In this document: positions 1-64,000 of the stretch, piece by piece
How the letters are laid out: every line of letters begins with the position of its first letter
How positions within the stretch are numbered: the stretch's first letter is position 1
Assembly: GCA_040752575.1 (NCBI GenBank)
Contig: JBFMGK010000067.1
Location: 1,931 to 65,930 of the forward strand
From: Candidatus Bipolaricaulota bacterium
Lineage (GTDB): Bacteria > Bipolaricaulota > Bipolaricaulia > UBA7950 > UBA9294
Length of the DNA: 64,000 bases
Direction: 5' to 3'
The notes under the pieces: model-generated
The model's database searches: none
Seen by the model: only the letters and a program-made list of their open reading frames with translations
What the model was told of the DNA's origin: nothing
Translations under genes and position numbers: made by a program

Positions 1-112
1 CCGGTCCGCGGAGATGCGTGCAGGCCGGCGAGTCTTCCCTTGCGCCGCCCCCGGCTGATCACACGGAGTCCCGCAAGCCCGGCGAGGAAGGCTTCGTCGA
101 GGAGTCGGTCCG

Positions 113-1092
<980 letters not shown>

Positions 1093-1096
<4 letters not shown>

Positions 1097-2577
1097 GGTT
1101 CTCCTTGCGTGATGGTCTCGAAATAGACCCTGACAACGTCGTGACGACTCGTGGGGAGATCCCGCGCGACGAGGAGCGTTCGCAGCGCCTCGCCGTCGAA
1201 TCCAGGACCTCCCACGACATCCGCCGCGTCCGCCGGCGGCTCGAACGGGATGCCTTTCGTGAAGAACCGGCGCAGGTCTCCGCTCGCGCCGAGTTCCGTG
1301 AGGAGCTCGCCAAGGACGAAACCCGCTCCGCTCGAGCGGGAGGGAGGGTCGTTGTCCGGGCGTCGGGACGCGGTACCTCCTTGCTCCTCGGGCGGAAAGG
1401 CCACAGAGCCGAGATCGTCGCTGTCGATCTGCGCATCCGACAACGCAACTTGGCCGGGCGCTTCGGGGACGCCGTCGCTCGACGTTCCTTCGAGACTGCC
1501 TTCGGCCAGCGCGCGTTCCGCTTCGCTCCCGGAGGCCTCTTCTTCGTCGCCGCGCCCGCTCTCCAGGGGAGGTTCTTCCAGGTCCTCGGCCGCCGCGACG
1601 CCCGCGCCGCCGAGCAGCCGCCTTGAAGCCTCAAGCTGATCCTCGAGCTTCGCAGCGTCCTGTTCGTCGATCATGGCGAGGAGAAGCTGGCGCAACCGGG
1701 GATCCGGCACGCTCTCTGCCATCTCCCGTAGCGCGGCCTTGTCCTCGTCGGTCAATTGCAGCCCACGGCCCGAGTTTTCCTGGCCGCGCCGCGCGATGCG
1801 CGACAGGAGATCCGACAGCGACTCACCCGTCCCCGCGTCGCCCGCCGACCTCGCGCCGGCGTCCGTCTCCGACGGCTCGCCGAAGACCGTGGCCGAAGGC
1901 GGGGTCGGCAGAATCTCCGCCAGCGCGTCCTCATAGGGCGCTGCGAGCTCGCCTTCGCTCGAAGACGCCCGCGCGACACCGGTCGAGAGCTCACGGGGGG
2001 TGAAACTGGCCGCGCGCTCCTTAGAGATCTCGACCCGCGCTTCCTCGTACCCCGTCTCCTCGGCGGGAACGCTACGTGCCGACGGAGCCTCGGTCGTACG
2101 TTCGCCGACGGTCCCCACCGTGAGCGCAAGGGCGAGGGCCAGCGCGCTGGCTCCCGCGATCAGAACATCGCGAGCGCGAAGCCGCACGACGCGTCGCCAG
2201 GGCCACTCGATCTTGCCGATCTCGTCCTCGACCCGGCAGCGGAGTTCGGACGCCCCCCCCCGGCAGCGAAGTTCGTGCCAGGAGCAGAGGCGCTCGCCCG
2301 TCCCCAACGCCAAATCCACCGAGAGGAGCAGCCGCGGGATATCCACGCGTCGCCTCCGGCCGAGGAGGAACCCCAGTGCCCCAGAAGCCGCAACCAGCAC
2401 CGCAAGGCAGAGAACGAGCTGCCGAGGGACAGCCAGGCCGAGAAACCGCTCTGCAAGCGCCAAAGCGAGCAGCAGCCCGGCCGAGATGGCGAGCGCGCCG
2501 CTCGCCGTTCGGAAGCCGAGGTGCCTGCGATGAGCGCGGAGGATCCTCTGCTCGAGTCGTACGGGATCAAGTGGCAT
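1093..2577 (-). CDS. hypothetical membrane protein with a long acidic low-complexity linker (MoxR-associated)
   Basis: Translation shows two N-terminal TM segments, a third TM near residue 150, and then ~250 aa of D/E/A/S/G-rich low complexity. ATGA overlap with moxR. The start is uncertain (ORF-track start 2628, second Met at about 2577). Confidence 0.5.
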
Positions 2578-3214
2578 GGCGCACCCCGCGGCGAAGCCAC
2601 AGCAACACGGCTGCCGACGCGACGGCAAGCATCGGCGTCCCTACGGCAAGAAGAGACTCCCACGCGGCGGCGCCGGCGAGCATCCGGCGCGCCGCGCCAA
2701 CGGGCGAGATCAGGGGAGCTCCCACGAGGGGAACCGCGATCCAGGCGAACAAGAACAGCCACACGGCCCCGGTTGCCCCGCGGATGCCCGCCGCAGCCAA
2801 CGCCAACCATGCCATGGCGAGCGACACCAGCCCCGAGATACAGAGCACGAGTCCGACGGACGCGAAGTCGCCCGAGAACACGGCAACCGAGTAGGCGAGA
2901 TACGGGAGACAGGCCACCTCGCCCAGCGCGACGCCGAGCGCGGCGTGAGAGAGGGCCCTTCGCGTCGGGCCTGCCGATGCGGCAACCGCCGTCCCCACCC
3001 ACCGTCCGAACAGCGCGGTGGCGAAGACCAGGACGTCGAAGAACAAGAAGGACAAGTCGAGCCCGATGGTCCGCGCGAGGCCGCTGGCCGACGTGAGATC
3101 GCCGACCGCTGTCGCGGCGGGGATCGAGAGAAGGAGCGCCAACCCACAGGCCGCAGAGAGATCCAAGACAGGCCTCCAGAGCTCGCTGTGGAAGGCGCCT
3201 TCGAACCTAGCCAC
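2567..3214 (-). CDS. hypothetical integral membrane protein (5–6 TM)
   Basis: 215 aa, very hydrophobic (A/L/G/V-rich helices). Short overlaps with both neighbours suggest translational coupling. No recognisable catalytic motif. Confidence 0.5.
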   Translation of the reverse strand: MARFEGAFHSELWRPVLDLSAACGLALLLSIPAATAVGDLTSASGLARTIGLDLSFLFFDVLVFATALFGRWVGTAVAASAGPTRRALSHAALGVALGEVACLPYLAYSVAVFSGDFASVGLVLCISGLVSLAMAWLALAAAGIRGATGAVWLFLFAWIAVPLVGAPLISPVGAARRMLAGAAAWESLLAVGTPMLAVASAAVLLWLRRGVRHAT

Positions 3215-5057
3215 GCTTCACCTCCGCGACGATCACATGAACGCTGCTCACGCGCGTCAGCGTCCCCGGCGACGATCTCGCCGAGCGAACCTCGCCCGCC
3301 ACAAGCCACGCGTTGCCCTCGCCCGCCAGAAGCGGCGCCACAACGGTCAGGACGCGGTCAAGTGCTGGGTTCAGAGCGTACTCAGGATACGCCGTCACGT
3401 GGGGCAAGTCTTCGACTCGAACCCGGTCTTCACCCGGCTTGACCGCGGGAAGGCGGTAGGCGCGGCCTTCCGTGACGAGCCACGCCGCGGGCCATATCTC
3501 CGGCAGGCGGCTGGCCAGACGCAACGTGCCGTCCTCGTTCAGCGTCGCCTCAAGCTCTTCGCCCGCGTCGGCACACGCGGCAAAGAGCCGCCGCTCATGC
3601 GACGCGAGCTCGAAGCGAACGACGCCTTCGGCGACCTCGTATGCGGCCGGTGCGGGAGGACCGGTCAACCGGGAGATCTCATAGGGCGTCCCGCCCAGCG
3701 GAAGCGCGACCTCGCACACCGCCCGCGTTGCCGACTGGAGAGAGGAGCAGGCCAGGCTGACGCCGACCGGTCCCAGCCAGGAGACCCGCACATCGGCGCG
3801 ATAGACGTCGCTCACCGTATGGGGCAGGCCATAGAGCAGGGCCCCTGCACTCAGCGCAAGGCTGACGGTCACAAGCCACGCGGCGGCGCGCCGCCTTCGG
3901 GCCGCCCAGCGGGTAAGCCCCAGGCAAAGCGCCAGGAGCGACCACGCCGAGACGGCGGACGGCCGGTCCAAGGCCATCGCCTCGAGAAACTCGTCCGTTA
4001 CGGTCTCGAGGCTCAGCGTCTGCGCTCGCGGCACAAGCCGGCGCACCACCTCCGCATCGCCGGCCGTGAGCGCATCCGGATCTCCATCGATCAGGGTGAC
4101 GGTTCCCATCCCGTACCGTCGCGCGAAGATCCACGGCTTGCCCTCCCGTTCAGCCAGGATCGACGCCCCCTCCCGAAGCTGCGGGCCCTCTCCCTCGGCG
4201 TCGCTCCGGTCGACGGTCCATGGCGATCGGGCGATCGGCAGGAGATCGCGCAACCGTGGGGCATCCAGCAGCGCGAGATCCTCGCCCCCGAGAACCGCGA
4301 GCGATCCTCCCGCGACGACCCAACGCGCCAACGCATCCCACGAGGCACTGCCAAGCCCGCCGGGGATCACGCCGATCCAAACGCTCTCCGCCGCGGCGTA
4401 CGCTGCCCAGTCGGCGGGCAGGTCCGCCGCATCGAGTGCGACCACCGACTCGGCCAGCAGCGCAGGCAGCCGTCCCACGCCGACGGCAAACGGCACCGCT
4501 CGCTGGCGCGCGCGCAGGTTGACCTCACGCTCCGCGACGACGACCCTATCGGCATCCATGAGTCTCAGGACCACGGGGAAGACCGTTTCGTGAACCAGAA
4601 GGACGCCGCGGTACGAAGCGCTCGCCGCCGGGGCCAGAGCGATCTCCACGTCCTTGCGCGCCTGGGGCTCCAACGGGCTCCCCGCAACTTGAAGAACCTG
4701 CAGAGACACCGCCTGACGTTCAGCCGGCGTGCCCTCCACATGCAACGGAGCCGGCCGCCCGGGTACGACGTACCCGCCAAGCCCGAGCGTCGCATCAAAC
4801 CCCGCTGCGACAAGAGAACCCAGCCCGCAGAGAACGGCCGCGGAGAGAATCGCGAAGCAAGCCAGTCGATGCAGGCCCGCGAACGAGAGGAGGCGAAGCG
4901 CCTCCGCGGCGGGTCCGCCGCCCGAGCACTGCCTCTCTGCCGCCCGCCTTATCGTCACGTGACGACTGTACCGCCCCGACCGCTCCCAGAACGAGGCCAA
5001 CCCCGTGGGAGGGCGAGACATCGCGCGTCGACGCCGAACAGCCCCGGCGAGCCCCAT
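3207..5057 (-). CDS. hypothetical membrane-anchored protein, DUF4350/GldG-like domain suspected
   Basis: 616 aa. N-terminal TM, a large domain with GGSLAVLGGE-type glycine motifs, a central TM pair and a C-terminal domain. ATG at 5057 lies 21 nt after the OppF stop. The family assignment is from memory of MoxR neighbourhoods, not a search. Confidence 0.45.
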   Translation of the reverse strand: MGLAGAVRRRRAMSRPPTGLASFWERSGRYSRHVTIRRAAERQCSGGGPAAEALRLLSFAGLHRLACFAILSAAVLCGLGSLVAAGFDATLGLGGYVVPGRPAPLHVEGTPAERQAVSLQVLQVAGSPLEPQARKDVEIALAPAASASYRGVLLVHETVFPVVLRLMDADRVVVAEREVNLRARQRAVPFAVGVGRLPALLAESVVALDAADLPADWAAYAAAESVWIGVIPGGLGSASWDALARWVVAGGSLAVLGGEDLALLDAPRLRDLLPIARSPWTVDRSDAEGEGPQLREGASILAEREGKPWIFARRYGMGTVTLIDGDPDALTAGDAEVVRRLVPRAQTLSLETVTDEFLEAMALDRPSAVSAWSLLALCLGLTRWAARRRRAAAWLVTVSLALSAGALLYGLPHTVSDVYRADVRVSWLGPVGVSLACSSLQSATRAVCEVALPLGGTPYEISRLTGPPAPAAYEVAEGVVRFELASHERRLFAACADAGEELEATLNEDGTLRLASRLPEIWPAAWLVTEGRAYRLPAVKPGEDRVRVEDLPHVTAYPEYALNPALDRVLTVVAPLLAGEGNAWLVAGEVRSARSSPGTLTRVSSVHVIVAEVKRG

Positions 5058-5078
5058 GCCCGCCGGGACTTTCGGATC

Positions 5079-6149
5079 CTAGGCACTCGCGTTCTTGCGC
5101 CGAACTCCAAGCGAAGCCTCGGACGTCCGGGCCGCCGGCCCCAGCCGGCGAATCTCGTCGTACCGTCTACACGCGACGAAGTGCCCGCCGCCGACGTCGA
5201 CGAGCGTCGGCTCTTCCTCTTCCCAGCATTCCCGTACCGCGTAGAGACAGCGCGGGTGGAAGCGACAGCCCGGCGGGATGTTCGTCGCGGCAGGGATCTC
5301 GCCCTTGATCGGCACATCCTTGTCTTGGTTCACGCGCCCGGCGACGGGCTCGCACACCGCGCCGATCAGCGCCTTCGTGTACGGGTGTAAGGCCTCATCG
5401 ATCACGGTGCCGCCGCGCCCCATCTCGATGATCCGCCCGAGGTACATCACGGCGAGCCGGTCGACGAAGTAGCGCGCCGTCGAGAGGTCGTGCGTAACGT
5501 AGATGTACGTGAGCCCCATCTCGCGCTGGAGTTGCTTCATCATGTAGAGAATCTCGGCTCGCGTCGAGAGGTCGATCATCGAGACCGGCTCGTCCGCGAC
5601 GATGATGCTCGGGTTGAGCATGAGCGTTCGAGCCGTCGCCGCACGTTGCCGCTGGCCTCCGCTCAGCATGTGCGGATGCCGCACGAGGAACTCGTCTGGA
5701 GGCGACAGCTTGACCTCCTGGAGGATCTCGCGCACCCACGCGTCGCGCTCGGACTCGGACTTGCCCACCTTATGGATCTCCAGCGGCTCCATGAGCACGT
5801 CGCGAATCGTGAACCGCGGGTTCATCGACGAGTACGGATCCTGGAAGATCATCTGGACATCTCGGCGGTGCTCGGCCAGCGCCGAACCGCGAACGTGCGT
5901 CGCGTCCCGCCCCTTCACCGTGAGCTTCCCGTCGGTGATCTCCAGGAGCTTCATAATGAGCTTGCCCGTCGTCGTCTTTCCGCAACCGGACTCGCCGACC
6001 AGGCCGAAGATTTCGCCCTTGTTGACCGAGAAGGAGACTCCGTCAACGGCGCGGACCCACGTGCGCTCGCCCCGCAGCACCTGCCGCAGAGACCGCTTCA
6101 CCGGGAACCACTTCGTCAGGTTCTCCACCGTCAAGATCGGCTCAGTCAT
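5079..6149 (-). CDS. oppF: oligopeptide/dipeptide ABC transporter ATP-binding protein (OppF/DppF-like)
   Basis: 356 aa. Walker A GESGCGKTT, ABC signature LSGGQRQR, Walker B ADEPVS. C-terminal Opp-type extension with CRFHPRC cysteine motif. Confidence 0.9.
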   Translation of the reverse strand: MTEPILTVENLTKWFPVKRSLRQVLRGERTWVRAVDGVSFSVNKGEIFGLVGESGCGKTTTGKLIMKLLEITDGKLTVKGRDATHVRGSALAEHRRDVQMIFQDPYSSMNPRFTIRDVLMEPLEIHKVGKSESERDAWVREILQEVKLSPPDEFLVRHPHMLSGGQRQRAATARTLMLNPSIIVADEPVSMIDLSTRAEILYMMKQLQREMGLTYIYVTHDLSTARYFVDRLAVMYLGRIIEMGRGGTVIDEALHPYTKALIGAVCEPVAGRVNQDKDVPIKGEIPAATNIPPGCRFHPRCLYAVRECWEEEEPTLVDVGGGHFVACRRYDEIRRLGPAARTSEASLGVRRKNASA

Positions 6150-7119
6150 GGAAGCACCTCCAACACGCGACCAGGTGATCGGGCTCGATCTCGCGCAGCA
6201 TGATGTCGTCGCGCGAGCACCGCTCCATCACGACCGCACAGCGCGGGTGGAAGCGACATCCCGTAGGCGGATCGACGAGATCCGGCGGGGTCCCCGGGAT
6301 GAACGCGAGTTCCGCAACCTCCTCGTGCAGTCGCGGGGTCGCGGCGAGGAGGCGTTGGGTGTAGGGGTGAGCTGGTCCCTGCGGACCGTAGATCTGGTCG
6401 TTGGTCCCCAGTTCGGCGATGCGTCCCGCGTACATCACCAGGATGCGGTCGGATACCTCGGCCTCGATGGACAGGTCGTGCGTGATGAAGATGAACGACA
6501 GCCCGAGCTCGGCCTTGAGGTCTTTGAGCAGATTGATGATCTGGGCCTGGACGACCACGTCCAGGGCCGTCGTCGGCTCGTCGCAGATCACGACCTTCGG
6601 CTCGAGGAAGAGCGCCATCGCGATGACGACGCGCTGCTTCATGCCGCCCGACAGCTCGTGCGGGTACCGCGACAGCACGTCGTCGGGTAGTCCGACGAGG
6701 TTGAGATACTGCTTCATGCGGCGTTCGATCTCCGGTTTCGGCATCTCGCGGTGCTGCAGGAGCGTCTCGCGCATCTGCTTGCGGATCGTGTACACCGGCG
6801 TGAGGCAGTTCATCGCGCCCTGGAAGACCATGGCCACGTTCTCCCAACGCACGCGCCGCCGGACCTCGTTCTCGGACAGCTTCAGGATGTCCTGGCCGTC
6901 GACCCGGATCTCGCCGCCGACGATCCGGCCCGGCGGAGTCGGCATCTTCAGAAGAGCGGTCCCCATCGTCGTTTTACCACATCCCGATTCGCCGACGACG
7001 CCCAGTGTTTCTCCGCGCCTCAAGAAGAAGGAGAGCTTGTCGACCGCCTTCACAACGCCCTTGCGGGTGAAGTAGTGCAGCTCGAGGTCCTTCACTTCGA
7101 GGACTCGTTCCTTCTCCAT
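6142..7119 (-). CDS. oppD: oligopeptide/dipeptide ABC transporter ATP-binding protein (OppD/DppD-like)
   Basis: 325 aa. GESGCGKTT, LSGGMKQR, ICDEPTTALD. C-terminal CRFHPRC motif. 8-nt overlap with oppF. Confidence 0.9.
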   Translation of the reverse strand: MEKERVLEVKDLELHYFTRKGVVKAVDKLSFFLRRGETLGVVGESGCGKTTMGTALLKMPTPPGRIVGGEIRVDGQDILKLSENEVRRRVRWENVAMVFQGAMNCLTPVYTIRKQMRETLLQHREMPKPEIERRMKQYLNLVGLPDDVLSRYPHELSGGMKQRVVIAMALFLEPKVVICDEPTTALDVVVQAQIINLLKDLKAELGLSFIFITHDLSIEAEVSDRILVMYAGRIAELGTNDQIYGPQGPAHPYTQRLLAATPRLHEEVAELAFIPGTPPDLVDPPTGCRFHPRCAVVMERCSRDDIMLREIEPDHLVACWRCFHD

Positions 7120-7122
7120 GAC

Positions 7123-8520
7123 CTACCTCGTTTTCAACCTTGGGTTCAGAATCGTATCCATTGCGAAGCCCATGAACGCGAACGTCATCCCCATGAACGC
7201 AATCGCAAGGCCCGGCGGCACGATCCACCACCAGATCCCTTGGAGAACCGCCCCGCTCGAGAACGCATCGAACAGGATCTGCCCCCACGTCACGACCGTC
7301 GCGTCGCCGAGGCCGATGAGGCTCACGCTGGCCTCGTAAGTGATCGCCCCAGGGACGGCAAGCGCCATCGAAGCGAACGCATAGGGAACGAGTTGCGGCA
7401 GCATGTGACGGAATAGAATCCGCCGATGGCTCGCGCCGAGGCCGTGTGCAGCCTCGATGTACGTATTCTCCTTGATCTGCAGCGCGATCGAACGCACCGT
7501 CTTCACCGGACCCGTCCAGAAGAACAGGCACATGAGCGCGATCATGAGCCAGATGCTGGGCTTGAACACGGCGCTCAACACGATAAGGATCGGGAGGAGC
7601 GGGATGTTCACCGCCACCTCGAAGACCCGGTTCATGAGGGCGTCGACCCAGCCGCCGAAGTAGCCCGAGGTCACGCCATAGATCACGCCAACGATCACCG
7701 AGATGAGCGACGTCAGCAACCCGATGATCAGCGCCCACTTCGTCCCGGCGATGAGCCCGCTCCAGAGGTCGCGCTTCTGGCCGTCGGTCCCGAGGAGCCC
7801 CGACACGCCACCGGCGACGATCAGCTCGGCCTTGTCGACCCGCGCCTCGTCGCTTGCCAGAGCCACTTGCAGGCGCAAGTGGTACGTCCCCTGCACAACC
7901 TCGGGATTCGTGAGCACTCCGGGTTTCGCTTCGCCGAACAGGATCGGAACGGCGTCGATCTGCTTCGGGTTCTTCGTCGCCGCGACGGCGGGATCGTCGG
8001 CCGAAGCCATCATCTGGAAGACGCGCTCGCGCAAGTTCTGGTCGATCGAGATGCGGAGTTCTTGCGCTCCCGTCGAGGTCGTCGACTTCTGGTACGTCAT
8101 GGACCGGCCGTCGGGACGCTCGACGAGAAGCGAGTACGTCACGCGGCCGGTGATCGTCATCTTGAGGACCAGGTCCTTCGGCGGCCGCCCGGCCTGGAAC
8201 GCATACGGAAAGTCCATGCTGACGATGCGCATCGTCCCAACCTGCGATTCGCTCAAGCCTTCGGGTTCAAGGACCTGCGACACGGCGTAGTCCTTGCCGG
8301 TGAACCAATTCACCCAGACGGGCAGCGCGTAGCGCGGGCCGTCGGCCCAGTACAGCATGTCCCGCCAACGCGAGTTCACCTCGCCGTACGAGAGCAGGAA
8401 CGGCTCGCACGCGACAATGAGCAGGAAGACGACGAACAGCGCCGCCCCCACCATGCCGAAGCGCACCTGCCGGAACTCCCGCAGCAGGGTCCGCAGTTGA
8501 GACCCTTGGTCGCGTCTCAT
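7123..8520 (-). CDS. oppC: oligopeptide ABC transporter permease (OppC/DppC-like)
   Basis: The ORF-track start at 8685 overlaps the upstream gene. The in-frame ATG at 8520 forms an ATGA overlap with the OppB stop. Long extracytoplasmic loop, then the conserved permease core with the EAA-like loop (IEAAHGLGAS). Confidence 0.85.
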   Translation of the reverse strand: MRRDQGSQLRTLLREFRQVRFGMVGAALFVVFLLIVACEPFLLSYGEVNSRWRDMLYWADGPRYALPVWVNWFTGKDYAVSQVLEPEGLSESQVGTMRIVSMDFPYAFQAGRPPKDLVLKMTITGRVTYSLLVERPDGRSMTYQKSTTSTGAQELRISIDQNLRERVFQMMASADDPAVAATKNPKQIDAVPILFGEAKPGVLTNPEVVQGTYHLRLQVALASDEARVDKAELIVAGGVSGLLGTDGQKRDLWSGLIAGTKWALIIGLLTSLISVIVGVIYGVTSGYFGGWVDALMNRVFEVAVNIPLLPILIVLSAVFKPSIWLMIALMCLFFWTGPVKTVRSIALQIKENTYIEAAHGLGASHRRILFRHMLPQLVPYAFASMALAVPGAITYEASVSLIGLGDATVVTWGQILFDAFSSGAVLQGIWWWIVPPGLAIAFMGMTFAFMGFAMDTILNPRLKTR

Positions 8521-9566
8521 GCCTTGCCTCCCACTTTCACGCGCGGGTCGAGGAACCCGTAGATCAGATCGAGAAACGCCAGCCCTAGGATGTAGAGCCC
8601 GGTCGTCAGCGAGAGGTTCCCCATCAAGACGGGAATGTCGTTCTGCTGCACCGACTGCCAGTACAGGCTGCCCATTCCGGGCCAACTGAAGATGCCCTCG
8701 AAGATGATCGCGCCGAAGATCGATCCGAGCAAACCGAGCACCGACATCGTGACGATCGGCGGCGCCGACGACCGCAAGGTGTGCCCGAACAGCACGCGCC
8801 GCTCAGAGATGCCGCGCGCGCGCGCCGACATGATGAAATCCTCCTGCAGCGTCCCAAGCACGATGTTGCGCGTGATGTAGGCGATGCCCCAGAAGCCGAG
8901 CACGACGAGCGTTGCGACGGGGAGGACCATGTGATAGAGCAGGTCGAGCGTGTAGGCGAATCCTTCCGGCGGCGGCGTCGAGTGCATCGACCCCGACGGG
9001 AAGATCGGCAGGACAAACGCGAACAGCATAATGAACAGCATCCCGAGCCACCACGCCGGCATCCCGAACACGACCATCGTCCCGATCGACGTCGTGCGGT
9101 CCATGAGTCCGCCGGCCTTGCGCGCCTTGCGCAGCCCGAGCCAGACCCCGAACACGATGTCGAACACCGAGACGGTCGCGAACAACAGCATCGTACGCGG
9201 AATGCGCTCGGTGACGATCCTCAGCACGTCCTGCTCACCGGTCATCGCCCGGATGATGGTCGATTGGCCGTAGCGGAAGGTGATCGTGTCGATGGCGCGC
9301 CAGAAAATGCGGCTCAACATCGGCTCGTCGAGGTGGTACATGGCCGTCAGCTCGGCGCGCCGGCTCTCCTGCCAGACGAGCAGGGCGTTCGGATCTCGAC
9401 CGATCGTGGTCTGAAGCGCCCGCGACTCGCCACGCACGATCTCGACGATCTGCGCCCGCATCGTGCGGTCGGCGACGGCGTTGAACAGGGCCGAGAAGAT
9501 GAACACGATGACTGCGAAGATCAGGAAGGCCCAAACCAAGCGGCGAACCGCGTACTTCCAGTACAT
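8517..9566 (-). CDS. oppB: oligopeptide ABC transporter permease (OppB/DppB-like)
   Basis: 349 aa. N-terminal TM followed by a periplasmic loop. Conserved permease motif region ARARGISERRVLFGHTLR. Confidence 0.9.
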   Translation of the reverse strand: MYWKYAVRRLVWAFLIFAVIVFIFSALFNAVADRTMRAQIVEIVRGESRALQTTIGRDPNALLVWQESRRAELTAMYHLDEPMLSRIFWRAIDTITFRYGQSTIIRAMTGEQDVLRIVTERIPRTMLLFATVSVFDIVFGVWLGLRKARKAGGLMDRTTSIGTMVVFGMPAWWLGMLFIMLFAFVLPIFPSGSMHSTPPPEGFAYTLDLLYHMVLPVATLVVLGFWGIAYITRNIVLGTLQEDFIMSARARGISERRVLFGHTLRSSAPPIVTMSVLGLLGSIFGAIIFEGIFSWPGMGSLYWQSVQQNDIPVLMGNLSLTTGLYILGLAFLDLIYGFLDPRVKVGGKA

Positions 9567-9700
9567 GGCGCTCCCATCTCCTTTCTGTCTCGTGCAACAA
9601 GGCGGGCGGTGCCGGCGCCAAGGCGCTTGACACCGCCCGCCCCCCTAATGCCTAGTCCTTCCTTGGGTCTCCGAGCCTGCGCTCGGCCGCCTCTCCAAGA

Positions 9701-12226
9701 CTACTGAAGCAGCAGCGTCGCGCCGGAGGCCGTCGGGAGGCCGCCGCCCGCGGGCTCGGCCACGGCGACGATGGTGTACGCGCCGCCACCCAGACCGGCC
9801 GTGACGGAGCCGGGAATGACCACTTCGAACTGCCCGGCCGACTTCAACGTCGCCACAATCGTCGTCTCGCCGGCGGGCCCGACAAAGATCAACGACACGG
9901 CGGCCTTCGTCGCCGGCTCAAACACGTCGTACGGATAGAGGCCCTCGCTCGCCAGGATCGTGATCGTCACGTTCTGGCCGGCTTGCGCCGCGAGCGGGGT
10001 GACGACGTCGTCGACGCGCGTCACGCCGGTCTCAAACTCGTCGAGCCAGTACTGCGCGCTCCACGGGTAGCTTGGGTCGCGGTTCGCCTTCAGCGAGATC
10101 TGGCTGTTCGCCGGATCCACCGAGTCGATGTAGTACGGGCCGTTCGAGATGTAGGCGTGGCCATGGGCATCGATGAAGTCGATCGCGCTCTGGTACATCG
10201 CGGCGAGATCGTCGGCCGTCGCCCCGACCTCGGGAAGGAGCGGCGCGAGATACACGGGCACGAACTTCTGGTCGCGCATCTCGACGAGCTTCGCGCGGAT
10301 GTCCGAGACGATCGAGCGGACGAGCACGTCCACCTGCGTCACGCCGGTGGCCTGGGTGAACCCGTAGACCGTCCCCGACTCGCCGCCCTCGGCGACGAGC
10401 TTGCCCAACGCCTCGATGATCGTCCACTTCACGCCCTGACCGTGGTTCGACGCCCGCGGCCAGAAGGTCGGCGCGCCGGACGCCCCGACGCGGTCGAGGT
10501 CGGGCGGGAAGTTGTTGTCAAAGTAGGTCGTGATCTTCGCGTTGGCGAAGTCCCACACCGAACCATGCGTATACGCAAAGCCGGGCAGAATGGCCGACGA
10601 GATCCCCGAGTCGAAGTACGGGTCGCCCTCGTAGTCCTCGACCGCCCAGTCGGTCAGGAACCCCTCGGCCTGCGCGAAGTCGAGCAGCGAGGTCTCGCTG
10701 CCATCGTGGAAATTCGCGAGCTGGAACGTGTAGTCGGCCTTCGCCCAGGCGGCTTCGCCGGCGGTCGAGACCCAGGCCTTAGCGGTCGAGTCCCACTCCA
10801 CGGCGTTCGCCGGGGCGGCGAGCTGGCCTACCGCCGTGCCGTCGTCGGCAAACTCGACGTCGACCACGACGTTGCTCCACGACGAGATCACGGGCGTGTA
10901 GGCCGCGGATCCCGGAGCGGTCGTCGTGTTCGGGTCGGTGGTGTTCGTGATGATGTTCGCCGCGTAGGCGTCGTTGAACCCCTGCGTCCCCACGGGATCC
11001 CAGGCGTTCAGGAACAGCGAGCCGCGCGCCGAGAACTGCGACACGACCACGGGTCGCGTCTTGTTTGTCGGGACCATCGAGATCATGGTGTCGCGGTTGA
11101 GCCCATCGCCGAGACCGTAGAGGAAGCGGGTCTCAAACGCGGCCTTGTTCGCGGCGTAGTACGCGAAGTCGTGCTGCTGGTAGATGCGGACGGCCTCGGT
11201 CAGTCCCGCGGCGACGGACTTGGACATGAGCTCCCAGTACTCGTCGACCGTCTCGAACTGCCCATAAATGATCGCCTGCGTCCACGCGTCGAGCTCGGGG
11301 TGCTGGTAGTTCCACCAGGAGCTCTCTCCGATGCCCGGCATGTTCGTGTACCACGGCGCGTACATCTGCACGACGTCGACGTCCTTCCACAGGGACGTGC
11401 CGCCGGCGAGCCACCCCTCGGTGTAGATGTTCCAGAGGTAGTCAGCCGGGTCGGTCAGGTAGACGTCGCTGATGCATCGAGTGCGGTCCACTTCGACGTT
11501 GTTCACGACGAAGCCCGCCTGGCGAAGCTGGTCAGCAATTCGCCGGCCCATCGGGAGACGGACGTTCGGATCGTCGACGCGGATGTAGAAGTTGATCTCG
11601 ACGGGCGCGCCGTCGAACGTCCAGATGCCGTCGCCGCCGCGGGCGAGCCGACCGACGTTCTCGGGCAGCGCCGCCGCCGCGTTCATCGCGTCGTCGATCA
11701 TCTGGTAGGCCTTCGCCTGGTCGCCTTCCGGCGTCAGGCCGAGCTTCTGCGCCTCGAGATAGAGCTTGAAGGCGCCCGGCTCGAAGCTGCCGACCGAAAT
11801 GATGGACGGGCTCCCCGCGCCCTGCATGATCTCCTCAACCATCTGCTGCCGGTTGAGCAGGAAGTGCAGCGCAAAGCGAAGCTCGCGAATCGCGAACGGG
11901 TTGAACTTCTCTTCGCCGCTCGTCGTCACGGCGATGTACGGCGCCGCGTTCGGATACGGGTTCAAGAACAGGCTCTCCGAGGACGCCGGAACGACGTACA
12001 GCTCGAGCTTGTCGAGCGTCGCCTGGTCGAGTCCGAAGATCACGCTTCCCGCGGTCGTGTACTGGAAGATGTCGATGTTGCCGGCCGCGACGTCCTGAAG
12101 GGCGATTTCCTCCTGCATGCGGACGTTGTACAGAATGCCGTCCGCGAAGGGGCCCACCTGGGCGAGGCCCAGGCCGCTCAGGGCGCCGACAAGAAGCACC
12201 ACGCTAAGTACACTGCGTAGCCTCAT
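9701..12226 (-). CDS. ABC transporter substrate-binding protein, family 5 (peptide/nickel type) with a ~250 aa C-terminal extension
   Basis: Start placed at MRLRSVLSVVLLVG (signal peptide), preceded by a GGGAGGA RBS 10 nt upstream. SBP_bac_5-like core. The extra C-terminal beta-rich domain ends ...GGGAYTIVAVAEPAGGG. Confidence 0.85.
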   Translation of the reverse strand: MRLRSVLSVVLLVGALSGLGLAQVGPFADGILYNVRMQEEIALQDVAAGNIDIFQYTTAGSVIFGLDQATLDKLELYVVPASSESLFLNPYPNAAPYIAVTTSGEEKFNPFAIRELRFALHFLLNRQQMVEEIMQGAGSPSIISVGSFEPGAFKLYLEAQKLGLTPEGDQAKAYQMIDDAMNAAAALPENVGRLARGGDGIWTFDGAPVEINFYIRVDDPNVRLPMGRRIADQLRQAGFVVNNVEVDRTRCISDVYLTDPADYLWNIYTEGWLAGGTSLWKDVDVVQMYAPWYTNMPGIGESSWWNYQHPELDAWTQAIIYGQFETVDEYWELMSKSVAAGLTEAVRIYQQHDFAYYAANKAAFETRFLYGLGDGLNRDTMISMVPTNKTRPVVVSQFSARGSLFLNAWDPVGTQGFNDAYAANIITNTTDPNTTTAPGSAAYTPVISSWSNVVVDVEFADDGTAVGQLAAPANAVEWDSTAKAWVSTAGEAAWAKADYTFQLANFHDGSETSLLDFAQAEGFLTDWAVEDYEGDPYFDSGISSAILPGFAYTHGSVWDFANAKITTYFDNNFPPDLDRVGASGAPTFWPRASNHGQGVKWTIIEALGKLVAEGGESGTVYGFTQATGVTQVDVLVRSIVSDIRAKLVEMRDQKFVPVYLAPLLPEVGATADDLAAMYQSAIDFIDAHGHAYISNGPYYIDSVDPANSQISLKANRDPSYPWSAQYWLDEFETGVTRVDDVVTPLAAQAGQNVTITILASEGLYPYDVFEPATKAAVSLIFVGPAGETTIVATLKSAGQFEVVIPGSVTAGLGGGAYTIVAVAEPAGGGLPTASGATLLLQ

Positions 12227-12326
12227 TGCTTTCTTTCCTCCCTTTCCTACTGCGTCACTACCCATCCGGCGTGCCTTGCGGCGGCCGCTCCGGCCCTCTC
12301 GGCTCCGGATCGGCCGCGAGGCGAGC

Positions 12327-12737
12327 CTAGAGGCCGGCGAAGACCGCCTGGTAAAGGGCGATCGGCTGCGCCCGGCGGGCCGCCAGTTTCACGATGACGA
12401 AGTCAAGGTAGCCAACCTCCACCGGAAGGTTGATGCGGTAGAAGTTGTTGGCCATCTGCGCCAAGTAGTCGGTGAGACCCGTGGCCACCACCGCGCCGCC
12501 CGAGTAGATCAAACACTCCGCGTCGACGATGTTGACCGGCGTGAAGGCCTCGACGATGAGGGTGTTGTACGAGACGCCCTCGTCCATGTTCACAATCAGG
12601 AGCCAGCCAACCGTTCCGTCGGACGTCGCCGTCCAGAGGACGTTCGTCGCCTCGAAGAACGGGACAGCCCCTGCCGTCAACGCCCCTCCGACGAGCAGCG
12701 CCGACGCGAGCAGGACAACCATGCCCAGCTTCTTCAT
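12327..12737 (-). CDS. small secreted hypothetical protein (136 aa), first gene of Opp operon 2
   Basis: Start MKKLGMVVLLASALLVGGALTAGA (signal peptide), with an AAGGAGG RBS 10 nt upstream. The longer ORF-track start has no RBS. No recognisable domain. Confidence 0.5.
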   Translation of the reverse strand: MKKLGMVVLLASALLVGGALTAGAVPFFEATNVLWTATSDGTVGWLLIVNMDEGVSYNTLIVEAFTPVNIVDAECLIYSGGAVVATGLTDYLAQMANNFYRINLPVEVGYLDFVIVKLAARRAQPIALYQAVFAGL

Positions 12738-12819
12738 TCCTACGGAGCCTCCTTTTCTCTGCTCCCAAAAACAAAACCGGCGTCCACCAAGGGAGAATGG
12801 TTCTCCCGGTTCGCGCCGC

Positions 12820-12846
12820 CCTAGTGGAGAGTCAATCGGCATTATA
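12820..12846 (-). promoter_or_regulatory. conserved promoter/leader element of Opp operon 2 (minus-strand TATAAT plus CTCTCCACTAGG box)
   Basis: Plus-strand CCTAGTGGAGAGTCAATCGGCATTATA. On the minus strand this reads TATAAT-N6-TGACTCTCCACTAGG. A candidate -35 TTGCCT lies 16 nt upstream. The site is ~90 nt upstream of the operon's first ATG and nearly identical to the site at 19963–19987. Confidence 0.55.
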
Positions 12847-12901
12847 CGGAGAACGCTCGTCAAGGCAAGCCTTGCCTGCAGAAGAAGGTCCGGGACGGGT
12901 A

Positions 12902-13159
12902 TCAGCCGCGCCGGCGCCGCTCCCCGGTGTAGAGTGCGACGCCGATGAGGCCGATGAACAAACCGCCGACGGACGCAGCGTACGCCAAGATGCTCAGCCA
13001 CAGGGGCGCGGGGATCACGCCGAGCACCTCGGCAAACACGACGCCCCACGCCCCGACGAGCAGGAACAGGCTAACGAGAAGCAGACGCCGCGGGTTCCTC
13101 AGCGCGTCCTCCTTCTCGGAACAGCCAACACTCGACGAAGTGCCCGGGCGACGGCTCAA
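12902..13159 (-). CDS. possible small two-TM membrane protein (start uncertain, TTG/CTG)
   Basis: Hydrophobic ORF RRLLLVSLFLLVGAWGVVFAEVLGVIPAPLWLSILAYAASVGGLFIGLIGVALY. An AAGGAGGA lies inside the OppF1 3' end, just upstream of an in-frame CTG. No ATG is present, so it may be spurious. Confidence 0.25.
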   Translation of the reverse strand: MSRRPGTSSSVGCSEKEDALRNPRRLLLVSLFLLVGAWGVVFAEVLGVIPAPLWLSILAYAASVGGLFIGLIGVALYTGERRRRG

Positions 13160-14093
13160 AGGCCGGCGGCTCCTCGACGTTGCACAGCCCGTCGATGAAG
13201 AACTTGCAGCGCGGGTGGAAACGACAGCCCGGCGGAGGGTTGGCGAGGCTCGGCGGCTCGCCTGCCGGCACGTCCTTGATGACCTTCGCGTTCTCGGGGT
13301 CCGGGTCCGAGATCGCGGTCAATAGAGCCTGGGTGTAGGGATGCAGCGGGCTGTGGATGAGTTCGGCGACTTCGGCCTTCTCGACGAGCTTCGCCGCGTA
13401 CATGACGAACACGAACTCGGAGAAGTACCGCACCGTCGAGAGATCGTGCGTGATGTAGATCACGCCCAGTCCATGGGACTTCTGAACGCGCCGCAGCAAC
13501 TGAAGGATTTCGACCCGCACCGACGCGTCGAGCATCGATACCGGCTCATCGGCGACGATCAGCTTCGGCTCGAGGATGATCGCACGCGCGATGACAAGCC
13601 GTTGCTGCTGTCCGCCGCTCAGCATGTGAGGATACTTGTTGATGAAGTCGTCAACCGGCGTCAGACGAACTTCCTCCATGACCGCGCGGATCCGGGCCTC
13701 TTGCGCCTCTTTCGGCACGCCGTTCACCGCAAGCGGCTCGCTCAGGATGCGCCGCACGTTCATGAACGGAGCCAGCGCCCCGTAGGGATCCTGCTGAACG
13801 AATCCTACGTTGGAGCGCAACCAGACACGCGCGGACCCCTTCTTGGCCTCCATCCGGTGGCCGGCGAGTTCCATCTCGCCCCCCGTCAGCGGCACGAGGC
13901 CGAGGATCGTCTTCGCGAGGGTCGTCTTTCCCGATCCGCTCTCGCCAACAATCGTGATCGCCTGCCCCGCGTCGAGCGCGAAGCTCACCCCGTCCAAGGC
14001 CTTGACGTATCCGGCGTGGAAGAAACCCCACTTGCGCAGTTCGTACCACGTGCGCAGGTCGTTCACCGACAGCAGCTTCTCTTGCGTTGTCAT
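13071..14093 (-). CDS. oppF: oligopeptide ABC transporter ATP-binding protein (OppF-like), operon 1
   Basis: GESGSGKTT, LSGGQQQR, ADEPVS. Start moved to MTTQEKLLSVNDLRTWY (ATG at 14093, GAGGCGGAG upstream). C-terminal CRFHPRC motif. Confidence 0.9.
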   Translation of the reverse strand: MTTQEKLLSVNDLRTWYELRKWGFFHAGYVKALDGVSFALDAGQAITIVGESGSGKTTLAKTILGLVPLTGGEMELAGHRMEAKKGSARVWLRSNVGFVQQDPYGALAPFMNVRRILSEPLAVNGVPKEAQEARIRAVMEEVRLTPVDDFINKYPHMLSGGQQQRLVIARAIILEPKLIVADEPVSMLDASVRVEILQLLRRVQKSHGLGVIYITHDLSTVRYFSEFVFVMYAAKLVEKAEVAELIHSPLHPYTQALLTAISDPDPENAKVIKDVPAGEPPSLANPPPGCRFHPRCKFFIDGLCNVEEPPAFEPSPGHFVECWLFREGGRAEEPAASASR

Positions 14094-14103
14094 GGTCTCC
14101 GCC

Positions 14104-15069
14104 TCACACGTGTAGCCAGCACTTGACCCAGCGATCGCCGCCCACATCGACAAACGGCGGTTCCGCATCGCACTTCTCGAACCTCGACGGACAGCGCACG
14201 GCGAATCGGCACCCCGTGGGCGGATTCAGCAGGCTCGGCGGCTGACCCGGAATAAACTCGAGCTTCTTGTCCTCGCGCAGCGTCGGCACACTGGCCATCA
14301 GTTTGCGCGAATACGGGTGCAGCGGCGTCCGGAAGAAGTCGGTCGCGTCGGACAGCTCGACGAGTTGCCCGGCGTACATGACGGCCGCCCGATCGGCCAA
14401 CTCGCTTGACGTCGCGATGTCGTGCGTGATGAGAATGAACGTCACGCCAAGATCGTGCTTGATGCCCTTGAGGACGTTCATGATGTTCGTCTGCGTCAGG
14501 ACGTCGAGCGCGCTCGTCGGCTCGTCGAGAAAGACGATGTCCGGCCGCGTGACGAGCGCCATCGCGAGAACGGCCCGTTGCCTCATCCCGCCGGAGAGCT
14601 CGAACGGATAGCGGTCGAGGAAGTCCTTGGAGACCCCAACCAGGCGGAACACCTCTTCGGCCTGGTTGTGGGCGTCCTTCTTGCTCGCGGACAGCCCATG
14701 AACGCGCAGCGGCTCGGCCACCTGGTCCCCCACCTTGATCACCGGGTTGAGCGAGTTCATCGCCGCCTGGGAGACCAGCGACATCTTGACCCAGCGAACC
14801 TGCCGCCGGAAGGCCTCCTCGCCGAGCGTCATCACATCGGTCCCATTAAGCCAGATGCGCCCGCTGAACGTGTGCACGTTCCGCGGGAGCAGACGCAGGA
14901 TCGCCCGCGACAGCGTGCTCTTCCCGCACCCCGACTCTCCGACGACAACCGTCGCCGGTCCGCGCTGCATCTCGAAGCTGACGCCGTCGACCGCCTGAAC
15001 CGGGCCCTTCCCCGTGCGAAAGTGAAGCTTCAGATCCTCGACGCGAAGTACTTTCTCTGGTTTCGCCAT
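14104..15069 (-). CDS. oppD: oligopeptide ABC transporter ATP-binding protein (OppD-like), operon 1
   Basis: GESGCGKST, LSGGMRQR, LDEPTSALD. C-terminal CRFAVRC motif. Confidence 0.9.
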   Translation of the reverse strand: MAKPEKVLRVEDLKLHFRTGKGPVQAVDGVSFEMQRGPATVVVGESGCGKSTLSRAILRLLPRNVHTFSGRIWLNGTDVMTLGEEAFRRQVRWVKMSLVSQAAMNSLNPVIKVGDQVAEPLRVHGLSASKKDAHNQAEEVFRLVGVSKDFLDRYPFELSGGMRQRAVLAMALVTRPDIVFLDEPTSALDVLTQTNIMNVLKGIKHDLGVTFILITHDIATSSELADRAAVMYAGQLVELSDATDFFRTPLHPYSRKLMASVPTLREDKKLEFIPGQPPSLLNPPTGCRFAVRCPSRFEKCDAEPPFVDVGGDRWVKCWLHV

Positions 15070-15070
15070 A

Positions 15071-16429
15071 TCACATCGTCCTCAGCCGCGGGTTGAAGAT
15101 CCGATCGAGGGCGTAGCCGATCATTGCAAACCCGAATCCGGTAAACATCAAGGCAATCGCCGGCTGGATCACCCAGTAGTAGTAGCCCTTGTACAGCGCG
15201 TCCGCGCCACGTGCGTCGTTGATCACCTTGCCCCACGTCGGGAGCAGGGGGTCGCCCAAGCCGAGGACGGCGAGCGACGTCTCGAGGAAGACGAATCCGG
15301 GAATCACGAGCACAAACTGCGGCAACAGGACGGGGACGATGCGCGGCAGCAAGTAGCGGAAGATGAGCCGGAAGTTGCTCGCCCCGTAAGCCTTCGCCGC
15401 TTCGATATACGGGGCCTGCTTCGCCTGCAGGAACATCGCCCGATAGGTGAGCATGCCCGCGCTGAAGATGCTGAGCAGGATGATAATCGCAAGCATGAGC
15501 CACAAGCTCCGCGAGTAGAACTGCCCGATCATGATGAGGATTGGCAGTGTGGGCAAGAGCATGTTCAACTGGGTCAGGCGCTGGAAGATGGCGTCGAGTC
15601 GGCCGCCGTACCACGTGCCGATCCCGGCGAGGACGAACGTCGTCACGTTGGCGCCCACCGCCCCCAGGAGCCCGAAAATGAGTGCGAGCGGCGCTCCCCA
15701 GAGGAGGGCGACCGTCAGATCGCGGCGACGGTCGTCGGTTCCGGCGAGCCCATGGACCTGACCGTAGGCGACGAGTTTGGATTCGAACTCGAACCCTTCG
15801 GGTACCACGGCTTCGACCGTCAGCGTGTAGCGGCCCTTCACGGGCTTCGGATCGCCGGCCCCTGGAACGAACTGCGCCGGGTCGAGGAACAGCCCGATCT
15901 CGGGTTTGGTTCGCCCCGGCATCTGATTCAGGAGCTGGATGTCCTGGGACAGATAGTAGCCGTCTCGCGTCCTGACTCCCCGATCCGTGACGATCGGCGT
16001 CTCGCTTCCGTCGGGCCTCGTCCACAAGACCGAGTAGCGAGTCCGCTTCCCCTCGTAGGTGGCATCGGTGTACAGGGTGAGTTCCGTCGGGAAGGAGTCG
16101 TACGGGAAGTCAAACCCCAGCGCGATGCGCACCCGTTCGGTTCCGTCGCCGAGGGACTCGGCGGTGCGTTCTCCGGTCGTGCGCGAGTCGAGGACGATCG
16201 TCCGCGACAGCCTCGCCGGGGTGAACAGGTCGTACCAGATGGGCGCCGCGTTGCGCGGATAGTCGTCCCAGACCCCGGCGCCGCCTCGCCACAGACGGAT
16301 GGCCTCGCCGTAGGGAATCGCGATCACCGCGTAGACCGAAATCCCGACGAGAATCCCCACGATGATCAGCCCGGCAATCGCCGAGGGATACTGGCGCAAC
16401 GACCGGAAGAAGCTGACGAATCCCCTCAT
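15071..16429 (-). CDS. oppC: oligopeptide ABC transporter permease (OppC-like), operon 1
   Basis: The ORF-track start overlaps the upstream gene by ~360 nt. The ATG at 16429 (MRGFVSFFRSLRQYPSAIAG) forms an ATGA overlap with the OppB stop. Permease core with IEAAKAYGAS. Confidence 0.85.
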   Translation of the reverse strand: MRGFVSFFRSLRQYPSAIAGLIIVGILVGISVYAVIAIPYGEAIRLWRGGAGVWDDYPRNAAPIWYDLFTPARLSRTIVLDSRTTGERTAESLGDGTERVRIALGFDFPYDSFPTELTLYTDATYEGKRTRYSVLWTRPDGSETPIVTDRGVRTRDGYYLSQDIQLLNQMPGRTKPEIGLFLDPAQFVPGAGDPKPVKGRYTLTVEAVVPEGFEFESKLVAYGQVHGLAGTDDRRRDLTVALLWGAPLALIFGLLGAVGANVTTFVLAGIGTWYGGRLDAIFQRLTQLNMLLPTLPILIMIGQFYSRSLWLMLAIIILLSIFSAGMLTYRAMFLQAKQAPYIEAAKAYGASNFRLIFRYLLPRIVPVLLPQFVLVIPGFVFLETSLAVLGLGDPLLPTWGKVINDARGADALYKGYYYWVIQPAIALMFTGFGFAMIGYALDRIFNPRLRTM

Positions 16430-17517
16430 GCCGACCGCCCTCCTCCTGCGACGCGTACCCGGGGATCGACGATCGCGTAGATGAAGTCGAGCAGAAAGAC
16501 CGTGAGCGCCAGGAGATAGCCGAAGATGACGAGCGTGCCGACGATCACCGGCGTGTCGTTCAGGTTCACGGCCGTCAGGTACTGCCGGCCGAGGCCGGGC
16601 CAGTTGAATACGGTTTCCAGGATGATCTGGCCCATCCACGTACCGATGAGCATAAGCATGAAGCTCGTGATGATCGTCGGGAGCGTCGGACGCAAGATAT
16701 ACTGCCGCTGGATCGCCCGCGACGAGAGCCCCTTGGCCTTCGCCAGTTCGACGTAGTCCTCGCTCGAGTAGATCAAGAAGAACGTCCGCCACGTGTAGGC
16801 GCTCGCGAAGAAGACCGAAATCGTGATCGACAGCACCGGCAGGATCATGTGGTGGAGGAGGCTCACCGCGTACTCCAGGACGTTGTCAGGCGGCGGCGCC
16901 TTGACCATCCCCCCCCACGGCAAGATCCGAAAGACCGCCGCAAACAGCAAGATCAGGAAGATGCCGTAGAACCAGCCCGGCGCGGCCGAGAGCGGCGCCA
17001 GGCCGACGATCGTTTTGTCGAGCGTGCTGCCGTAGCGGCGCGAAAGGAACAGGGCCGTCACGATCGCGCTGAAGAAGAGGAGGAGATTGGCGGTGGCAAA
17101 GAGCAGAAGCGTTGGGGCCAGGCGTTCCCCGAGGATCCGCCGGACTTCTCTCGAGCCGCTGTCGCTCGAGATGTTCTCGGAGCGTCCGAGATTCAGGGTG
17201 ATCGCCGTTGTGAGGTAGTCCACGCTGCGGATCCAGAACGAACGGTCAAGCCCATAGCGGCGGAACTGCACGACACACAGGTCGTCGATCAGCTTCCTCA
17301 GCGTCGCCGGGTCGAGGCCCTGGTTCTCGGGGTTCATGTACACGGCCGTCGCGACGTTCAGGCGGATCTCTGACCGCCTGACCTCGTCGAGGCGTCCGCC
17401 CATGTTGGCGATGAGGATCACCAAGTAGAGGCCGACCACCAGCGTGATCAGCAGCGCGATCGCCTTTAGGGCAAGGTGCCGCGCCATCCTCCAGGCGTTC
17501 CCACTCATGGTCACCAC
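16426..17517 (-). CDS. oppB: oligopeptide ABC transporter permease (OppB-like), operon 1
   Basis: 363 aa, OppB-like topology. Motif AKAKGLSSRAIQRQYILR. The start may be the internal Met near 17487. Confidence 0.85.
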   Translation of the reverse strand: MVTMSGNAWRMARHLALKAIALLITLVVGLYLVILIANMGGRLDEVRRSEIRLNVATAVYMNPENQGLDPATLRKLIDDLCVVQFRRYGLDRSFWIRSVDYLTTAITLNLGRSENISSDSGSREVRRILGERLAPTLLLFATANLLLFFSAIVTALFLSRRYGSTLDKTIVGLAPLSAAPGWFYGIFLILLFAAVFRILPWGGMVKAPPPDNVLEYAVSLLHHMILPVLSITISVFFASAYTWRTFFLIYSSEDYVELAKAKGLSSRAIQRQYILRPTLPTIITSFMLMLIGTWMGQIILETVFNWPGLGRQYLTAVNLNDTPVIVGTLVIFGYLLALTVFLLDFIYAIVDPRVRVAGGGRSA

Positions 17518-17651
17518 TCACTCCTCTCGCGTCGGCGCCGACGTCGCGCCGGCGGGAAGAAGACGGGGGACCGCTGCCGGCCCTGGCCTTCAGCGATCCC
17601 CCAACCGCACGCTACCGAACGCTGTAGCCTTACATGTTAGGCCTGCAGCGC

Positions 17652-19829
17652 TTACGGACGTTCGTCAATGAGCCGCTGCCACTGGTCCGCCGGGTAGGGA
17701 TAGTCCGCAAACCGCTTAAGGACGATGACCTTCTCGGTCGGGAAAGCCTGTTCAAGGTAGAACTTCCCGCTCGCGACCCAGAAGTGCCCCATGTCCGCGT
17801 ACCAGTTGTCGAGCAACGTCCAGCGGTTCACGGCTTCGGACAGCGACAGGTAGTCCGCCATCGTCGGCTCGTATGGCCGGTAGCCCGTGCTCAGGCAGTC
17901 CAACAGCTGATCGTGCAGGATCTCCAGCGAAGGGCCGGCGATGTAGTTCGCCCACTCCACGCCAAGCGCCTGCGCCTTGTCGCTCGAGAACGCGAGCAGC
18001 TTCTTCTCCTCGGCGAGGATTCCGAGGGTCACCGTGTGCCAGAAGCCGGGGCCCTGGCTGTAATACGGGAACCAATCGGAAACGCCATTCTCGGCATCGA
18101 GCGTGACCAGATCCGAGTAGGTCTCGATGATCAGCGGATCCCTCGACACGATCTTGACGCCGCGGAAGGCGCTCATGAACGACTCGAACGCGCCGACCTG
18201 GGCCTCGTCGTAGATCTTGCTCTCGGGTTTCGCTTGGTCGAAGCTCATGATGATCCCAAGCACGAAGTCGGCGATCGAGATCTTCGACCCGTCGTGAAGC
18301 GGCGTGTCGTAGAGACTCGACGGATAGTAGACAACCGACTTACGCTTCGCCGTCACGCCGTCAGGGTACTTCTCGGCGACGGTGATGAACTTCTGCGCCG
18401 CCGCGTCCCAGTCTGCCCATGCATCGCTCGGAACCTGGATGACGTCCTGGAACTTCAGCGTGCACCACGACGCCCCATCCGAGACCCCGACAGGGAGCCC
18501 GGTCTGGATCGTGATCTCGGCGCGATCGAAGTGCAGCGGCCAGATCAGACCCGTGTTCACATCCATGACGTACCCGGTCTCACCGGTCCCGCGGATCGGG
18601 AGCATGTCGTACGTCCAGTTCGAGCCGGCCACCGGGTTCCACGGCTCGACGAGCAACGTCGATGTGGCCATGTCCAGCGACCCGCCGACCTGCGGATTCC
18701 CGTCCGCCCCCTCGAAGTAGATGGCCTGGGCCCACGACTGCGAGCCGTACACGCCCCCCGCGAGGTCCGCCGCCGCCTGGACGCCCTTCCGGAATGGCGT
18801 GAAGCCGGTCCGGTCGACGAGCCAGATCATGTTCGCGAACTGGTTGCAGCCCCAGAGGGCTTCCTCGAACAGGTCCGCGCGCTCGTCCATCGTCGCATAG
18901 TCGCGGTTGTAGAGCTTGTCCAACGTGACCCAAAGCCCCGGAGAGACGGCATCGGCCATCTCCTCGGTGAGGTACTGGAACAGAGGCCACGGCAGGATGC
19001 GGTTCGTGTGGAACTGGTTGAAGCCCGTTCCCTGATCGCGCGAGATGGCCGTGGTCACCCATCCGCCCGTGTAGAAGTGCCATTGGCCATCCGTCGGGTC
19101 GGAGCTAATCCAGATCGGCGACGCCTCGCGGCTGATCCGGTACAAGCGCTGCGTCGTGAATCCGACTTCCTCGAGCAAGCCGCAGACGTAGTCGCCGATC
19201 AACCGGCGCTCGTCCTCGGTTCGAATCACGGCGATGATCTCGACGTTCTGCCCGTTGTACTGCCACTTCCCGCCGACAAGCGTCGCGCCGAGGTCGGTCA
19301 TGACGGTCGTCATCGCGGCTTCGGCCTTGTCGGGGTCGTTTGCGTAGTAGTCCGCGATCTCGTCCATGACCTCGCGATACCGCACTGCGTCGGCGAACGC
19401 CGAGTTCAGGTACGAATACTTCGGGACGGCCATGCCACCCATGATCTCGTTCGCGATGTACTCGCGATCGATGAGCCAGTGCACGGCCTCACGGAACGCG
19501 GGAACGGCAAACGGGTTCAGCCGTCCGTCGTTGAAGACGGGTCCCGCGGGGTTGAACGTGAGGTCGTTGAACGAGCCGTACGACATCACGTAGTCGAGGT
19601 TCGCGCTCGCCTGGACCTGGCCGAACAACGCCCGGTCGCCGATAGAAAACGCGTAGAGGTCGATGTCTCCTGCCTCAAGCTTCAGAATCGCTGCGCCGGT
19701 GCTGGGTTCCTCGGTGAACGTCACCTGGTCCAGCCACGCGCCGTTGTGCGCCGCAACGCTGGCCCCCACGGCCAGGATTCCGATGAGGAGGAGGCCGATC
19801 CACTTTGGCCAGCTTCCCTTCTGCATCAT
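17652..19829 (-). CDS. ABC transporter substrate-binding protein, family 5, N-terminally anchored
   Basis: 725 aa. N-terminal signal/anchor MMQKGSWPKWIGLLLIGILAVGASVAA. GCAGGAGGTG RBS 8 nt upstream. SBP_bac_5-like core. Confidence 0.85.
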   Translation of the reverse strand: MMQKGSWPKWIGLLLIGILAVGASVAAHNGAWLDQVTFTEEPSTGAAILKLEAGDIDLYAFSIGDRALFGQVQASANLDYVMSYGSFNDLTFNPAGPVFNDGRLNPFAVPAFREAVHWLIDREYIANEIMGGMAVPKYSYLNSAFADAVRYREVMDEIADYYANDPDKAEAAMTTVMTDLGATLVGGKWQYNGQNVEIIAVIRTEDERRLIGDYVCGLLEEVGFTTQRLYRISREASPIWISSDPTDGQWHFYTGGWVTTAISRDQGTGFNQFHTNRILPWPLFQYLTEEMADAVSPGLWVTLDKLYNRDYATMDERADLFEEALWGCNQFANMIWLVDRTGFTPFRKGVQAAADLAGGVYGSQSWAQAIYFEGADGNPQVGGSLDMATSTLLVEPWNPVAGSNWTYDMLPIRGTGETGYVMDVNTGLIWPLHFDRAEITIQTGLPVGVSDGASWCTLKFQDVIQVPSDAWADWDAAAQKFITVAEKYPDGVTAKRKSVVYYPSSLYDTPLHDGSKISIADFVLGIIMSFDQAKPESKIYDEAQVGAFESFMSAFRGVKIVSRDPLIIETYSDLVTLDAENGVSDWFPYYSQGPGFWHTVTLGILAEEKKLLAFSSDKAQALGVEWANYIAGPSLEILHDQLLDCLSTGYRPYEPTMADYLSLSEAVNRWTLLDNWYADMGHFWVASGKFYLEQAFPTEKVIVLKRFADYPYPADQWQRLIDERP

Positions 19830-19962
19830 CTACAAAGCACCTCCTGCAAACCTACGGAGCTTCCGCAGTCTAGCAGTCCCGCCCGAGTTCGACGCTCCCT
19901 CTGTCGGTATCCGACAGAGAAGAGGACGATGGCTCTTTGGACGCCGACCTTCGTCCTTGCAG

Positions 19963-20010
19963 CCTAGTGGAGAGTCGATCGATTATAGCCGTCGCCTACA
20001 AGGGTGACAA
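19963..20010 (-). promoter_or_regulatory. conserved promoter/leader element of Opp operon 1 (TTGTCA-N17-TATAAT plus CTCTCCACTAGG box)
   Basis: Plus-strand CCTAGTGGAGAGTCGATCGATTATA...TGACAA. On the minus strand this gives TTGTCA-N17-TATAAT followed by CGATCGACTCTCCACTAGG, ~135 nt upstream of the SBP start. Confidence 0.6.
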
Positions 20011-20175
20011 GACCCGGGAGCGCCAAATCCCCGTTCAGCTCTGCAGACCGTCACACCCCATGCAGCGTCTTCCAGAGCCTCGGCGCGAGGCCGTCTCGGC
20101 GCGTAGGCTTGGCGGCGAGAAGGGGCGTAGCTATACTCGTTCCCACGGGACGTTTCGCAGCGGGAGCACGGACCC

Positions 20176-20436
20176 ATGGAGAACCTCAAGGTCGCCTCGG
20201 GGAGCAATCCTAACTCGGTATCGGGAGCCATCGTCGCATCGCTCGAGCAGTGTGACGTGGTCCAGATTCACGCCGTGGGGGCAGGAGCCGTCAATCAGGC
20301 TGTGAAGGCCATCGCCATTGCGCGCCGCGCGCTAGAGCGTCCGGGCGATCGCCCGTTGCGCGTCGTACCGGGGTTCGTCGACCTTTCGATCGACGGAGAA
20401 ACGAAGACCGCCGTGCGGCTGTTCGTCGAGCGGTAG
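20176..20436 (+). CDS. spoVS: stage V sporulation protein S homolog (SpoVS family)
   Basis: 86 aa. MENLKVASGSNPNSVSGAIV...IHAVGAGAVNQAVKAIAIAR...DGETKTAVRLFVE aligns along the full length with the SpoVS family (KVSxxSxPNSVAGA, IGAGAxNQAVKAxAIAR). Confidence 0.85.
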   Translation: MENLKVASGSNPNSVSGAIVASLEQCDVVQIHAVGAGAVNQAVKAIAIARRALERPGDRPLRVVPGFVDLSIDGETKTAVRLFVER

Positions 20437-20452
20437 GCCGCGATCGCGTATC

Positions 20453-22126
20453 ATGCCCGCCATGGCCGCCCCACGGGACACCTATCTGGAAGGTCTTGTG
20501 CGCGATGCGCTGTTGGACGCCTATCGTGGGCTTCGCGGCGTCGAGCCGACCGTCTACTCCGATGTCCGCCCGAGCGAACGACCGGAGTTCGGCGACTACG
20601 CCACGAATCTCGCGATGCTCGCCGCCAAGCACGAGGGCCTGGCGCCTCGCCCGCTTGCCGAGGCGTTGACGGCAGAGCTGGCCGAGCGAGCGAGCGAGTC
20701 GGGACTTCGCGCCGAGGTCGCCGGCCCGGGGTTCATCAACGTGTTTCTCTCCTCGCACCACCTGCATAACGCCCTCCGGGGAATGCTCGGTGCGGGTCCG
20801 AGCTACGGAGCCTCCGCCCTGGGAGGGGGCCGCCGCGTTCAGGTGGAGTTCGTCAGCTCGAACCCGACGGGCCCGCTCACCGTCGGCCACGGACGCCAGG
20901 CCGTCCTAGGCGACGTGCTGGCCTCGCTCTACGGCGAACTGGGCTACGACGTCGAGCGCGAGTACTACTTCAACGACGAGGGGCGGCAGGTCGATCTGCT
21001 CGCCGAGTCGCTCTGGATTCGCTACCGCGAGCTGTTCGGCGAGGCGCGCGAGATCCCCGAGGGCGGCTACCAAGGCGAGTACCTCAAGGATCTGGCGGCC
21101 GCCGTCCGCGACGCCCTCGGCGACGGATTCGAGACGTTCGACGAGAAGGCGCGCAAGGCCTTCCGTGATGAGGTCGTGGCCCGGATCAGCGAAGGCATTC
21201 GTAGGGATCTTCACGCGCTGGGCATTGCGTTCGATCGCTTCTTTAGCGAGGCGACGCTCCACCGCGAAGGCAAGGTCGACGCGGCGCTCGGCCTTCTGCG
21301 GACCCGCGGGGCGGTGTACGAGCGCGACGGCGCCGTGTGGCTGCGCGCCGAGCACGTCCGAGGCGGGAAGGACTCGGTGCTTGTCCGCAGCGATGGCCGG
21401 CCGACATACCTGCTCGTCGACATCGCCTACCACCTCGACAAGCGGGAACGCGGACTCGACCTCGTCATCGACGTGCAGGGCGCCGATCACGTGACAGAGC
21501 AGGCCTGCATGAAGGCCGCCGCGGGAGCCCTGGGGTTCCCCGAGGGGTTTCTGAACTACGCTGTGCACCAGTTTGTGAGCTTGAAGCGAGGCGGCGTCGT
21601 CCAGAGGATGTCGACGCGTGCGGGGCGTTTCGTGACCCTGCGGGATCTCTTGGACGAAGTCGGACCGGACATGGTTCGCTACTTCATGATCTCGAAGAAG
21701 CCCGAGGCGCATCTGGACTTCGACCTCGACCTCGCCAAGAGCCAGTCGCTCGACAACCCGGCAACGACGATCCAGTACGCCCACACTCGACTCGCCTCGC
21801 TGTTCCGCAAAGCCGGACGACTCGCCGACGAGCTGGATGCGGCCGACCTCGCGCCGCTGACCTCGGCCGACGACGTCGCGCTGATCAAGGCGCTGGATCG
21901 CTTTCCCAAGATCGTGTGGACGGCTGCCGAGGCCTTCGGACCCCATCTCCTTGCGGAGTACGCGCTGGACCTCGCTCGGACCTCTCACGGGTACTACGAC
22001 CGAAACCGCGTGCTCGGCGAGCCCGAAGCGGTGGGCCGTGCCCGGCTCGCCCTGCTTCGGGTAACTCGCGGAGTCCTCCACAAGTCGCTTGGGCTCCTCG
22101 GGATGGTCGCCCCGGAGGAGATGTAA
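20453..22126 (+). CDS. argS: arginine--tRNA ligase
   Basis: 557 aa. Class I motif SSNPTGPLTVGHGR, MSTR (KMSKS-like) motif and C-terminal DALR-type anticodon-binding domain. Confidence 0.9.
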   Translation: MPAMAAPRDTYLEGLVRDALLDAYRGLRGVEPTVYSDVRPSERPEFGDYATNLAMLAAKHEGLAPRPLAEALTAELAERASESGLRAEVAGPGFINVFLSSHHLHNALRGMLGAGPSYGASALGGGRRVQVEFVSSNPTGPLTVGHGRQAVLGDVLASLYGELGYDVEREYYFNDEGRQVDLLAESLWIRYRELFGEAREIPEGGYQGEYLKDLAAAVRDALGDGFETFDEKARKAFRDEVVARISEGIRRDLHALGIAFDRFFSEATLHREGKVDAALGLLRTRGAVYERDGAVWLRAEHVRGGKDSVLVRSDGRPTYLLVDIAYHLDKRERGLDLVIDVQGADHVTEQACMKAAAGALGFPEGFLNYAVHQFVSLKRGGVVQRMSTRAGRFVTLRDLLDEVGPDMVRYFMISKKPEAHLDFDLDLAKSQSLDNPATTIQYAHTRLASLFRKAGRLADELDAADLAPLTSADDVALIKALDRFPKIVWTAAEAFGPHLLAEYALDLARTSHGYYDRNRVLGEPEAVGRARLALLRVTRGVLHKSLGLLGMVAPEEM

Positions 22127-23043
22127 TGGCCTGGTTGGAGCGGCTGCGCAGCGGCCTGAAGAAAACCCGCGCCGGTCTCGCCGACTCGCTCGCTCAGGTT
22201 TTTTCGGGACGCACATCGCTTGAGGCGGCCGACCTCGAGGCCCTGGAAGACGCTCTCGTTTCCGCCGACGTCGGCGTGCAGCTCGCCGGAGCCCTCGTCT
22301 CCGATCTCGCGGCCGCGATGCGGCGCGACCCTCGAGACCCGAGGGCGATCCTCCGCGACCTCATGGCGGGGCGACTGCAGGGAGCCGAGGGGGTTCTCCC
22401 GCTGCGCGAGGACGGTACGCCGACGGTTATCCTGGTCGCGGGAGTCAACGGAGCAGGCAAGACGACGACGATCGCCAAGATGGCCGCGCACCTGCGCGCG
22501 GCGCGCCCTGACCTGCCAATCACCTTTGCCGCCGCAGACACGTTCCGCGCCGCGGCCGCAGAGCAGCTTGCCGTCTGGGCGGATCGCATCGGCGCTCACC
22601 TCGTTCGTCAACAGAGCGGAGCGGATCCCGCCGCGGTCGTCTACGACGCGCTCGATCACGCGCTCCGTACCGGCGGGGTCTTGTTTGTCGACACGGCAGG
22701 CCGGTTGCAGACCAAGCACAACCTCATGGAGGAGCTACGCAAGATCGAGCGCACAGTCCTGCGAAAGCTCGCGCGGGAAGCCGACGAACGCCTCCTTGTG
22801 CTCGACGCGACCACGGGGCAGAATGCCATCGTCCAGGCGGAGCGGTTCCACGAAGCCATCCGGCTGACCGGGCTTGTTCTGACGAAGCTCGATTCCACGG
22901 CCAAGGGCGGCGTCGTGCTCGCGATTCGCGAAACCCTCGCTCTTCCGATTTTGTTCGTCGGCGTCGGGGAGGCGGCGGACGACCTGCAACCGTTCTCGGC
23001 CCGGGAGTTCGTCGAGGCCTTGTTCCCCGACGACGGTGCCTAA
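22126..23043 (+). CDS. ftsY: signal recognition particle receptor FtsY (short form)
   Basis: The ATG at 22126 overlaps the argS TAA (TAATG). GTPase motifs [19 protein letters not shown]. The longer ORF-track extension overlaps argS and is rejected. Confidence 0.9.
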
Positions 23044-23081
23044 GGAGCTTCACGATTCCAGACCATGGAAAGGTGCGTGGG

Positions 23082-25733
<2,652 letters not shown>

Positions 25734-25760
25734 CCGCCTTCCACGCCATTCGGGGCGTCC

Positions 25761-25790
25761 GGGACGGACATCGAGTCCTCTGTCCGTCCC
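25761..25790. terminator. bidirectional hairpin between convergent ppdK and acyl-CoA ligase genes
   Basis: Perfect 10-bp stem GGGACGGACA / TGTCCGTCCC with a 10-nt loop. No T-tract, as is common in high-GC genomes. Confidence 0.5.
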
Positions 25791-25810
25791 AGGACACCTC
25801 GGCGTGATCG

Positions 25811-27412
25811 CTAGACCTCCTCGTATCTCTGCCGAATGGCCTTGCGGTCGATCTTCCCGGTCTCGGACCGCGGAACGCTGTCGACGATCACGACGCGACG
25901 CGGCTTCTTGTACGACGCCAGATGCGCCGCGGCGTACTCCGAGATCTCGTCTTCGGTCAGCGTGCAGCCGGGCTTGGGGACAACGACCGCCTTGGGCGTC
26001 TGCCCCCACTGGGCGTGTCGGCCGCGCACCACCACGACATCGGCGACCTTCGGATGGCCAAAGATCGCTTTCTCGACCTCAGCAGGGTAGATGTTCTCGC
26101 CGCCGCTGATGATCATGTCGTCGGTCCGGCCGAGGACGTAGAAGTAGCCTTCCGCGTCTCTCTTGCCGAGGTCTCCCGTGAAGATCCAGTCGCCGCGGAA
26201 CTTCTTCGCCTCGTCAGCGGGGCGGTTCCAGTAGCCCGCCGCTCCCGTAGGTTCGCGTCGGATGATGATCTCTCCGAGTTCATCGGCGGCGGTGTCCCGT
26301 CCCTCCTCGTCGACGACCCTCACCTCAACGAACGCCGGCGGCTTCCCCATGCATTCGCTCGCCTTGCTCAGGGTCGGATCGTCGGGCGACGAGGCCGGCC
26401 AGTTGAAGCCCGTGGCTCCCGTCTCGGTGAGACCGTATCCGCTGACGTACGTGATTCCCTGACGGATGAACGCGTGTTTCAGTTCGGCCGGCTGTGGCTC
26501 GCCGCCGCCGTTCACCGCGCGAAGAGATCCTACGTACGTCTCCCACCCCTCGACCTGAAGCATCATTTTGAGTTGCGTGGCGATTCCGAAGTGGTACGTC
26601 ACGCCGTGTCGCCGGATGAGCTCGAGCGCCTCCTTCGCACCCCAGCGCGTCTGGACGACAATCGTCCCGCCGATCATCAGCATGTAGAGCTGGAAGCACG
26701 TGAGTCCACCGGCATGGAACATCGGAGGCGCCCCGAGGTACACGTCATCCCGGGTCAGCGCTGCGGAGAGCCCGTTCGAAAGACACGCGAAGAACGTGCT
26801 CCGATAGGTGAGCGTGACGCCCTTTGGACGCCCCGTCGTGCCGGCGGTAAACAGGATCATGCACGTCTCGTCGGGCGACGTCTCTGCGCCGGGCTCGGCA
26901 TCGCTCGCCCGCGCGAGGAGGTCTTCGTATCCCTCCGCCGCGTCGATACCCCTCCCTCCGACTTCGACCAGTCCTACGTCCGGGTGCGCGGCCGAGACCT
27001 CACGAATCTTGTCGCCGAACTCGCTGTCGAACACCAAGACCTTTGCGCCCATGTCTCCCACGAGGAACGAGATCTCCTCGCCGGCGAAGCGAAAGTTCGC
27101 CGGGGTGAAGACGGCCCCGAGCTTGAGGCATCCAAAGAGCACTTCGAGCGTCTCGACTCGATTGGGGAGCAGCACGAAGACCCGATCGCCCTTCCGTACG
27201 CCGCGGAGCGCGAGCGCATTCGCACACCGGGCCGCGCGGGCATTCAGCGTTCGATAGGTCACGCGGCCGTCTCCACGCCCACTCGCATCGAGGATCGCCA
27301 CGCGATCGGGGAAGCCCGAGGTGGAGGCGTTCCGGCAGAGCAGTTGCCCCAGGTTGTAGGCCGAACCGGCCGTTGGATAGGCCGAGTTCCGTACCTCGTT
27401 GTGATCCATCAC
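25811..27412 (-). CDS. AMP-dependent acyl-CoA synthetase/ligase
   Basis: 533 aa. AMP-binding motif FTAGTTGRPKG, a second motif GYGLTETG and a C-terminal PKxxxGK-type lysine region. Confidence 0.85.
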   Translation of the reverse strand: MMDHNEVRNSAYPTAGSAYNLGQLLCRNASTSGFPDRVAILDASGRGDGRVTYRTLNARAARCANALALRGVRKGDRVFVLLPNRVETLEVLFGCLKLGAVFTPANFRFAGEEISFLVGDMGAKVLVFDSEFGDKIREVSAAHPDVGLVEVGGRGIDAAEGYEDLLARASDAEPGAETSPDETCMILFTAGTTGRPKGVTLTYRSTFFACLSNGLSAALTRDDVYLGAPPMFHAGGLTCFQLYMLMIGGTIVVQTRWGAKEALELIRRHGVTYHFGIATQLKMMLQVEGWETYVGSLRAVNGGGEPQPAELKHAFIRQGITYVSGYGLTETGATGFNWPASSPDDPTLSKASECMGKPPAFVEVRVVDEEGRDTAADELGEIIIRREPTGAAGYWNRPADEAKKFRGDWIFTGDLGKRDAEGYFYVLGRTDDMIISGGENIYPAEVEKAIFGHPKVADVVVVRGRHAQWGQTPKAVVVPKPGCTLTEDEISEYAAAHLASYKKPRRVVIVDSVPRSETGKIDRKAIRQRYEEV

Positions 27413-28041
27413 GCTTCTCCTTTCGACTCTGCCTCCTCGAACCCCGGCTCCTCAAGTGTCTTTCGCAGCAGCCAAGCCACGTTCTCGGCGAACTGCTCCG
27501 CGGTTCGCATCCCCTCGGTGTCCTTCTCTGCGTCGCCGACCGATCGCGCAACGCCGATCGGCCAGTAGATGGATCCGGGAACGACGAAGCCGTTGATGTT
27601 GAACCACAGCAGGAGCTGTGCGAGGGCCATGTTCTGGCCCGCGCGGCGAGCTACCGTGATCGGCCCGCCGATCTTGCGGGCAAACGGCCGCGGCGGGCTG
27701 TTCGGGTGGCCGGCCATCCCGGGGAACCCAGCGCGCACGAGAACCGACCAAAGGTCAGCGTGCACGGCGCTGTAGTGCACGGGCGAACCGACGATGAGGG
27801 CGTCGGCTGCGAGCATCTTGTCGCGGATCTCGGGGAAGTCGTCGTCCTGGATCTGGCAGACTCCGGCTCCCGGCCTCCAGCACGCGTAGCATGCGCGGCA
27901 GCTCTGGATCCGCTTGCCACGGAGGAGCACAAGTTCCGTAGCCACGCCATGATCGGCGAGGACGCCCAGTGCCGCCTTCAGATAGGCCTCGGTGTTGCTC
28001 CCCGCCCGCGGGCTTCCGCAGATTGCCAGAGCTTTGGCCAC
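27409..28041 (-). CDS. flavodoxin-like NADPH-dependent FMN reductase / iron-sulfur flavoprotein
   Basis: 210 aa. LAICGSPRAGSNT flavin-binding loop plus a compact Cys cluster CRACYACW...C. ATGA overlap with the downstream ligase gene. Confidence 0.75.
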   Translation of the reverse strand: MAKALAICGSPRAGSNTEAYLKAALGVLADHGVATELVLLRGKRIQSCRACYACWRPGAGVCQIQDDDFPEIRDKMLAADALIVGSPVHYSAVHADLWSVLVRAGFPGMAGHPNSPPRPFARKIGGPITVARRAGQNMALAQLLLWFNINGFVVPGSIYWPIGVARSVGDAEKDTEGMRTAEQFAENVAWLLRKTLEEPGFEEAESKGEA

Positions 28042-28075
28042 CGCCGTCCCTCCCCCTTCGTCTGGGACTCCGGCC

Positions 28076-28777
28076 CTACAGGCCCAGGTAGGCGCGCCGG
28101 ACGTGGTCGTTGTTCATCAGGTCTTCGGACCGGCCCTCCAACGCGATCTCTCCATTCTCGATGACATAGCCTCGCGTCACCGCTCGCAGGCTCTGCCTCA
28201 CGTTCTGTTCCGCCATCATGATGGCGCTGCGTTCGCCGATCTCCCGAACCTTGTGGAAGAGCTCCGTCACAAGAGATGGCTGCAGCCCCAGTGATGGCTC
28301 ATCAAGGATCAGGAGCCGAGGCGACGGCATCATCGCGCGTGCGATGGCCAGCATTCTCTGCTCGCCGCCGCTCAACGTCCCAGCCAGCTGGCGCGCCCGG
28401 GACTTCAGGACGGGGAACATCTCATACGAAACTTCGAGCGCGTCCCGAATCCCCTTCCGCGCACGGGGAATGTAGGCGGCACCCGCCTCGAGGTTCGCGC
28501 GCACGGACATCAACGGGAATAGCTCTCGCTCCTGCGGAACGAGCGACACGCCCGTGCGAACGGCTTCGTGCGTGGGCAAACGCAGCAGCGATCGGCCCTC
28601 GAAGGTGATCGAGCCGCTGCGCGGCCGCACGAGCCCCACGATGGCGTGTACCAACGTTGACTTTCCCGCTCCGTTCGGACCGAAGACGCCGACCGACTCG
28701 GTCCCCACGTCCAGCGAGAGGTCGCGCAAGACGTGGGCTTTCCCGTAGTAGTGGTTCAGCTTCGAGACGGTCAGCAT
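28076..28777 (-). CDS. livF: branched-chain amino acid-type ABC transporter ATP-binding protein (LivF-like)
   Basis: Start at MLTVSKLNHYYG (ATG at 28777 overlapping the LivG stop). GPNGAGKST, LSGGEQRM, LDEPSLGL. The ORF-track N-terminal extension is rejected. Confidence 0.85.
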   Translation of the reverse strand: MLTVSKLNHYYGKAHVLRDLSLDVGTESVGVFGPNGAGKSTLVHAIVGLVRPRSGSITFEGRSLLRLPTHEAVRTGVSLVPQERELFPLMSVRANLEAGAAYIPRARKGIRDALEVSYEMFPVLKSRARQLAGTLSGGEQRMLAIARAMMPSPRLLILDEPSLGLQPSLVTELFHKVREIGERSAIMMAEQNVRQSLRAVTRGYVIENGEIALEGRSEDLMNNDHVRRAYLGL

Positions 28778-29493
28778 GTCTCCTCCTCGCCAAGATAGGC
28801 GACGATCACCCGGGGATCGGCCGAGACGTCGCAGTATGGACCTTGCGCGATGAGGGTCCCGCCGTCCAACACGATCACGCGGTCGGTGAGGTCGCGGATC
28901 ACGCTCATCACGTGCTCGACGACGCAAATCGAAACGCCCTGCTCGCGGACGATCCGCACCGATGCGAGCATGGCCTTCGTCTCGTCGCTGTTTAGCCCGG
29001 CCATGACCTCGTCGAGGAACAACACCTTGGGGCGCGTCGCCAGGGCCCGGCCAATCTCGAGCTTCTTGACCTCGAGCACGGTCAGGTCCGAGACCGGCCG
29101 GTTCATGGCACGCAGGTCGAGCAGCCGACCGATCTCGGCGGCCGTGCGGCGCGCGGCCCGCAGGCTCTGCCGCTGTCCGAACAGCGCACCGACCATGATG
29201 TTCTCCTGCGCGGTCAGGTCGGCCAGGGGGTGGACAAGCTGGAACGTTCGCGCGATCCCGCGTCGACATCGCTCGTGAGGCGGCGCGTACGTGATGTCCC
29301 GTTCGTCGAGAAGAATCCGACCCCCATTCGGCATGTACAGACCGCTGATGAGGTTGATCACCGTGGTCTTGCCCGCGCCGTTCGGCCCGATGATGCCAAG
29401 GATCTCCCGCTCCGTGAGTTCAAACGTCAAATCGTGCACGGCGACCAGGCCGCCGAAGTGTCTCTCCAAGGCCTCGGTTCTCAGGACCGACAT
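28771..29493 (-). CDS. livG: branched-chain amino acid-type ABC transporter ATP-binding protein (LivG-like)
   Basis: Start at MSVLRTEALERHFGG. GPNGAGKTT, MAGLNSDE, LDEVMAG. Confidence 0.85.
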   Translation of the reverse strand: MSVLRTEALERHFGGLVAVHDLTFELTEREILGIIGPNGAGKTTVINLISGLYMPNGGRILLDERDITYAPPHERCRRGIARTFQLVHPLADLTAQENIMVGALFGQRQSLRAARRTAAEIGRLLDLRAMNRPVSDLTVLEVKKLEIGRALATRPKVLFLDEVMAGLNSDETKAMLASVRIVREQGVSICVVEHVMSVIRDLTDRVIVLDGGTLIAQGPYCDVSADPRVIVAYLGEEETC

Positions 29494-29575
29494 CGCCGCC
29501 ACCCCCCACAATCCGTTTGCAGAGCTCGAGCACCTGCTGCCGTCCAGGCCTCGCCCGCTTCTCGTGCCGGCTGCG

Positions 29576-30517
29576 TCATGGTTTCTCACCCCGCGCGCTG
29601 GGCACACGCCGCATCGCGGCGCGGAGCATGCCTCGAATGCCCTGAGGCAGGAACAGCGTGACGATCACGATGATCGCCCCGTAGACCAGGAGATGACCAT
29701 AGGGGATCTGCAGCTTCAGATACTCCGACAAGGCGCCAAGCACGAGCCCCCCGAGCACGGGCCCCCACGTACTGTGGATCCCCCCGAGGAGGGCCATGGC
29801 CAGCGGGAGCAGGAGGAAGTTGGCGCTGAAGCTCCCCTCGGGAGAGACGAAGCCGAAGACGTGGGCATAGGTTCCGCCCGCGATCCCCTGAATCGCCGAC
29901 GTCACGGCGAAGACGAACACTAGGTACCAGAACACGTTGACGCCGCTCGTCTTGGCGACCCTCTCGTCATTTCGGATCGATGTGAGGGCAAGGTGGATTC
30001 TCGTTCGTTCGAAGACCTCGGAGACGACGATCGTCAGCAGGGCGAGCCCCAGGATGAGCCAGTAGACCTTCGTCGTGTCGCCGGCGTAGATGCAGGATGG
30101 GAGCATCTTTCCCTCGGGGCCCCCGCTCACCTGCGGGAGATTCCGCAGCACGACCGAGAAAATGCTCGCCAGCGCAAGCGTCGTGATCGCAAAGTACATT
30201 CCGCGCAGCCGCAGAACGGCAAGGCCGATCAGCGTCGCTACGGCGCCGGCCACCAGGCCGCCGAACGCGATGCTCAGGAACGGATGGATGTCCGTCTCCA
30301 GGAACAACAGGACGGCGGCGTAGCTTCCAAGCCCAAAGAAGCCGTGCGTGCCGAAGCCCAGCTGCCCCGAACGAAGCAGCATGTCCCAGCTCAGGGCCAG
30401 CGTCAGGTAGATCATCGTAGAGCCCGCGACCTGTTCGAGGTACGCTCCCGTCAGCAAGGGGAGAACCCCGGCCAGTGCGGCTCCAAGAACATAGGGGATG
30501 GCTCTCTGGATCCTCAT
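29576..30517 (-). CDS. livM: branched-chain amino acid-type ABC transporter permease (LivM-like)
   Basis: 313 aa polytopic membrane protein with the LivM/BPD_transp_2 pattern. Confidence 0.85.
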   Translation of the reverse strand: MRIQRAIPYVLGAALAGVLPLLTGAYLEQVAGSTMIYLTLALSWDMLLRSGQLGFGTHGFFGLGSYAAVLLFLETDIHPFLSIAFGGLVAGAVATLIGLAVLRLRGMYFAITTLALASIFSVVLRNLPQVSGGPEGKMLPSCIYAGDTTKVYWLILGLALLTIVVSEVFERTRIHLALTSIRNDERVAKTSGVNVFWYLVFVFAVTSAIQGIAGGTYAHVFGFVSPEGSFSANFLLLPLAMALLGGIHSTWGPVLGGLVLGALSEYLKLQIPYGHLLVYGAIIVIVTLFLPQGIRGMLRAAMRRVPSARGEKP

Positions 30518-31449
30518 GCCGCATGCCTCCGGTACGACCTCGCCATAATCACTGCGACCAGCACCGCGAAAAACACGACGTCCGCCCAGCCACCATATCC
30601 GCGGAACGAGAGCACAATGGCTTCGGCCACGCCGAGCCCGAACCCTCCCCAGACAATGCCCGGGAGGTTTCCGATGCCGGACATCGCGATGAGACAGAAC
30701 GATTTCATCGTGAACGGCGATCCGGCCGATGGGAACACGGAGTGTCGCGTCAGAAACATCGCGCCGATTGCGCCAACCAGGGCTATGGAAAGACCGAAGA
30801 TAAGAAGATACGTGCGGTTCACATCAATGCCCACGAGTCGCGCGCCCCGAGGGTTCTGGCCCACCGCCAAGGCGGCCCGACCGAGGCGTGTGCGGCGGAG
30901 AAACGCAAGGAGCACGATGAGCAGCACGATCGCCCCCGCCGTATAGATGAAGGCGTAGGTGCCGAACCTCAGCTGGCCCAGGGCCATCGACGAGTAGACG
31001 TAGGAGAGAGACGGCTTGCGCGGTTGCGACGTCCACATGAGATTCGCGAACTCGGCTCCGACCATGGCCATGCCGAAGGTCAGAAGCAACTGGTTGAGTT
31101 CCGGCGCTTTGAGCGCACGACGAATGGTCAGCCAGTACGTGACGGCCCCCACGAGGAAGAACGCTCCAAGGGCAGGGATCATCGCCACGAGGGGGTCGAC
31201 GCCCGCCGACACTCGAAACCAGTACGCCGCGTACGCTCCGAGCATCATGAACTCACCGTGTGCCAAGTTGATAATGCCGACGACTCCGAGGATGAGCGCC
31301 ATCGGGAGCGCAATCAGCGCATAGAGTCCCCCGCGCTGGATCCCCTCGATCAGAGCGTACGGCTTCCACAGCATCAGGAGAACGACGATCCCTCCCGTGA
31401 CGGCCAGGAGGACCCATTGTCCCCGCCTCATCGTGCGAAGAAGTCTCAT
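30514..31449 (-). CDS. livH: branched-chain amino acid-type ABC transporter permease (LivH-like)
   Basis: Start at MRLLRTMRRGQWVLL. LivH-like hydrophobic profile. 4-nt overlap with livM. Confidence 0.85.
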   Translation of the reverse strand: MRLLRTMRRGQWVLLAVTGGIVVLLMLWKPYALIEGIQRGGLYALIALPMALILGVVGIINLAHGEFMMLGAYAAYWFRVSAGVDPLVAMIPALGAFFLVGAVTYWLTIRRALKAPELNQLLLTFGMAMVGAEFANLMWTSQPRKPSLSYVYSSMALGQLRFGTYAFIYTAGAIVLLIVLLAFLRRTRLGRAALAVGQNPRGARLVGIDVNRTYLLIFGLSIALVGAIGAMFLTRHSVFPSAGSPFTMKSFCLIAMSGIGNLPGIVWGGFGLGVAEAIVLSFRGYGGWADVVFFAVLVAVIMARSYRRHAA

Positions 31450-31528
31450 CTCAGCCCGGCTCCTTGCCGCGGGCCGGCCTGCCAACGCAGGCCAGCCCGC
31501 GTCCTAACTGCCCAACAACAGACGCTCT

Positions 31529-32719
31529 CTACCGCCCCGTGAACGGGTACATCGGCAGAGCCGTCGCGTACTCGAAGGGCCACAGCACCTGCTGTGCGCC
31601 GTTCTGCCACTGGAGGATCTTCTGCTTCGAGAAGCCCTGGTGCTCGATCAGGTTCGAGGGGGAGAACGTCAGCGTTTCGCCCAGCGGAGAAACGTAGTTC
31701 GTCGCCTCGAGGGCCTCAATCAGCGGCTCTCTGTCCAGGGTGCCTGCGCGGGTGATCGCTTCCGCGACCACGTAGACGTTCGTGTACCCGAGCGGCGCGA
31801 AGTACGTCGCCGGCTCCTCGCCGAACGCCGCGATGTAGGCGTCCCAGAAGTGCTGACTGACCGGGCTCACGTCTTTGATCGACGGAGCCCACATCCCGTA
31901 AGCAACGACACCATTGGCAAGGGGCGACTCGCCGAAGTCCGCTGGCCATCCCGGAGGAGATCCCACGAAGAGCGCAGGCGTGAAGCCGATCTCCCGCGCC
32001 TGCTCCATGATCGGAAGGGCGTCCGCGCCGTACCCGACCCAGATGAAGATGTCGGGATCCTCTTCCTGAGCATGGCGCAGGACGGATCGATAGTCACCGC
32101 CGCCCAACAGCGCGCTCTTGAACGACTCACCGATGTTCTCCCAGTCCGCGTGCGCGACGAGGCTTCCCTGGAAGGAACTGGTTCCGAAGGCTCCTTCCTC
32201 GTAGGCCCAGAAGGCCTTCTCGATCTGGATCAACGGGTACTCCTCCGCGATCGCAGCCCACCCTTCGACGTAGCTTGCTCCCTGGAGGTAGTCCCACGGA
32301 TGGACGTGGAAGTACCAATCCAGGCCCACGACCGCCTGTTCGACGAGCGACGAGGCGGCGCCGATCCAGACCGTGACCTTCTCGTACTTCTTCAGAGTCG
32401 GAATCTGGCCGAGGTGCACGCCGCTGCTCATGCCGCCGATGAACACGTCCACGTTGTGGACCGTCGCCAACAGGTCGATGGCTGCGGCGCCTTTCTCCGG
32501 CTTGTTCTCGTCGTCGATCACGATGAGTTCCAGCTGACGACCCAGAATCCCGCCCGCCGCGTTGATCTCGTCAACGGCGAGCTGCATTGCCTTGCTGCCC
32601 TGTGCGCCCGTGATGTCCGCGAGCGGGAGAACCGCGCCAAGCTTGATCGTGTCCTGGCCGACGGCGACGAGACCCGCTCCGAGCATGACGAGGACCGCGA
32701 GTGCCAACATCCTCTTCAT
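31529..32719 (-). CDS. livK: ABC transporter substrate-binding protein, LivK/LivJ family (periplasmic binding protein type I)
   Basis: Signal peptide MKRMLALAVLVMLGAGLVAVG, then a Leu/Ile/Val-binding-protein-like fold. The start is approximate (±3 nt). Confidence 0.8.
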   Translation of the reverse strand: MKRMLALAVLVMLGAGLVAVGQDTIKLGAVLPLADITGAQGSKAMQLAVDEINAAGGILGRQLELIVIDDENKPEKGAAAIDLLATVHNVDVFIGGMSSGVHLGQIPTLKKYEKVTVWIGAASSLVEQAVVGLDWYFHVHPWDYLQGASYVEGWAAIAEEYPLIQIEKAFWAYEEGAFGTSSFQGSLVAHADWENIGESFKSALLGGGDYRSVLRHAQEEDPDIFIWVGYGADALPIMEQAREIGFTPALFVGSPPGWPADFGESPLANGVVAYGMWAPSIKDVSPVSQHFWDAYIAAFGEEPATYFAPLGYTNVYVVAEAITRAGTLDREPLIEALEATNYVSPLGETLTFSPSNLIEHQGFSKQKILQWQNGAQQVLWPFEYATALPMYPFTGR

Positions 32720-32839
32720 CTTGGCCCTTCCTTTCGACCTCACGTAGATCTCTGCGACTCCGACGTTCTCGAGCCTTCTCAGGTCTGTGTCCGCGTCACC
32801 TCCTCTTCTCTACAGGGTCCGGAAAACTCCGCTTCGCGC

Positions 32840-33652
32840 TCATGCCTGCTTGTGTTTCGTCAGGAATCCGATCACGACCGTCAGGAAGTCCCCGGGACGC
32901 TCCAGGCACGCCCCGTGCCCCGCTCCCGGCAGGCTGACGAACTCCGCCTGGGGGATGGCTTCGGCCATCTCCTCCATGACCCGCTGCGGAGTCAAGAGGT
33001 CTTCCTCGGCGGCGAGAAGGAGCGTGGGCATGGTGAGCCGGCGCAGGTCCTCGGCCGACATCCGGAAAGGAATCGCGCTGTGGCACAGCCGCGTGAATCC
33101 GTCGAACCACTCGCGCGTCAGTGCGCTCTTGAACATCGCCTGGCGCTGATGAAGCGCCTCAAGGTGTTTCGCATAGAAGGCGCGGGAGTAGATGTACGGC
33201 ACCGCCAGTTGGAAGAATCGCTCGCCATCGTAGAGCCGAGCCGCCACTTCCCACGCTCGTCCGATCTCGGCGAGCAGGTTCGTGATGTAGTAGTTCACGT
33301 TGGCGAGGATGAGCGTCTTGATGCGTTCGGGATGCGTACACGCGACCCGTTGGGCAACCTGCCCACCGTACGAGACCCCCATCAGGTGGGCCTTCTCGAT
33401 CCCGAGTTCGTCGAGCAGCTTCACGACATCCCCAGTGTGGACGTCGATCGAGTACTCGTCTTTCATGCGACCCGAGCGTCCCTGGTCCCGCAAATCCAGC
33501 AAGATGAGCTGGACGTGGCGCGAAAGCACCGGAACGTGTCCCATCCAGCTCGCCGCGCTCATCATGATGCCGCCCAGCAGCACGAGCGGCTCGCCCGTCC
33601 CGTGAACCTCGTAGTAGAGCTCTAGACCGTCATGGGCCCGGAACGTCGACAT
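32840..33652 (-). CDS. alpha/beta-fold hydrolase
   Basis: Start at MKMSTFRAHDG with GGGGAG 6 nt upstream. Nucleophile elbow GVSYGG and HGTGEPLVLLGG oxyanion region. The ORF-track N-terminal extension is rejected. Confidence 0.75.
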   Translation of the reverse strand: MSTFRAHDGLELYYEVHGTGEPLVLLGGIMMSAASWMGHVPVLSRHVQLILLDLRDQGRSGRMKDEYSIDVHTGDVVKLLDELGIEKAHLMGVSYGGQVAQRVACTHPERIKTLILANVNYYITNLLAEIGRAWEVAARLYDGERFFQLAVPYIYSRAFYAKHLEALHQRQAMFKSALTREWFDGFTRLCHSAIPFRMSAEDLRRLTMPTLLLAAEEDLLTPQRVMEEMAEAIPQAEFVSLPGAGHGACLERPGDFLTVVIGFLTKHKQA

Positions 33653-34463
33653 CTTCATCTCCCCTCTCCGTCGCGCGGAGCGTACGAGTCGTCTCCAGTC
33701 TCCCCTCAGCAAGCTGCCGGCGAACCCGCTCCGCAAAGTCAGGGTGCCGGAAGCAATCGGCAAAGCGCTCGGACTCCACGCGTAGTCCTTGCCGCAGCGG
33801 GAACTCGTCGGCCGCGTGGAGCGCCGCCTTCGCCCCAGCCAGGGCATGGGCGGGAAGCGACGCGACCTTCTCGGCCCATGACGCCGCTGCAGCGTCGAGA
33901 GATCCAACCGCGACCACTTCGGTGACCAGGCCCATGGCGTGCGCCGCCGCGGCGTCGTACAGCTTGCCGCCCAGGATCATCTCCGCCGCGCGAGCCGCGC
34001 CGATCGCACGCGGCAGGCGTTGTGTTCCGCCTCCGCCGGGGAGGATTCCCAGGCGGACCTCTGGAAGGCCGAGACGAGCATCGTCCGCCGCCAGACGTAG
34101 GTCGCACGCGAGGGCGAATTCGAGCCCCCCGCCGAAGCACAGGCCGCGGATCGCCGCCACCAAGAAGAGGGGGCTCGCCTCCATCCGCGAGAACAACGCT
34201 TGGATCCTCGAAGAGAAAGCCAGCGCCTCGTCCGGAGACAGCTCGAACATCTCCACGCCATCGGCACCGCCGACAAAGTGCTTCTCCCCGGAACCCCGGT
34301 AGATCACCGCGCGCCCCCCCGCCGCCTCGAACGCGTCGAGGTGGGCACGCAGCTCGCCGATCGTCGCCGTGTCAAGGGAGTTGCGATCCCGAGTGCGATC
34401 GATCGTCACCCAGGACACGCTGCGCGACGTCTGCACGATCAGGTTCCGCCATGGTCCGGCCAC
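33630..34463 (-). CDS. enoyl-CoA hydratase/isomerase (crotonase family)
   Basis: 277 aa. Crotonase motifs FVGGADGVEM and CFGGGLEFALACD. Confidence 0.85.
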   Translation of the reverse strand: MAGPWRNLIVQTSRSVSWVTIDRTRDRNSLDTATIGELRAHLDAFEAAGGRAVIYRGSGEKHFVGGADGVEMFELSPDEALAFSSRIQALFSRMEASPLFLVAAIRGLCFGGGLEFALACDLRLAADDARLGLPEVRLGILPGGGGTQRLPRAIGAARAAEMILGGKLYDAAAAHAMGLVTEVVAVGSLDAAAASWAEKVASLPAHALAGAKAALHAADEFPLRQGLRVESERFADCFRHPDFAERVRRQLAEGRLETTRTLRATERGDEDVDVPGP

Positions 34464-34483
34464 GTTTGCCTCTTCCTCCTACG

Positions 34484-35227
34484 CTAGATGACGAGTCCGC
34501 CATTCGGACTTAGCACTTGTCCGGTGAAGAAGTCCGCCTCCGGACTCGCAAGAAAAACGACGAGGGCAGCGACCTCCTCTGCGGTCCCGAACCTCTTAAG
34601 CGGCGTACGCTGAAGCGTCTGTTCCTTGAACGATGCGTCCAGTCTCTGCAGCATGGGCGTTTCGATGTACCCCGGAGCGATCGCATTGACTCGCACGTCG
34701 TATCGAGCCGTCTCCCGGGCCAGTGTCTTCGTCAGCTGGATGACTCCACCCTTGCTCGCGCTGTAGTGGAGCGCACCGGGCGTCGGCATGAGCCCGGCTA
34801 CCGAACTGAAGTTGACGATGCGCCCCCCTTGTCCTGTCTCCTTCATCCAGCGCACGGCTTCGCGGCAGCAGAAGAACGTCCCATCGAGGTTGACGGACAT
34901 CACGCGCTTCCACTCGCGATCCGTCAAGTCTTCGACAAACGCGGTCTCGCCCATCACGGCGGCGGCGTTCACGACGAGGTCGAGGTTCTCGAGCCGCTCC
35001 CGTAGCGCGGCGAACACTCTCTTTACGTCGGAGCTGTCGGACACGTCAAGCCGATAACCGTCCGTGGCGGGAGGTGTCGGCCCGCCCCAGGAGACGTCGC
35101 CTACGAACACCGAGATGCCGCGCGCCGCGAGCGCTTCGACCACCGCACGCCCGATGCCGGAAGCTCCTCCCGTGACCAGCGCAGTCCGGCAGACGTAGCG
35201 CTCTGTCGCGCCGGCCTCGGGCCTCAT
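34484..35227 (-). CDS. short-chain dehydrogenase/reductase (SDR)
   Basis: TGGASGIGRA cofactor loop, NAAAV and YSASK catalytic motif. ATGA overlap with the upstream SDR. Confidence 0.8.
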   Translation of the reverse strand: MRPEAGATERYVCRTALVTGGASGIGRAVVEALAARGISVFVGDVSWGGPTPPATDGYRLDVSDSSDVKRVFAALRERLENLDLVVNAAAVMGETAFVEDLTDREWKRVMSVNLDGTFFCCREAVRWMKETGQGGRIVNFSSVAGLMPTPGALHYSASKGGVIQLTKTLARETARYDVRVNAIAPGYIETPMLQRLDASFKEQTLQRTPLKRFGTAEEVAALVVFLASPEADFFTGQVLSPNGGLVI

Positions 35228-35979
35228 AGCCCCTCCGCGAATCGCTCGTAGGCGGCACGAGCCCGCGACGTCGGGAAGATCACGAATCGGTCGCTGTCCA
35301 TGCCCTTCACGATGCCCTGCGCCACCTCGTCTGCCGTATCCATTCGATCACGCAAGGAGTCGGCCACGGCCTTCATCTCTTCAGCTCCGTGTCCACGGCC
35401 GAAGAACGGCGTGTCGGTGAGATGGGGACAAGCAACCTGGACCCTAATCCCCGTTCCCTCGAGATCGCGTCGCAGCCCGCGGCTCATGCCGACGAGGGCA
35501 TGTTTGCTGGCGAGATACGCCGAGACCTTCGCGGCGTGAGCGATCAGTCCGCCGGTCGATGCGACCTGCAGAATCAGGCCCCGGTTCACAACGCGCATGA
35601 CGCGCAGCGCCTCCTGGGTCATCCGAAACGCGGCGACGAGGTTGATTTCGAGCACATCTCGCAGATCGCGCTCCTCGAGTTCGTCGAACGCTCCGTAGCA
35701 GCCGATGCCGGCGCTGTTGACGAGGATGTCCAAACCGCCCCAGCGCCGAACCACGGAACCCACGATGGATTTGCGGTCGGCGTCGCAGGTCGCATCTCCG
35801 GGCAGGACTGCGGTCTCGCCTGGGCAGTCCCTGGCCGTCTCCATCAGTTCTCTTTCGGACCTCGCGACGAGTGCGACCCGCGCCCCGCCGTGCGAGCAGG
35901 CCCGTGCCAACCCAGCTCCAATACCCGAGCTAGCGCCCGTGATCAAGACCACTTTCCCCGCAAGATGCCCGCCCGTCAT
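35224..35979 (-). CDS. short-chain dehydrogenase/reductase (SDR)
   Basis: TGASSGIGAG, NSAGIG and YLASK motifs. Confidence 0.8.
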   Translation of the reverse strand: MTGGHLAGKVVLITGASSGIGAGLARACSHGGARVALVARSERELMETARDCPGETAVLPGDATCDADRKSIVGSVVRRWGGLDILVNSAGIGCYGAFDELEERDLRDVLEINLVAAFRMTQEALRVMRVVNRGLILQVASTGGLIAHAAKVSAYLASKHALVGMSRGLRRDLEGTGIRVQVACPHLTDTPFFGRGHGAEEMKAVADSLRDRMDTADEVAQGIVKGMDSDRFVIFPTSRARAAYERFAEGL

Positions 35980-35988
35980 CTCACGCCC

Positions 35989-37203
35989 CTAGAAGCCACC
36001 GTAGGTCTCACGCTCCCAATCCCGCTCGTCGGTTGAGTACACGACGGCCACATCGTCGGATCCGAAGATGGCCGCGGCGGCGCTGCGATCCATCGTTCCT
36101 GCCTCGACGAACGCCGTGATGAGCTGCAGCGTCTCCGCGGGGCGGTGGATCGGGAATCCGTGGTCGTAGCCCCGGCCGGACTTGAGCATCACCGCGGTCA
36201 CGTTTGCCCCCGCAACGCGCAGGTCGTACTTCGTGTTCTGGGTGATGGAGTCGGCAATCACGAGATCGCCGCGCCATCTGAGCCGATCGGTCTCGGCCTT
36301 CACCAGGAGAACATCGAGTCCTGCCAACGCATCGAGGCGGTCGGCCCCGGGAAGGGTCACCACGGCGCCGTCTTGGTTCCGATGCGACAGCGTCTCGGCC
36401 GCGAAGTTGAACATATGGCTCGCGTAGAGAGACTCCGGCATGTACTGCGTCTTCTGGACGTCTTCGAGCACCGCGCGGTAGGCTGGCGTCTCGAGGTACG
36501 CAGGATCGCCGACGGACATCCGCGCGAGGTCGTACGCGAGGACCTCGTTGAACACCACGAGATTCCAGGCGGCTGCCATGTCTTCGGGCGAACGCTGCTC
36601 GCCCCACAAGGAACGCTGCTGGAACGCGACGGCGTCGATCGAGTCCGCCCAATCCCCCAACGCGTAATGCTTCCCCGTCTGCGGATCGGTACCCCCCGTC
36701 GTCGGAGAGAACATCACGCGCACGCCTCGCGTCCCGATCCCGGCCAGAGAGATCAGTCGCGAGACGCTTGCCCGGCTCCTCACGGCCAGGCACTGGGCCA
36801 CTCCGAACCCCATCGAGTGGCCGACGAGCGTGAGGTCGCCTCTGCGCAGGCAGGAATCGCTCTCGATCACCTCGGCGAAGTCCGCGGCGAAGTCGTCGAG
36901 CGAGGTGATCGGGTGATGGTAGGTCGAGCGGCCGCTTCCCCGGTAGTCCAGGGCATAGAACGTGTAGCGGTTGTAGACGTCCGCCCGCGCCGCGACCCGG
37001 CATAGCAGCTCCCGAAAGGCCTCGCCCGAGCAGTTGTTGCCCGCGAGAAGGACAACGGCCTCGTCTCCGCGACCGACGCGCAGGACTCCGATCGCTTCCC
37101 CGCTCGACACGCGCACGGTGCGCTCCTCGACGCGGCGTGACGCCGGACCGCTGCACGACGAGAGAAGACCGACAAAGCAAAAGGTCATCCCCAGGCCCAG
37201 CAT
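35989..37203 (-). CDS. alpha/beta hydrolase lipoprotein
   Basis: Start at MLGLGMTFCFVGLLSSCSG (lipobox LSSC), GGAGGAG RBS. Nucleophile elbow GHSMG. Confidence 0.7.
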   Translation of the reverse strand: MLGLGMTFCFVGLLSSCSGPASRRVEERTVRVSSGEAIGVLRVGRGDEAVVLLAGNNCSGEAFRELLCRVAARADVYNRYTFYALDYRGSGRSTYHHPITSLDDFAADFAEVIESDSCLRRGDLTLVGHSMGFGVAQCLAVRSRASVSRLISLAGIGTRGVRVMFSPTTGGTDPQTGKHYALGDWADSIDAVAFQQRSLWGEQRSPEDMAAAWNLVVFNEVLAYDLARMSVGDPAYLETPAYRAVLEDVQKTQYMPESLYASHMFNFAAETLSHRNQDGAVVTLPGADRLDALAGLDVLLVKAETDRLRWRGDLVIADSITQNTKYDLRVAGANVTAVMLKSGRGYDHGFPIHRPAETLQLITAFVEAGTMDRSAAAAIFGSDDVAVVYSTDERDWERETYGGF

Positions 37204-37269
37204 CTCGCTCCTCCATCGCCGTAGGCGCTGACTTGATCGCACTTCGCTCGCCATCCTGCTCTGGCGCTC

Positions 37270-38007
37270 CTAGGGAATGAGGCCGCCATCCACGCATACG
37301 ACGGACCCGTTCACATAGGCGGCGTCGTCCGACGCAAGGAACAGGTACACGTTCGCCACGTCGCGCGCCGTGCCCAGACGGCCGAGCGGCGTTCGCGACC
37401 GCATGAGGTCCAGGACTTTCTCCGGGACCCCCTCGGTCATCTCCGTCTGGATGAACCCCGGAGCGACGGCATTGACCGTGATCCCCTTCCGCCCAAGTTC
37501 ACGGGCCCACACTTTGGTCATTCCGATGACTCCGGCCTTCGTCGCAGCGTAGTTTGTCTGCCCGAAGTTCCCGTAGACTCCGACGACGGAAGAGACGTTG
37601 ATGATCCGGCCGCTTCCCTGGTCCAGCATCCGCGGGGCCACCGCCTGCGTGAGGTTGAACGTGCCTTTGAGGTTCACGGCGATAACCCGATCGAAGTCGT
37701 TCTCGGAGAGCTTGACCAGCTGCGCATCGCGGGTGATGCCGGCGTTGTTGACCAGAATGTCGATCCGGCCGAATGCGCTCACGGCGGACTCGACGAGCGC
37801 CGAGCACTGCTCGCGGCTCGTGACATCGCCGCGCGCGAAGGTCGCCTCCCCCCCATGGGATCGGATCTCCAGGACGACCTTCTCTCCCTGCGGATCGACA
37901 TCGGCAACAACGACTCTGGCCCCTTCTCGGGCGAACAGCGTGGCGGCCTCGCGGCCAATCCCGCGACCAGCCCCCGTGATCATGGCGACCTTCCCCGCTA
38001 GGCGCAT
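37270..38007 (-). CDS. fabG: 3-oxoacyl-[ACP] reductase (FabG-like SDR)
   Basis: Start at MRLAGKVAMITGAGRGIG with AAAGGAGA upstream. NNAGI and YAATK motifs. Full-length FabG-like. Confidence 0.85.
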   Translation of the reverse strand: MRLAGKVAMITGAGRGIGREAATLFAREGARVVVADVDPQGEKVVLEIRSHGGEATFARGDVTSREQCSALVESAVSAFGRIDILVNNAGITRDAQLVKLSENDFDRVIAVNLKGTFNLTQAVAPRMLDQGSGRIINVSSVVGVYGNFGQTNYAATKAGVIGMTKVWARELGRKGITVNAVAPGFIQTEMTEGVPEKVLDLMRSRTPLGRLGTARDVANVYLFLASDDAAYVNGSVVCVDGGLIP

Positions 38008-38023
38008 GACGACCGTCTCCTTT

Positions 38024-39043
38024 CTAGGCCCATCGGAACAGCGCCGTGGACAAGACAAACCCCGCACCCGACGTACAGAACGCCACCAGATCGCCCGCCG
38101 AGATCCGCCCCCGGTCCAGAGCATCGCAGAGCGCCATGAAGACGGATGCCGAGCCCGCGTAGCCGAACTTGTCGGCGACCCAATGAGTCTTTTCCATCGA
38201 GAGGCCCAAAGCCTCGAGCGTCGCTCGCACAGCTCCCACTTCCACCTGGTTCATGAGGACAAGATCGAGATCCTTCGGCGTCACGCCGGCGGCTTCGGTG
38301 GTCTTGCGCATCAGAACTGGCCATCGCGTGACGTTGAAGTCGCCGGGTACGCGGTGAGCGTTCTCGTGGAACCTCAGGTAGTGCTGCTTGTTCGCCACCA
38401 TCTCCGGCGTCAGAGGACGTCCTGTCCCGAGGTAGATGCCGTAGGTATCCCAGCAGCTGCCTTCACTCATCATCTTGCTCGCCAGGTACCCGGGCTCGCG
38501 GGACGGCGAGAGCACAACGGCTCCGGCGCCGTCACTGAACAGCGTGGCCAGCACCTTGGAAGCCGATTGGGAATAGGGGCTCCAGTCTAGCCACTTCGTC
38601 ATGCCGTAGGCGCCTACGATGACGACGTGCTGGATCGCCGGGTCCAGGGCGATGTAGTGCGACCCGATCGCCAGGGCGATCGTCTCGTCGGTGCACGCGG
38701 CGTTGATGTCGAAAGCACCAGCGTTCCGGGCTCCCAGCTTGTGCTGGATGATCGCCGAGGTCGGCGGGCTCACGTAGTCCGGCGTGTCCGTCGCGAGGAT
38801 GATCAGGTCGACCTCATCCGGCCGAAGCCCGGCCTGCTTCAAGGCCTGGCGCGTCGCCTCGACCGCCATGTCAGACGCGGACTCGTCGGGCCGGGCCCGA
38901 AATCGGACGCCGATCCCCTTCTCCGCGAGGTACGACTCGACGTCGTACTCCATCATCCTCCCGAGTTCGGCGTTGGTGATCCGCTCCTCGGGGATGTACA
39001 TCCCGACCCCGGAGATCTTGGCAGCTCGCAGCGCGTTGACCAT
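38024..39043 (-). CDS. 3-oxoacyl-ACP synthase III (FabH)-like condensing enzyme with a non-canonical triad
   Basis: 339 aa. Aligns with FabH through the AFDxxAAC(T) active-site Cys and DGAGA motifs. The positions of FabH His244 and Asn274 appear as Asn (LMNQVE) and Tyr (FGYAGSAS). Confidence 0.75.
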   Translation of the reverse strand: MVNALRAAKISGVGMYIPEERITNAELGRMMEYDVESYLAEKGIGVRFRARPDESASDMAVEATRQALKQAGLRPDEVDLIILATDTPDYVSPPTSAIIQHKLGARNAGAFDINAACTDETIALAIGSHYIALDPAIQHVVIVGAYGMTKWLDWSPYSQSASKVLATLFSDGAGAVVLSPSREPGYLASKMMSEGSCWDTYGIYLGTGRPLTPEMVANKQHYLRFHENAHRVPGDFNVTRWPVLMRKTTEAAGVTPKDLDLVLMNQVEVGAVRATLEALGLSMEKTHWVADKFGYAGSASVFMALCDALDRGRISAGDLVAFCTSGAGFVLSTALFRWA

Positions 39044-39049
39044 CGTGAC

Positions 39050-39496
39050 CTACCCCTCCACCCTGGCCAGAACGACGGTCGCTCGACCGTCGGGAAGGAT
39101 CTCGGCGCGGGGCATCAGCGACATCCCCACCCGGAGCGCGTCGGCCGGAACGCCAAGGATCCAGCCCGTGACGCGCAACCCGTTCTTCATCTCGACGATG
39201 CCCACCGGGCGCGGCTGATACGAGTAGGCGGAGAACGGCGCGGTGCGCGACAGGTCCGGCGTGAAGTGCTTGGGCGTAACGTAGATCGATGTGAACGAGA
39301 TCAGGCGGCCTTCGCCGGACACCGGCACCCACTCAAACGCCGATCCCAGGCAATGGGGACAGTCGCTACGCGGCGGGTACTGCAGCACCCCGCAGGACGA
39401 GCATTTGGAAGCCAGGATCTCTCCACGACCGAGCCCATCGACGAAACCATGCACCTTCGTGTCCTGGATCTGCAGACTGAAGTCTCGGAACTGCAT
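39050..39496 (-). CDS. DUF35 OB-fold/Zn-ribbon protein (thiolase-associated)
   Basis: 148 aa. CxxC...CxxC zinc ribbon (CSSCGVLQYPPRSDCPHC) plus an OB-fold. ATGA overlap with the upstream thiolase. Confidence 0.8.
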   Translation of the reverse strand: MQFRDFSLQIQDTKVHGFVDGLGRGEILASKCSSCGVLQYPPRSDCPHCLGSAFEWVPVSGEGRLISFTSIYVTPKHFTPDLSRTAPFSAYSYQPRPVGIVEMKNGLRVTGWILGVPADALRVGMSLMPRAEILPDGRATVVLARVEG

Positions 39497-39498
39497 CC

Positions 39499-40665
39499 CT
39501 ACTCCTTGTCCGTCGAGAAGATGTGCACCGCTGCGTGCTGCCCGTTGCCGCCGACGTTGTGCGACAGACCCATCTCCGCGCCGGAGACCTGGCGCCCCGG
39601 CTCCGCCTCGCCGCGGAGCTGCTTGGTGATCTCGACGGCCATCGAGACGCCGGTCGTCCCGATGGGATGCCCCTTGGACTTCAGGCCTCCGTCGACATTG
39701 ACCGGAATCCTCCCACCAATCGACGTGTGCCCCTCCTCGACCAGCGGACCTCCCTCGCCGCGCGAGCAGAAGCCGAGGTCTTCATAGGCAACGACCTCAG
39801 CAATCGTGAAACAGTCATGAACCACCGCAACGTCGATGTCTTTCGCTTGTACCCCAGCCATCTCATAGGCCTGCCGCGCCGCCTCGACGGTCGCGCCGAG
39901 CGTCGTCAGGTCCTCGCGATGCGCGAGGGACAGGCTGCCGGTACCCAGACCCAGGCCGCGGATCCAGACGGGCCTTCTCGACATGCGCTTGGCCAGCTTC
40001 TCGGAGGCCAGCAGCACGGCAGCCGCGCCGTCTGAGATCAGGCAGCAGTCGTAGAGCTTGAGCGGGGAGGCAACGACAAACGAACTGAGCGCCTTCTCGA
40101 GGGTGATCTCCTTACGCAGATGCGCGTACGGGTTGAGCGCGCCGTAGCGATGATTCTTGACGGCAACGGCGGCAAGCTGCTCTTCCGTGGTCCCGTACTT
40201 GGCCATGTGGGCTCGAGCAATGAGCGCGTAGTAGCCCGGAAACGTCATTCCGAACGGGTACTCCCAGAGGAAGTCCCCGGCGCGCCCCAGCACTTCGGTC
40301 GCGCGCGCCGTCGGCACTTCCGTCATCTTCTCGGCCCCGACGACCAGCACGAGGTCCGCGAGACCGCAGGCGACGTTCATCCATCCCGTCCGCACGGCCA
40401 TGCTCCCCGACGCGCAAGCGCCTTCCACGCGGAAACTCGGTCTGGGGTGAAAACCAAGGTAGTCGACGACCTGTGCAGACGGCTGAAGTGCACAACTCAA
40501 CTCGTCCGAGGCCACACTGACGACCATGGCCTCGACATCGGCAAGGGGAACGCCGGCATCCTGCAGGCACGCGGCAACTGCCTCGAAGGCCAGCTCGCGC
40601 AGCGATGCGTCCTCGCGAACTCCAAACCGGCCGTGCCCGACGCCGACGACGGCAACGTTTTGCAT
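39499..40665 (-). CDS. thiolase-like protein (SCP-x/archaeal-type acetyl-CoA C-acyltransferase family)
   Basis: 388 aa. Active-site Cys in the GACASGSMAV context, with C-terminal HDCF and GG motifs. GGGAGG RBS. Confidence 0.85.
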   Translation of the reverse strand: MQNVAVVGVGHGRFGVREDASLRELAFEAVAACLQDAGVPLADVEAMVVSVASDELSCALQPSAQVVDYLGFHPRPSFRVEGACASGSMAVRTGWMNVACGLADLVLVVGAEKMTEVPTARATEVLGRAGDFLWEYPFGMTFPGYYALIARAHMAKYGTTEEQLAAVAVKNHRYGALNPYAHLRKEITLEKALSSFVVASPLKLYDCCLISDGAAAVLLASEKLAKRMSRRPVWIRGLGLGTGSLSLAHREDLTTLGATVEAARQAYEMAGVQAKDIDVAVVHDCFTIAEVVAYEDLGFCSRGEGGPLVEEGHTSIGGRIPVNVDGGLKSKGHPIGTTGVSMAVEITKQLRGEAEPGRQVSGAEMGLSHNVGGNGQHAAVHIFSTDKE

Positions 40666-40835
40666 CCCGCCTCCCTGACGGCACGTGAGACCCGGACCCC
40701 TGATGGTGCGGTCAGCGGACCCCGGGGTGTGAAGGGTGACTCAGGTCTCACACTAGCATGGAAGGCGCGCTAAGGTCAACCAGAGACGGTCCTCGGCGGA
40801 GCCGTGGCCACGCTCCCGGCGGCCTGCGGCTCTCG

Positions 40836-42077
40836 CTAGCCGTTGCGGTCGAGAAGTCCTCTCTCCAGAAAGTCCAGCAGGGCGCAGACGACCCGGTCCG
40901 CAGGCACGGGCTTGGCGTCATCGGCCAGCCACCACAAGGCCACGGAGTGCCCGGCACCCAGAAGGGCATAAGAGAGGGGCTCAGGCGCCATCCTGTAGAC
41001 CTCTCCGCGCTCCATCGCCTGACTCAGTCCCGCGGTGTAGCCTCTCGCGAGCCGCTCGTAATACCAACGTCCCGTCTCGGGATCGATCAGCTCTGCCTCG
41101 CGGATGATCCAGTAGGCACCGCGATGCGCAGCGATGAACCGAAAGAAAGCCTGGAAACCCGCAACCTCGACCTCGCGCCGGTCGACGATTCCCGCCAGCG
41201 CGGCTCGTTCCGCGGCTCTGAACTTCCTGTTGATCTCGCGCGCAAGCTCGGCAAAGATAGCCACCTTGCTCGGGAAGTGCAGGTAGAACGTGCCCTGCGC
41301 CACGCCCGCGACGTAGGTGATCGCGGAGACGGATGTCTGATAGAACCCCGTCTGCCCGAACAGACGTTCGGCCGCATCGAGAAGTGCCTGACGCGTGGCT
41401 TCCCCTCCCTGCAATGTGTCCGCGGGGTCGCCTTGCCGAGGCTCGGCCCCGACAGGAGGCCTCTTCATGCCCTCCACCCTGGCGGTGCCGGTGTCGAACC
41501 CGCTCATCACGAGACACTCCAGCGTGCGGTACACGCCCTCATGAAGCGAACCCGGCTCCCAAAGGATGTACCGCATCACCATGAACTCGAGCATCCCAAG
41601 AATCGCGTACGCGGCAGTGGTTTCGTCCACCGCCCGGAAAACGCCGCTCTCGACGCCCGCCCGAAGGACGCGTCCCAACGCCTCGGCAAGGTTCATCCGG
41701 AACTGCCGATGGATCCCAAGCCGAATCGCTTCCGCGCCACGGCCGACGCGATAGAGCGCCGATTCGCGGGCGATGTAGTGAAGCACGTCGCGACACGCTT
41801 GGAGCAGGGCATCGCGGCCGTCGGCCGCCTCGGCGAGCGCTCGCTGGATGCGCTCGCGCATGCCGTTCTGAAGACGCTCGACGAGCGCCGCGAAGATCTC
41901 CTCTTTGTGCTCGAAGTGCCGGTAGAACGTCCCGTTCGCGAGTCCGGCTCTGCGGCAGATCTCCGAGACGGACGCCTCGTGATATCCCCGCTCGCTGAAC
42001 ACGGCTTCCCCGGCTTGCAGGAGCGCTTCTCGCGTTCTCGCCGGAGTGGACCTTCTGCCGCCGATGCCTTTCACCAT
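40836..42077 (-). CDS. tandem-domain TetR-family transcriptional regulator
   Basis: Start at MVKGIGGRRSTP with GGGAGGA upstream. Two TetR N-terminal HTH units (ASVSEICRRAGLANGTFYRHF and TSVSAITYVAGVAQGTFYLHF) in one polypeptide. Confidence 0.8.
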   Translation of the reverse strand: MVKGIGGRRSTPARTREALLQAGEAVFSERGYHEASVSEICRRAGLANGTFYRHFEHKEEIFAALVERLQNGMRERIQRALAEAADGRDALLQACRDVLHYIARESALYRVGRGAEAIRLGIHRQFRMNLAEALGRVLRAGVESGVFRAVDETTAAYAILGMLEFMVMRYILWEPGSLHEGVYRTLECLVMSGFDTGTARVEGMKRPPVGAEPRQGDPADTLQGGEATRQALLDAAERLFGQTGFYQTSVSAITYVAGVAQGTFYLHFPSKVAIFAELAREINRKFRAAERAALAGIVDRREVEVAGFQAFFRFIAAHRGAYWIIREAELIDPETGRWYYERLARGYTAGLSQAMERGEVYRMAPEPLSYALLGAGHSVALWWLADDAKPVPADRVVCALLDFLERGLLDRNG

Positions 42078-42199
42078 GAGGGATCCTCCCGCGTCCTCGC
42101 CCGCGGCGCCGTCACGTCGGCACGGCTCCTCGCGAATGGTACGACGCCCTCTGCGAAGCGCCAAGGCTCGAGGACAGGCAGATGCCCCGCTACGCCTGG

Positions 42200-42228
42200 T
42201 TGTACGTTCCCAAACGTGCAAGCTACAA
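42200..42228 (+). promoter_or_regulatory. candidate promoter with imperfect palindrome upstream of coaBC
   Basis: TTGTAC-N18-TACAAT. The spacer contains the palindrome TTGTACGTT-ccc-AACGTGCAA (8/9 arm matches). It lies in the divergent TetR/coaBC intergenic region. Confidence 0.35.
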
Positions 42229-42250
42229 TCCTCGAGACTCTGGTGAGATC

Positions 42251-43438
42251 ATGACTCAGCGAACCGTTGTCCTCGGTGTTACGGGATCGATTGCGGCGTA
42301 CAAGGCCGCCGATCTCGCCAGTCGCCTCACGCAGGCCGGGGTCGAGGTTCTGGCCATCCTGACGCGGTCCGCGACCCAGCTCATCGCTCCGGCGACGTTC
42401 CGCGCTTTGACGGGGCGTCCGGTCGCCGTCGAGATGTTCGACGTGACGAATCCCCACTCGATCGAGCACGTCTCGCTGGCCGACGCGGCCGACGTGCTCC
42501 TCATCGCACCGGCAACGGCCAATACCCTTGCCAAACTCGCCCAGGGCATGGCCGACGACCTGTTGTCGTGCACGGCGCTCGCAACACGCGCTCCCGTGCT
42601 GATCGCGCCGGCCATGCACACCGCCATGTGGGAACACCCCGCGACGCAGGCCAACGTTGCTACGCTCCGGGCGCGCGGCGCCCGCTTCGTCGGCCCCGTG
42701 AGCGGACGCCTGGCCTCGGGAGGCCGTGGCGCGGGACGTTTCGCCGCGGTGGAAGACCTCCTCGGGGAGACGCTCGCCCTACTGGGCCGCTATGGGGATC
42801 TCACGGGCCGGCGGGTCGTCGTCACGGCAGGAGGAACTCGCGAGCCCCTGGATCCCGTCCGCTACATGGGCAACCGTTCGTCGGGCAAGATGGGTTACGC
42901 CATCGCCGAGGCGGCACGCGACCGCGGCGCTGCCGTCACCCTGATCTCGGCCCCGTCATCCCTGCGCGCTCCAGCGGCTGTGACGCGCGTTCTCGTTGAA
43001 ACGGCGTCCGAGATGCGCGACGCCGTCTCCGCCGCGCTTTCCGACGCAGACGCTCTGATCATGGCCGCGGCGGTCGCGGACTACGCACCGGCGGCCGCCG
43101 AGAACCGCAAGATCAAGAAGACAGACGAGCCCTTGCTTCTCCCACTGACGCGGACGGCCGATGTGCTCGAGGTGACCCGCGGCCGCCCGGCCGTGCGCGT
43201 CGGCTTCGCCGCCGAAAGCGAGAACCTGATCGACAACGCCCGCCGCAAGCTGACAGAGAAGGCTCTCGATCTGGTCGTGGCCAACGCCGTCGGCGGCCCC
43301 AACGGGCCGTTCGACACCGACGAGAGCGAGGTCGTGCTCGTTGACTCTCGCGAGGCAACGCCCCTTCCACGGCAAGCCAAACGTGCGACCGCGGACACGA
43401 TCCTTGACCGGGTCGTCGCGTTGCTCGGATCGAGCTAG
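42251..43438 (+). CDS. coaBC: bifunctional phosphopantothenoylcysteine decarboxylase / phosphopantothenate--cysteine ligase
   Basis: Start at MTQRTVVLGVTGSIAAYK (flavoprotein motif). CoaB motif TAGGTREPLDPVRYMGNRSSGKMG. Confidence 0.9.
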   Translation: MTQRTVVLGVTGSIAAYKAADLASRLTQAGVEVLAILTRSATQLIAPATFRALTGRPVAVEMFDVTNPHSIEHVSLADAADVLLIAPATANTLAKLAQGMADDLLSCTALATRAPVLIAPAMHTAMWEHPATQANVATLRARGARFVGPVSGRLASGGRGAGRFAAVEDLLGETLALLGRYGDLTGRRVVVTAGGTREPLDPVRYMGNRSSGKMGYAIAEAARDRGAAVTLISAPSSLRAPAAVTRVLVETASEMRDAVSAALSDADALIMAAAVADYAPAAAENRKIKKTDEPLLLPLTRTADVLEVTRGRPAVRVGFAAESENLIDNARRKLTEKALDLVVANAVGGPNGPFDTDESEVVLVDSREATPLPRQAKRATADTILDRVVALLGSS

Positions 43439-43444
43439 TCAGCG

Positions 43445-44353
43445 ATGAGAGATACGTCCAGGCCGCGCATTGGCTTCATCGGAGCCGGGGTCGTCGGCAC
43501 GGCCCTCGCCGTAGCGCTCGCCGACGCTGACTACCCCGTTGCGGCCGTGCACAGCCGCGATCTTGCGCGGCGCGATGAGCTGGTCCGGTCCTTGCCAGCG
43601 GCCCGCTCTGCGTCCACGCGCCAGGAGGTTGCCGAGCTCTGCGATCTCGTGTTTCTCACGGTGTCCGATGACGCGCTGGCCGACGTCGCGGCATCGATTC
43701 GCTGGCCGCGCGGTGTGGCGGCGATCACGACCCACGGCGCCGCGTCGCTCGACGTTCTGCGCGCGGTCCAAGACCAAGGCGCCTCGGTTGGGGTGTTCCA
43801 CCCGCTCAAGTCGTTCGCCACGGCAACGCAGAGCCGCCGGTTCGCGGCGGGAACTGCGGTGCGCATCGACGCATCCAACGAGGCGCTTCGCGACACGCTG
43901 ACGCGCATGGCCGAGGCGCTCGGCGGCCGTCCGCTGTTCGTCGCCGGCGATCCAACGTTGTACCACGCGGGCGCCGTTCTCGCATCGAACGCTCTCGTAA
44001 CCCTCATGGACCTGGCTGCCGAGCTGTGGACACACGTCGGCATCCCCAAGGACGAGGCCGTTCGCGCCCTGCTTCCTCTTGTTCGCGGAACGGTGGACAA
44101 CCTGGACCGCGTCGGGTCGCCACGCGCGCTCACGGGTCCCATTGCGCGCGGCGACGCGGGAACGCTGGCGCGCCATCTTGAGACCCTCGGGCGCATTGCG
44201 CCCGCCACCCTCCCGGTGTACAAGGAGTTGGCGCGTCGGACGATTCCGGTGGCTCTCGCCAAGGGAACCCTCGCCGCGGAGGCGGCCGAGAGGCTCCTCC
44301 GGCTTCTCGACGCGACCGAGGAAGGAGGTTCCTGTGCGCGTGACGATCGCTGA
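43445..44353 (+). CDS. Rossmann-fold NAD(P)-binding protein with DUF2520-like C-terminal domain (putative oxidoreductase)
   Basis: 302 aa. N-terminal IGFIGAGVVG dinucleotide-binding motif. The C-terminal helical domain resembles 6PGDH/ProC-like folds. It sits between coaBC and panB. Confidence 0.65.
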   Translation: MRDTSRPRIGFIGAGVVGTALAVALADADYPVAAVHSRDLARRDELVRSLPAARSASTRQEVAELCDLVFLTVSDDALADVAASIRWPRGVAAITTHGAASLDVLRAVQDQGASVGVFHPLKSFATATQSRRFAAGTAVRIDASNEALRDTLTRMAEALGGRPLFVAGDPTLYHAGAVLASNALVTLMDLAAELWTHVGIPKDEAVRALLPLVRGTVDNLDRVGSPRALTGPIARGDAGTLARHLETLGRIAPATLPVYKELARRTIPVALAKGTLAAEAAERLLRLLDATEEGGSCARDDR

Positions 44354-45182
44354 CCTCTTCCAAGCCAAGCGCGAGCGGCGCCGCTTCGCCGCACTCACGG
44401 CGTACGACGCCGTGAGCGCGGGGATCCTGGACTCCGCCGGCATACCGCTGTTGCTCGTCGGAGACAGCCTCGGCATGGTCGTCCTCGGCCACGAGACCAC
44501 GCTTCCGGTAACGCTCGAGGACATCCTCCATCACACCCGCGCCGTCGTCCGAGGATCTCGCCGCGCGATGGTCGTCGCCGACCTGCCGTTCATGACGTAT
44601 CAGATTTCGATCGAGCAGGCGATGTCCAGCGCGGCACGCTGCCTCCAAGAGGCGGGGGCACAGGCCGTCAAACTCGAGGGCGGTCGCTCGATCTCCCCGA
44701 CGGTTCGCCGGTTGACGGAAGCGGGGATTCCCGTGATGGGGCACATCGGTCTTACGCCGCAGTCCGTTCATCAACTGAGCGGCTTCCGCGTGCAAGGCAA
44801 GACGGCCGCGCGTGCGAAGGAGATCCTCGCCGACGCCCAGGCTCTGGAGTCTGCCGGCGCCTTCAGTGTCGTTCTCGAGTGCATTCCGACGGAACTCGCG
44901 GGCTTGATCACAGAGCGTCTCTCCATTCCAACGCTCGGCATCGGAGCCGGCCCTCTGTGCGACGCAGAGATCCAGGTCACTTCGGACATCCTCGGCTGGA
45001 CGCCGGCCTTCGTGCCGCGCCACGCCCGCGCGTACGCGCAGCTCGCCAAGGACGCTGCAACCGCCGTCGAGCGCTTCCAGAGCGACGTGGCCTCCAGAGC
45101 ATTTCCGGGTCCAGAACAGAGCACAGCCCTTGCCCCGGAGGTGGCGGCGGCCCTTCGCGATGGGCTTGCCGATCCAACGTGA
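44334..45182 (+). CDS. panB: 3-methyl-2-oxobutanoate hydroxymethyltransferase
   Basis: GTG start 5 nt after AAGGAGG, in frame with the ORF-track ORF. Full-length PanB-like (LTAYDA..., KLEGG, GHIGLTPQS). Confidence 0.9.
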   Translation: MRVTIADLFQAKRERRRFAALTAYDAVSAGILDSAGIPLLLVGDSLGMVVLGHETTLPVTLEDILHHTRAVVRGSRRAMVVADLPFMTYQISIEQAMSSAARCLQEAGAQAVKLEGGRSISPTVRRLTEAGIPVMGHIGLTPQSVHQLSGFRVQGKTAARAKEILADAQALESAGAFSVVLECIPTELAGLITERLSIPTLGIGAGPLCDAEIQVTSDILGWTPAFVPRHARAYAQLAKDAATAVERFQSDVASRAFPGPEQSTALAPEVAAALRDGLADPT

Positions 45183-46036
45183 GGGTCGTCGAGAGCGTCG
45201 GTGAGCTGCGGCGTGTCCGTCATGAGCTTCGGTCCCCCGTGGGGTTCGTGCCCACCATGGGCTTTCTGCACGGCGGGCATCTTGCCCTCGTCCACCGGGC
45301 CCGGAGCGAGCAGACGACAGTCGTCGCGAGCATCTTCGTCAACCCGACGCAGTTCGCACCGCACGAGGATCTGGCGTCGTATCCGCGCGACCTGCAGCGC
45401 GATCTCGAGCTTCTTGAGCAAGCTGGGGCGGACGTTGCGTGGACCCCGAGCGTCGAGGACATGTACCTCCCCGACCATGACACCTGGGTCGTCGTCGACC
45501 GTCTGACGCACCGCCTAGAGGGAGCATCACGCCCTACGCACTTCCGCGGCGTCGCCACGATCGTCGCCAAGCTCTTTCACCTCGTCCAGCCAGCCGTCGC
45601 GTACTTCGGCCAGAAAGACGCCCAGCAAGCCCTGGTGGTCGACCGTCTGGTCCGCGATCTTCATCTTCCGATCTCGCTCTGCGTCGTGCCGACGGTCCGA
45701 GAGGCCGACGGCCTCGCCATGAGCAGCCGCAATACGTATCTCTCTCCGGCGGAGCGGGCTGCAGCCCCGGTCTTGCGGCGTTCGCTCGACGCGGCCGAGC
45801 GTCAATGGCAGGGCGGGGAGAGGAGCGCCGAGGCTCTGCGTGCGGCCATGCGGGAGGTCCTTGCGAGCGAGCCCGCGGCTGAGGTGGAGTATGTGAGCGT
45901 TGCCGACGTTCGAACGCTCGAAGAGCTCGATCGCGTCGGGGAAAAGGCCCTGGTCTCGCTGGCCGTACGACTCGGCCACACGAGACTCATCGACAACACC
46001 CTACTGCCGCCGGGCACGCCGTTGCTCGAGAGGTGA
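45179..46036 (+). CDS. panC: pantoate--beta-alanine ligase
   Basis: GTG start overlapping the panB stop (GTGA). Motif PTMGFLHGGHLAL (HxGH) and a C-terminal SSRN motif. Confidence 0.9.
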   Translation: MRVVESVGELRRVRHELRSPVGFVPTMGFLHGGHLALVHRARSEQTTVVASIFVNPTQFAPHEDLASYPRDLQRDLELLEQAGADVAWTPSVEDMYLPDHDTWVVVDRLTHRLEGASRPTHFRGVATIVAKLFHLVQPAVAYFGQKDAQQALVVDRLVRDLHLPISLCVVPTVREADGLAMSSRNTYLSPAERAAAPVLRRSLDAAERQWQGGERSAEALRAAMREVLASEPAAEVEYVSVADVRTLEELDRVGEKALVSLAVRLGHTRLIDNTLLPPGTPLLER

Positions 46037-46041
46037 GGAAC

Positions 46042-46812
46042 ATGCTCCTCGTGTATGACGTAGGAAACACAAACATCGTCGTCGGCCTCTGGAACGACTC
46101 GCGCCTCGTCGGCCGCTGGCGGTTCTCCACCCACCCCCACGGTACGGCGGATGAGCTACGCTTCGACGCGCGGAACGCACTGGACGACGCCGACGCATCG
46201 CCGGCAGAGATCGACGGGGTCTGCGTCGCTTGCGTCGTCCCGGCCCTGCGGCGGCCGCTCGAGGCCGCCCTGCGGAACCTCACCGACGCACCGCTTCTCT
46301 GGATCGACGCGGGGACATCGCCCATGCGGCTCGACGTGTCGGAACCTTGGGCCGTCGGAGCCGACCGAATCGTGGACTGTGTCGCGGCCTACGCCCAATA
46401 CGGTGGTCCTCTGCTCGTGATCGACTTCGGCACCGCCGCCACCTTCAACCTCGTGTCCCGCGAGGGGAACTTCCTGGGCGGTGCGATCGCCCCCGAAATG
46501 GCCGTCGCGGGGGAGGCCCTCGTGTCCCGCGCCGCTCAGCTCTTTTCCGTCCGACTCGATCCCCCCGCCACGGTGGTGGGAAAGACCACGGCCGCGAACC
46601 TCGAGGCGGGCATCGTCCTGGGGCATCTCGACCTCGTCGACGGCTTGATTCGGCGCTTCCGCGCCGAGGCGGACGCCGGGCTGCGCGTGGTGGCCACCGG
46701 CGGGAAGGGCGAGCTGTACGCCCGTCATCTCGACGCCATCGAGGTCTATGACCCGGATCTCACGCTCGTCGGCCTACGCCTCTGCTGGGAGGGAGCACGG
46801 CGCAAGCGGTAG
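46042..46812 (+). CDS. coaX: type III pantothenate kinase
   Basis: MLLVYDVGNTN (DxGNT). Type III PanK family length and motifs. The start may alternatively be the GTG at 46033 that overlaps the panC stop. Confidence 0.85.
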   Translation: MLLVYDVGNTNIVVGLWNDSRLVGRWRFSTHPHGTADELRFDARNALDDADASPAEIDGVCVACVVPALRRPLEAALRNLTDAPLLWIDAGTSPMRLDVSEPWAVGADRIVDCVAAYAQYGGPLLVIDFGTAATFNLVSREGNFLGGAIAPEMAVAGEALVSRAAQLFSVRLDPPATVVGKTTAANLEAGIVLGHLDLVDGLIRRFRAEADAGLRVVATGGKGELYARHLDAIEVYDPDLTLVGLRLCWEGARRKR

Positions 46813-46873
46813 AGGGAACCGCAGCCCCCATCGCGTGTAGGTCTTGGGACACTCTCGCGTGGAGGCGATGGTC

Positions 46874-48994
46874 ATGCGTCAGCTTCGTATCGTGGCGGCC
46901 TGTGCTGTGGTCGCCCTCTGGATGGTCCTTTCTTCCGTCGGCACGCAGGCCGACGGTATCCTCCTTCCCGACGATCCCGGGCTCGGGCCGTTCGACATCG
47001 TGTTTCACGACGTTGAGGTGACGATTCGAGATGGCATCGTCACGACGCGCGTCGATGAGATCTTCCGCAACAGCTCCCTCGTGGAGCGCGAGGCTCGCTA
47101 CATCTTCCCGCTGCCGCCTGGCGCCGTAGTCTCCGAGTTCACGCTGTGGATCGACGGGCAGGCCGTCGAGGCAGAGCTGCTCGGCGCCGAGGAAGCGCGT
47201 TCCGTCTACGAAGACTACGTCCGCCGCGCCACCGACCCCGCCTTACTGGAGTACATCGGCCGGGACACGCTCATGGCGAGGATCTTCCCCGTTCCCGCGA
47301 GCGGAGAGCGCAGAATCCAGATCTCGTATAGCGAGCTGCTCTCCCTGGACAGCGGCGCGTACCGGTATCGCTACCCCTTGGACACGGAGCGCTTCTCGGC
47401 GTCACCCATCGAACGCGTCACGATCTCCGTGGAGCTGTCGACCACGCTTCCCTTGGCGGCCGTCTACTCGCCAACGCACGACCTCAACGTCGTTCGCCGC
47501 ACGGACGGAACGGCCGTGGCGTCCTATGAGACGCACGACGCTCGACCCGCCGACGACTTCGTGCTCTACTACACTGTGGGCCTGGACGTCGTCGGAACGT
47601 CAATCCTCACGTATCGAGTTCCCGGCGAGGACGGCTTCTTCCTGTTCCTCGCGACGCCGCCCCAAGGGGAAGCTGGCGACACGTTGCCCAAAGATCTGGT
47701 CTTCGTTCTCGACCGCTCCGGAAGCATGCAAGGCGAGAAGTTCCGCCAAGCCCAGGAGGCTCTTGCGTTCATCCTGGCGAACCTGGGTTCGGCTGATCGA
47801 TTCGCGCTTCTCTCCTTCAGTTCCTCGGTCGACGCCTTCGCGACGAAACTCTGCGATGCGACCGAGATTCCATCAGCCCAGGCTTGGGTCTGGGGACAAG
47901 AAGCGGCCGGAAGCACCGACATCGACGCCGCTTTGCGCGCAGCTTTGAGTCTGTTCGACGGCAGCGATCGCCCCCGGTTTCTGATCTTCCTGACCGACGG
48001 GGAGCCTACCGCTGGCGTCGTCGATCCCGTAAGAATCGCCGAGCGTGCCCTCGCCGCCAACGTCTCAGATGCACGTCTGTTCGTCTTCGGCGTCGGTTAC
48101 GACGTGAACACTGTGCTTCTCGACCAACTCGCGCGCGAGAACCGTGGAACCACGGCGTACGTCCTCCCCGAAGAGGACCTGGAGCTCGTCCTATCCGGCT
48201 TCTACCGCAAGATCGCCTCTCCAGTCCTTGCCAACCCCGTCTTGGCCGTCGACGGCGTTGGGGTGTACGACGTCCTGCCGGCGGTTCTTCCCGACGTCTT
48301 CCGTGGTTCCCAGCTCGTCGCCCTCGGTCGCTACCGGGGCGAAGGCGAGGCGCGCGTCACGCTCTCCGGAGACCAATCGGGGCTGCCGCTGGAGATCTCG
48401 TCAACGCACCTCTTCCCTTCGTCGTCGCTCGTCGAGCCAACGCTCGCGCGTCTCTGGGCCGGGCGCAAGGTGGCCACGCTCCTCGAGCAGATCCGGCTCT
48501 ACGGCGAGGACAAGGAGCTGGTTGACGAGGTGATCGCGTGGAGCGAGCGGTACGGGATCATCACGCCCTACACGTCGTTCCTCGTCGAAGAGACCGGCTA
48601 CACGGCCGATGAGGCCGCCGACGCCGTGTTCCGAGCCGCAGCTCCGGCATCCGGATCCGCTGCAGTACAGGGGGCGTCGGCGCTCAAGTCACTTGCCGAG
48701 GGCGAGGTTGCCGCGCCGCCTCCTGCGGAGACTCTGCGGATCGTGGGAGACCGGGCGTACTTCCTGCGCGATGGCGTCTGGACCGACAGCGAGTTCGACG
48801 AGGAAGCCCCCGTGATCGAAGTCCAGATCTACAGCGAGGCGTACTTCGAGCTGCCGACGCTTGCCGCGTGGATCGGCCCCCACCTTGCCCTGGGAACCCG
48901 CGTTGTCGTGAAGGTCGGAGAAGTCTTTGTCTGGATCGACGAGGTCGGCAAGACGACGTGGGACGCCGCCGACCGCGCCCAGCTTTCGGGATAG
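46874..48994 (+). CDS. secreted VIT-domain / von Willebrand factor type A domain protein
   Basis: Signal peptide MRQLRIVAACAVVALWMVLSSVGTQA. N-terminal VIT-like region. VWA MIDAS motif DRSGSM...T...D. ~700 aa. Confidence 0.75.
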   Translation: MRQLRIVAACAVVALWMVLSSVGTQADGILLPDDPGLGPFDIVFHDVEVTIRDGIVTTRVDEIFRNSSLVEREARYIFPLPPGAVVSEFTLWIDGQAVEAELLGAEEARSVYEDYVRRATDPALLEYIGRDTLMARIFPVPASGERRIQISYSELLSLDSGAYRYRYPLDTERFSASPIERVTISVELSTTLPLAAVYSPTHDLNVVRRTDGTAVASYETHDARPADDFVLYYTVGLDVVGTSILTYRVPGEDGFFLFLATPPQGEAGDTLPKDLVFVLDRSGSMQGEKFRQAQEALAFILANLGSADRFALLSFSSSVDAFATKLCDATEIPSAQAWVWGQEAAGSTDIDAALRAALSLFDGSDRPRFLIFLTDGEPTAGVVDPVRIAERALAANVSDARLFVFGVGYDVNTVLLDQLARENRGTTAYVLPEEDLELVLSGFYRKIASPVLANPVLAVDGVGVYDVLPAVLPDVFRGSQLVALGRYRGEGEARVTLSGDQSGLPLEISSTHLFPSSSLVEPTLARLWAGRKVATLLEQIRLYGEDKELVDEVIAWSERYGIITPYTSFLVEETGYTADEAADAVFRAAAPASGSAAVQGASALKSLAEGEVAAPPPAETLRIVGDRAYFLRDGVWTDSEFDEEAPVIEVQIYSEAYFELPTLAAWIGPHLALGTRVVVKVGEVFVWIDEVGKTTWDAADRAQLSG

Positions 48995-49000
48995 GGACGC

Positions 49001-49033
49001 CGGCGGGCGGCTCCTCGCTTGACCGCCCGCCCG
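49001..49033 (+). terminator. GC-rich hairpin downstream of the VIT-VWA gene
   Basis: GCGGGCGG-N12-CCGCCCGC stem-loop 7 nt after the stop codon. No U-tract. Confidence 0.35.
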
Positions 49034-49076
49034 CGTTGCCCTAGCTTAGCCGAGAGCAGCTGGAAAGGGAGGAGAG

Positions 49077-50150
49077 ATGAACCCACGTAGCTTGTTGCGG
49101 TGGGCAGTCCTTGTCGCGGTCGTGGCGTCGGCAGCGACAGCCTGCACGCTGTTCGGACCGGGAACGACCGCCGTCATCCAACTCAGCGCAACCAGCGGCA
49201 CCGTCCCCCTGACCATCACGTTTGACGGCACCGGCTCAACCGGGCGCGACGGAGTCAGCACGTACCAATGGGACTTCGGCGACGGCACCACCTCGTTGGA
49301 TGCTTCGGGGACCCAGACGTTCGAACACGCGGGGACGTTCACCGTCTCGCTCACGGTACGCGGCGAGGACGGGCGGACGGCCGCCGACAGCGCGACCGTC
49401 ACGGTCTCGCCCGCGTTCTGGGTGACGGACGAAAACCTCGACCAGGTCATGCGGCTCTCCCTCGACGGCCAACTCCTCGATACCTTCACCTTGCCGGCGA
49501 AAGAGCCGCGCGGCGTCGCGATCGCCACCGTAGAGGGGCTGTCAACGCTCATCGTCCCCTGCGCGAACGAAGGCTTCCAGCGCATTCTTTACCTGGACCC
49601 CGCGACAGGCGCACTGCGCAATCAGGAGGAGGCCCCAGCCCAGTCCCCGCTCGAGATTACGTATGGTGCGACGGGGCAGAAGATGCTCTGGCACGTCGAT
49701 GGGCTGTCTGGGATGATCTACCGGTTGAGCCCCGAGAGCGCGCAGGTCTACGACTCGTATGGGCAGTCCTACTTCAAGGCGACCTCGCCCGCCGTGCGCG
49801 ACGTCCCGTTCCTGTGGAAGCCCCAAGGGCTCGATTGGGTAGAACGCGTCAACACGCCCGGGTACTTGTGGTATCTCGAAGGTGAAACGCGAGTCCTCTG
49901 GAAGATTCGGATCATCGCCGGCTACGACATCCTTTCCAACACGCAGCTGGAGATCGAGGGCGACGGCGTCCCTCTGGACCCCGGGATCTTCCCGGTCACG
50001 GCGATCGACTTCTTCGATGGCAAGCTGTGGGCCGTCGATCCCGACCGTCACCGCATCGTCGAGCTCGATCCGGCGACGGGCGCGCTGACCGGGGCATCGA
50101 TCACGGGATTCCCGGGCTCCGCCCCAACGGGGCTCGAGATCCAGTTCTGA
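49077..50150 (+). CDS. PKD-domain lipoprotein
   Basis: GGGAGGAGAG RBS. Signal peptide with lipobox (ASAATAC). PKD signature WDFGDG. C-terminal beta-rich region. Confidence 0.7.
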   Translation: MNPRSLLRWAVLVAVVASAATACTLFGPGTTAVIQLSATSGTVPLTITFDGTGSTGRDGVSTYQWDFGDGTTSLDASGTQTFEHAGTFTVSLTVRGEDGRTAADSATVTVSPAFWVTDENLDQVMRLSLDGQLLDTFTLPAKEPRGVAIATVEGLSTLIVPCANEGFQRILYLDPATGALRNQEEAPAQSPLEITYGATGQKMLWHVDGLSGMIYRLSPESAQVYDSYGQSYFKATSPAVRDVPFLWKPQGLDWVERVNTPGYLWYLEGETRVLWKIRIIAGYDILSNTQLEIEGDGVPLDPGIFPVTAIDFFDGKLWAVDPDRHRIVELDPATGALTGASITGFPGSAPTGLEIQF

Positions 50151-50169
50151 TCGACAGGAGTCCGCGCAG

Positions 50170-50201
50170 CTTCTTCCGCGTCGTGTCAGACGCGGAAGAA
50201 G
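50170..50201. terminator. bidirectional hairpin between convergent PKD-lipoprotein and aminotransferase genes
   Basis: Perfect 13-bp stem CTTCTTCCGCGTC / GACGCGGAAGAAG with a 6-nt loop. The right arm overlaps the last codons of the minus-strand aminotransferase. Confidence 0.45.
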
Positions 50202-51397
50202 CGCCGGATCCCGTCGGCCACGGCAAGCTGTTCGTCTACGCGAAGTTCGGGGAACATGGGGAGAGACAGAACCTCGCGCGCCGCGCGCTCGGCCTGGGGG
50301 AAGTCGCCGGCCGCATACCCGAGCGACGCGAAGCACGCCTGTCGGTGAAGCGGACCCGGGTAGTAGATCATCGTGCCGATCCCCGACGTCTGCAGGGCCG
50401 CAGCGAGAGCATCGCGCCTTCCGTCGGTGACGCGGATCGTGTACTGATGGAACGTGTGCGTTCGATCCGGCGCCCTGTATGGAGTCTCGATCGCCGGGAT
50501 TCCGCCTAGCAGTTCGTCGTACCGCTGCGCGATCGCCTGGCGCGCTGTGGTCCACTCAACCAGGTGGCGGAGCTTCACGCTCAAGATGGCTGCCTGCATC
50601 GCATCGAGTCTCGAGTTCGTTCCGACCACGTGGTGCACGTATTTGGGCTTGGCCCCGTGAGCCCGCAGGAGACGCACCTTGTCCGCCAGCTGGTCGTCGC
50701 AAGTGGTGACCATCCCCGCGTCGCCGTACGCGCCGAGATTCTTGGTCGGGTAAAAGCTGAAGCATCCGAGCGCACCCGCGGAGCCCGCAAGGGTCCTGCA
50801 TTCACTTGCCGAGGAATCCGGCCCGCCACGGCGCCCCTCCGCATCGAGGCGAGGCCGCTCGGCCTGCCCGCTCGCCCAGGTGTACGCAGCTCCCACCGCT
50901 TGGGCGGCGTCTTCGACGACAGCCAGCCCGAACTCGGCGGACAGCGCTTGGACCCCTTCCATGTCCGCCATTTGGCCGAAAAGGTGAACCGGGATCAGCG
51001 CACGGAGAACGTGCGGCGAGGAAGCATGGGCCGCGATCACGTCGCGAGCCGAGGCGGGATCGAGGTTGAAGGTTCTCGCGTCGATGTCGCAGAACAAGGG
51101 CACAGCCCCCACATTGGTGACGACGCCGGCCGTCGCGAAGAACGTGAAGCTGGGCACCAAGACGGCATCGCCGGGTCCGATGCCAAGCGCCTTGAGCGAT
51201 AGGAGAAGGGCATCCGTGCCGCTGGCCAGTCCGATCGCGTGGCGCACGTCGCACGTGGAGGCCATGGCTTCTTCGAACTCCGCGACGCGGGAACCGAGGA
51301 TGAACTCCCCGGAGGCCAGGACCTCATGGATCGCCGCATCGATCTCCGGCCGAATCGCCTCGTACTGTCTACGAAGATCAAACACGGGAACGTTCAT
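50186..51397 (-). CDS. DegT/DnrJ/EryC1/StrS-family sugar aminotransferase (WbpE-like)
   Basis: Start at MNVPVFDL (ATGA overlap with the upstream gene). PLP-lysine context FSFYPTKNLGAYGD. Contains a ~25-aa insertion rich in G/R/S/A. Confidence 0.85.
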   Translation of the reverse strand: MNVPVFDLRRQYEAIRPEIDAAIHEVLASGEFILGSRVAEFEEAMASTCDVRHAIGLASGTDALLLSLKALGIGPGDAVLVPSFTFFATAGVVTNVGAVPLFCDIDARTFNLDPASARDVIAAHASSPHVLRALIPVHLFGQMADMEGVQALSAEFGLAVVEDAAQAVGAAYTWASGQAERPRLDAEGRRGGPDSSASECRTLAGSAGALGCFSFYPTKNLGAYGDAGMVTTCDDQLADKVRLLRAHGAKPKYVHHVVGTNSRLDAMQAAILSVKLRHLVEWTTARQAIAQRYDELLGGIPAIETPYRAPDRTHTFHQYTIRVTDGRRDALAAALQTSGIGTMIYYPGPLHRQACFASLGYAAGDFPQAERAAREVLSLPMFPELRVDEQLAVADGIRRFFRV

Positions 51398-51990
51398 GGG
51401 AGGGGCGCCTCTCGCGTCACGATGTCGTCTGCCTTGAAGTACATGCTGCCGCAACTCGCACAGGTCGCACGCCCCAAGTCAAAGGCGAGCGACTGACCAC
51501 ACTCGCAGATCCAGCCTCGCAAGCGGGCGGGATTGCCGTAGACCACGGCATGCGCAGGGACGTCTCTTGTTACGACGGATCCGGCGCCGACAAAGCAGTG
51601 CGCGCCCAAGGAGTGCCCGCAGACGATCGTCGAGTTCGCGCCGAGGGTCGCGCCACGGCCGACGAAGGTCCTGGAATACGCCGAGCGCGGCGTGGGAAAC
51701 GCCGAGCGCGGCCGATCGACGTTGGTGAACACGCAACTTGGGCCGCAGAAGACGTCGTCCTCGAGTTCGACGCCCTCGTATACCGAGACGTTGTTCTGGA
51801 TCTTCACGCGATCGCCAACTCGGACGTTGGGGCCGACGAGGACGTTCTGCCCCAAGACACAATCGCGCCCGACCACCGAGCCGGCCATCACGTGCGCGAA
51901 GTGCCAGACCTTGGTTCCCTCACCCAGTGTAGCGCCATCGTCGACGTACGCGGACTCATGGACGAACACCTTCTCTGGATCGACGCTCAC
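51394..51990 (-). CDS. hexapeptide-repeat (left-handed beta-helix) sugar N-acetyltransferase (WbpD/WxcM-like)
   Basis: 198 aa with repeated [LIV]G hexapeptide units. C-terminal Cys pairs CECG...CASCG. Confidence 0.8.
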   Translation of the reverse strand: MSVDPEKVFVHESAYVDDGATLGEGTKVWHFAHVMAGSVVGRDCVLGQNVLVGPNVRVGDRVKIQNNVSVYEGVELEDDVFCGPSCVFTNVDRPRSAFPTPRSAYSRTFVGRGATLGANSTIVCGHSLGAHCFVGAGSVVTRDVPAHAVVYGNPARLRGWICECGQSLAFDLGRATCASCGSMYFKADDIVTREAPLP

Positions 51991-53042
51991 ACTGCCTCCA
52001 TGCGTCCCACGGCAACCGGTCGTCCAACCTCCGACGAACGGTAGATCGCTTCGATCGCGGCAATGGACTCCGCCGCCGAAGCTGCAGTCACCGCTATCGG
52101 TTCCGTCTTCGTGATCAGGTGCGCGGCCACGTTCGCGTAGATCGACGCGTGGTTCGGTGGCGAGCCGACATAGGCTCCACCGTACTCGTTCGGCGCCGCT
52201 ACGATGAGGTTCTCAGGATGCGGACGTCCTTGCACGTTCCACAACGCAATCTCGTTGGCCGCCGGCCCGCCGAGAATCAGGCTCCCCGACTCGCCGAACA
52301 GCGAGACGCTCGCCTCGAGGTTCCGCTCGTAGACGTTGAGCGTGAATTCCAGCGTCCCCATCGCGCCGCTCGAGAAGACAAGACGCGCCACGGCCGCGTC
52401 CTCCGTCTCGATGCGGTGAGCCTGGGTTCGCGCGATCGCGCACACTTCCTCCAAGGGCCCGGCGAGCTGGATCAACAGGTCAATGTAGTGCACGCCCTGC
52501 GTGAGCAAGGAACCGCCCTCCCGAGCCTTGACCCCATGCCAGTTGCTCTGCCCGGAGAAGTAATCCTGTCGGCGATTCCAGCGCTGTGCGAGGCTCGCCA
52601 GCGTCAGACGACCGAGGGCCCCGCTGCGCACGGCGCTCATCGCCGCAGCGACCGACGGGTTGAATCGGACCTGCAAGACGACGAACAAGGACAAGCGCGC
52701 CGCGGCGAAGGCACGGTCGAGGTCCAGCGCGTCGCGGGCCGAGAGAGCAACCGGCTTTTCAACGACGGCGTGCTTGCCCGCGTCGAGGGCTGCGCGGGCC
52801 ATGGGGACATGCAGGTCGTTCGGCGTGCAGATCGCGACGACATCGATGTCCGATCGGGAGAGAACCGCGTCCAGGTCGGCGAACGCCGGAACGCCCTCTT
52901 GCTTCGCCCAGATCTGCCGCTTCGCGGCGTCGACGTCACACACCGCCCGCAGCTCGAGCCCCGCCGTTGCTCGAATCGCCTCGACGTGGCGCGGTGCGAT
53001 GTGTCCGCACCCGATGACCGCGACCCCAAGCGCAGGCTTCAT
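51987..53042 (-). CDS. Gfo/Idh/MocA-family oxidoreductase (WbpB-like UDP-sugar 3-dehydrogenase candidate)
   Basis: 351 aa. N-terminal Rossmann motif VIGCGHIA and conserved EKP motif. Confidence 0.85.
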   Translation of the reverse strand: MKPALGVAVIGCGHIAPRHVEAIRATAGLELRAVCDVDAAKRQIWAKQEGVPAFADLDAVLSRSDIDVVAICTPNDLHVPMARAALDAGKHAVVEKPVALSARDALDLDRAFAAARLSLFVVLQVRFNPSVAAAMSAVRSGALGRLTLASLAQRWNRRQDYFSGQSNWHGVKAREGGSLLTQGVHYIDLLIQLAGPLEEVCAIARTQAHRIETEDAAVARLVFSSGAMGTLEFTLNVYERNLEASVSLFGESGSLILGGPAANEIALWNVQGRPHPENLIVAAPNEYGGAYVGSPPNHASIYANVAAHLITKTEPIAVTAASAAESIAAIEAIYRSSEVGRPVAVGRMEAV

Positions 53043-54358
53043 CGCCCATCCCCCAGCCGATGCACATGGGGACCGGGCAGCCCGTTCGTCGCATTCCTTG
53101 TGTCGAAAACCAACGAGGAGCAGCGAACCACGCGCTCGTAGTCGACGCCACGGTGGTCGGTGAGGATGAGCACGAGATCGCTCTCCCGAAGGAGCCCGTC
53201 GTCGAGATCCCGCGACGCCGCCTCCCCGTCCTCGAGGCGAATCGACGCAACGTACGGATCGTGGTACGTAACGCGCGCTCCACGTCGCTTCAGCTCGGCC
53301 ATGACCTTGAGCGCCGGCGACTCTCGCACGTCGTCGATGTCGCGCTTGTAGGCCACCCCGAGGATGAGAATGCGGGATCCGCGCACGGGCTTCCCTGCGT
53401 CGTTGAGCAGAACCATGGACCGCTCGACGACGTGGTAGGGCATCTGGTCGTTGACCTCTCCGGCGAGCTCAATGAACCGCGTCGCGAAGTCGAACTCCTT
53501 GGCCTTCCACGACAGGTAGAACGGGTCAAGCGGGATGCAGTGTCCTCCGAGACCCGGACCGGGGTAAAACGCCATGAAACCGAACGGCTTCGTCTTCGCC
53601 GCCTCGATGACCTCCCACATATCGATCCCCATCCTCTCGCAGAGGAGGGCGAGTTCGTTGACGAGCGAGATGTTCACGATGCGGAAGGTGTTTTCGAGGA
53701 GCTTCGTCATCTCCGCCACGCGCGGGGAGGAGACTCGGAAGACCTGCCCTTCCAGAACCTCCTCGTACAAAGCCGCGGCCGCCTCGGTGCACAGGGGCGT
53801 GACGCCCCCGACGACCTTGGGCGTGTTCTTCGTTTTGTAGTGCGCATTCCCCGGGTCCACGCGCTCCGGGGAGAAAGCAACGAAGACGTCGCGGCCGACG
53901 ACCAGATCATGGGCTTCGACGCTTCTCTGGAGGATCTCCTCGGTCGTCCCCGGGTACGTCGTGCTCTCCAGGACAAGCAACTGCCCCGGATGGATGAAGG
54001 GGATGGACTTCTCGACAACGTAACGGATGTAGCTCGTGTCCGGCTGTTTGTTCTTGTCGAGCGGTGTAGGTACGCAGATCGAGACAACGTCGACCTCGGC
54101 AACCACGGAGAAGTCGTCCGTTGCGCGAAGCCGGCCCGCGCGGACGACTGCCGCGAGGTCGTCCGGCACGACGTCGCCGATGTAGTTCTCGCCGCGGTTC
54201 ACCTGCGCCACGCGCTGCGCATTCCGGTCGATGCCGATCACCGTGAAGCCGGCCTTCGCCTTCTCGACGGCCAACGGCAACCCCACGTAGCCGAGTCCGA
54301 TCACGGCAATGCGCGCCGACCGGCCGCGGATCTTGCCGAGCAGAGCCTTGTTTGCCAT
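53039..54358 (-). CDS. UDP-N-acetyl-D-glucosamine / mannosamine 6-dehydrogenase (WbpA/WecC-like nucleotide-sugar dehydrogenase)
   Basis: Start at MANKALLGKIRGR with GAGAGGTGGAG upstream. NAD motif VIGLGYVGLP. Catalytic Cys region GFMAFYPGPGLGGHCIP. Confidence 0.85.
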   Translation of the reverse strand: MANKALLGKIRGRSARIAVIGLGYVGLPLAVEKAKAGFTVIGIDRNAQRVAQVNRGENYIGDVVPDDLAAVVRAGRLRATDDFSVVAEVDVVSICVPTPLDKNKQPDTSYIRYVVEKSIPFIHPGQLLVLESTTYPGTTEEILQRSVEAHDLVVGRDVFVAFSPERVDPGNAHYKTKNTPKVVGGVTPLCTEAAAALYEEVLEGQVFRVSSPRVAEMTKLLENTFRIVNISLVNELALLCERMGIDMWEVIEAAKTKPFGFMAFYPGPGLGGHCIPLDPFYLSWKAKEFDFATRFIELAGEVNDQMPYHVVERSMVLLNDAGKPVRGSRILILGVAYKRDIDDVRESPALKVMAELKRRGARVTYHDPYVASIRLEDGEAASRDLDDGLLRESDLVLILTDHRGVDYERVVRCSSLVFDTRNATNGLPGPHVHRLGDGR

Positions 54359-54558
54359 CTCCACCTCTCGCGCCACGCCTGCTTCCCCTTGCGTTCCACG
54401 ATCGTACCTCACGACAGAGCACGAAACACGGCCTCGGGCAGGAACTGGGCGAGCTTAAGGGGCCTCACCTCCGGAGACGCCATCCCATCCCCAGCGGATC
54501 CCCCACGTCAACGATCAGGCGCCCCCTGCCGCAACCGACTCGGGTTGGGCGCGAGACC

Positions 54559-55860
54559 CTAGGAACCCGCATCCAGGGGCAGCCGCGGCGTGTGATCGAC
54601 GGGCGCGAGCTCCGGCAAGTCTCTCTCCGCCGCAGTCACGTCCTTGAGTCGCTTCGCCGCAGGAAGGAGTCGTGTCTCAAGCGACGCCACCGCCTTGTTG
54701 TACGACTCGACGCACTTGTCCAGGTGCCGGCCAACGTCGCCGATCGGCACGAGAACGTTGACCACACGGTCGTGCAGTTCTCTCCCCTGCTCGGCAATCG
54801 CCTGAGCGTTCTCGGCAACGTGCAGTTGATCCCAGCCGAAGGCGACGGTACGCAGGAGCGCGTACAGCGTGATGGGTGAGGCGAAGAGAACCTTCTGCTT
54901 GAGCCCATGCTCCAGCAGTTCGGGATCCTCCTCGAACGCGGCGGACAGGGCGGACTCCATGGGCACGAACATGACGACGAGCTGGGGGCTTTGCGCGCCG
55001 AACTGGTTCCAGTACTGCTTCTTCGCGAGTTCGTGGATGCGCGCGCGCGTCGCCTTCACGTGTTCTACCAGCTTCGCGCGACGCATGTCGCCCTCGAGCT
55101 GCATCGCCTCCAGATAGGAGGCCGCGGAGACCTTCGCGTCGACGGGCAGGATCCCGCCGCTCGGCATGCGGATGACCATGTCCGGCCTGCCCTCCTCGGT
55201 CGCAGCCTGCTCGTCGAAGTCGATGTGTTCCTCCATCCCCGCCAGTTCAGCGATCCGGCGAAGCTGCAGTTCGCCCCAGCGGCCTCGTGCGGTCGACGAC
55301 TTCATCGCCTGGGAGAGCGTCGTGGTCGTGCTCTGGAGCTGCGATTGCGCGGCGACCAGGCTCGCAACGTGCTGTTCGATCGAGCCGTAGGCTCTCTGAC
55401 GCTTCTCCTCCATCGCCTTGATCTCGCGGTCAAGCGTCTGGAGCGTTGTCTCAAGCGGCGCGACCAGGCCGCGGAGTTCCTCCCTCTGAGTTCCCCAGTC
55501 TGTCTTGACGGCGACCAGGAGCCCGGACAACTCGGCGCGCGACCGGTTGAGGAGTTCCTCGGCATTCGTCGTGAGGGCCTGCGCAGCGAGCGCCGTGAAG
55601 GTCTCGCGAAGCGTCTCCTGCGCGCGGTCGACCCACGCGACGCGGTCGCCGGCCGCCGAACGCTCCGCCTCGGATCGAGCCGCGGCGACTCGCAGTTTCT
55701 CGACCTCGCCCCGCAAGGGCTCAAGCTCGGCGGCGGCCGCGGACCGGCTTTCCAGTTCGGCCTCAAGACGGGCCGTGCGCGCCTGCGAGCGCGCCGCGGC
55801 CACGAAAGCCCCTGCCGTGGCGCCGATCACCAGCCCAAGAACGAGGAAGATCCAGTCCAT
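54559..55860 (-). CDS. rmuC: DNA recombination protein RmuC
   Basis: 433 aa. N-terminal TM, long coiled-coil and a conserved C-terminal RmuC region. Confidence 0.85.
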   Translation of the reverse strand: MDWIFLVLGLVIGATAGAFVAAARSQARTARLEAELESRSAAAAELEPLRGEVEKLRVAAARSEAERSAAGDRVAWVDRAQETLRETFTALAAQALTTNAEELLNRSRAELSGLLVAVKTDWGTQREELRGLVAPLETTLQTLDREIKAMEEKRQRAYGSIEQHVASLVAAQSQLQSTTTTLSQAMKSSTARGRWGELQLRRIAELAGMEEHIDFDEQAATEEGRPDMVIRMPSGGILPVDAKVSAASYLEAMQLEGDMRRAKLVEHVKATRARIHELAKKQYWNQFGAQSPQLVVMFVPMESALSAAFEEDPELLEHGLKQKVLFASPITLYALLRTVAFGWDQLHVAENAQAIAEQGRELHDRVVNVLVPIGDVGRHLDKCVESYNKAVASLETRLLPAAKRLKDVTAAERDLPELAPVDHTPRLPLDAGS

Positions 55861-55946
55861 TCCGCTCCCGAGAGCTGCCCAACGCTCTCTTCCGAGATCC
55901 TATCCCGACCGACGGGTCTAGCCAAGAAGGGAACGCCGGCCGCCCC

Positions 55947-57002
55947 TTAGTCGCTCCCGCGACTCTCCGCCGGGAAGTCCGCGCCGCCCTGCAGGTCGAT
56001 CTCGCCGGACTCTCCCGTCGTTCCACGGAGCACAAGCCCGCGAACGCCATCCACGCGAAGCAGAGCGTAGTCGGGATCCTCCGCGCCTCCCGGCCAATCG
56101 TCTCGCCACTCCTCGCGCCAGGCCCGTCGCGTGCGCGCGACGTCCGGCTCGAGGACGGCGCGGCCATGGAGCGAGGCGTAGTTGAACCTCTCGTTGTCGA
56201 CGAATAGGAGCGTTACTTGCGGGTGGGCTGCTACCTGCGCGACCTTCTGCGAACTTCGGGATGTGGGGAACCACAGCGTGGCTCCCTCGCGATCGACAAT
56301 CCTCATCGGCCGCGCGGTCGGGAAACCGTCCTCACCCAGGGTCACCAGCAAAGGAAACGTCATCGCATTGACCACGGCCCAGAAGGCCTCCGAGGCGCTC
56401 TCGCGGCTTTTCGGTGCCGGGTCCGGGGTCTGAATGATGTCGGCTCCGTCGATGGAGAACGAATGAACCACGCGGTCGACAAGCTCCGTGCGGACGAGGA
56501 GCACCGCCACGGCGGTCGACTGCAGAACCCGGCGAAGCGTCGCTGCATGCCCTCCACCGTCCAGTTCCCAGCGACCGATCTCGTCCACGACGACGACCTC
56601 CGCCTTGTCAAGGGCCCCTTGCAGTGCCCGGCGCGCGAACTCCAACCCGCTCTCTCGGACGAAGAAGCGACCCACGGGGATTCCCGGGGGAGAGGTGCGG
56701 GCGAAGGGCACGTCTTCGCCGCTCATCAGATCCAGCGCGTTGTACCCCGTGGTCTGCCCGCGATCGAGGAGGCGCGGCGCAAGCACCCCCCCGACCGGCG
56801 TTCCGTTCGCGCGGAGTTGCTGCACCAATCGCAGAGCGGCGGCCGTCTTCCCCGCCCCGATCTCCCCCGCGAGGATCACCGCGCGCCCGGGGCGCCGCCC
56901 CCGGTCGCCACGGAGTTGGTTCAGCACGGCAGCGTAGAGATCGGAGTCCAGGGCGTCTCTCCACGCGTTGCGGCGCTTCGGCGCGTGCGGCGAGGGATTC
57001 AA
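55947..57002 (-). CDS. fusion protein: THEP1/NTPase_1-like P-loop NTPase plus PNPOx-like FMN-binding split-barrel domain
   Basis: N-terminal domain with P-loop AGEIGAGKT and Walker B VVVDEIGRWE. C-terminal ~150 aa has the pyridoxamine-5'-phosphate-oxidase-like / general stress protein 26 pattern. ATGA overlap with the upstream PLP-enzyme gene. Confidence 0.6.
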   Translation of the reverse strand: MNPSPHAPKRRNAWRDALDSDLYAAVLNQLRGDRGRRPGRAVILAGEIGAGKTAAALRLVQQLRANGTPVGGVLAPRLLDRGQTTGYNALDLMSGEDVPFARTSPPGIPVGRFFVRESGLEFARRALQGALDKAEVVVVDEIGRWELDGGGHAATLRRVLQSTAVAVLLVRTELVDRVVHSFSIDGADIIQTPDPAPKSRESASEAFWAVVNAMTFPLLVTLGEDGFPTARPMRIVDREGATLWFPTSRSSQKVAQVAAHPQVTLLFVDNERFNYASLHGRAVLEPDVARTRRAWREEWRDDWPGGAEDPDYALLRVDGVRGLVLRGTTGESGEIDLQGGADFPAESRGSD

Positions 57003-58474
57003 CGCGAGAGCTCCTTCAGCAGGCCGACGTCATCGTTGAACGATGCGATGGCTTCGTCGATCGCCGGGACCATCTCGTGGATTCGCTCCCAGTAGCCGGG
57101 GAAATCGTTCCACTGAGCGTTGAGTTCTTCGACGGACCTCCCCATCTGCTCCACCCACGTGAAGTACTTCAGCTGATGGATCCGTCGGCGATCCGCCTGA
57201 CGGAGTTCCAGAACGTGGTCAGTGCCCTGCCCGCGCAGTCGGGCGTGGAAGTCGAGGACGGCATTGCGCTCCGCGTACGGTCCGTGCAAGGCGTCCAGCT
57301 CGGCGATACGCGTGCGATAGAGCTCCATCGAGTCGGTCATCACGGTGAGGACAATGTCGCCGGCTCCGAGTTCGTAGTACTTCGCGAACTTGATCGCGGA
57401 CAGAAGATTCGCAACGCTGGAGATGCCCAACAGGTCGAGTTGCTCAACCAGGGGTTCCGGGACGCCTTCGCGAACGAGGAATTGCCTTCCAAGAGGCTCG
57501 TTGAACAGGCGGAGGAGCGCCATCGCATCGTCATCGTCGATGGCCATGACCATGTCGGTGTTTCGCACGTTGTGGATCCAAGGAATATGCTTGTCTCCGA
57601 TTCCCTCGATACGGTGCGCGCCGAAGCCGTTCTCCAACAGCGTGGGACACTGCAGCGCTTCCGAGACGGCCAACTTGCTCGCCGGGAACCGCTGCTTCAG
57701 GAAGTCCCCGCAGCCGGTCGTTCCGGCCGATCCCGAGGTCAGGACGACGCCGGCGTAGCTGCCCCGATGCCCCTGCGCCTCGATAACGTCGGCCATGGCG
57801 TGGCCGGTCACGTCGTAGTGCCAAAGGTGGTTTCCCGGTTCGTCGAATTGGTTGAAGATGTAGACGTTCTCGCGCGTTGCCTGGAGTTCCTTGCACTTCT
57901 GGAAGATCTCCCAGACATTCGACTCGGATCCCGGCGTGGCGATGACTTCACCTGCAACCTGCGACAGCCACTCGAACCGCTCGCGCGACATCCCCTGCGG
58001 GAGGATGGCGATGGACTCGCAGGCCAACAGGTTCGCGTCGTAGGCTCCGCCGCGGCAGTAGTTTCCCGTCGAGGGCCAGACGGCCTTGTGGAAGGTCGGG
58101 TCGAACTGACCGGTGACGAGCCTTGGAACCAAGCAGCCAAACGTAGCGCCCACTTTGTGCGCTCCCGTGGGGAACCACTTTCCGACGAGCGCGATGATCC
58201 GCGCAGGCACCCCCGTAAGCTCCTCCGGGAACTCGAGGGTATTGACGCCGCCGAATCCGCCGCCTCGCTGGACGGGCTCGTTCTTCCACGTGATGCGGAA
58301 CAGGTTCAGCGGATGGAGATCCCACAGGCCGATGGCGGCGAGACGCTCGACGATGGCGGGGGGAATCTGCGCCGGTTCCTTCATCTGCGCGAACGTGGGG
58401 ATGATGATCCCCCTCTCGCGCGCCCGTCGAACGGCCCGCTCCCTTGGTTCACGTCGCACCTCTAGATCGATCAT
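56999..58474 (-). CDS. fold-type II (TrpB-like) PLP-dependent enzyme
   Basis: Start at MIDLEVRREP with GAGGGAGG 6 nt upstream. TrpB-type lysine motif PTGAHK. Glycine-rich phosphate loop TSGSAGTTG. ~490 aa with N- and C-terminal extensions beyond a minimal TrpB/CysK core. Confidence 0.65.
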   Translation of the reverse strand: MIDLEVRREPRERAVRRARERGIIIPTFAQMKEPAQIPPAIVERLAAIGLWDLHPLNLFRITWKNEPVQRGGGFGGVNTLEFPEELTGVPARIIALVGKWFPTGAHKVGATFGCLVPRLVTGQFDPTFHKAVWPSTGNYCRGGAYDANLLACESIAILPQGMSRERFEWLSQVAGEVIATPGSESNVWEIFQKCKELQATRENVYIFNQFDEPGNHLWHYDVTGHAMADVIEAQGHRGSYAGVVLTSGSAGTTGCGDFLKQRFPASKLAVSEALQCPTLLENGFGAHRIEGIGDKHIPWIHNVRNTDMVMAIDDDDAMALLRLFNEPLGRQFLVREGVPEPLVEQLDLLGISSVANLLSAIKFAKYYELGAGDIVLTVMTDSMELYRTRIAELDALHGPYAERNAVLDFHARLRGQGTDHVLELRQADRRRIHQLKYFTWVEQMGRSVEELNAQWNDFPGYWERIHEMVPAIDEAIASFNDDVGLLKELSR

Positions 58475-58486
58475 CCCTTGCCTCCC

Positions 58487-58508
58487 TCGCAGCTTCGGCC
58501 CGCCTGCG
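58487..58508. promoter_or_regulatory. palindrome CGCAG-N11-CTGCG in divergent intergenic region
   Basis: Lies between the divergently transcribed PLP-enzyme and hydantoinase genes. Its GCAG...CTGC half-sites resemble the repeats upstream of arcC. Confidence 0.3.
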
Positions 58509-58592
58509 TCAACACACATTGAGGCCGCTCGACGTTCATGCTATCATGCAGTCAGACCGGTTCGCAAGACGGCCAAGGGAAGGGAACGGAAC

Positions 58593-59963
58593 GTGCAGGC
58601 TGAGCTCGCCATACGCGGGGGCACCGTCGTCACGCCGTGGGCGGCGTTCACGTCGGACGTCGCGATCGAAGGTGGACGTATTGCGGCCGTCGGAGACCAC
58701 CAGCGAGGGCGGCGCGAGATCGACGCCACGGGGATGCTCGTCCTGCCGGGAGCGATCGACGCGCACACACACATGGCCGCCCCCGTGGCCGGTCAACGCT
58801 CAAGCGACGACTTCCTTTCGGGATCGCGTGCCGCGGCGAGCGGCGGCGTCACGACAATCATCGACTTCACGGCAGGCTCTCCCGAACGTTCGATTCCCGA
58901 GGCGATCGAGGCGCGCGAACGCGATGCCGCACCCTGTATTGTTGACTACGCTTTGCACGGAGAGGTCGTGGGATGGACGCCCGGTCGCGAAAGCGAGTTC
59001 GGGGACGCGGTCGAGCTCGGGGTGGCGAGCTTCAAGTTCTACACAACGTATGAGTCGTCTGGGTTGAGGACGCCGCCGGACATCATGGCGCCTGCCTTCC
59101 GTGAGCTGGCGTTTCTTGGCGCGATCGCCCTCGTGCACGCCGAAGACGAGGGGCTTCTGCGCTCCATGGCCGCCCGGCTGAACGAAGCGGACCGCGGCCG
59201 CATGGCGACGCTGGCCGAGGCTCGCCCGGATCTGGCCGAAGCCGCCGCCATTTCTCAGGTCGGACGTCTGGCCCGCGACGCAGGCTGTCGACTCCACATC
59301 GTCCATGTGAGCTCGGCAGCAGGCCTCAGCGCCGTTCGCGCCGCGCGCGCTGCAGGCGGCCGGCTCACGGCCGAGACGTGCCCGCAGTATCTCCTGCTCA
59401 CGCGCGATGTGTACGACCTGCCCGACGGACACCTCTTCGCCGTCATGCCGCCGCTGCGACGCGCGGAGGACCGTCGCACTCTCTGGTCCGGACTCGCGCG
59501 GCGCGACCTGGACTTCGTGGCCACGGATCACTGCCCGTTCACCCGCGCGCAGAAGGCGTGGAGAGGAGCGTTCGACCTCGTAGCCTACGGCCTTCCGGGA
59601 GTCGAGACGCTTCTGCCTCTCCTGTTCTCGGAGGGTGTCGCCAAGGGACGTCTCGCCTTGCCCGACGTCGTACGTCTTCTTGCCGAGGGACCGGCGAGAA
59701 CCTACGGCCTCTACCCCGCGAAGGGGAGCCTCGAGGTGGGCGCCGATGCCGATGTCGTGTTGTTCGATCCGGCTGCCGCGTGGACGATCCGGGCGAGCGA
59801 TCTCCATATGGAAACCGACTTCTCGCCGTATGAGGGCTTCGGAGTCACGGGCCGTGTCGTCCGAACCCTCTCGAGAGGCGAAGAGATCTTCCGGGACGGC
59901 GAGATCGTCGCCTCCGCCGGGCGGGGCCACCGTGTGCACACGAAGCCCCTCGAGGTTTTGTGA
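58593..59963 (+). CDS. D-hydantoinase / dihydropyrimidinase-family cyclic amidohydrolase
   Basis: GTG start with GGGAAGGGAA upstream. Metal ligands IDAHTH. Carbamylated-lysine context SFKFYTTY, plus VHAED, HIVHVSS and ATDHCPF. The ORF-track N-terminal extension is rejected. Confidence 0.85.
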   Translation: MQAELAIRGGTVVTPWAAFTSDVAIEGGRIAAVGDHQRGRREIDATGMLVLPGAIDAHTHMAAPVAGQRSSDDFLSGSRAAASGGVTTIIDFTAGSPERSIPEAIEARERDAAPCIVDYALHGEVVGWTPGRESEFGDAVELGVASFKFYTTYESSGLRTPPDIMAPAFRELAFLGAIALVHAEDEGLLRSMAARLNEADRGRMATLAEARPDLAEAAAISQVGRLARDAGCRLHIVHVSSAAGLSAVRAARAAGGRLTAETCPQYLLLTRDVYDLPDGHLFAVMPPLRRAEDRRTLWSGLARRDLDFVATDHCPFTRAQKAWRGAFDLVAYGLPGVETLLPLLFSEGVAKGRLALPDVVRLLAEGPARTYGLYPAKGSLEVGADADVVLFDPAAAWTIRASDLHMETDFSPYEGFGVTGRVVRTLSRGEEIFRDGEIVASAGRGHRVHTKPLEVL

Positions 59964-60018
59964 CGCCCCGGAACCGACGGACGGCTGAGGCCCCGGGATC
60001 CGGGGGCGAGGAGGAAGC

Positions 60019-60727
60019 GGTGCGCTTTCAGAGAGTCCAGCCGAGGAAGGTTTCGGCTATCGCCGCGGAGCAGATCCTCGCCGCGATCGAGCGCGGCGAT
60101 TACCCCGTTGGCAGCCGCCTACCCTCGGAGTTCGATCTGGCGCTCCAGATGGGCGTGAGTCGCCCGTCGATCCGCGAGGCGCTCTCCGCCCTCCAAGCCA
60201 TGGGCGTTGTCGAATCGAAGCCGGGAAGCGGGAACTACATCCTGCGCACCGCTTCGACGGCCGACCAGTTCCATGCCGTCGGACTGATGGAGAGCGAAGC
60301 CAGTTGTCTCGAGGTGATGGACGCCCGGGGCGCGCTCGAACCGGCCGTGGCGGCCCTCGCAGCGCAGAAGGCCGACGAGTCCGCCGTTGTACGGCTTAGG
60401 GAAGCCATTGAACGCATGCGGCAACTCGCGGCAGCGAACGACTTTGAGGCGTACTTCGAGGCAGATCGAGCTTTCCACGAGGAGCTGTCCGCCGGTTCGG
60501 GGAATCCGCTCATCGCATCGGCGCTCGCTCCCCTGATCGCGACGATGGGACAGACCGTCTACCGGAAGTTCACGAGGCACTACTACCTCAAGAATGTGAG
60601 CGATCTCCAGCACGTGGTCGACCTCCATCAGGAGATCCTCGATGCCGTGGAGAAAGCTGACGCCGAAACCGCGCGGGCGAAGATGGAGGAACACTGGGCG
60701 CGCATGCGCGAGATCTGGGAAGCGTAG
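60019..60727 (+). CDS. GntR-family (FadR/FCD subfamily) transcriptional regulator
   Basis: N-terminal winged HTH (LPSEFDLALQMGVSRPSIREAL) and C-terminal all-helical FCD domain. The start is either the GTG at 60019 after GAGGAGGAAG, or the GTG at 59960 overlapping the hydantoinase stop. Confidence 0.8.
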
Positions 60728-60735
60728 TGGAGAGG

Positions 60736-60817
60736 CGGCAGCCCCTGTGCCTGCCGCAGATCGAGAGAGGATGGGGCGGCAGTCCCTGTGCCTGCCGCAG
60801 ATCGAGAGAAAGGATGA
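60736..60817 (+). repeat. tandem direct repeat (2 × ~40 bp) with internal palindrome upstream of arcC
   Basis: GCGGCAG[C/T]CCCTGTGCCTGCCGCAGATCGAGAGA(G/AA)GGATG(G/A) occurs twice, head to tail. Each copy contains the inverted repeat CGGCAG-N9-CTGCCG and a GAGAGRGG-ATG translation-initiation-like segment. Confidence 0.7.
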
Positions 60818-60821
60818 TGGG

Positions 60822-61775
60822 ATGGCGAGCGAGAAGCAGCTGGTCGTCGTTGCCCTGGGCGGGAATGCCATTCTCCAGCCCGGGCAGCGCGGAACCTTCG
60901 AAGAGCAGATGAAGAACGTCCACCTGACTTGCGAGCAGTTGGCGCACATGGTGGAGTCCGGACGTTACCGAGTCGTGGTGACCCACGGCAACGGGCCGCA
61001 GGTGGGCAACATCCTGCTGCAGAACGAGGTCGGCAAGGAGGTCGCCGCGCCGATGCCGCTGTTTGTCTGCGGAGCCGAGAGCCAGGGGCTTATCGGGTTC
61101 ATGATCCAGCAGAACCTGAGCAACCTTCTTGCCGCCAAAGGGCGCGCGGACATCCCGGTAGCCACCCTGGTAACCCAGGTTGTCGTCGACGCAGACGACG
61201 AAGCCTTCCGTCACCCGACCAAGCCCGTGGGGCCGTTCTACACAGCCGAAGAAGCGAAGCGATTGAGCGAAGAGAAAGGTTACGACGTCAAGGAGGACGC
61301 GGGTCGCGGCTGGCGTCGGGTCGTTGCGTCTCCAGATCCGAAGGAGATCTTCGAGAAGGAGGCCATCCGGCAACTCATTGCCGCTCGCGCGATCGTCATT
61401 GCCTCGGGAGGAGGCGGGATCCCCGTCGTCCGCGAGGACGGGCAATTGCGGGGCGTCGACGCGGTCATCGACAAGGACCTTGCGGGCGAACGGCTTGCCG
61501 CGGATGTCGGCGCATCCATTTTCATGATCCTGACCGACGTCGAGCAGGCGAAGCTCCACCACCGCACGCCGCAGGAGAAGGCGCTCAGCCGCCTCACCGT
61601 GCGCGAGGCGAGTCAGTACCTCGCCGAGGGGCACTTTGCCAAGGGGTCCATGGAGCCGAAGGTCCGCGCCGCGGTCCGTTTCGTCGAGTCGGGAGGAGAG
61701 AAGGCCATCATCACCTCGCTCGACAAGGCCACCGACGCCTTGGAGGGCAAGGCGGGCACGACCATCACACGATAG
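60822..61775 (+). CDS. arcC: carbamate kinase
   Basis: MASEKQLVVVALGGNAI (carbamate-kinase N-terminus). AAK-fold motifs VVTHGNGPQVG and IASGGGGIPV. 317 aa from this start. An in-frame ATG 51 nt upstream lies inside the first repeat copy. Confidence 0.85.
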   Translation: MASEKQLVVVALGGNAILQPGQRGTFEEQMKNVHLTCEQLAHMVESGRYRVVVTHGNGPQVGNILLQNEVGKEVAAPMPLFVCGAESQGLIGFMIQQNLSNLLAAKGRADIPVATLVTQVVVDADDEAFRHPTKPVGPFYTAEEAKRLSEEKGYDVKEDAGRGWRRVVASPDPKEIFEKEAIRQLIAARAIVIASGGGGIPVVREDGQLRGVDAVIDKDLAGERLAADVGASIFMILTDVEQAKLHHRTPQEKALSRLTVREASQYLAEGHFAKGSMEPKVRAAVRFVESGGEKAIITSLDKATDALEGKAGTTITR

Positions 61776-61806
61776 GCAACCCACGTAACGAAAGAAGGAG
61801 AGTTCT

Positions 61807-62844
61807 ATGTCCAACACCACTCTGAGAGGGCGAGACTTCATCACCTGGCTCGAATTCACGCGCGACGAACTCGAGGCCATGCTGGATACCGCCCACGACC
61901 TGAAGCGGAAGTTCATCCGCCGCGAGCCTCACAAGGTTCTCGACGGCCAGACGCTCCACATGCTCTTCTACAACACGTCCCTGCGGACGCGCAACTCGTT
62001 TGAGGCGGCCATGACGCAGCTCGGCGGGCACGCCCACTTCCTCCAGTCCGACGCCGTCTACACGCCGGCGCTGAAGGGAGACGAGAAGGCCTACAAGACC
62101 GAGCGGATCAGCGACGTTGCCCGCGTATTGGCGGAGATGGGAGATGCCATTGCCATCCGCATCTACGGGAAGTACACCGACTGGAAGTACGGCAAGGGCA
62201 ACCAGATGATCCGCGAGTTCGCGCGCTGGTCAAAGGTCCCGGTGATCAATATGGAAGACGACATGTTCCATCCGTGCCAGGACCTTGCCGACGTCATGAC
62301 CATGCAGGAGAAGCTCGGCCACGACCTCCAGGGCAAGAAGTTCGTGATGAGCTGGGCGTATTCTGGTTCGGTGGAGAAGCCGCTCGCCGTGCCGCAGAGC
62401 TGCATCGTCGCCGCGGCGACCATGGGCATGGACGTTACGCTCGCGCACCCGAAGGGCTTCGATCTTGATCCCAAGGTTGTGCAAGCCACGAAGGATCTTG
62501 CCAAGAAGCACGGCGGCGGATTCAGGATCCTGAACGACATGGAGGAGGCCTTCAAGGGCGCCCACGTCGTGTACCCGAAGGCGTGGACGGTGCAGCCGAC
62601 CGACGGCAAGACGCCGATGGACGCGGAGAAGGCGAAGGCGCTCTTCGAAGCCAACAAACACTGGATCACGACGCAGGAGAAGATGAAGCTCACGAACGAC
62701 GCGATCTACATGCATTGTCTGCCTGCGGACCGAGACATGGAGGTGACCGACGAGGTCATCGACGGCCCCAACTCGGTGATCATCGAGCAGGCAGCCAATC
62801 GGCTGCACGGCCAGAAGGGTATGATGGCCTGCATCATGGCCTAG
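61807..62844 (+). CDS. YgeW-like divergent carbamoyltransferase (aspartate/ornithine carbamoyltransferase superfamily)
   Basis: Carbamoyl-phosphate motifs SLRTR (STRTR-like), HPCQ and HCLP. The second-substrate loop is MSWAYSG rather than OTC SMG. 345 aa. Confidence 0.8.
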   Translation: MSNTTLRGRDFITWLEFTRDELEAMLDTAHDLKRKFIRREPHKVLDGQTLHMLFYNTSLRTRNSFEAAMTQLGGHAHFLQSDAVYTPALKGDEKAYKTERISDVARVLAEMGDAIAIRIYGKYTDWKYGKGNQMIREFARWSKVPVINMEDDMFHPCQDLADVMTMQEKLGHDLQGKKFVMSWAYSGSVEKPLAVPQSCIVAAATMGMDVTLAHPKGFDLDPKVVQATKDLAKKHGGGFRILNDMEEAFKGAHVVYPKAWTVQPTDGKTPMDAEKAKALFEANKHWITTQEKMKLTNDAIYMHCLPADRDMEVTDEVIDGPNSVIIEQAANRLHGQKGMMACIMA

Positions 62845-62916
62845 GCGGGGGAAGGGGCTGCAGAGGGTCGGACGTTGCCGGATCCTCTGCGGCCCCCAGG
62901 TCCGAAGGGAGGTCAC

Positions 62917-63942
62917 ATGAGTTGGTTCGATCTCGCAGGGCGAGACCTGATCGGGGAGACGGACTGGACTCGCGAGGAGTACAACATCGCGATGAAGGTC
63001 ACCGATCAGCTCAAAGGGGCTTACTACAGCAGGCTTCCTCACCCAACCCTGCAGTACAAGACGTTTGCCATGTTGTTCTTCGCGGGCTCGACGCGAACGC
63101 GGATGTCGTTCGAGACGGCGATGACCCAACTCGGAGGGCACGCCCAGTTCATCGACCCGAAGACCATGCGCCTCTCGCTCGAGGACAAGCCGGGCGCCGG
63201 CGAGACCGTCAAGGACACGGCGGAAGCCATGGAACGCTACTGCGACGGCGTCGGCATTCGGCTCCTCGACGACGCCATCCAGCGATACGGCGAGGCGGAC
63301 GAGGTGATGCAGAAGTTCGCAAAACACTGCCGCGTGCCGATCATCAACATGGCGTCCGACATCTACCACCCGTGCCAATCGCTGACCGACATCTACACGA
63401 TGCACGAGAAGCTTGACGCGGACGTGAAGGGGAAGAAGATCGTGATCATGTGGGCCTGGTCGCCATGGATCCGCGGCTGGTGCTCGGTGCAGGGCACGGC
63501 GCTGATCTCGTCGATGTACGGGATGGACGTCGTCGTGGCGAACCCGCCCGAGTACGACCTCGACCCGAAGATCATGAAGGAGTGCCGCGATCTGGCTACG
63601 GCATCGGGCGGCTCGTTCGAGATCTCGCACGACCTGGACAAGGCGCTTGACGGCGCGACGGTCGTCTTCCCGCGCAACTGGTTCACCAAGGACCGCTACG
63701 CACTGGGAAAGGACAAAGAGGCGGAGATCGCGAAGAAGTACGCGAACTGGAAGTACTCGAGCGAGCGACAGAAGAAACTCGGGGCCCCAGGCTATCTCCT
63801 GCAGTGCATGCCCGTGGATCGCGGCAACGAGGCCGACGCCGAGGTCTGCGACAATCGCCTCTCGTGGATCCTCGATCAGGCGGAGAATCGCCTTCACACG
63901 CAGAAGGCCATTCTTACGCTGACGATGGGAGGACGTCTGTAG
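62917..63942 (+). CDS. YgeW-like divergent carbamoyltransferase, paralog 2
   Basis: Start at MSWFDLAGRDL with GGGAGG upstream. STRTR, HPCQ and a QCMP (HCLP-position) motif. Second-substrate loop IMWAWSPW. 341 aa, alignable with the preceding gene. Confidence 0.8.
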   Translation: MSWFDLAGRDLIGETDWTREEYNIAMKVTDQLKGAYYSRLPHPTLQYKTFAMLFFAGSTRTRMSFETAMTQLGGHAQFIDPKTMRLSLEDKPGAGETVKDTAEAMERYCDGVGIRLLDDAIQRYGEADEVMQKFAKHCRVPIINMASDIYHPCQSLTDIYTMHEKLDADVKGKKIVIMWAWSPWIRGWCSVQGTALISSMYGMDVVVANPPEYDLDPKIMKECRDLATASGGSFEISHDLDKALDGATVVFPRNWFTKDRYALGKDKEAEIAKKYANWKYSSERQKKLGAPGYLLQCMPVDRGNEADAEVCDNRLSWILDQAENRLHTQKAILTLTMGGRL

Positions 63943-64000
63943 TGGCGGGGGGCGGCTTGACGAATCTCGGCGCGGCGATCCCTAGGCCGGACGCCGTCGA

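What the first reader, a model, noticed from the sequence alone, without database searches (positions are those of the whole stretch)
60736..60821. Tandem 40-bp repeat duplicating an operator-like palindrome and the translation-initiation region of arcC
Two head-to-tail copies each contain the perfect inverted repeat CGGCAG-N9-CTGCCG and a GAGAGRGG-ATG segment. The upstream copy creates an in-frame ATG 17 codons ahead of the canonical carbamate-kinase start (MASEKQLVVVALGGNA). Two palindromes centred ~40 bp apart, roughly four helical turns, is typical of tandem operator sites for a dimeric HTH regulator. The adjacent GntR/FCD regulator is the obvious candidate. A related GCAG-N11-CTGC palindrome sits in the divergent PLP-enzyme/hydantoinase intergenic region at 58487–58508. 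Alternatively this is a recent slipped duplication producing an N-terminally extended ArcC isoform.
Basis: seen in the sequence. Interest (0 to 1): 0.6.

Follow-up and report, generated by a model that had tools for sequence, protein, structure and literature searches.

The report
Private 41-bp duplication upstream of arcC
A short hairpin-forming stretch between a regulator gene and the carbamate kinase gene has been copied once, head to tail, in this one uncultured bacterium; it looks like an ordinary replication slip and not a regulator binding site, and the likely binding site sits 2.2 kb upstream at the operon's promoter.

Summary
A 35-nt segment occurs twice, 41 bp apart, with 34/35 identity (60734-60768 and 60775-60809). 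Each copy carries GCGGCAG-N9-CTGCCGC. An in-frame ATG lies 17 codons before the arcC start. It is the longest short-range direct repeat in the 64-kb window.

The operator reading is not supported:
- None of 13 close orthologous loci (arcC 84-87% identical) has the palindrome or the duplication. None of 81 related Bipolaricaulota loci has even an approximate copy.
- The GntR recognition region is almost unchanged across these loci.
- The palindrome lacks the GT-Nx-AC core of GntR/FadR operators.
- 7-bp palindromes of this kind occur at the chance rate in the window.
- The "related" GCAG-N11-CTGC site is also at chance level.

A promoter plus operator-like element conserved across the phylum lies at 58519-58571, at the head of the hyd-gntR-arcC-otc-otc operon. 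It has no counterpart in the gntR-arcC spacer.

In deep-branching relatives that spacer is only 12-28 nt, so co-transcription of gntR and arcC is probably ancestral.

Best reading: a lineage-specific slipped tandem duplication of an intercistronic hairpin plus part of the ribosome-binding region, probably near-neutral. The upstream ATG lies inside the copied SD-like motif, and the database annotation and all orthologues use the canonical start. An RNA-level role for the hairpins is possible but has no statistical support.

The parts
60734..60768 (+). Copy 1 of the direct repeat (35 nt aligned without gaps). The full unit is about 41 nt, 60735-60775.
60775..60809 (+). Copy 2 of the direct repeat, 34/35 identical to copy 1. 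The full unit is about 46 nt and runs to 60821, just before the arcC start.
60735..60757 (.). Inverted repeat 1: GCGGCAG-CCCCTGTGC-CTGCCGC (7-bp arms, 9-nt centre). As RNA the 29-nt segment folds at -13.1 kcal/mol, not better than shuffles (z = -1.36).
60776..60798 (.). Inverted repeat 2: GCGGCAG-TCCCTGTGC-CTGCCGC. RNA fold -13.1 kcal/mol, z = -0.66.
60763..60773 (+). Copied SD-like purine run GAGAGAGG, directly abutting the in-frame ATG at 60771 with no spacing. A probable by-product of the duplication.
60804..60824 (+). Canonical ribosome-binding region GAGAGAAAGGATGATGGG plus ATG 60822. It matches the GGAAAGGTGATSGR-ATG motif conserved in the closer orthologues (about L001-L040).
60020..60727 (+). 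GntR/FCD (FadR-subfamily) regulator gene, stop TAG 60725-60727. The start is most likely GTG 60020, behind GAGGAGGAAG; the longest ORF starts at 59960.
60822..61775 (+). arcC, carbamate kinase, 317 aa (TIGR00746, 430.9 bits against a cut-off of 358).
58519..58571 (+). Operon promoter (TTGAGG-17-TATCAT with extended -10) followed by the conserved element GCAGTCAGACCGGTTCGCAAGAC. This is the best candidate for the GntR operator. It is not part of the repeat but bears directly on its interpretation.
58489..58507 (.). It is a chance-level match with different spacing.

Best explanation
The feature is a private tandem duplication of about 41 bp. It arose in this Bipolaricaulota lineage inside the intercistronic spacer between gntR and arcC. 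Both genes belong to one operon, hyd-gntR-arcC-otc1-otc2, which is transcribed from a promoter 2.2 kb upstream at about 58519-58547.

The duplicated unit was the whole stretch from an ordinary GC-rich hairpin-forming palindrome (GCGGCAG-N9-CTGCCGC) to the purine-rich ribosome-binding region just before the start codon. The most economical mechanism is replication slippage or template switching, which a hairpin in the template favours. This step is inferred, not shown. One substitution and two small indels have accumulated since.

The duplication lengthened the spacer from about 53 to 94 nt. It added a second stem-loop and a decoy SD-like/ATG segment. The canonical SD and ATG 60822 were left intact. 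The two evenly spaced palindromes and the in-frame upstream ATG are therefore by-products of the duplication, not designed operator sites or a second start. The effect on expression is probably small.

Control by the GntR regulator is most likely exerted at the conserved promoter-proximal element at 58537-58571.
For: - The repeat is real and unique in 64 kb.
- The window is Bipolaricaulota, and the gene order plp<->(hyd)-gntR-arcC-otc-otc is conserved across the phylum.
- The 13 nearest orthologous loci have a 39-52 nt spacer with neither the palindrome nor the duplication. The window's 94 nt is roughly one extra unit.
- No approximate copy of the 35-mer, 23-mer or 26-mer exists in 81 related loci.
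- Only one database protein is more than 86% identical to this ArcC, so the feature is confined to one known genome.
- Deep-branching relatives have only 12-28 nt (a bare SD) between gntR and arcC. Co-transcription is therefore ancestral and no operator is needed there.
- No promoter-like or terminator-like site was found in the spacer.
- A conserved promoter plus downstream element lies at 58519-58571. A PWM built from 40 other loci scores 40.9 bits there, the next best position in the window scores -7.4, and the best inside the gntR-arcC spacer scores -30.
- Palindromes with 7-bp stems occur at the background rate.
- RNA folds of the unit and of the whole spacer are no more stable than shuffles.
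- Other lineages carry unrelated tandem repeats in intercistronic spacers of the same operon: L019 and L012 in gntR-arcC, L001 and L008 in otc1-otc2. Slippage in these spacers is therefore common.
Against: - No closely related strain (more than 87% ArcC identity) is available, so the single-copy ancestor is reconstructed, not observed.
- Several relatives also have a stem-loop right after the gntR stop, including L003 and the L005/L006/L026 group. A sister clade has arrays of hairpins there with strong fold z-scores. Some selection for structure in this spacer therefore cannot be excluded.
- The copies have stayed 34/35 identical over the hairpin part while the 3' part picked up indels. This could reflect constraint or simply a young age.
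- There are no transcript, binding or read-level data.
Confidence: 0.7

Rival explanations
1. The stem-loops act at the RNA level inside the polycistronic transcript. Possible roles are barriers to 3' exonucleases, RNase processing sites, weak attenuators, or an SD-like standby or decoy site. Any of these would uncouple gntR from arcC-otc expression, and the duplication would strengthen the effect.
For: - The location is intercistronic in a co-transcribed operon.
- Each unit can form a stem-loop of about -13 kcal/mol.
- Unrelated hairpins sit just after the gntR stop in L003 (z = -2.28) and in the L005/L006/L026 group. A sister clade has hairpin arrays with z from -4.3 to -6.1 and a few compensatory changes.
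Against: - Fold energies of the unit, of the spacer and of the 161-nt context are no better than dinucleotide shuffles (z = -1.36, -0.66, +0.52, +1.31).
- No U-tract follows either stem, and the terminator scan found nothing there.
- No Rfam family matches.
- Many close relatives (L001, L002, L004, L096) and all deep-branching ones lack any hairpin there.
- The hairpins do not sequester the canonical SD or ATG.
Confidence: 0.15
2. The repeat forms tandem operators. Each palindrome binds a dimer of the adjacent GntR/FCD regulator, or of another HTH protein, four helical turns apart, and this controls an internal arcC promoter.
For: - There are two perfect 7-bp inverted repeats whose centres are 41 bp apart.
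- A GntR/FCD gene lies immediately upstream.
- GntR-family regulators typically bind palindromic sites (PMC4494728).
Against: - The palindrome is absent from all orthologous loci, although the recognition region (MGVSRPSIREALSALQAM) is identical in the window and its close relatives and nearly so across the phylum.
- It has no GT-N(0-4)-AC core and no TKGT/ACMA boxes, and its arms are G/C-rich.
- No promoter-like hexamers lie in the spacer.
- The even spacing follows trivially from the duplication.
- The conserved promoter-proximal element at 58537-58571 has no resemblance in the spacer.
- The palindrome frequency is at background.
- The 'related' 58489 site is at chance level.
Confidence: 0.05
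3. The duplication creates a functional upstream start at ATG 60771, giving an ArcC isoform with a 17-residue N-terminal extension (MGRQSLCLPQIERKDDG).
For: - ATG 60771 is in frame with no intervening stop.
- A purine-rich SD-like run precedes it.
Against: - The SD-like GAGAGAGG abuts the ATG with zero spacing and pairs more weakly with an assumed canonical anti-SD (-8.2 against -12.4 kcal/mol for the canonical site).
- The ATG corresponds to the incidental ATG triplets inside the GGATGATGGG motif of copy 2.
- Hairpin 2 starts 5 nt downstream of it.
- All orthologues start at M(A/P/Q)xEKK, and the NCBI annotation of the identical protein is 317 aa.
Confidence: 0.03
4. The duplication is an assembly artefact of the metagenome-assembled genome and does not exist in the organism.
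For: - The source is a MAG.
- No second genome confirms the sequence.
Against: - The two copies differ by a substitution and two indels, and they lie deep inside a contig of about 71 kb. Assembler artefacts usually give exact k-mer-length repeats at contig ends. This last point is general knowledge and was not tested here.
Confidence: 0.03

Closest known systems
Slipped-strand (replication slippage) tandem duplications in non-coding DNA
   Same: There are two head-to-tail copies with near identity and a short unit containing a hairpin-forming palindrome. The duplication is absent from relatives and lies in a non-coding spacer that tolerates length change. Other lineages carry unrelated tandem repeats in spacers of the same operon.
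   Different: The breakpoints show at most 1-2 nt of microhomology, so the exact mechanism cannot be read from the sequence. The single-copy ancestor has not been observed.
GntR/FadR-subfamily operators (palindromes of the NyGT-Nx-AC-Ny type with TKGT/ACMA boxes; PMC4494728)
   Same: The sequence is palindromic and lies next to a GntR/FCD gene.
   Different: - It has no GT..AC core and its arms are G/C-rich.
- The 9-nt centre is not symmetric.
- It is not conserved in any orthologous locus despite a conserved HTH.
- It does not lie at a promoter.
- The conserved site at 58548-58571 contains AGT-CAG-AC and, in deeper lineages, cTGTCTGACAg. That site fits the family pattern far better.
REP/BIME-type extragenic palindromes and intercistronic mRNA-stabilising stem-loops
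   Same: It is a GC-rich imperfect hairpin between two genes of one operon, just after a stop codon, without a U-tract.
   Different: REP elements are dispersed in many copies. Here there are only the two adjacent copies in 64 kb, none in 81 related loci, and none in related metagenome contigs. A stabilising function has not been tested.
Rho-independent terminators / attenuators
   Same: It has a GC-rich stem-loop downstream of a stop codon.
   Different: No T-run follows either stem on either strand, and the scan found no terminator-like site in the spacer.

Membership tests
GntR/FadR-subfamily operator | Palindrome matching NyGT-Nx-AC-Ny, with TKGT/ACMA boxes and GT-AC distance usually 3 nt (PMC4494728) | tested here: not met
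   GCGGCAG-CCCCTGTGC-CTGCCGC has no GT-N(0-4)-AC around its centre, and its arms are G/C-rich (consensus read).
GntR/FadR-subfamily operator | Site conserved in orthologous loci that encode a regulator with the same recognition helix | tested here: not met
   The site is absent from the 13 closest loci and from all 81 related loci. The HTH region is nearly invariant.
GntR/FadR-subfamily operator | Position at or near the promoter of the regulated operon | tested here: not met
   No promoter-like site lies in 60728-60821. The spacer is only 12-28 nt in deep lineages. The conserved promoter is at 58519-58547.
GntR/FadR-subfamily operator | Specific binding by the regulator protein | not testable with these tools
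   This needs EMSA or footprinting.
Tandem duplication by slippage | Head-to-tail copies with high identity, far beyond chance | tested here: met
   34/35 identity at 41-bp spacing. None of 100 shuffles gave a match. It is the longest local repeat in 64 kb.
Tandem duplication by slippage | Derived state: relatives have a shorter spacer without the second copy | tested here: met
   Spacers are 39-52 nt in the 13 nearest loci against 94 nt here. Caveat: the nearest relative is only 87% identical in ArcC, and its spacer sequence cannot be aligned outside the SD.
REP/BIME-like dispersed palindromic element | Many dispersed copies in intergenic regions of the genome | tested here: not met
   Only the two adjacent copies occur in the 64-kb window, allowing 3 mismatches. 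There are none in 81 related loci. The metagenome hits are unrelated coding sequences. The rest of the source genome could not be searched.
Intrinsic terminator | GC-rich stem-loop followed by a U-tract | tested here: not met
   The tails are AGATCGAGAGA on the + strand and CTCTCCACT on the - strand. The scan found no site in the spacer.
Curated structured RNA (Rfam) | Match to a covariance model | tested here: not met
   No relevant match at E <= 10 in 58000-62000 and none at gathering score in the whole window.
Carbamate kinase ArcC (flanking gene) | Score above the TIGR00746 equivalog cut-off; conserved N-terminus | tested here: met
   430.9 bits against a cut-off of 358.25. The N-terminus aligns from residue 1 with the orthologues.

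The most novel reading that the evidence does not exclude
The duplicated stem-loop plus SD-like module is a selected intercistronic insulator. Two hairpins and a decoy ribosome-binding site would tune processing, decay or translation so that the catabolic genes (arcC-otc-otc) are expressed independently of the regulator gene upstream of them. Other Bipolaricaulota lineages show independent expansions of hairpin-bearing tandem repeats in spacers of the same operon (L012, L019, L001, L008). On this reading those expansions would be convergent solutions to the same problem.
Probability: 0.08. Interest if true: 0.45.

Novelty: new member of a known kind. Interest (0 to 1): 0.12.

Why it matters
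It matters little in itself. The result removes a false lead: the evenly spaced palindromes come from a duplication and are not a designed operator pair.

The useful by-product is a testable regulatory site for a conserved but uncharacterised operon of the uncultured phylum Bipolaricaulota. The operon encodes a CysK-like PLP enzyme, a dihydropyrimidinase/hydantoinase-like amidohydrolase, carbamate kinase and two carbamoyltransferases. It is presumably an ATP-yielding ureide catabolic route. The candidate site is the promoter-proximal element at 58537-58571.

If the low-probability RNA-insulator reading were true, it would show how operon-internal spacers evolve by repeated hairpin duplication.

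Tried and rejected
- TRF did not report the repeat, either regionally or window-wide. The repeat finder did.
- Exact-sequence look-ups failed for the window's ArcC (317 aa and the 334-aa extended form), for OTC1 and for P0001. The source contig and its reads could therefore not be examined.
- The metagenome scan for the 23-nt hairpin returned 15 hits. All are unrelated: two families of soil-bacterial coding sequence plus one unrelated intergenic hairpin. None has the AGATCGAGAGA tail and none encodes a homologue of any operon protein.
- The viral-contig scan for the 26-mer found nothing.
- Rfam at a permissive E-value in the region, at gathering score in the whole window, and in six sister-clade loci gave nothing relevant.
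- REP-like dispersed element: rejected, because there are no other copies.
- Intrinsic terminator: rejected, because there is no U-tract.
- ARG-box/ArgR-type site: considered from memory because of the arginine-deiminase-type genes. Rejected without a formal test, because ARG boxes are A/T-rich and this palindrome is G/C-rich.
- CRISPR-like array: rejected, because there are only two copies with a 6-nt gap.
- Similarity between the repeat and the conserved promoter element: tested with PWMs and absent.
- Literature searches found no description of this operon in Bipolaricaulota.

Full report
**What is there.** The stretch 60728-60821 is the 94-nt spacer between the stop codon of a GntR/FCD regulator gene (TAG 60725-60727) and the start of arcC (ATG 60822).
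- It contains a 35-nt segment twice, head to tail, at 60734-60768 and 60775-60809. Identity is 34/35 and start-to-start spacing is 41 bp.
- With two small indels the similarity runs on to the ribosome-binding region: GAGAGA--GGATG---GGG in copy 1 against GAGAGAAAGGATGATGGG in copy 2.
- Each copy carries the perfect inverted repeat GCGGCAG-N9-CTGCCGC.
- ATG 60771 in copy 1 is in frame with arcC, 17 codons upstream, with no stop between them.

**Is it more than chance?**
- The direct repeat certainly is. No shuffle of the window gave any match to the 23-mer with up to three mismatches. It is the longest short-range direct repeat in the 64-kb window.
- The palindrome as such is not. The window holds 99 perfect inverted repeats with 7-bp stems and 3-12 nt loops, against 88.9 +/- 9.4 in first-order Markov controls.
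- The GCAG-N11-CTGC site at 58489-58507, offered as a related palindrome, has a different spacing. It is at chance level: 3 observed against 1.72 expected, and 27 of 100 shuffles do as well.

**Context.** ArcC relatives place the window in Bipolaricaulota (Acetothermia). An identical 317-aa protein is annotated by NCBI as carbamate kinase of a Bipolaricaulota MAG, and the next best database protein is only 86% identical.
- The local genes are:
  - a CysK-like PLP enzyme on the minus strand (56999-58474);
  - a dihydropyrimidinase/hydantoinase-like amidohydrolase (58593-59963);
  - gntR (most likely 60020-60727);
  - arcC (60822-61775);
  - two paralogous ornithine-carbamoyltransferase-like genes (61807-62844, and about 62917-63942).
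- This order is conserved across about 60 Bipolaricaulota loci. In many of them the amidohydrolase is missing, so gntR is the first gene after the divergent spacer.

**Comparison with orthologous loci.**
- In the 13 nearest loci (L001-L011, L026, L096; ArcC 84-87% identical) the gntR-arcC spacer is 39-52 nt. It contains neither the palindrome nor any duplication. Only the ribosome-binding motif (GGAAAGGTGATGGG-ATG) is shared.
- A fuzzy search found nothing in 81 related loci, about 595 kb in total. It allowed up to 7 substitutions in the 35-mer and 4 in the 23-mer and 26-mer.
- In deep-branching lineages (L042-L067) the spacer is just 12-28 nt, a bare Shine-Dalgarno sequence. gntR and arcC are therefore ancestrally co-transcribed, and no operator is expected between them.
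- The window's 94 nt equals a typical spacer of about 50 nt plus one extra unit of about 41 nt.

**Test of the operator idea.**
- The recognition region of the regulator (LPSEF-LA-QMGVSRPSIREALSALQAMG) is virtually identical between the window and its relatives. Its DNA target should therefore be conserved too.
- Such a conserved target exists, but elsewhere. In 41 sequences (40 loci and the window) the divergent spacer at the head of the operon contains TTGAcc, then about 18 nt, then AATGCTAtCAT, followed directly by gcTGyCTGACAGGTtGACAAg. The window's copy is 58519-58571, with TTGAGG-17-TATCAT predicted as a promoter.
- A weight matrix built from the 40 other loci scores 40.9 bits at 58537. 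The next best position in 64 kb scores -7.4. The best position inside the gntR-arcC spacer scores -30, which is what random positions give.
- The conserved element contains a GT-N3-AC core (window AGT-CAG-AC; deeper lineages cTGTCTGACAg). This is the hallmark of GntR/FadR-subfamily operators (PMC4494728, read).
- The duplicated palindrome has no such core, has G/C-rich arms and has an asymmetric centre.
- No promoter-like site lies in the gntR-arcC spacer.
- The spacing of roughly four helical turns follows trivially from a 41-bp duplication.

**Test of an RNA-level role.**
- Each unit can form a stem-loop of about -13 kcal/mol. Neither the units (z = -1.36 and -0.66), nor the whole spacer (z = +0.52), nor the 161-nt context (z = +1.31) folds better than dinucleotide shuffles.
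- No U-tract follows the stems, and no terminator-like site was found there. No Rfam family matches.
- The canonical SD and start codon are not sequestered.
- On the other hand, unrelated hairpins follow the gntR stop in some relatives: L003 (z = -2.28) and the L005/L006/L026 group.
- A sister clade (L012-L016, L019, L024) has 140-540 nt spacers packed with long hairpins (z from -4.3 to -6.1). Two of those hairpins are shared with a few compensatory changes.
- Some selective value of structure in this spacer therefore cannot be excluded. It is kept as the main rival (0.15).

**The upstream ATG.**
- It lies within the copied SD-like run (GAGAGAGG-ATG), with no spacing between the purine core and the codon.
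- It corresponds to the incidental ATG triplets inside GGATGATGGG of copy 2.
- Predicted pairing with an assumed canonical anti-SD is weaker than at the true start, -8.2 against -12.4 kcal/mol. The 16S tail is assumed, because the window has no rRNA gene.
- All orthologues and the NCBI annotation begin at the canonical methionine.
- An extended isoform is therefore unlikely.

**Best explanation (confidence 0.7).** This is a lineage-specific tandem duplication of the intercistronic hairpin plus part of the ribosome-binding region. It most simply arose by replication slippage or template switching at the hairpin; this mechanism is inferred. One substitution and two indels followed.
- Tandem repeats of unrelated sequence occur in intercistronic spacers of the same operon in other lineages:
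  - L019, 75-nt period, 3-4 copies;
  - L012, 66-69-nt period, 2 copies;
  - L001 and L008, 78-79-nt period between the two carbamoyltransferase genes.
- Such slippage is therefore common where non-coding length is free to vary.
- The consequences for expression are probably small.
- Residual possibilities are an RNA-level function (0.15), operators (0.05), an extended ArcC isoform (0.03) and an assembly artefact (0.03).

**Limits.**
- The nearest available relative is about 13% diverged in ArcC. The single-copy ancestor is therefore inferred, not seen.
- The rest of the source genome and its reads could not be examined.
- The metagenome scan found only unrelated sequences.
- There are no expression or binding data.

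**Verdict.** The feature is an ordinary private duplication of low interest. The useful lead lies elsewhere, in the conserved promoter/operator element at 58519-58571.

Noticed in passing
window 58519-58571: A promoter plus operator-like element, conserved across the phylum, lies in the divergent spacer between the PLP-enzyme gene and the hyd/gntR operon. Its consensus is TTGAcc, then about 18 nt, then AATGCTAtCAT, then gcTGyCTGACAGGTtGACAAg. A PWM from 40 other loci scores 40.9 bits here against -7.4 for the next best site in 64 kb. In some lineages the decamer overlapping the -10 is a perfect palindrome with a compensatory change (ATGCTAGCAT in L047/L051/L061; ATGGTACCAT in L067).
   Followed up: partly
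L012:3730-4000, L014:3848-4000, L015:3740-4000, L016:3841-4000, L019:3439-3982, L024:3857-4000: In a sister clade the gntR-arcC spacer is expanded to 140-540 nt and is strongly structured (z from -4.3 to -6.1). It holds arrays of long hairpins. Two of them (GGGAATCCGCGAGCGGATTCCC and GAACCCGCC...GGTGGGTTC) are shared across species with a few compensatory changes. No Rfam family matches. This could be an undescribed leader or terminator structure upstream of arcC.
   Followed up: partly
L019:3515-3853; L012:3808-3944; L001:6062-6220; L008:2383-2710: Independent tandem repeats of unrelated sequence occur in intercistronic spacers of the same operon in other Bipolaricaulota. L019 has a 75-nt period with 3-4 copies and L012 a 66-69-nt period with 2 copies, both in gntR-arcC. 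L001 and L008 have 78-79-nt periods in an otc1-otc2 spacer expanded to about 820-930 nt.
   Followed up: partly
window 56999-63942 and loci L001-L067: The gene cluster is conserved in Bipolaricaulota: a CysK-like PLP enzyme (divergent), then (dihydropyrimidinase/hydantoinase-like amidohydrolase)-gntR-arcC and two paralogous carbamoyltransferases that are 36-40% identical to each other. It looks like an uncharacterised ATP-yielding ureide catabolic pathway. No paper on it was found for this phylum.
   Followed up: partly
window 59960-60030 and 62875-62920: Gene starts probably differ from the longest ORFs. gntR most likely begins at GTG 60020, behind GAGGAGGAAG; homology begins at ORF residue 21-23, and a relative is called at 235 aa. 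otc2 most likely begins at ATG 62917, since alignments begin at ORF residue 11-15.
   Followed up: partly
L081-L095 (metagenome contigs): The exact 23-nt hairpin sequence GCGGCAGNCCCTGTGCCTGCCGC recurs in two families of unrelated soil-bacterial coding sequence and in one unrelated intergenic hairpin (L095). There is no link to this locus.
   Followed up: yes
window 55947-57002 (- strand): An ORF combines an NTPase_1/DUF2478-type P-loop domain with a pyridoxamine-5'-phosphate-oxidase-like domain. It lies immediately downstream of the PLP-enzyme gene.
   Followed up: no

What the first reader, a model, noticed from the sequence alone, without database searches (positions are those of the whole stretch)
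61807..63942. Tandem paralogous transcarbamylases with non-canonical second-substrate loops
Both proteins keep the carbamoyl-phosphate-binding motifs STRTR and HPCQ. The first keeps HCLP; the second has QCMP at that position. Both replace the ornithine-binding SMG loop of OTC. One has MSWAYSG and the other IMWAWSPW. Two adjacent divergent copies suggest either a hetero-oligomeric enzyme or two related substrates. Neither motif matches the OTC, ATC or PTC signatures I can recall.
Basis: partly seen in the sequence, partly recalled or inferred. Interest (0 to 1): 0.6.

Follow-up and report, generated by a model that had tools for sequence, protein, structure and literature searches.

The report
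Paired carbamoyltransferases for anaerobic purine breakdown
Two adjacent, distantly related enzymes in an uncultured Bipolaricaulota bacterium probably each remove one urea-like group from a uric-acid breakdown product and convert it into ATP, which would be a more energy-efficient version of an anaerobic purine pathway first described in 2025.

Summary
The two ORFs are real: TC1 at 61807-62844 and TC2 at 62917-63942, 37% identical to each other. Most of the reported motifs are present, but TC1 has SLRTR, not STRTR. The 'MSWAYSG/IMWAWSPW' strings lie in the proline-rich loop of knotted transcarbamylases, not in the OTC SMG loop.

Neither protein is an OTC, PTC, ATC, AOTC, SOTC or YgeW orthologue. 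TC1 passes NCBIfam's AOTCase cutoff but has none of the AOTCase discriminator residues. Both predicted structures superpose best on knotted AOTCase.

The genes sit in a conserved Bipolaricaulota operon: CysK-like PLP enzyme | HyuA-like hydantoinase, GntR, carbamate kinase, TC1, TC2, xanthine-dehydrogenase Mo subunit. Related loci add SsnA-like, UacX-like, true YgeY and true YgeX genes. This makes it a variant of the reductive uric acid (2,8-dioxopurine) pathway.

The TC2-type/TC1-type pair recurs in an unrelated low-GC lineage. In Thermococcus-type loci a true YgeY occupies the TC1 slot instead.

Best reading: these are two separate catabolic enzymes, not a hetero-oligomer. TC2 would fill the YgeW role on 2,3-diureidopropionate. 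TC1 would replace the hydrolase YgeY on the mono-ureido product. Both would feed carbamate kinase, giving 2 ATP per purine. Substrates are inferred, not shown.

The parts
61807..62844 (+). TC1: 345-aa knotted-type carbamoyltransferase. Its signature is SLRTR, INMEDD-HPCQ, MSWAYSGSV(E/A)KPLAVPQS, YPKAW and HCLPADR. Proposed mono-ureido-diaminopropionate carbamoyltransferase, a phosphorolytic substitute for YgeY.
   Evidence: ORF and domains. Family conservation. AF2 model pLDDT 91.7, best fold match AOTCase at TM 0.89. Site mapping. Context.
62917..63942 (+). TC2: 341-aa knotted-type carbamoyltransferase. Its signature is STRTR, INMAS-HPCQ, W(A)(Y/W)(S/T)PW, FPR(N/G)W and (Q/H)(C/V)MP. Proposed 2,3-diureidopropionate carbamoyltransferase, filling the YgeW role.
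   Evidence: Start codon. Family conservation. AF2 model pLDDT 91.9, best fold match AOTCase at TM 0.88 and rmsd 1.9. Relatives and their contexts.
60822..61775 (+). Carbamate kinase, which would convert carbamoyl phosphate + ADP to ATP.
   Evidence: TIGR00746 arcC scores 430.9 bits against a cutoff of 358. It is 49% identical to E. coli YqeA. It lies directly upstream of TC1 in nearly all related loci.
60020..60727 (+). GntR/FCD-family transcription regulator of the operon. The likely start is GTG 60020; the ORF opens at 59960.
58593..59963 (+). HyuA-like D-hydantoinase/dihydropyrimidinase, proposed to open the ring of ureidomethyl-hydantoin to give 2,3-diureidopropionate.
   Evidence: TIGR02033 scores 398 bits against a cutoff of 393. 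It is 41% identical to E. coli HyuA over 455 aa. Start codon.
56999..58474 (-). CysK-like PLP enzyme of about 491 aa (the ORF extends to 58519). It is a conserved partner of the operon and is proposed to convert diaminopropionate (DAP) or a beta-substituted alanine to pyruvate.
   Evidence: PALP domain. Distant cysteine synthase matches. It is 56% identical over 489 aa to a PALP gene inside a canonical YgfK/SsnA/XdhD/YgeY cluster, L032.
55947..57002 (-). Fusion of NTPase_1/DUF2478 with a PNPOx-like flavoprotein. The two halves are separate genes in other genomes. Its role is unknown; it may be a Moco-related NTPase plus a reductase.
63957..64000 (+). 5' end of a xanthine-dehydrogenase-family molybdopterin subunit (about 750 aa in relatives), cut by the window end.
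   Evidence: The N-terminus LTNLGAAIPRPDAV matches L010's XDH. XDH follows TC2 in nearly every related locus. The best NCBIfam models are pucD/xdhB at 548 bits.
62854..62896 (+). GC-rich hairpin in the TC1-TC2 spacer. It is not conserved in relatives.
   Evidence: Inverted repeat. Free energy -41.8 kcal/mol, z -3.8. The spacers of relatives differ in length and sequence.

Best explanation
TC1 and TC2 are two separate catabolic carbamoyltransferases of the knotted (AOTCase/YgeW-like) structural class. They are encoded in a Bipolaricaulota operon for reductive purine (uric acid / 2,8-dioxopurine) degradation.

Proposed sequence of steps:
1. The hydantoinase opens ureidomethyl-hydantoin to 2,3-diureidopropionate (DUPA).
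2. TC2 phosphorolyses one ureido group of DUPA. This is the role YgeW plays in E. coli.
3. TC1 phosphorolyses the remaining ureido group of the mono-ureido-aminopropionate. This replaces the hydrolase YgeY.
4. Both carbamoyl phosphates go to the adjacent carbamate kinase, giving 2 ATP per purine instead of 1.
5. A PLP enzyme converts diaminopropionate to pyruvate and ammonia.

Shown: the fold class, intact carbamoyl-phosphate sites, family-specific second-substrate residues, the conserved operon, and recurrence of the pair in another lineage.

Inferred: the substrates, the order of the two steps, and the homo-oligomeric state.
For: **Catalytic competence.**
- SxRTR, the beta4 Arg, HPCQ and the C-terminal NRLH Arg are invariant in both families.

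**Fold.**
- Both AF2 models (pLDDT about 92) match knotted AOTCase best, with TM 0.88-0.90, against 0.82-0.83 for OTC.

**Operon.**
- PALP | HyuA-like or M20, GntR, CK, TC1, TC2, XDH is conserved in more than 50 Bipolaricaulota-type loci.

**Link to the reductive urate pathway.**
- L011, L013 and L015 add an SsnA-like gene and a DHO_dh+4Fe4S (UacX-like) gene.
- L011 and L016 add a true YgeY (511 bits against cutoff 321) plus a short YgeW-like TCase.
- L101 adds a true diaminopropionate ammonia-lyase (496 bits against cutoff 276).
- The window's PALP is 56% identical, and the relatives' XDH 38% identical, to genes in a canonical YgfK/SsnA/XdhD/YgeY/CK cluster, L032.
- The pathway and the YgeW/YgeY/CK roles come from PMC12507026, bioRxiv 10.1101/2025.04.24.650524 and PMC12990295.

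**Pair logic.**
- A low-GC lineage (L034, L035, L037, L038, L039, L045) has a TC2-type gene followed directly by a TC1-type gene that keeps all TC1 signature residues, then CK, SsnA-like and UacX-like genes.
- Thermococcus-type loci (L027, L033, L036) have a true YgeY in that same downstream slot.
- No locus has both in that slot.

**Link of TC1-type to diaminopropionate.**
- A 48%-identical TC1-type enzyme sits with SbnA-like and SbnB diaminopropionate-synthesis genes in L030. SbnB scores 374 bits against a cutoff of 327; SbnA scores 321 against 350.

**Active-site similarity to YgeW.**
- TC1 keeps 5 of the 8 proposed YgeW second-substrate residues: S188, K191, K258, D308 and E312.
- TC2 keeps D and E, and has K-to-R swaps at the two Lys positions.
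Against: - There is no biochemical evidence; the substrates rest on gene neighbourhood.
- No SsnA, UacX/YgfK or YgeX gene lies in this 64-kb window. The upper pathway must be elsewhere in the genome or be different here.
- Some Bipolaricaulota loci carry an extra ArgE/DapE-like M20 enzyme or a third or fourth TCase beside TC1 and TC2 (L003, L011, L074, L101). That is more ureido-cleaving enzymes than DUPA has ureido groups.
- The 'YgeY or TC1-type' replacement rests on 3 versus 6 loci.
- The grouping of TC2 with the Thermococcus clade has only 38% bootstrap support.
- The two published studies disagree on which ureido group YgeW removes, so the regiochemistry cannot be transferred.
Confidence: 0.55

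Rival explanations
1. Same pathway, opposite order. TC1 acts first on 2,3-diureidopropionate and TC2 removes the second ureido group. Alternatively, the two have overlapping regio- or stereo-specificities.
For: TC1 resembles YgeW more than TC2 does in the proline-rich loop and at 5 of 8 proposed substrate residues. It is also 37% identical to YgeW, against 30% for TC2.
Against: It is the TC2-type that pairs with YgeY in Thermococcus-type loci, and the TC1-type that occupies the YgeY slot elsewhere. In L011 the inserted YgeY + YgeW-like module sits beside TC1 + TC2 as a parallel pair. A TC1-type relative sits with diaminopropionate-synthesis genes.
Confidence: 0.15
2. TC1 and TC2 form an obligate hetero-trimer or hetero-hexamer with composite active sites, because transcarbamylase active sites borrow the 80's loop of the neighbouring subunit.
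For: The two genes are strictly adjacent and co-occur throughout Bipolaricaulota and in a second lineage. Their 80's-loop residues differ: Y85/T86 in TC1 and R85 in TC2.
Against: Each type occurs without the other in other contexts, for example L027, L033, L036, L046-L050 and L065 for TC2-type and L030 for TC1-type. Gene order is reversed between lineages. An unrelated PDDEXK_3 gene or long spacers separate the two in several relatives. L001 keeps TC2 beside only an 88-aa OTCace-domain remnant in the upstream slot. Both proteins retain complete carbamoyl-phosphate sites.
Confidence: 0.1
3. The operon degrades another ureido compound, and the TCases act on that. Candidates are reductive pyrimidine catabolism (N-carbamoyl-beta-alanine and N-carbamoyl-beta-aminoisobutyrate) or another N-heterocycle hydroxylated by the XDH-family enzyme.
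For: The hydantoinase passes the dihydropyrimidinase model. The UacX-like protein best matches PreA/PyrD models. The SsnA-like genes of L013 and L038 fall below the SsnA cutoffs. The window itself has no SsnA or YgeX gene.
Against: A xanthine-dehydrogenase-type Mo subunit follows TC2 almost universally. A true YgeY and a true diaminopropionate ammonia-lyase occur inside the same operon type (L011, L101). The PALP and XDH genes are orthologous to genes in a canonical SsnA/YgfK/YgeY cluster. Pyrimidine catabolism needs neither an XDH nor a beta-eliminating PLP enzyme.
Confidence: 0.12
4. TC1 is a genuine anabolic N-acetyl- or N-succinyl-ornithine carbamoyltransferase, as PGAP names it. TC2 is an odd OTC, and carbamate kinase supplies carbamoyl phosphate for arginine synthesis.
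For: TC1 scores 319.9 bits against a cutoff of 288 on NF003384. AOTCase is its best PDB sequence and fold match. Some loci carry an ArgE/DapE-like M20 enzyme.
Against: The AOTCase discriminators E92, N185, K302 and W77 are T98, P192, E312 and T86 in TC1, and these are invariant in the family. The SOTCase succinyl-binding Arg (R278) is Asp in TC1. There are no arg genes nearby. The operon has a GntR regulator, a hydantoinase and an XDH. In the NJ tree TC1 groups outside the AOTC/SOTC clade. TC2 lacks DxxxSMG.
Confidence: 0.03

Closest known systems
YgeW (YTCase), the knotted carbamoyltransferase of the E. coli / Clostridium reductive uric acid (2,8-dioxopurine) pathway
   Same: It is a catabolic enzyme encoded next to a carbamate kinase, in clusters with HyuA, XDH-family, SsnA and YgeY/YgeX-type genes. 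TC1 shares the (M/I)(S/T)WAY..S..KPL(A/S)VPQ loop, HCLPAD, and the equivalents of S200, K203, K270, D334 and E344. TC2 is proposed to do the same reaction.
   Different: Identity is only 37% (TC1) and 30% (TC2). Both score far below the YgeW HMM cutoffs (179 and 107 bits against 453). Both lack YgeW's N- and C-terminal helices, its 120's insertion and its extended 240's loop (345/341 aa against 396 aa). Q98, D124 and Q160 are replaced by Y, Y and E in TC1 and by R, L and A in TC2.
N-acetyl-L-ornithine transcarbamylase (Xanthomonas campestris ArgF', PDB 3KZC and related entries) and N-succinylornithine transcarbamylase (Bacteroides fragilis)
   Same: It is the best structural match for both models (TM 0.88-0.90). 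Both share the extended 120's loop. TC1 keeps the equivalents of E144 and K252 and passes the NCBIfam AOTCase cutoff.
   Different: The AOTCase discriminators E92, N185, K302 and W77 are all absent. The SOTCase R278 equivalent is Asp. The context is catabolic (CK, XDH) rather than an arginine-biosynthesis cluster. The tree places them in separate clades.
YgeY, the M20 hydrolase that removes the second ureido group in the published pathway
   Same: TC1 is proposed to carry out the same pathway step. A TC1-type gene occupies the gene slot that YgeY occupies in Thermococcus-type loci.
   Different: The fold and chemistry are unrelated. YgeY hydrolyses the group to CO2 and NH3. TC1 would use phosphorolysis to make carbamoyl phosphate, which conserves energy.
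Catabolic OTCase and PTCase with carbamate kinase (arginine and agmatine deiminase pathways)
   Same: The logic is the same: ureido group + Pi gives carbamoyl phosphate, which carbamate kinase converts to ATP.
   Different: Those are unknotted enzymes that use a DxxxSMG or PTC-type 230's loop and act on different substrates. Only one transcarbamylase acts per pathway.
L-2,3-diaminopropionate transcarbamylase (DPTCase, viomycin/zwittermicin biosynthesis) and ureidoglycine carbamoyltransferase (Rxyl_2847)
   Same: DPTCase interconverts diaminopropionate and a ureido-alanine. UGTCase is a purine-catabolic TCase that is paired with a carbamate kinase.
   Different: DPTCase is unknotted and has HDLP and (T/S)RWQTTG. 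[quoted passage not shown] TC1 and TC2 have neither set of motifs.

Membership tests
Transcarbamylase superfamily | SxRT, HPxQ and HxLP motifs plus the beta4 Arg (carbamoyl-phosphate site) | tested here: met
   TC1 has SLRTR, R118, HPCQ and HCLP. TC2 has STRTR, R115, HPCQ and QCMP, with H in 28 of 66 family members and Met always in place of Leu.; Pfam OTCace_N + OTCace.
Knotted transcarbamylases (AOTC/SOTC/YTC group) | Proline-rich loop and extended 120's loop (Shi et al. 2015, PMC4581275) | tested here: met
   TC1 has ...SGSVEKPLAVPQS and an AOTC-length 120's loop. TC2 has an extended 120's loop and a WSPWIRGW loop with only one Pro. Both models superpose best on AOTCase, with TM 0.88-0.90.
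Knotted transcarbamylases (AOTC/SOTC/YTC group) | An actual trefoil knot in the chain | not testable with these tools
   The model coordinates are not exposed, so knot topology could not be computed.
N-acetylornithine transcarbamylase (AOTCase) | Curated HMM cutoff (NF003384, 288 bits) | tested here: met
   TC1 scores 319.9 bits and passes. TC2 scores 221.2 bits and fails.
N-acetylornithine transcarbamylase (AOTCase) | Discriminator residues E92, N185 and K302, and W77 from the neighbouring subunit | tested here: not met
   TC1 has T98, P192, E312 and T86 (with Y85 adjacent), invariant in 120 homologues. TC2 has G95, G187, E305 and L86.
N-acetylornithine transcarbamylase (AOTCase) | Location in an arginine-biosynthesis gene cluster | tested here: not met
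   The neighbours are a carbamate kinase, GntR, a hydantoinase, a PLP enzyme and XDH. No arg genes lie in the 64-kb window.
N-succinylornithine transcarbamylase (SOTCase) | A/S/P/V/Q, P and V/I/E at the three discriminator sites, plus succinyl-binding H176, R178 and R278 | tested here: not met
   TC1 has T, P and E at the three discriminator sites (a partial match). The R278 equivalent, in HCLPxR, is D308. The H/R positions of the Pro-loop are S186 and S188. That mapping goes through the AOTCase alignment, because no SOTCase sequence was in hand.
YgeW / YTCase | Curated HMM cutoffs (NF005538 at 453 bits, TIGR03316 at 500 bits) | tested here: not met
   TC1 scores 178.6 and 165.9 bits. TC2 scores 106.5 and 101.4 bits.
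YgeW / YTCase | Extra N- and C-terminal helices, extended 240's loop, and a short 80's loop with Gln98 | tested here: not met
   TC1 and TC2 are 345 and 341 aa against 396 aa for YgeW. The YgeW insertions are absent. The 80's loops are longer and carry Y85 (TC1) or R85 (TC2).
YgeW / YTCase | Catabolic context next to a carbamate kinase in a urate-pathway cluster | tested here: met
   CK lies directly upstream. HyuA-like and XDH genes are in the operon. SsnA-like, UacX-like, YgeY and YgeX genes occur in related loci.
Ornithine transcarbamylase | DxxxSMG loop and curated HMM cutoffs | tested here: not met
   Neither protein has DxxxSMG. TIGR00658 scores 242.9 and 207.1 bits against a cutoff of 280.85.
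Putrescine transcarbamylase | TIGR04384 cutoff (500 bits) and the PTC 230's-loop motif | tested here: not met
   The scores are 202.8 and 187.9 bits.
Aspartate transcarbamylase / UGTCase branch | RxQxER (ATCase), or HPTQ with H(T/S)LP/HPLA (UGTCase) | tested here: not met
   ATCase models score 107-115 bits against cutoffs of 237-263. Both proteins have HPCQ, and HCLP or QCMP.
DPTCase / DBTCase | HDLP motif and (T/S)RWQ(T/S)(T/M)G loop | tested here: not met
   Both features are absent from TC1 and TC2.
Reductive uric acid (2,8-dioxopurine) pathway enzyme | Phosphorolysis of 2,3-diureidopropionate or of its mono-ureido product | not testable with these tools
   This requires enzyme assays. Only genomic association is available.

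The most novel reading that the evidence does not exclude
Bipolaricaulota, and an unrelated low-GC thermophile-like lineage, run a fully phosphorolytic lower branch of reductive purine catabolism. Two previously unrecognised subfamilies of knotted carbamoyltransferases convert both ureido groups of 2,3-diureidopropionate into carbamoyl phosphate. The TC1-type is a non-homologous, energy-conserving replacement of the hydrolase YgeY. This would double substrate-level ATP yield to 2 per purine. Because the two specificities sit on separate enzymes, they would also give a direct handle on the unresolved question of which ureido group is removed first.
Probability: 0.45. Interest if true: 0.7.

Novelty: new variant of a known kind. 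Interest (0 to 1): 0.6.

Why it matters
- The reductive uric acid pathway was worked out only in 2025. Its lower branch, meaning the order of ureido cleavage and the energy yield, is still debated.
- A natural variant with two dedicated carbamoyltransferases would show that anaerobes in energy-poor habitats can extract two ATP per purine.
- It would add two new substrate specificities to the transcarbamylase family.
- It would supply separate enzymes with which the regiochemistry question can be tested.
- It exposes a systematic misannotation. The NCBIfam AOTCase equivalog names the TC1 family 'N-acetylornithine carbamoyltransferase' and TC2 is named 'ornithine carbamoyltransferase'. Metabolic reconstructions of Bipolaricaulota MAGs would therefore wrongly infer arginine metabolism and miss purine fermentation.

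Tried and rejected
- An exact look-up of TC1 found no contig on record, so the window's own downstream sequence could not be fetched. Close relatives were used instead (L010, whose TC2 is 95% identical to the window's).
- tblastn with E. coli SsnA, YgfK, XdhD, YgeX and YgeY, and with the Bipolaricaulota SsnA-like, UacX-like and AFOR proteins, found nothing in the window.
- Pfam scans of 20 further window ORFs found only transporters and housekeeping genes.
- Deep phylogeny by NJ with 100 bootstraps is poorly resolved (TC2 + Thermococcus clade 38%, TC1 + YgeW 24%). Subfamily assignment therefore rests on motifs and context rather than on deep nodes.
- The contexts of some distant relatives were uninformative or biosynthetic (L028, L029, L031).
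- Promoter and terminator scans gave counts near the shuffle expectation.
- The TC1-TC2 hairpin is strong locally but is not conserved in relatives.
- The UGTCase hypothesis (Rubrobacter Rxyl_2847) was considered early because of the high GC content and the carbamate kinase. It was rejected on motifs.
- Oxamate transcarbamylase was rejected because that activity is encoded by allFGH, which is not a TCase fold.
- Literature searches found no report of paired TCases or of this pathway in Bipolaricaulota.
Full report
**1. Observation**

Two same-strand ORFs with transcarbamylase domains lie at the stated coordinates.
- TC1 is 61807-62844 (345 aa), behind a GAAGGAG ribosome-binding site.
- TC2 is listed as a TTG ORF from 62875. 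All 120 closest homologues are 340-341 aa, and an ATG at 62917 follows GGGAGG, so the gene is 62917-63942.
- The two proteins are 37% identical.

Motif check:
- HPCQ is in both proteins. HCLP (TC1), QCMP (TC2), MSWAYSG (TC1) and IMWAWSPW (TC2) are all present.
- TC1 has SLRTR, not STRTR. SLRTR is invariant in its family.
- The 'MSWAYSG/IMWAWSPW' strings are not in the SMG (240's) loop. They align with the loop that is proline-rich in knotted transcarbamylases.
- The Q of QCMP is a within-family variant of H: QCMP in 38 members, HCMP in 18 and HVMP in 10, out of 66. The constant oddity is Met in place of Leu.

**2. What the proteins are not**

Against NCBIfam, TC2 misses every curated cutoff. 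TC1 passes only the AOTCase equivalog, NF003384, with 319.9 bits against a cutoff of 288. PGAP accordingly names the TC1 family 'N-acetylornithine carbamoyltransferase' and TC2 'ornithine carbamoyltransferase'.

The published AOTCase discriminators are E92, N185 and K302, plus W77 from the neighbouring subunit (PMC4581275). In TC1 these positions are T98, P192, E312 and T86, and they are invariant in the family. The SOTCase succinyl-binding Arg in HCLPxR is Asp in TC1.

Neither protein has any of the following:
- DxxxSMG (OTCase)
- the PTCase loop
- RxQxER (ATCase)
- HDLP (DPTCase/DBTCase)
- HPTQ with H(T/S)LP (UGTCase)

The YgeW models score 179 bits (TC1) and 107 bits (TC2) against a cutoff of 453. 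YgeW's terminal helices and insertions are absent.

**3. What the proteins are**

Both AlphaFold models are confident, with pLDDT 91.9 and 91.7. Both superpose best on the knotted X. campestris AOTCase, with TM 0.88-0.90 and rmsd about 2 Å. P. furiosus OTC gives 0.82-0.83. All carbamoyl-phosphate ligands are conserved.

I searched 1.84 billion 50%-identity cluster representatives with TC2 and tabulated motifs across the hits. Several distinct clades of knotted-type enzymes appear:
- **AOTC/SOTC clade:** LTWxxHPK and HCLPVRRN.
- **YgeW / short-YgeW clade:** N(L/M)Q.D, SWAYAxSxxKP(L/I)SVPQ and HxLPAD.
- **TC1 clade:** SLRTR, INMEDD, MSWAYSGSVxKPLAVPQS, YPKAW and HCLPADR.
- **TC2 clade:** NMAS, WAYSPW, FPRNW and (H/Q)xMP. 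Its relatives include Anaerolineae (55% identity) and Thermococcus sp. EP1/MV5 (45% identity).

In a bootstrapped NJ tree:
- the TC1 family has 100% support;
- TC2 plus the Anaerolineae relatives has 99%;
- TC1 groups with a soil-metagenome enzyme at 51%;
- TC1 falls outside the AOTC/SOTC clade;
- deeper nodes are unresolved.

At the residues proposed to bind YgeW's second substrate:

| YgeW residue | TC1 | TC2 |
|---|---|---|
| S200 | S188 | gap |
| K203 | K191 | R186 |
| K270 | K258 | R253 |
| D334 | D308 | D301 |
| E344 | E312 | E305 |
| Q160 | E150 | A146 |
| D124 | Y120 | L117 |
| Q98 (adjacent subunit) | Y85 | R85 |

**4. Context**

The window ends 58 bases after the TC2 stop codon. Its last 44 bases open a gene whose N-terminus matches the xanthine-dehydrogenase Mo subunit that follows TC2 in relatives.

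The local gene order is:
- an NTPase/PNPOx fusion and a roughly 490-aa CysK-like PLP enzyme on the minus strand;
- then, on the plus strand, a HyuA-like hydantoinase (41% identical to E. coli HyuA), a GntR regulator and a carbamate kinase (431 bits; 49% identical to YqeA);
- then TC1, TC2 and XDH.

This order recurs in more than 50 Bipolaricaulota-type loci from genomes and metagenomes.

Variants tie the operon to the reductive uric acid / 2,8-dioxopurine pathway, described in PMC12507026, bioRxiv 10.1101/2025.04.24.650524 and PMC12990295:
- L011, L013 and L015 add a HyuA-like gene, an SsnA-like amidohydrolase and a DHO_dh+4Fe-4S protein. The last resembles UacX, the C. difficile 2,8-dioxopurine (yanthine) reductase.
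- L011 and L016 insert a true YgeY (511 bits against cutoff 321) plus a short YgeW-like TCase between TC1 and TC2.
- L101 adds a true diaminopropionate ammonia-lyase after XDH (496 bits against cutoff 276).
- The canonical cluster L032 contains a YgfK-like gene, SsnA (490 bits against cutoff 444), an XdhD-like gene, YgeY, a short YgeW-like TCase and CK. It also contains a PLP enzyme 56% identical to the window's, and its XDH is 38% identical to the Bipolaricaulota XDH.

The rest of the window holds nothing purine-related.

**5. Why two enzymes**

A metagenome scan seeded with the Thermococcus-type sequences returned 80 loci.
- In a low-GC lineage (37-50% GC; L034, L035, L037, L038, L039, L045), a TC2-type gene is followed directly by a TC1-type gene. 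That gene is 46-52% identical to TC1 and keeps SLRTR, Y85, T98, Y120, EDD, K191, P192, K258 and D308. CK, SsnA-like and UacX-like genes follow.
- In Thermococcus-type loci (L027, L033, L036), the gene directly after the TC2-type gene is instead a true YgeY (466 bits against cutoff 321).
- No locus has both in that slot.
- TC2-type genes also occur alone with CK, XDH with its FAD and Fe-S subunits, SsnA and HyuA (L046-L050, L065).
- A TC1-type enzyme (48% identical) sits with SbnA-like and SbnB diaminopropionate-synthesis genes in a biosynthetic cluster, L030. SbnB passes its cutoff and SbnA falls just below.

The simplest reading has four parts:
- The TC2-type does the YgeW job, which is the first ureido cleavage of 2,3-diureidopropionate.
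- The TC1-type interconverts the mono-ureido compound and diaminopropionate. It is a phosphorolytic, non-homologous substitute for YgeY.
- In L011 the inserted YgeY + YgeW-like pair is then a second, parallel module.
- With the adjacent carbamate kinase, this would give two ATP per purine.

**6. Rivals**

- **Reverse order of the two enzymes.** This remains possible, because TC1 looks more like YgeW.
- **Obligate hetero-oligomer.** This is disfavoured for three reasons: each type occurs alone, the gene order is reversed between lineages, and unrelated genes or variable spacers lie between the two.
- **A pyrimidine or other ureido substrate.** This is not excluded. The window lacks SsnA and YgeX, and the SsnA-like genes in L013 and L038 fall below the curated cutoffs.
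- **An anabolic AOTCase/OTC role.** The discriminator residues and the gene context contradict this.

Extra M20 enzymes and a third or fourth TCase type in some loci (L003, L074, L082, L097, L101) show that the system is more varied than a simple two-step model.

**7. Novelty and verdict**

Literature searches found no report of paired transcarbamylases in this pathway, nor of the pathway in Bipolaricaulota. The published neighbourhood survey counted any PF00185 protein as 'YgeW'.

I rate the pair as a new variant of a known kind. It consists of two uncharacterised subfamilies of knotted catabolic transcarbamylases in a YgeY-independent, probably doubly ATP-yielding version of reductive purine degradation. 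The substrates and the order of the two steps are inferred from sequence and gene neighbourhood only.

Noticed in passing
window 61807-62844 and homologues P0121-P0240: The NCBIfam AOTCase 'equivalog' NF003384 (cutoff 288 bits) scores the TC1 family at about 320 bits. PGAP and JGI therefore label these catabolic enzymes 'N-acetylornithine carbamoyltransferase', although none of the AOTCase discriminator residues is present. This is a systematic misannotation in Bipolaricaulota MAGs.
   Followed up: yes
window 56999-58474 (-); L032 7282-8796: A CysK-like PLP enzyme of about 490-505 aa matches only the generic PALP Pfam model, has no specific family model, and resembles cysteine synthases only distantly. 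It is conserved at 56% identity between this operon and a canonical YgfK/SsnA/XdhD/YgeY urate cluster. It may be an unrecognised component of the reductive urate pathway, for example a diaminopropionate or albizziin beta-lyase.
   Followed up: partly
window 55947-57002 (-); L004 3203-4121; L005 3890-4878: Here an NTPase_1/DUF2478 domain is fused to a PNPOx-like (weakly F420/FMN-type) flavoprotein. The same two genes are separate in other Bipolaricaulota, and in L005 they lie next to an XdhC-type Moco chaperone. The function is unknown.
   Followed up: no
L007 1544-1996; L009 ~2350-3290; L010 ~9170-10000; L017 ~750-1400; L024 ~180-680: In several close relatives a small PDDEXK_3-family gene is inserted between TC1 and TC2. 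In L009 it comes with repetitive sequence. The window has only a 72-nt spacer at that position.
   Followed up: partly
L011 7780-9964; L016 3-1893; L082 4998-5963; L097 4991-5971; L101 4995-5960: Some operons carry extra transcarbamylase types. One is a short YgeW-like 'TC3', adjacent to a true YgeY. Another, 'TC4', has Q85 and L150 and passes the OTC TIGR00658 cutoff (296 bits against 280.85) while keeping the Lys at the knotted-type K252 (TC1 K258) position.
   Followed up: partly
window 60735-60816: The GntR-carbamate kinase spacer contains a tandem duplication of about 41 nt. Each copy carries the palindrome GCGGCAG-N9-CTGCCGC. These could be operator sites. The RNA fold is no better than that of shuffled sequence (z = +0.5).
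   Followed up: partly
window 62854-62896: The TC1-TC2 spacer contains a strong GC-rich hairpin (-41.8 kcal/mol, z = -3.8) that leaves the TC2 Shine-Dalgarno sequence free. It is not conserved in relatives, whose spacers range from about 15 to more than 120 nt and carry other CCGCAG/CTGCGG palindromes.
   Followed up: yes
L011 541-2478; L013 and L015 821-4584: One or two tungsten-type aldehyde:ferredoxin oxidoreductase (AFOR) genes sit directly upstream of the SsnA-like and UacX-like genes in some Bipolaricaulota purine clusters. Their role is unknown.
   Followed up: no
L030 6456-14803: A soil-metagenome biosynthetic cluster contains SbnA-like and SbnB (diaminopropionate synthesis) genes, a PurA-like ligase, a TC1-type transcarbamylase, a ThrC-like PLP enzyme, a DAO-type oxidase and an adenylating enzyme. 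It probably makes a natural product containing ureido-diaminopropionate.
   Followed up: partly
L001 9615-12820 (complete genome CP070725.1): In this complete Bipolaricaulota genome the upstream TC1 slot holds only an 88-aa OTCace-domain fragment and the XDH gene is called at 568 aa. CK, GntR and PALP are absent nearby, while TC2 is intact. This looks like a decaying copy of the operon.
   Followed up: no
L003 6569-8827 and equivalents; window 63957-64000: The XDH-family gene after TC2 encodes only the Mo-binding subunit (hammerhead + MoCoBD1/2, about 750 aa). No adjacent 2Fe-2S or FAD subunit genes are present, unlike in L046-L050, L065 or E. coli XdhD/YgfM. Its electron partner is unknown.
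   Followed up: no
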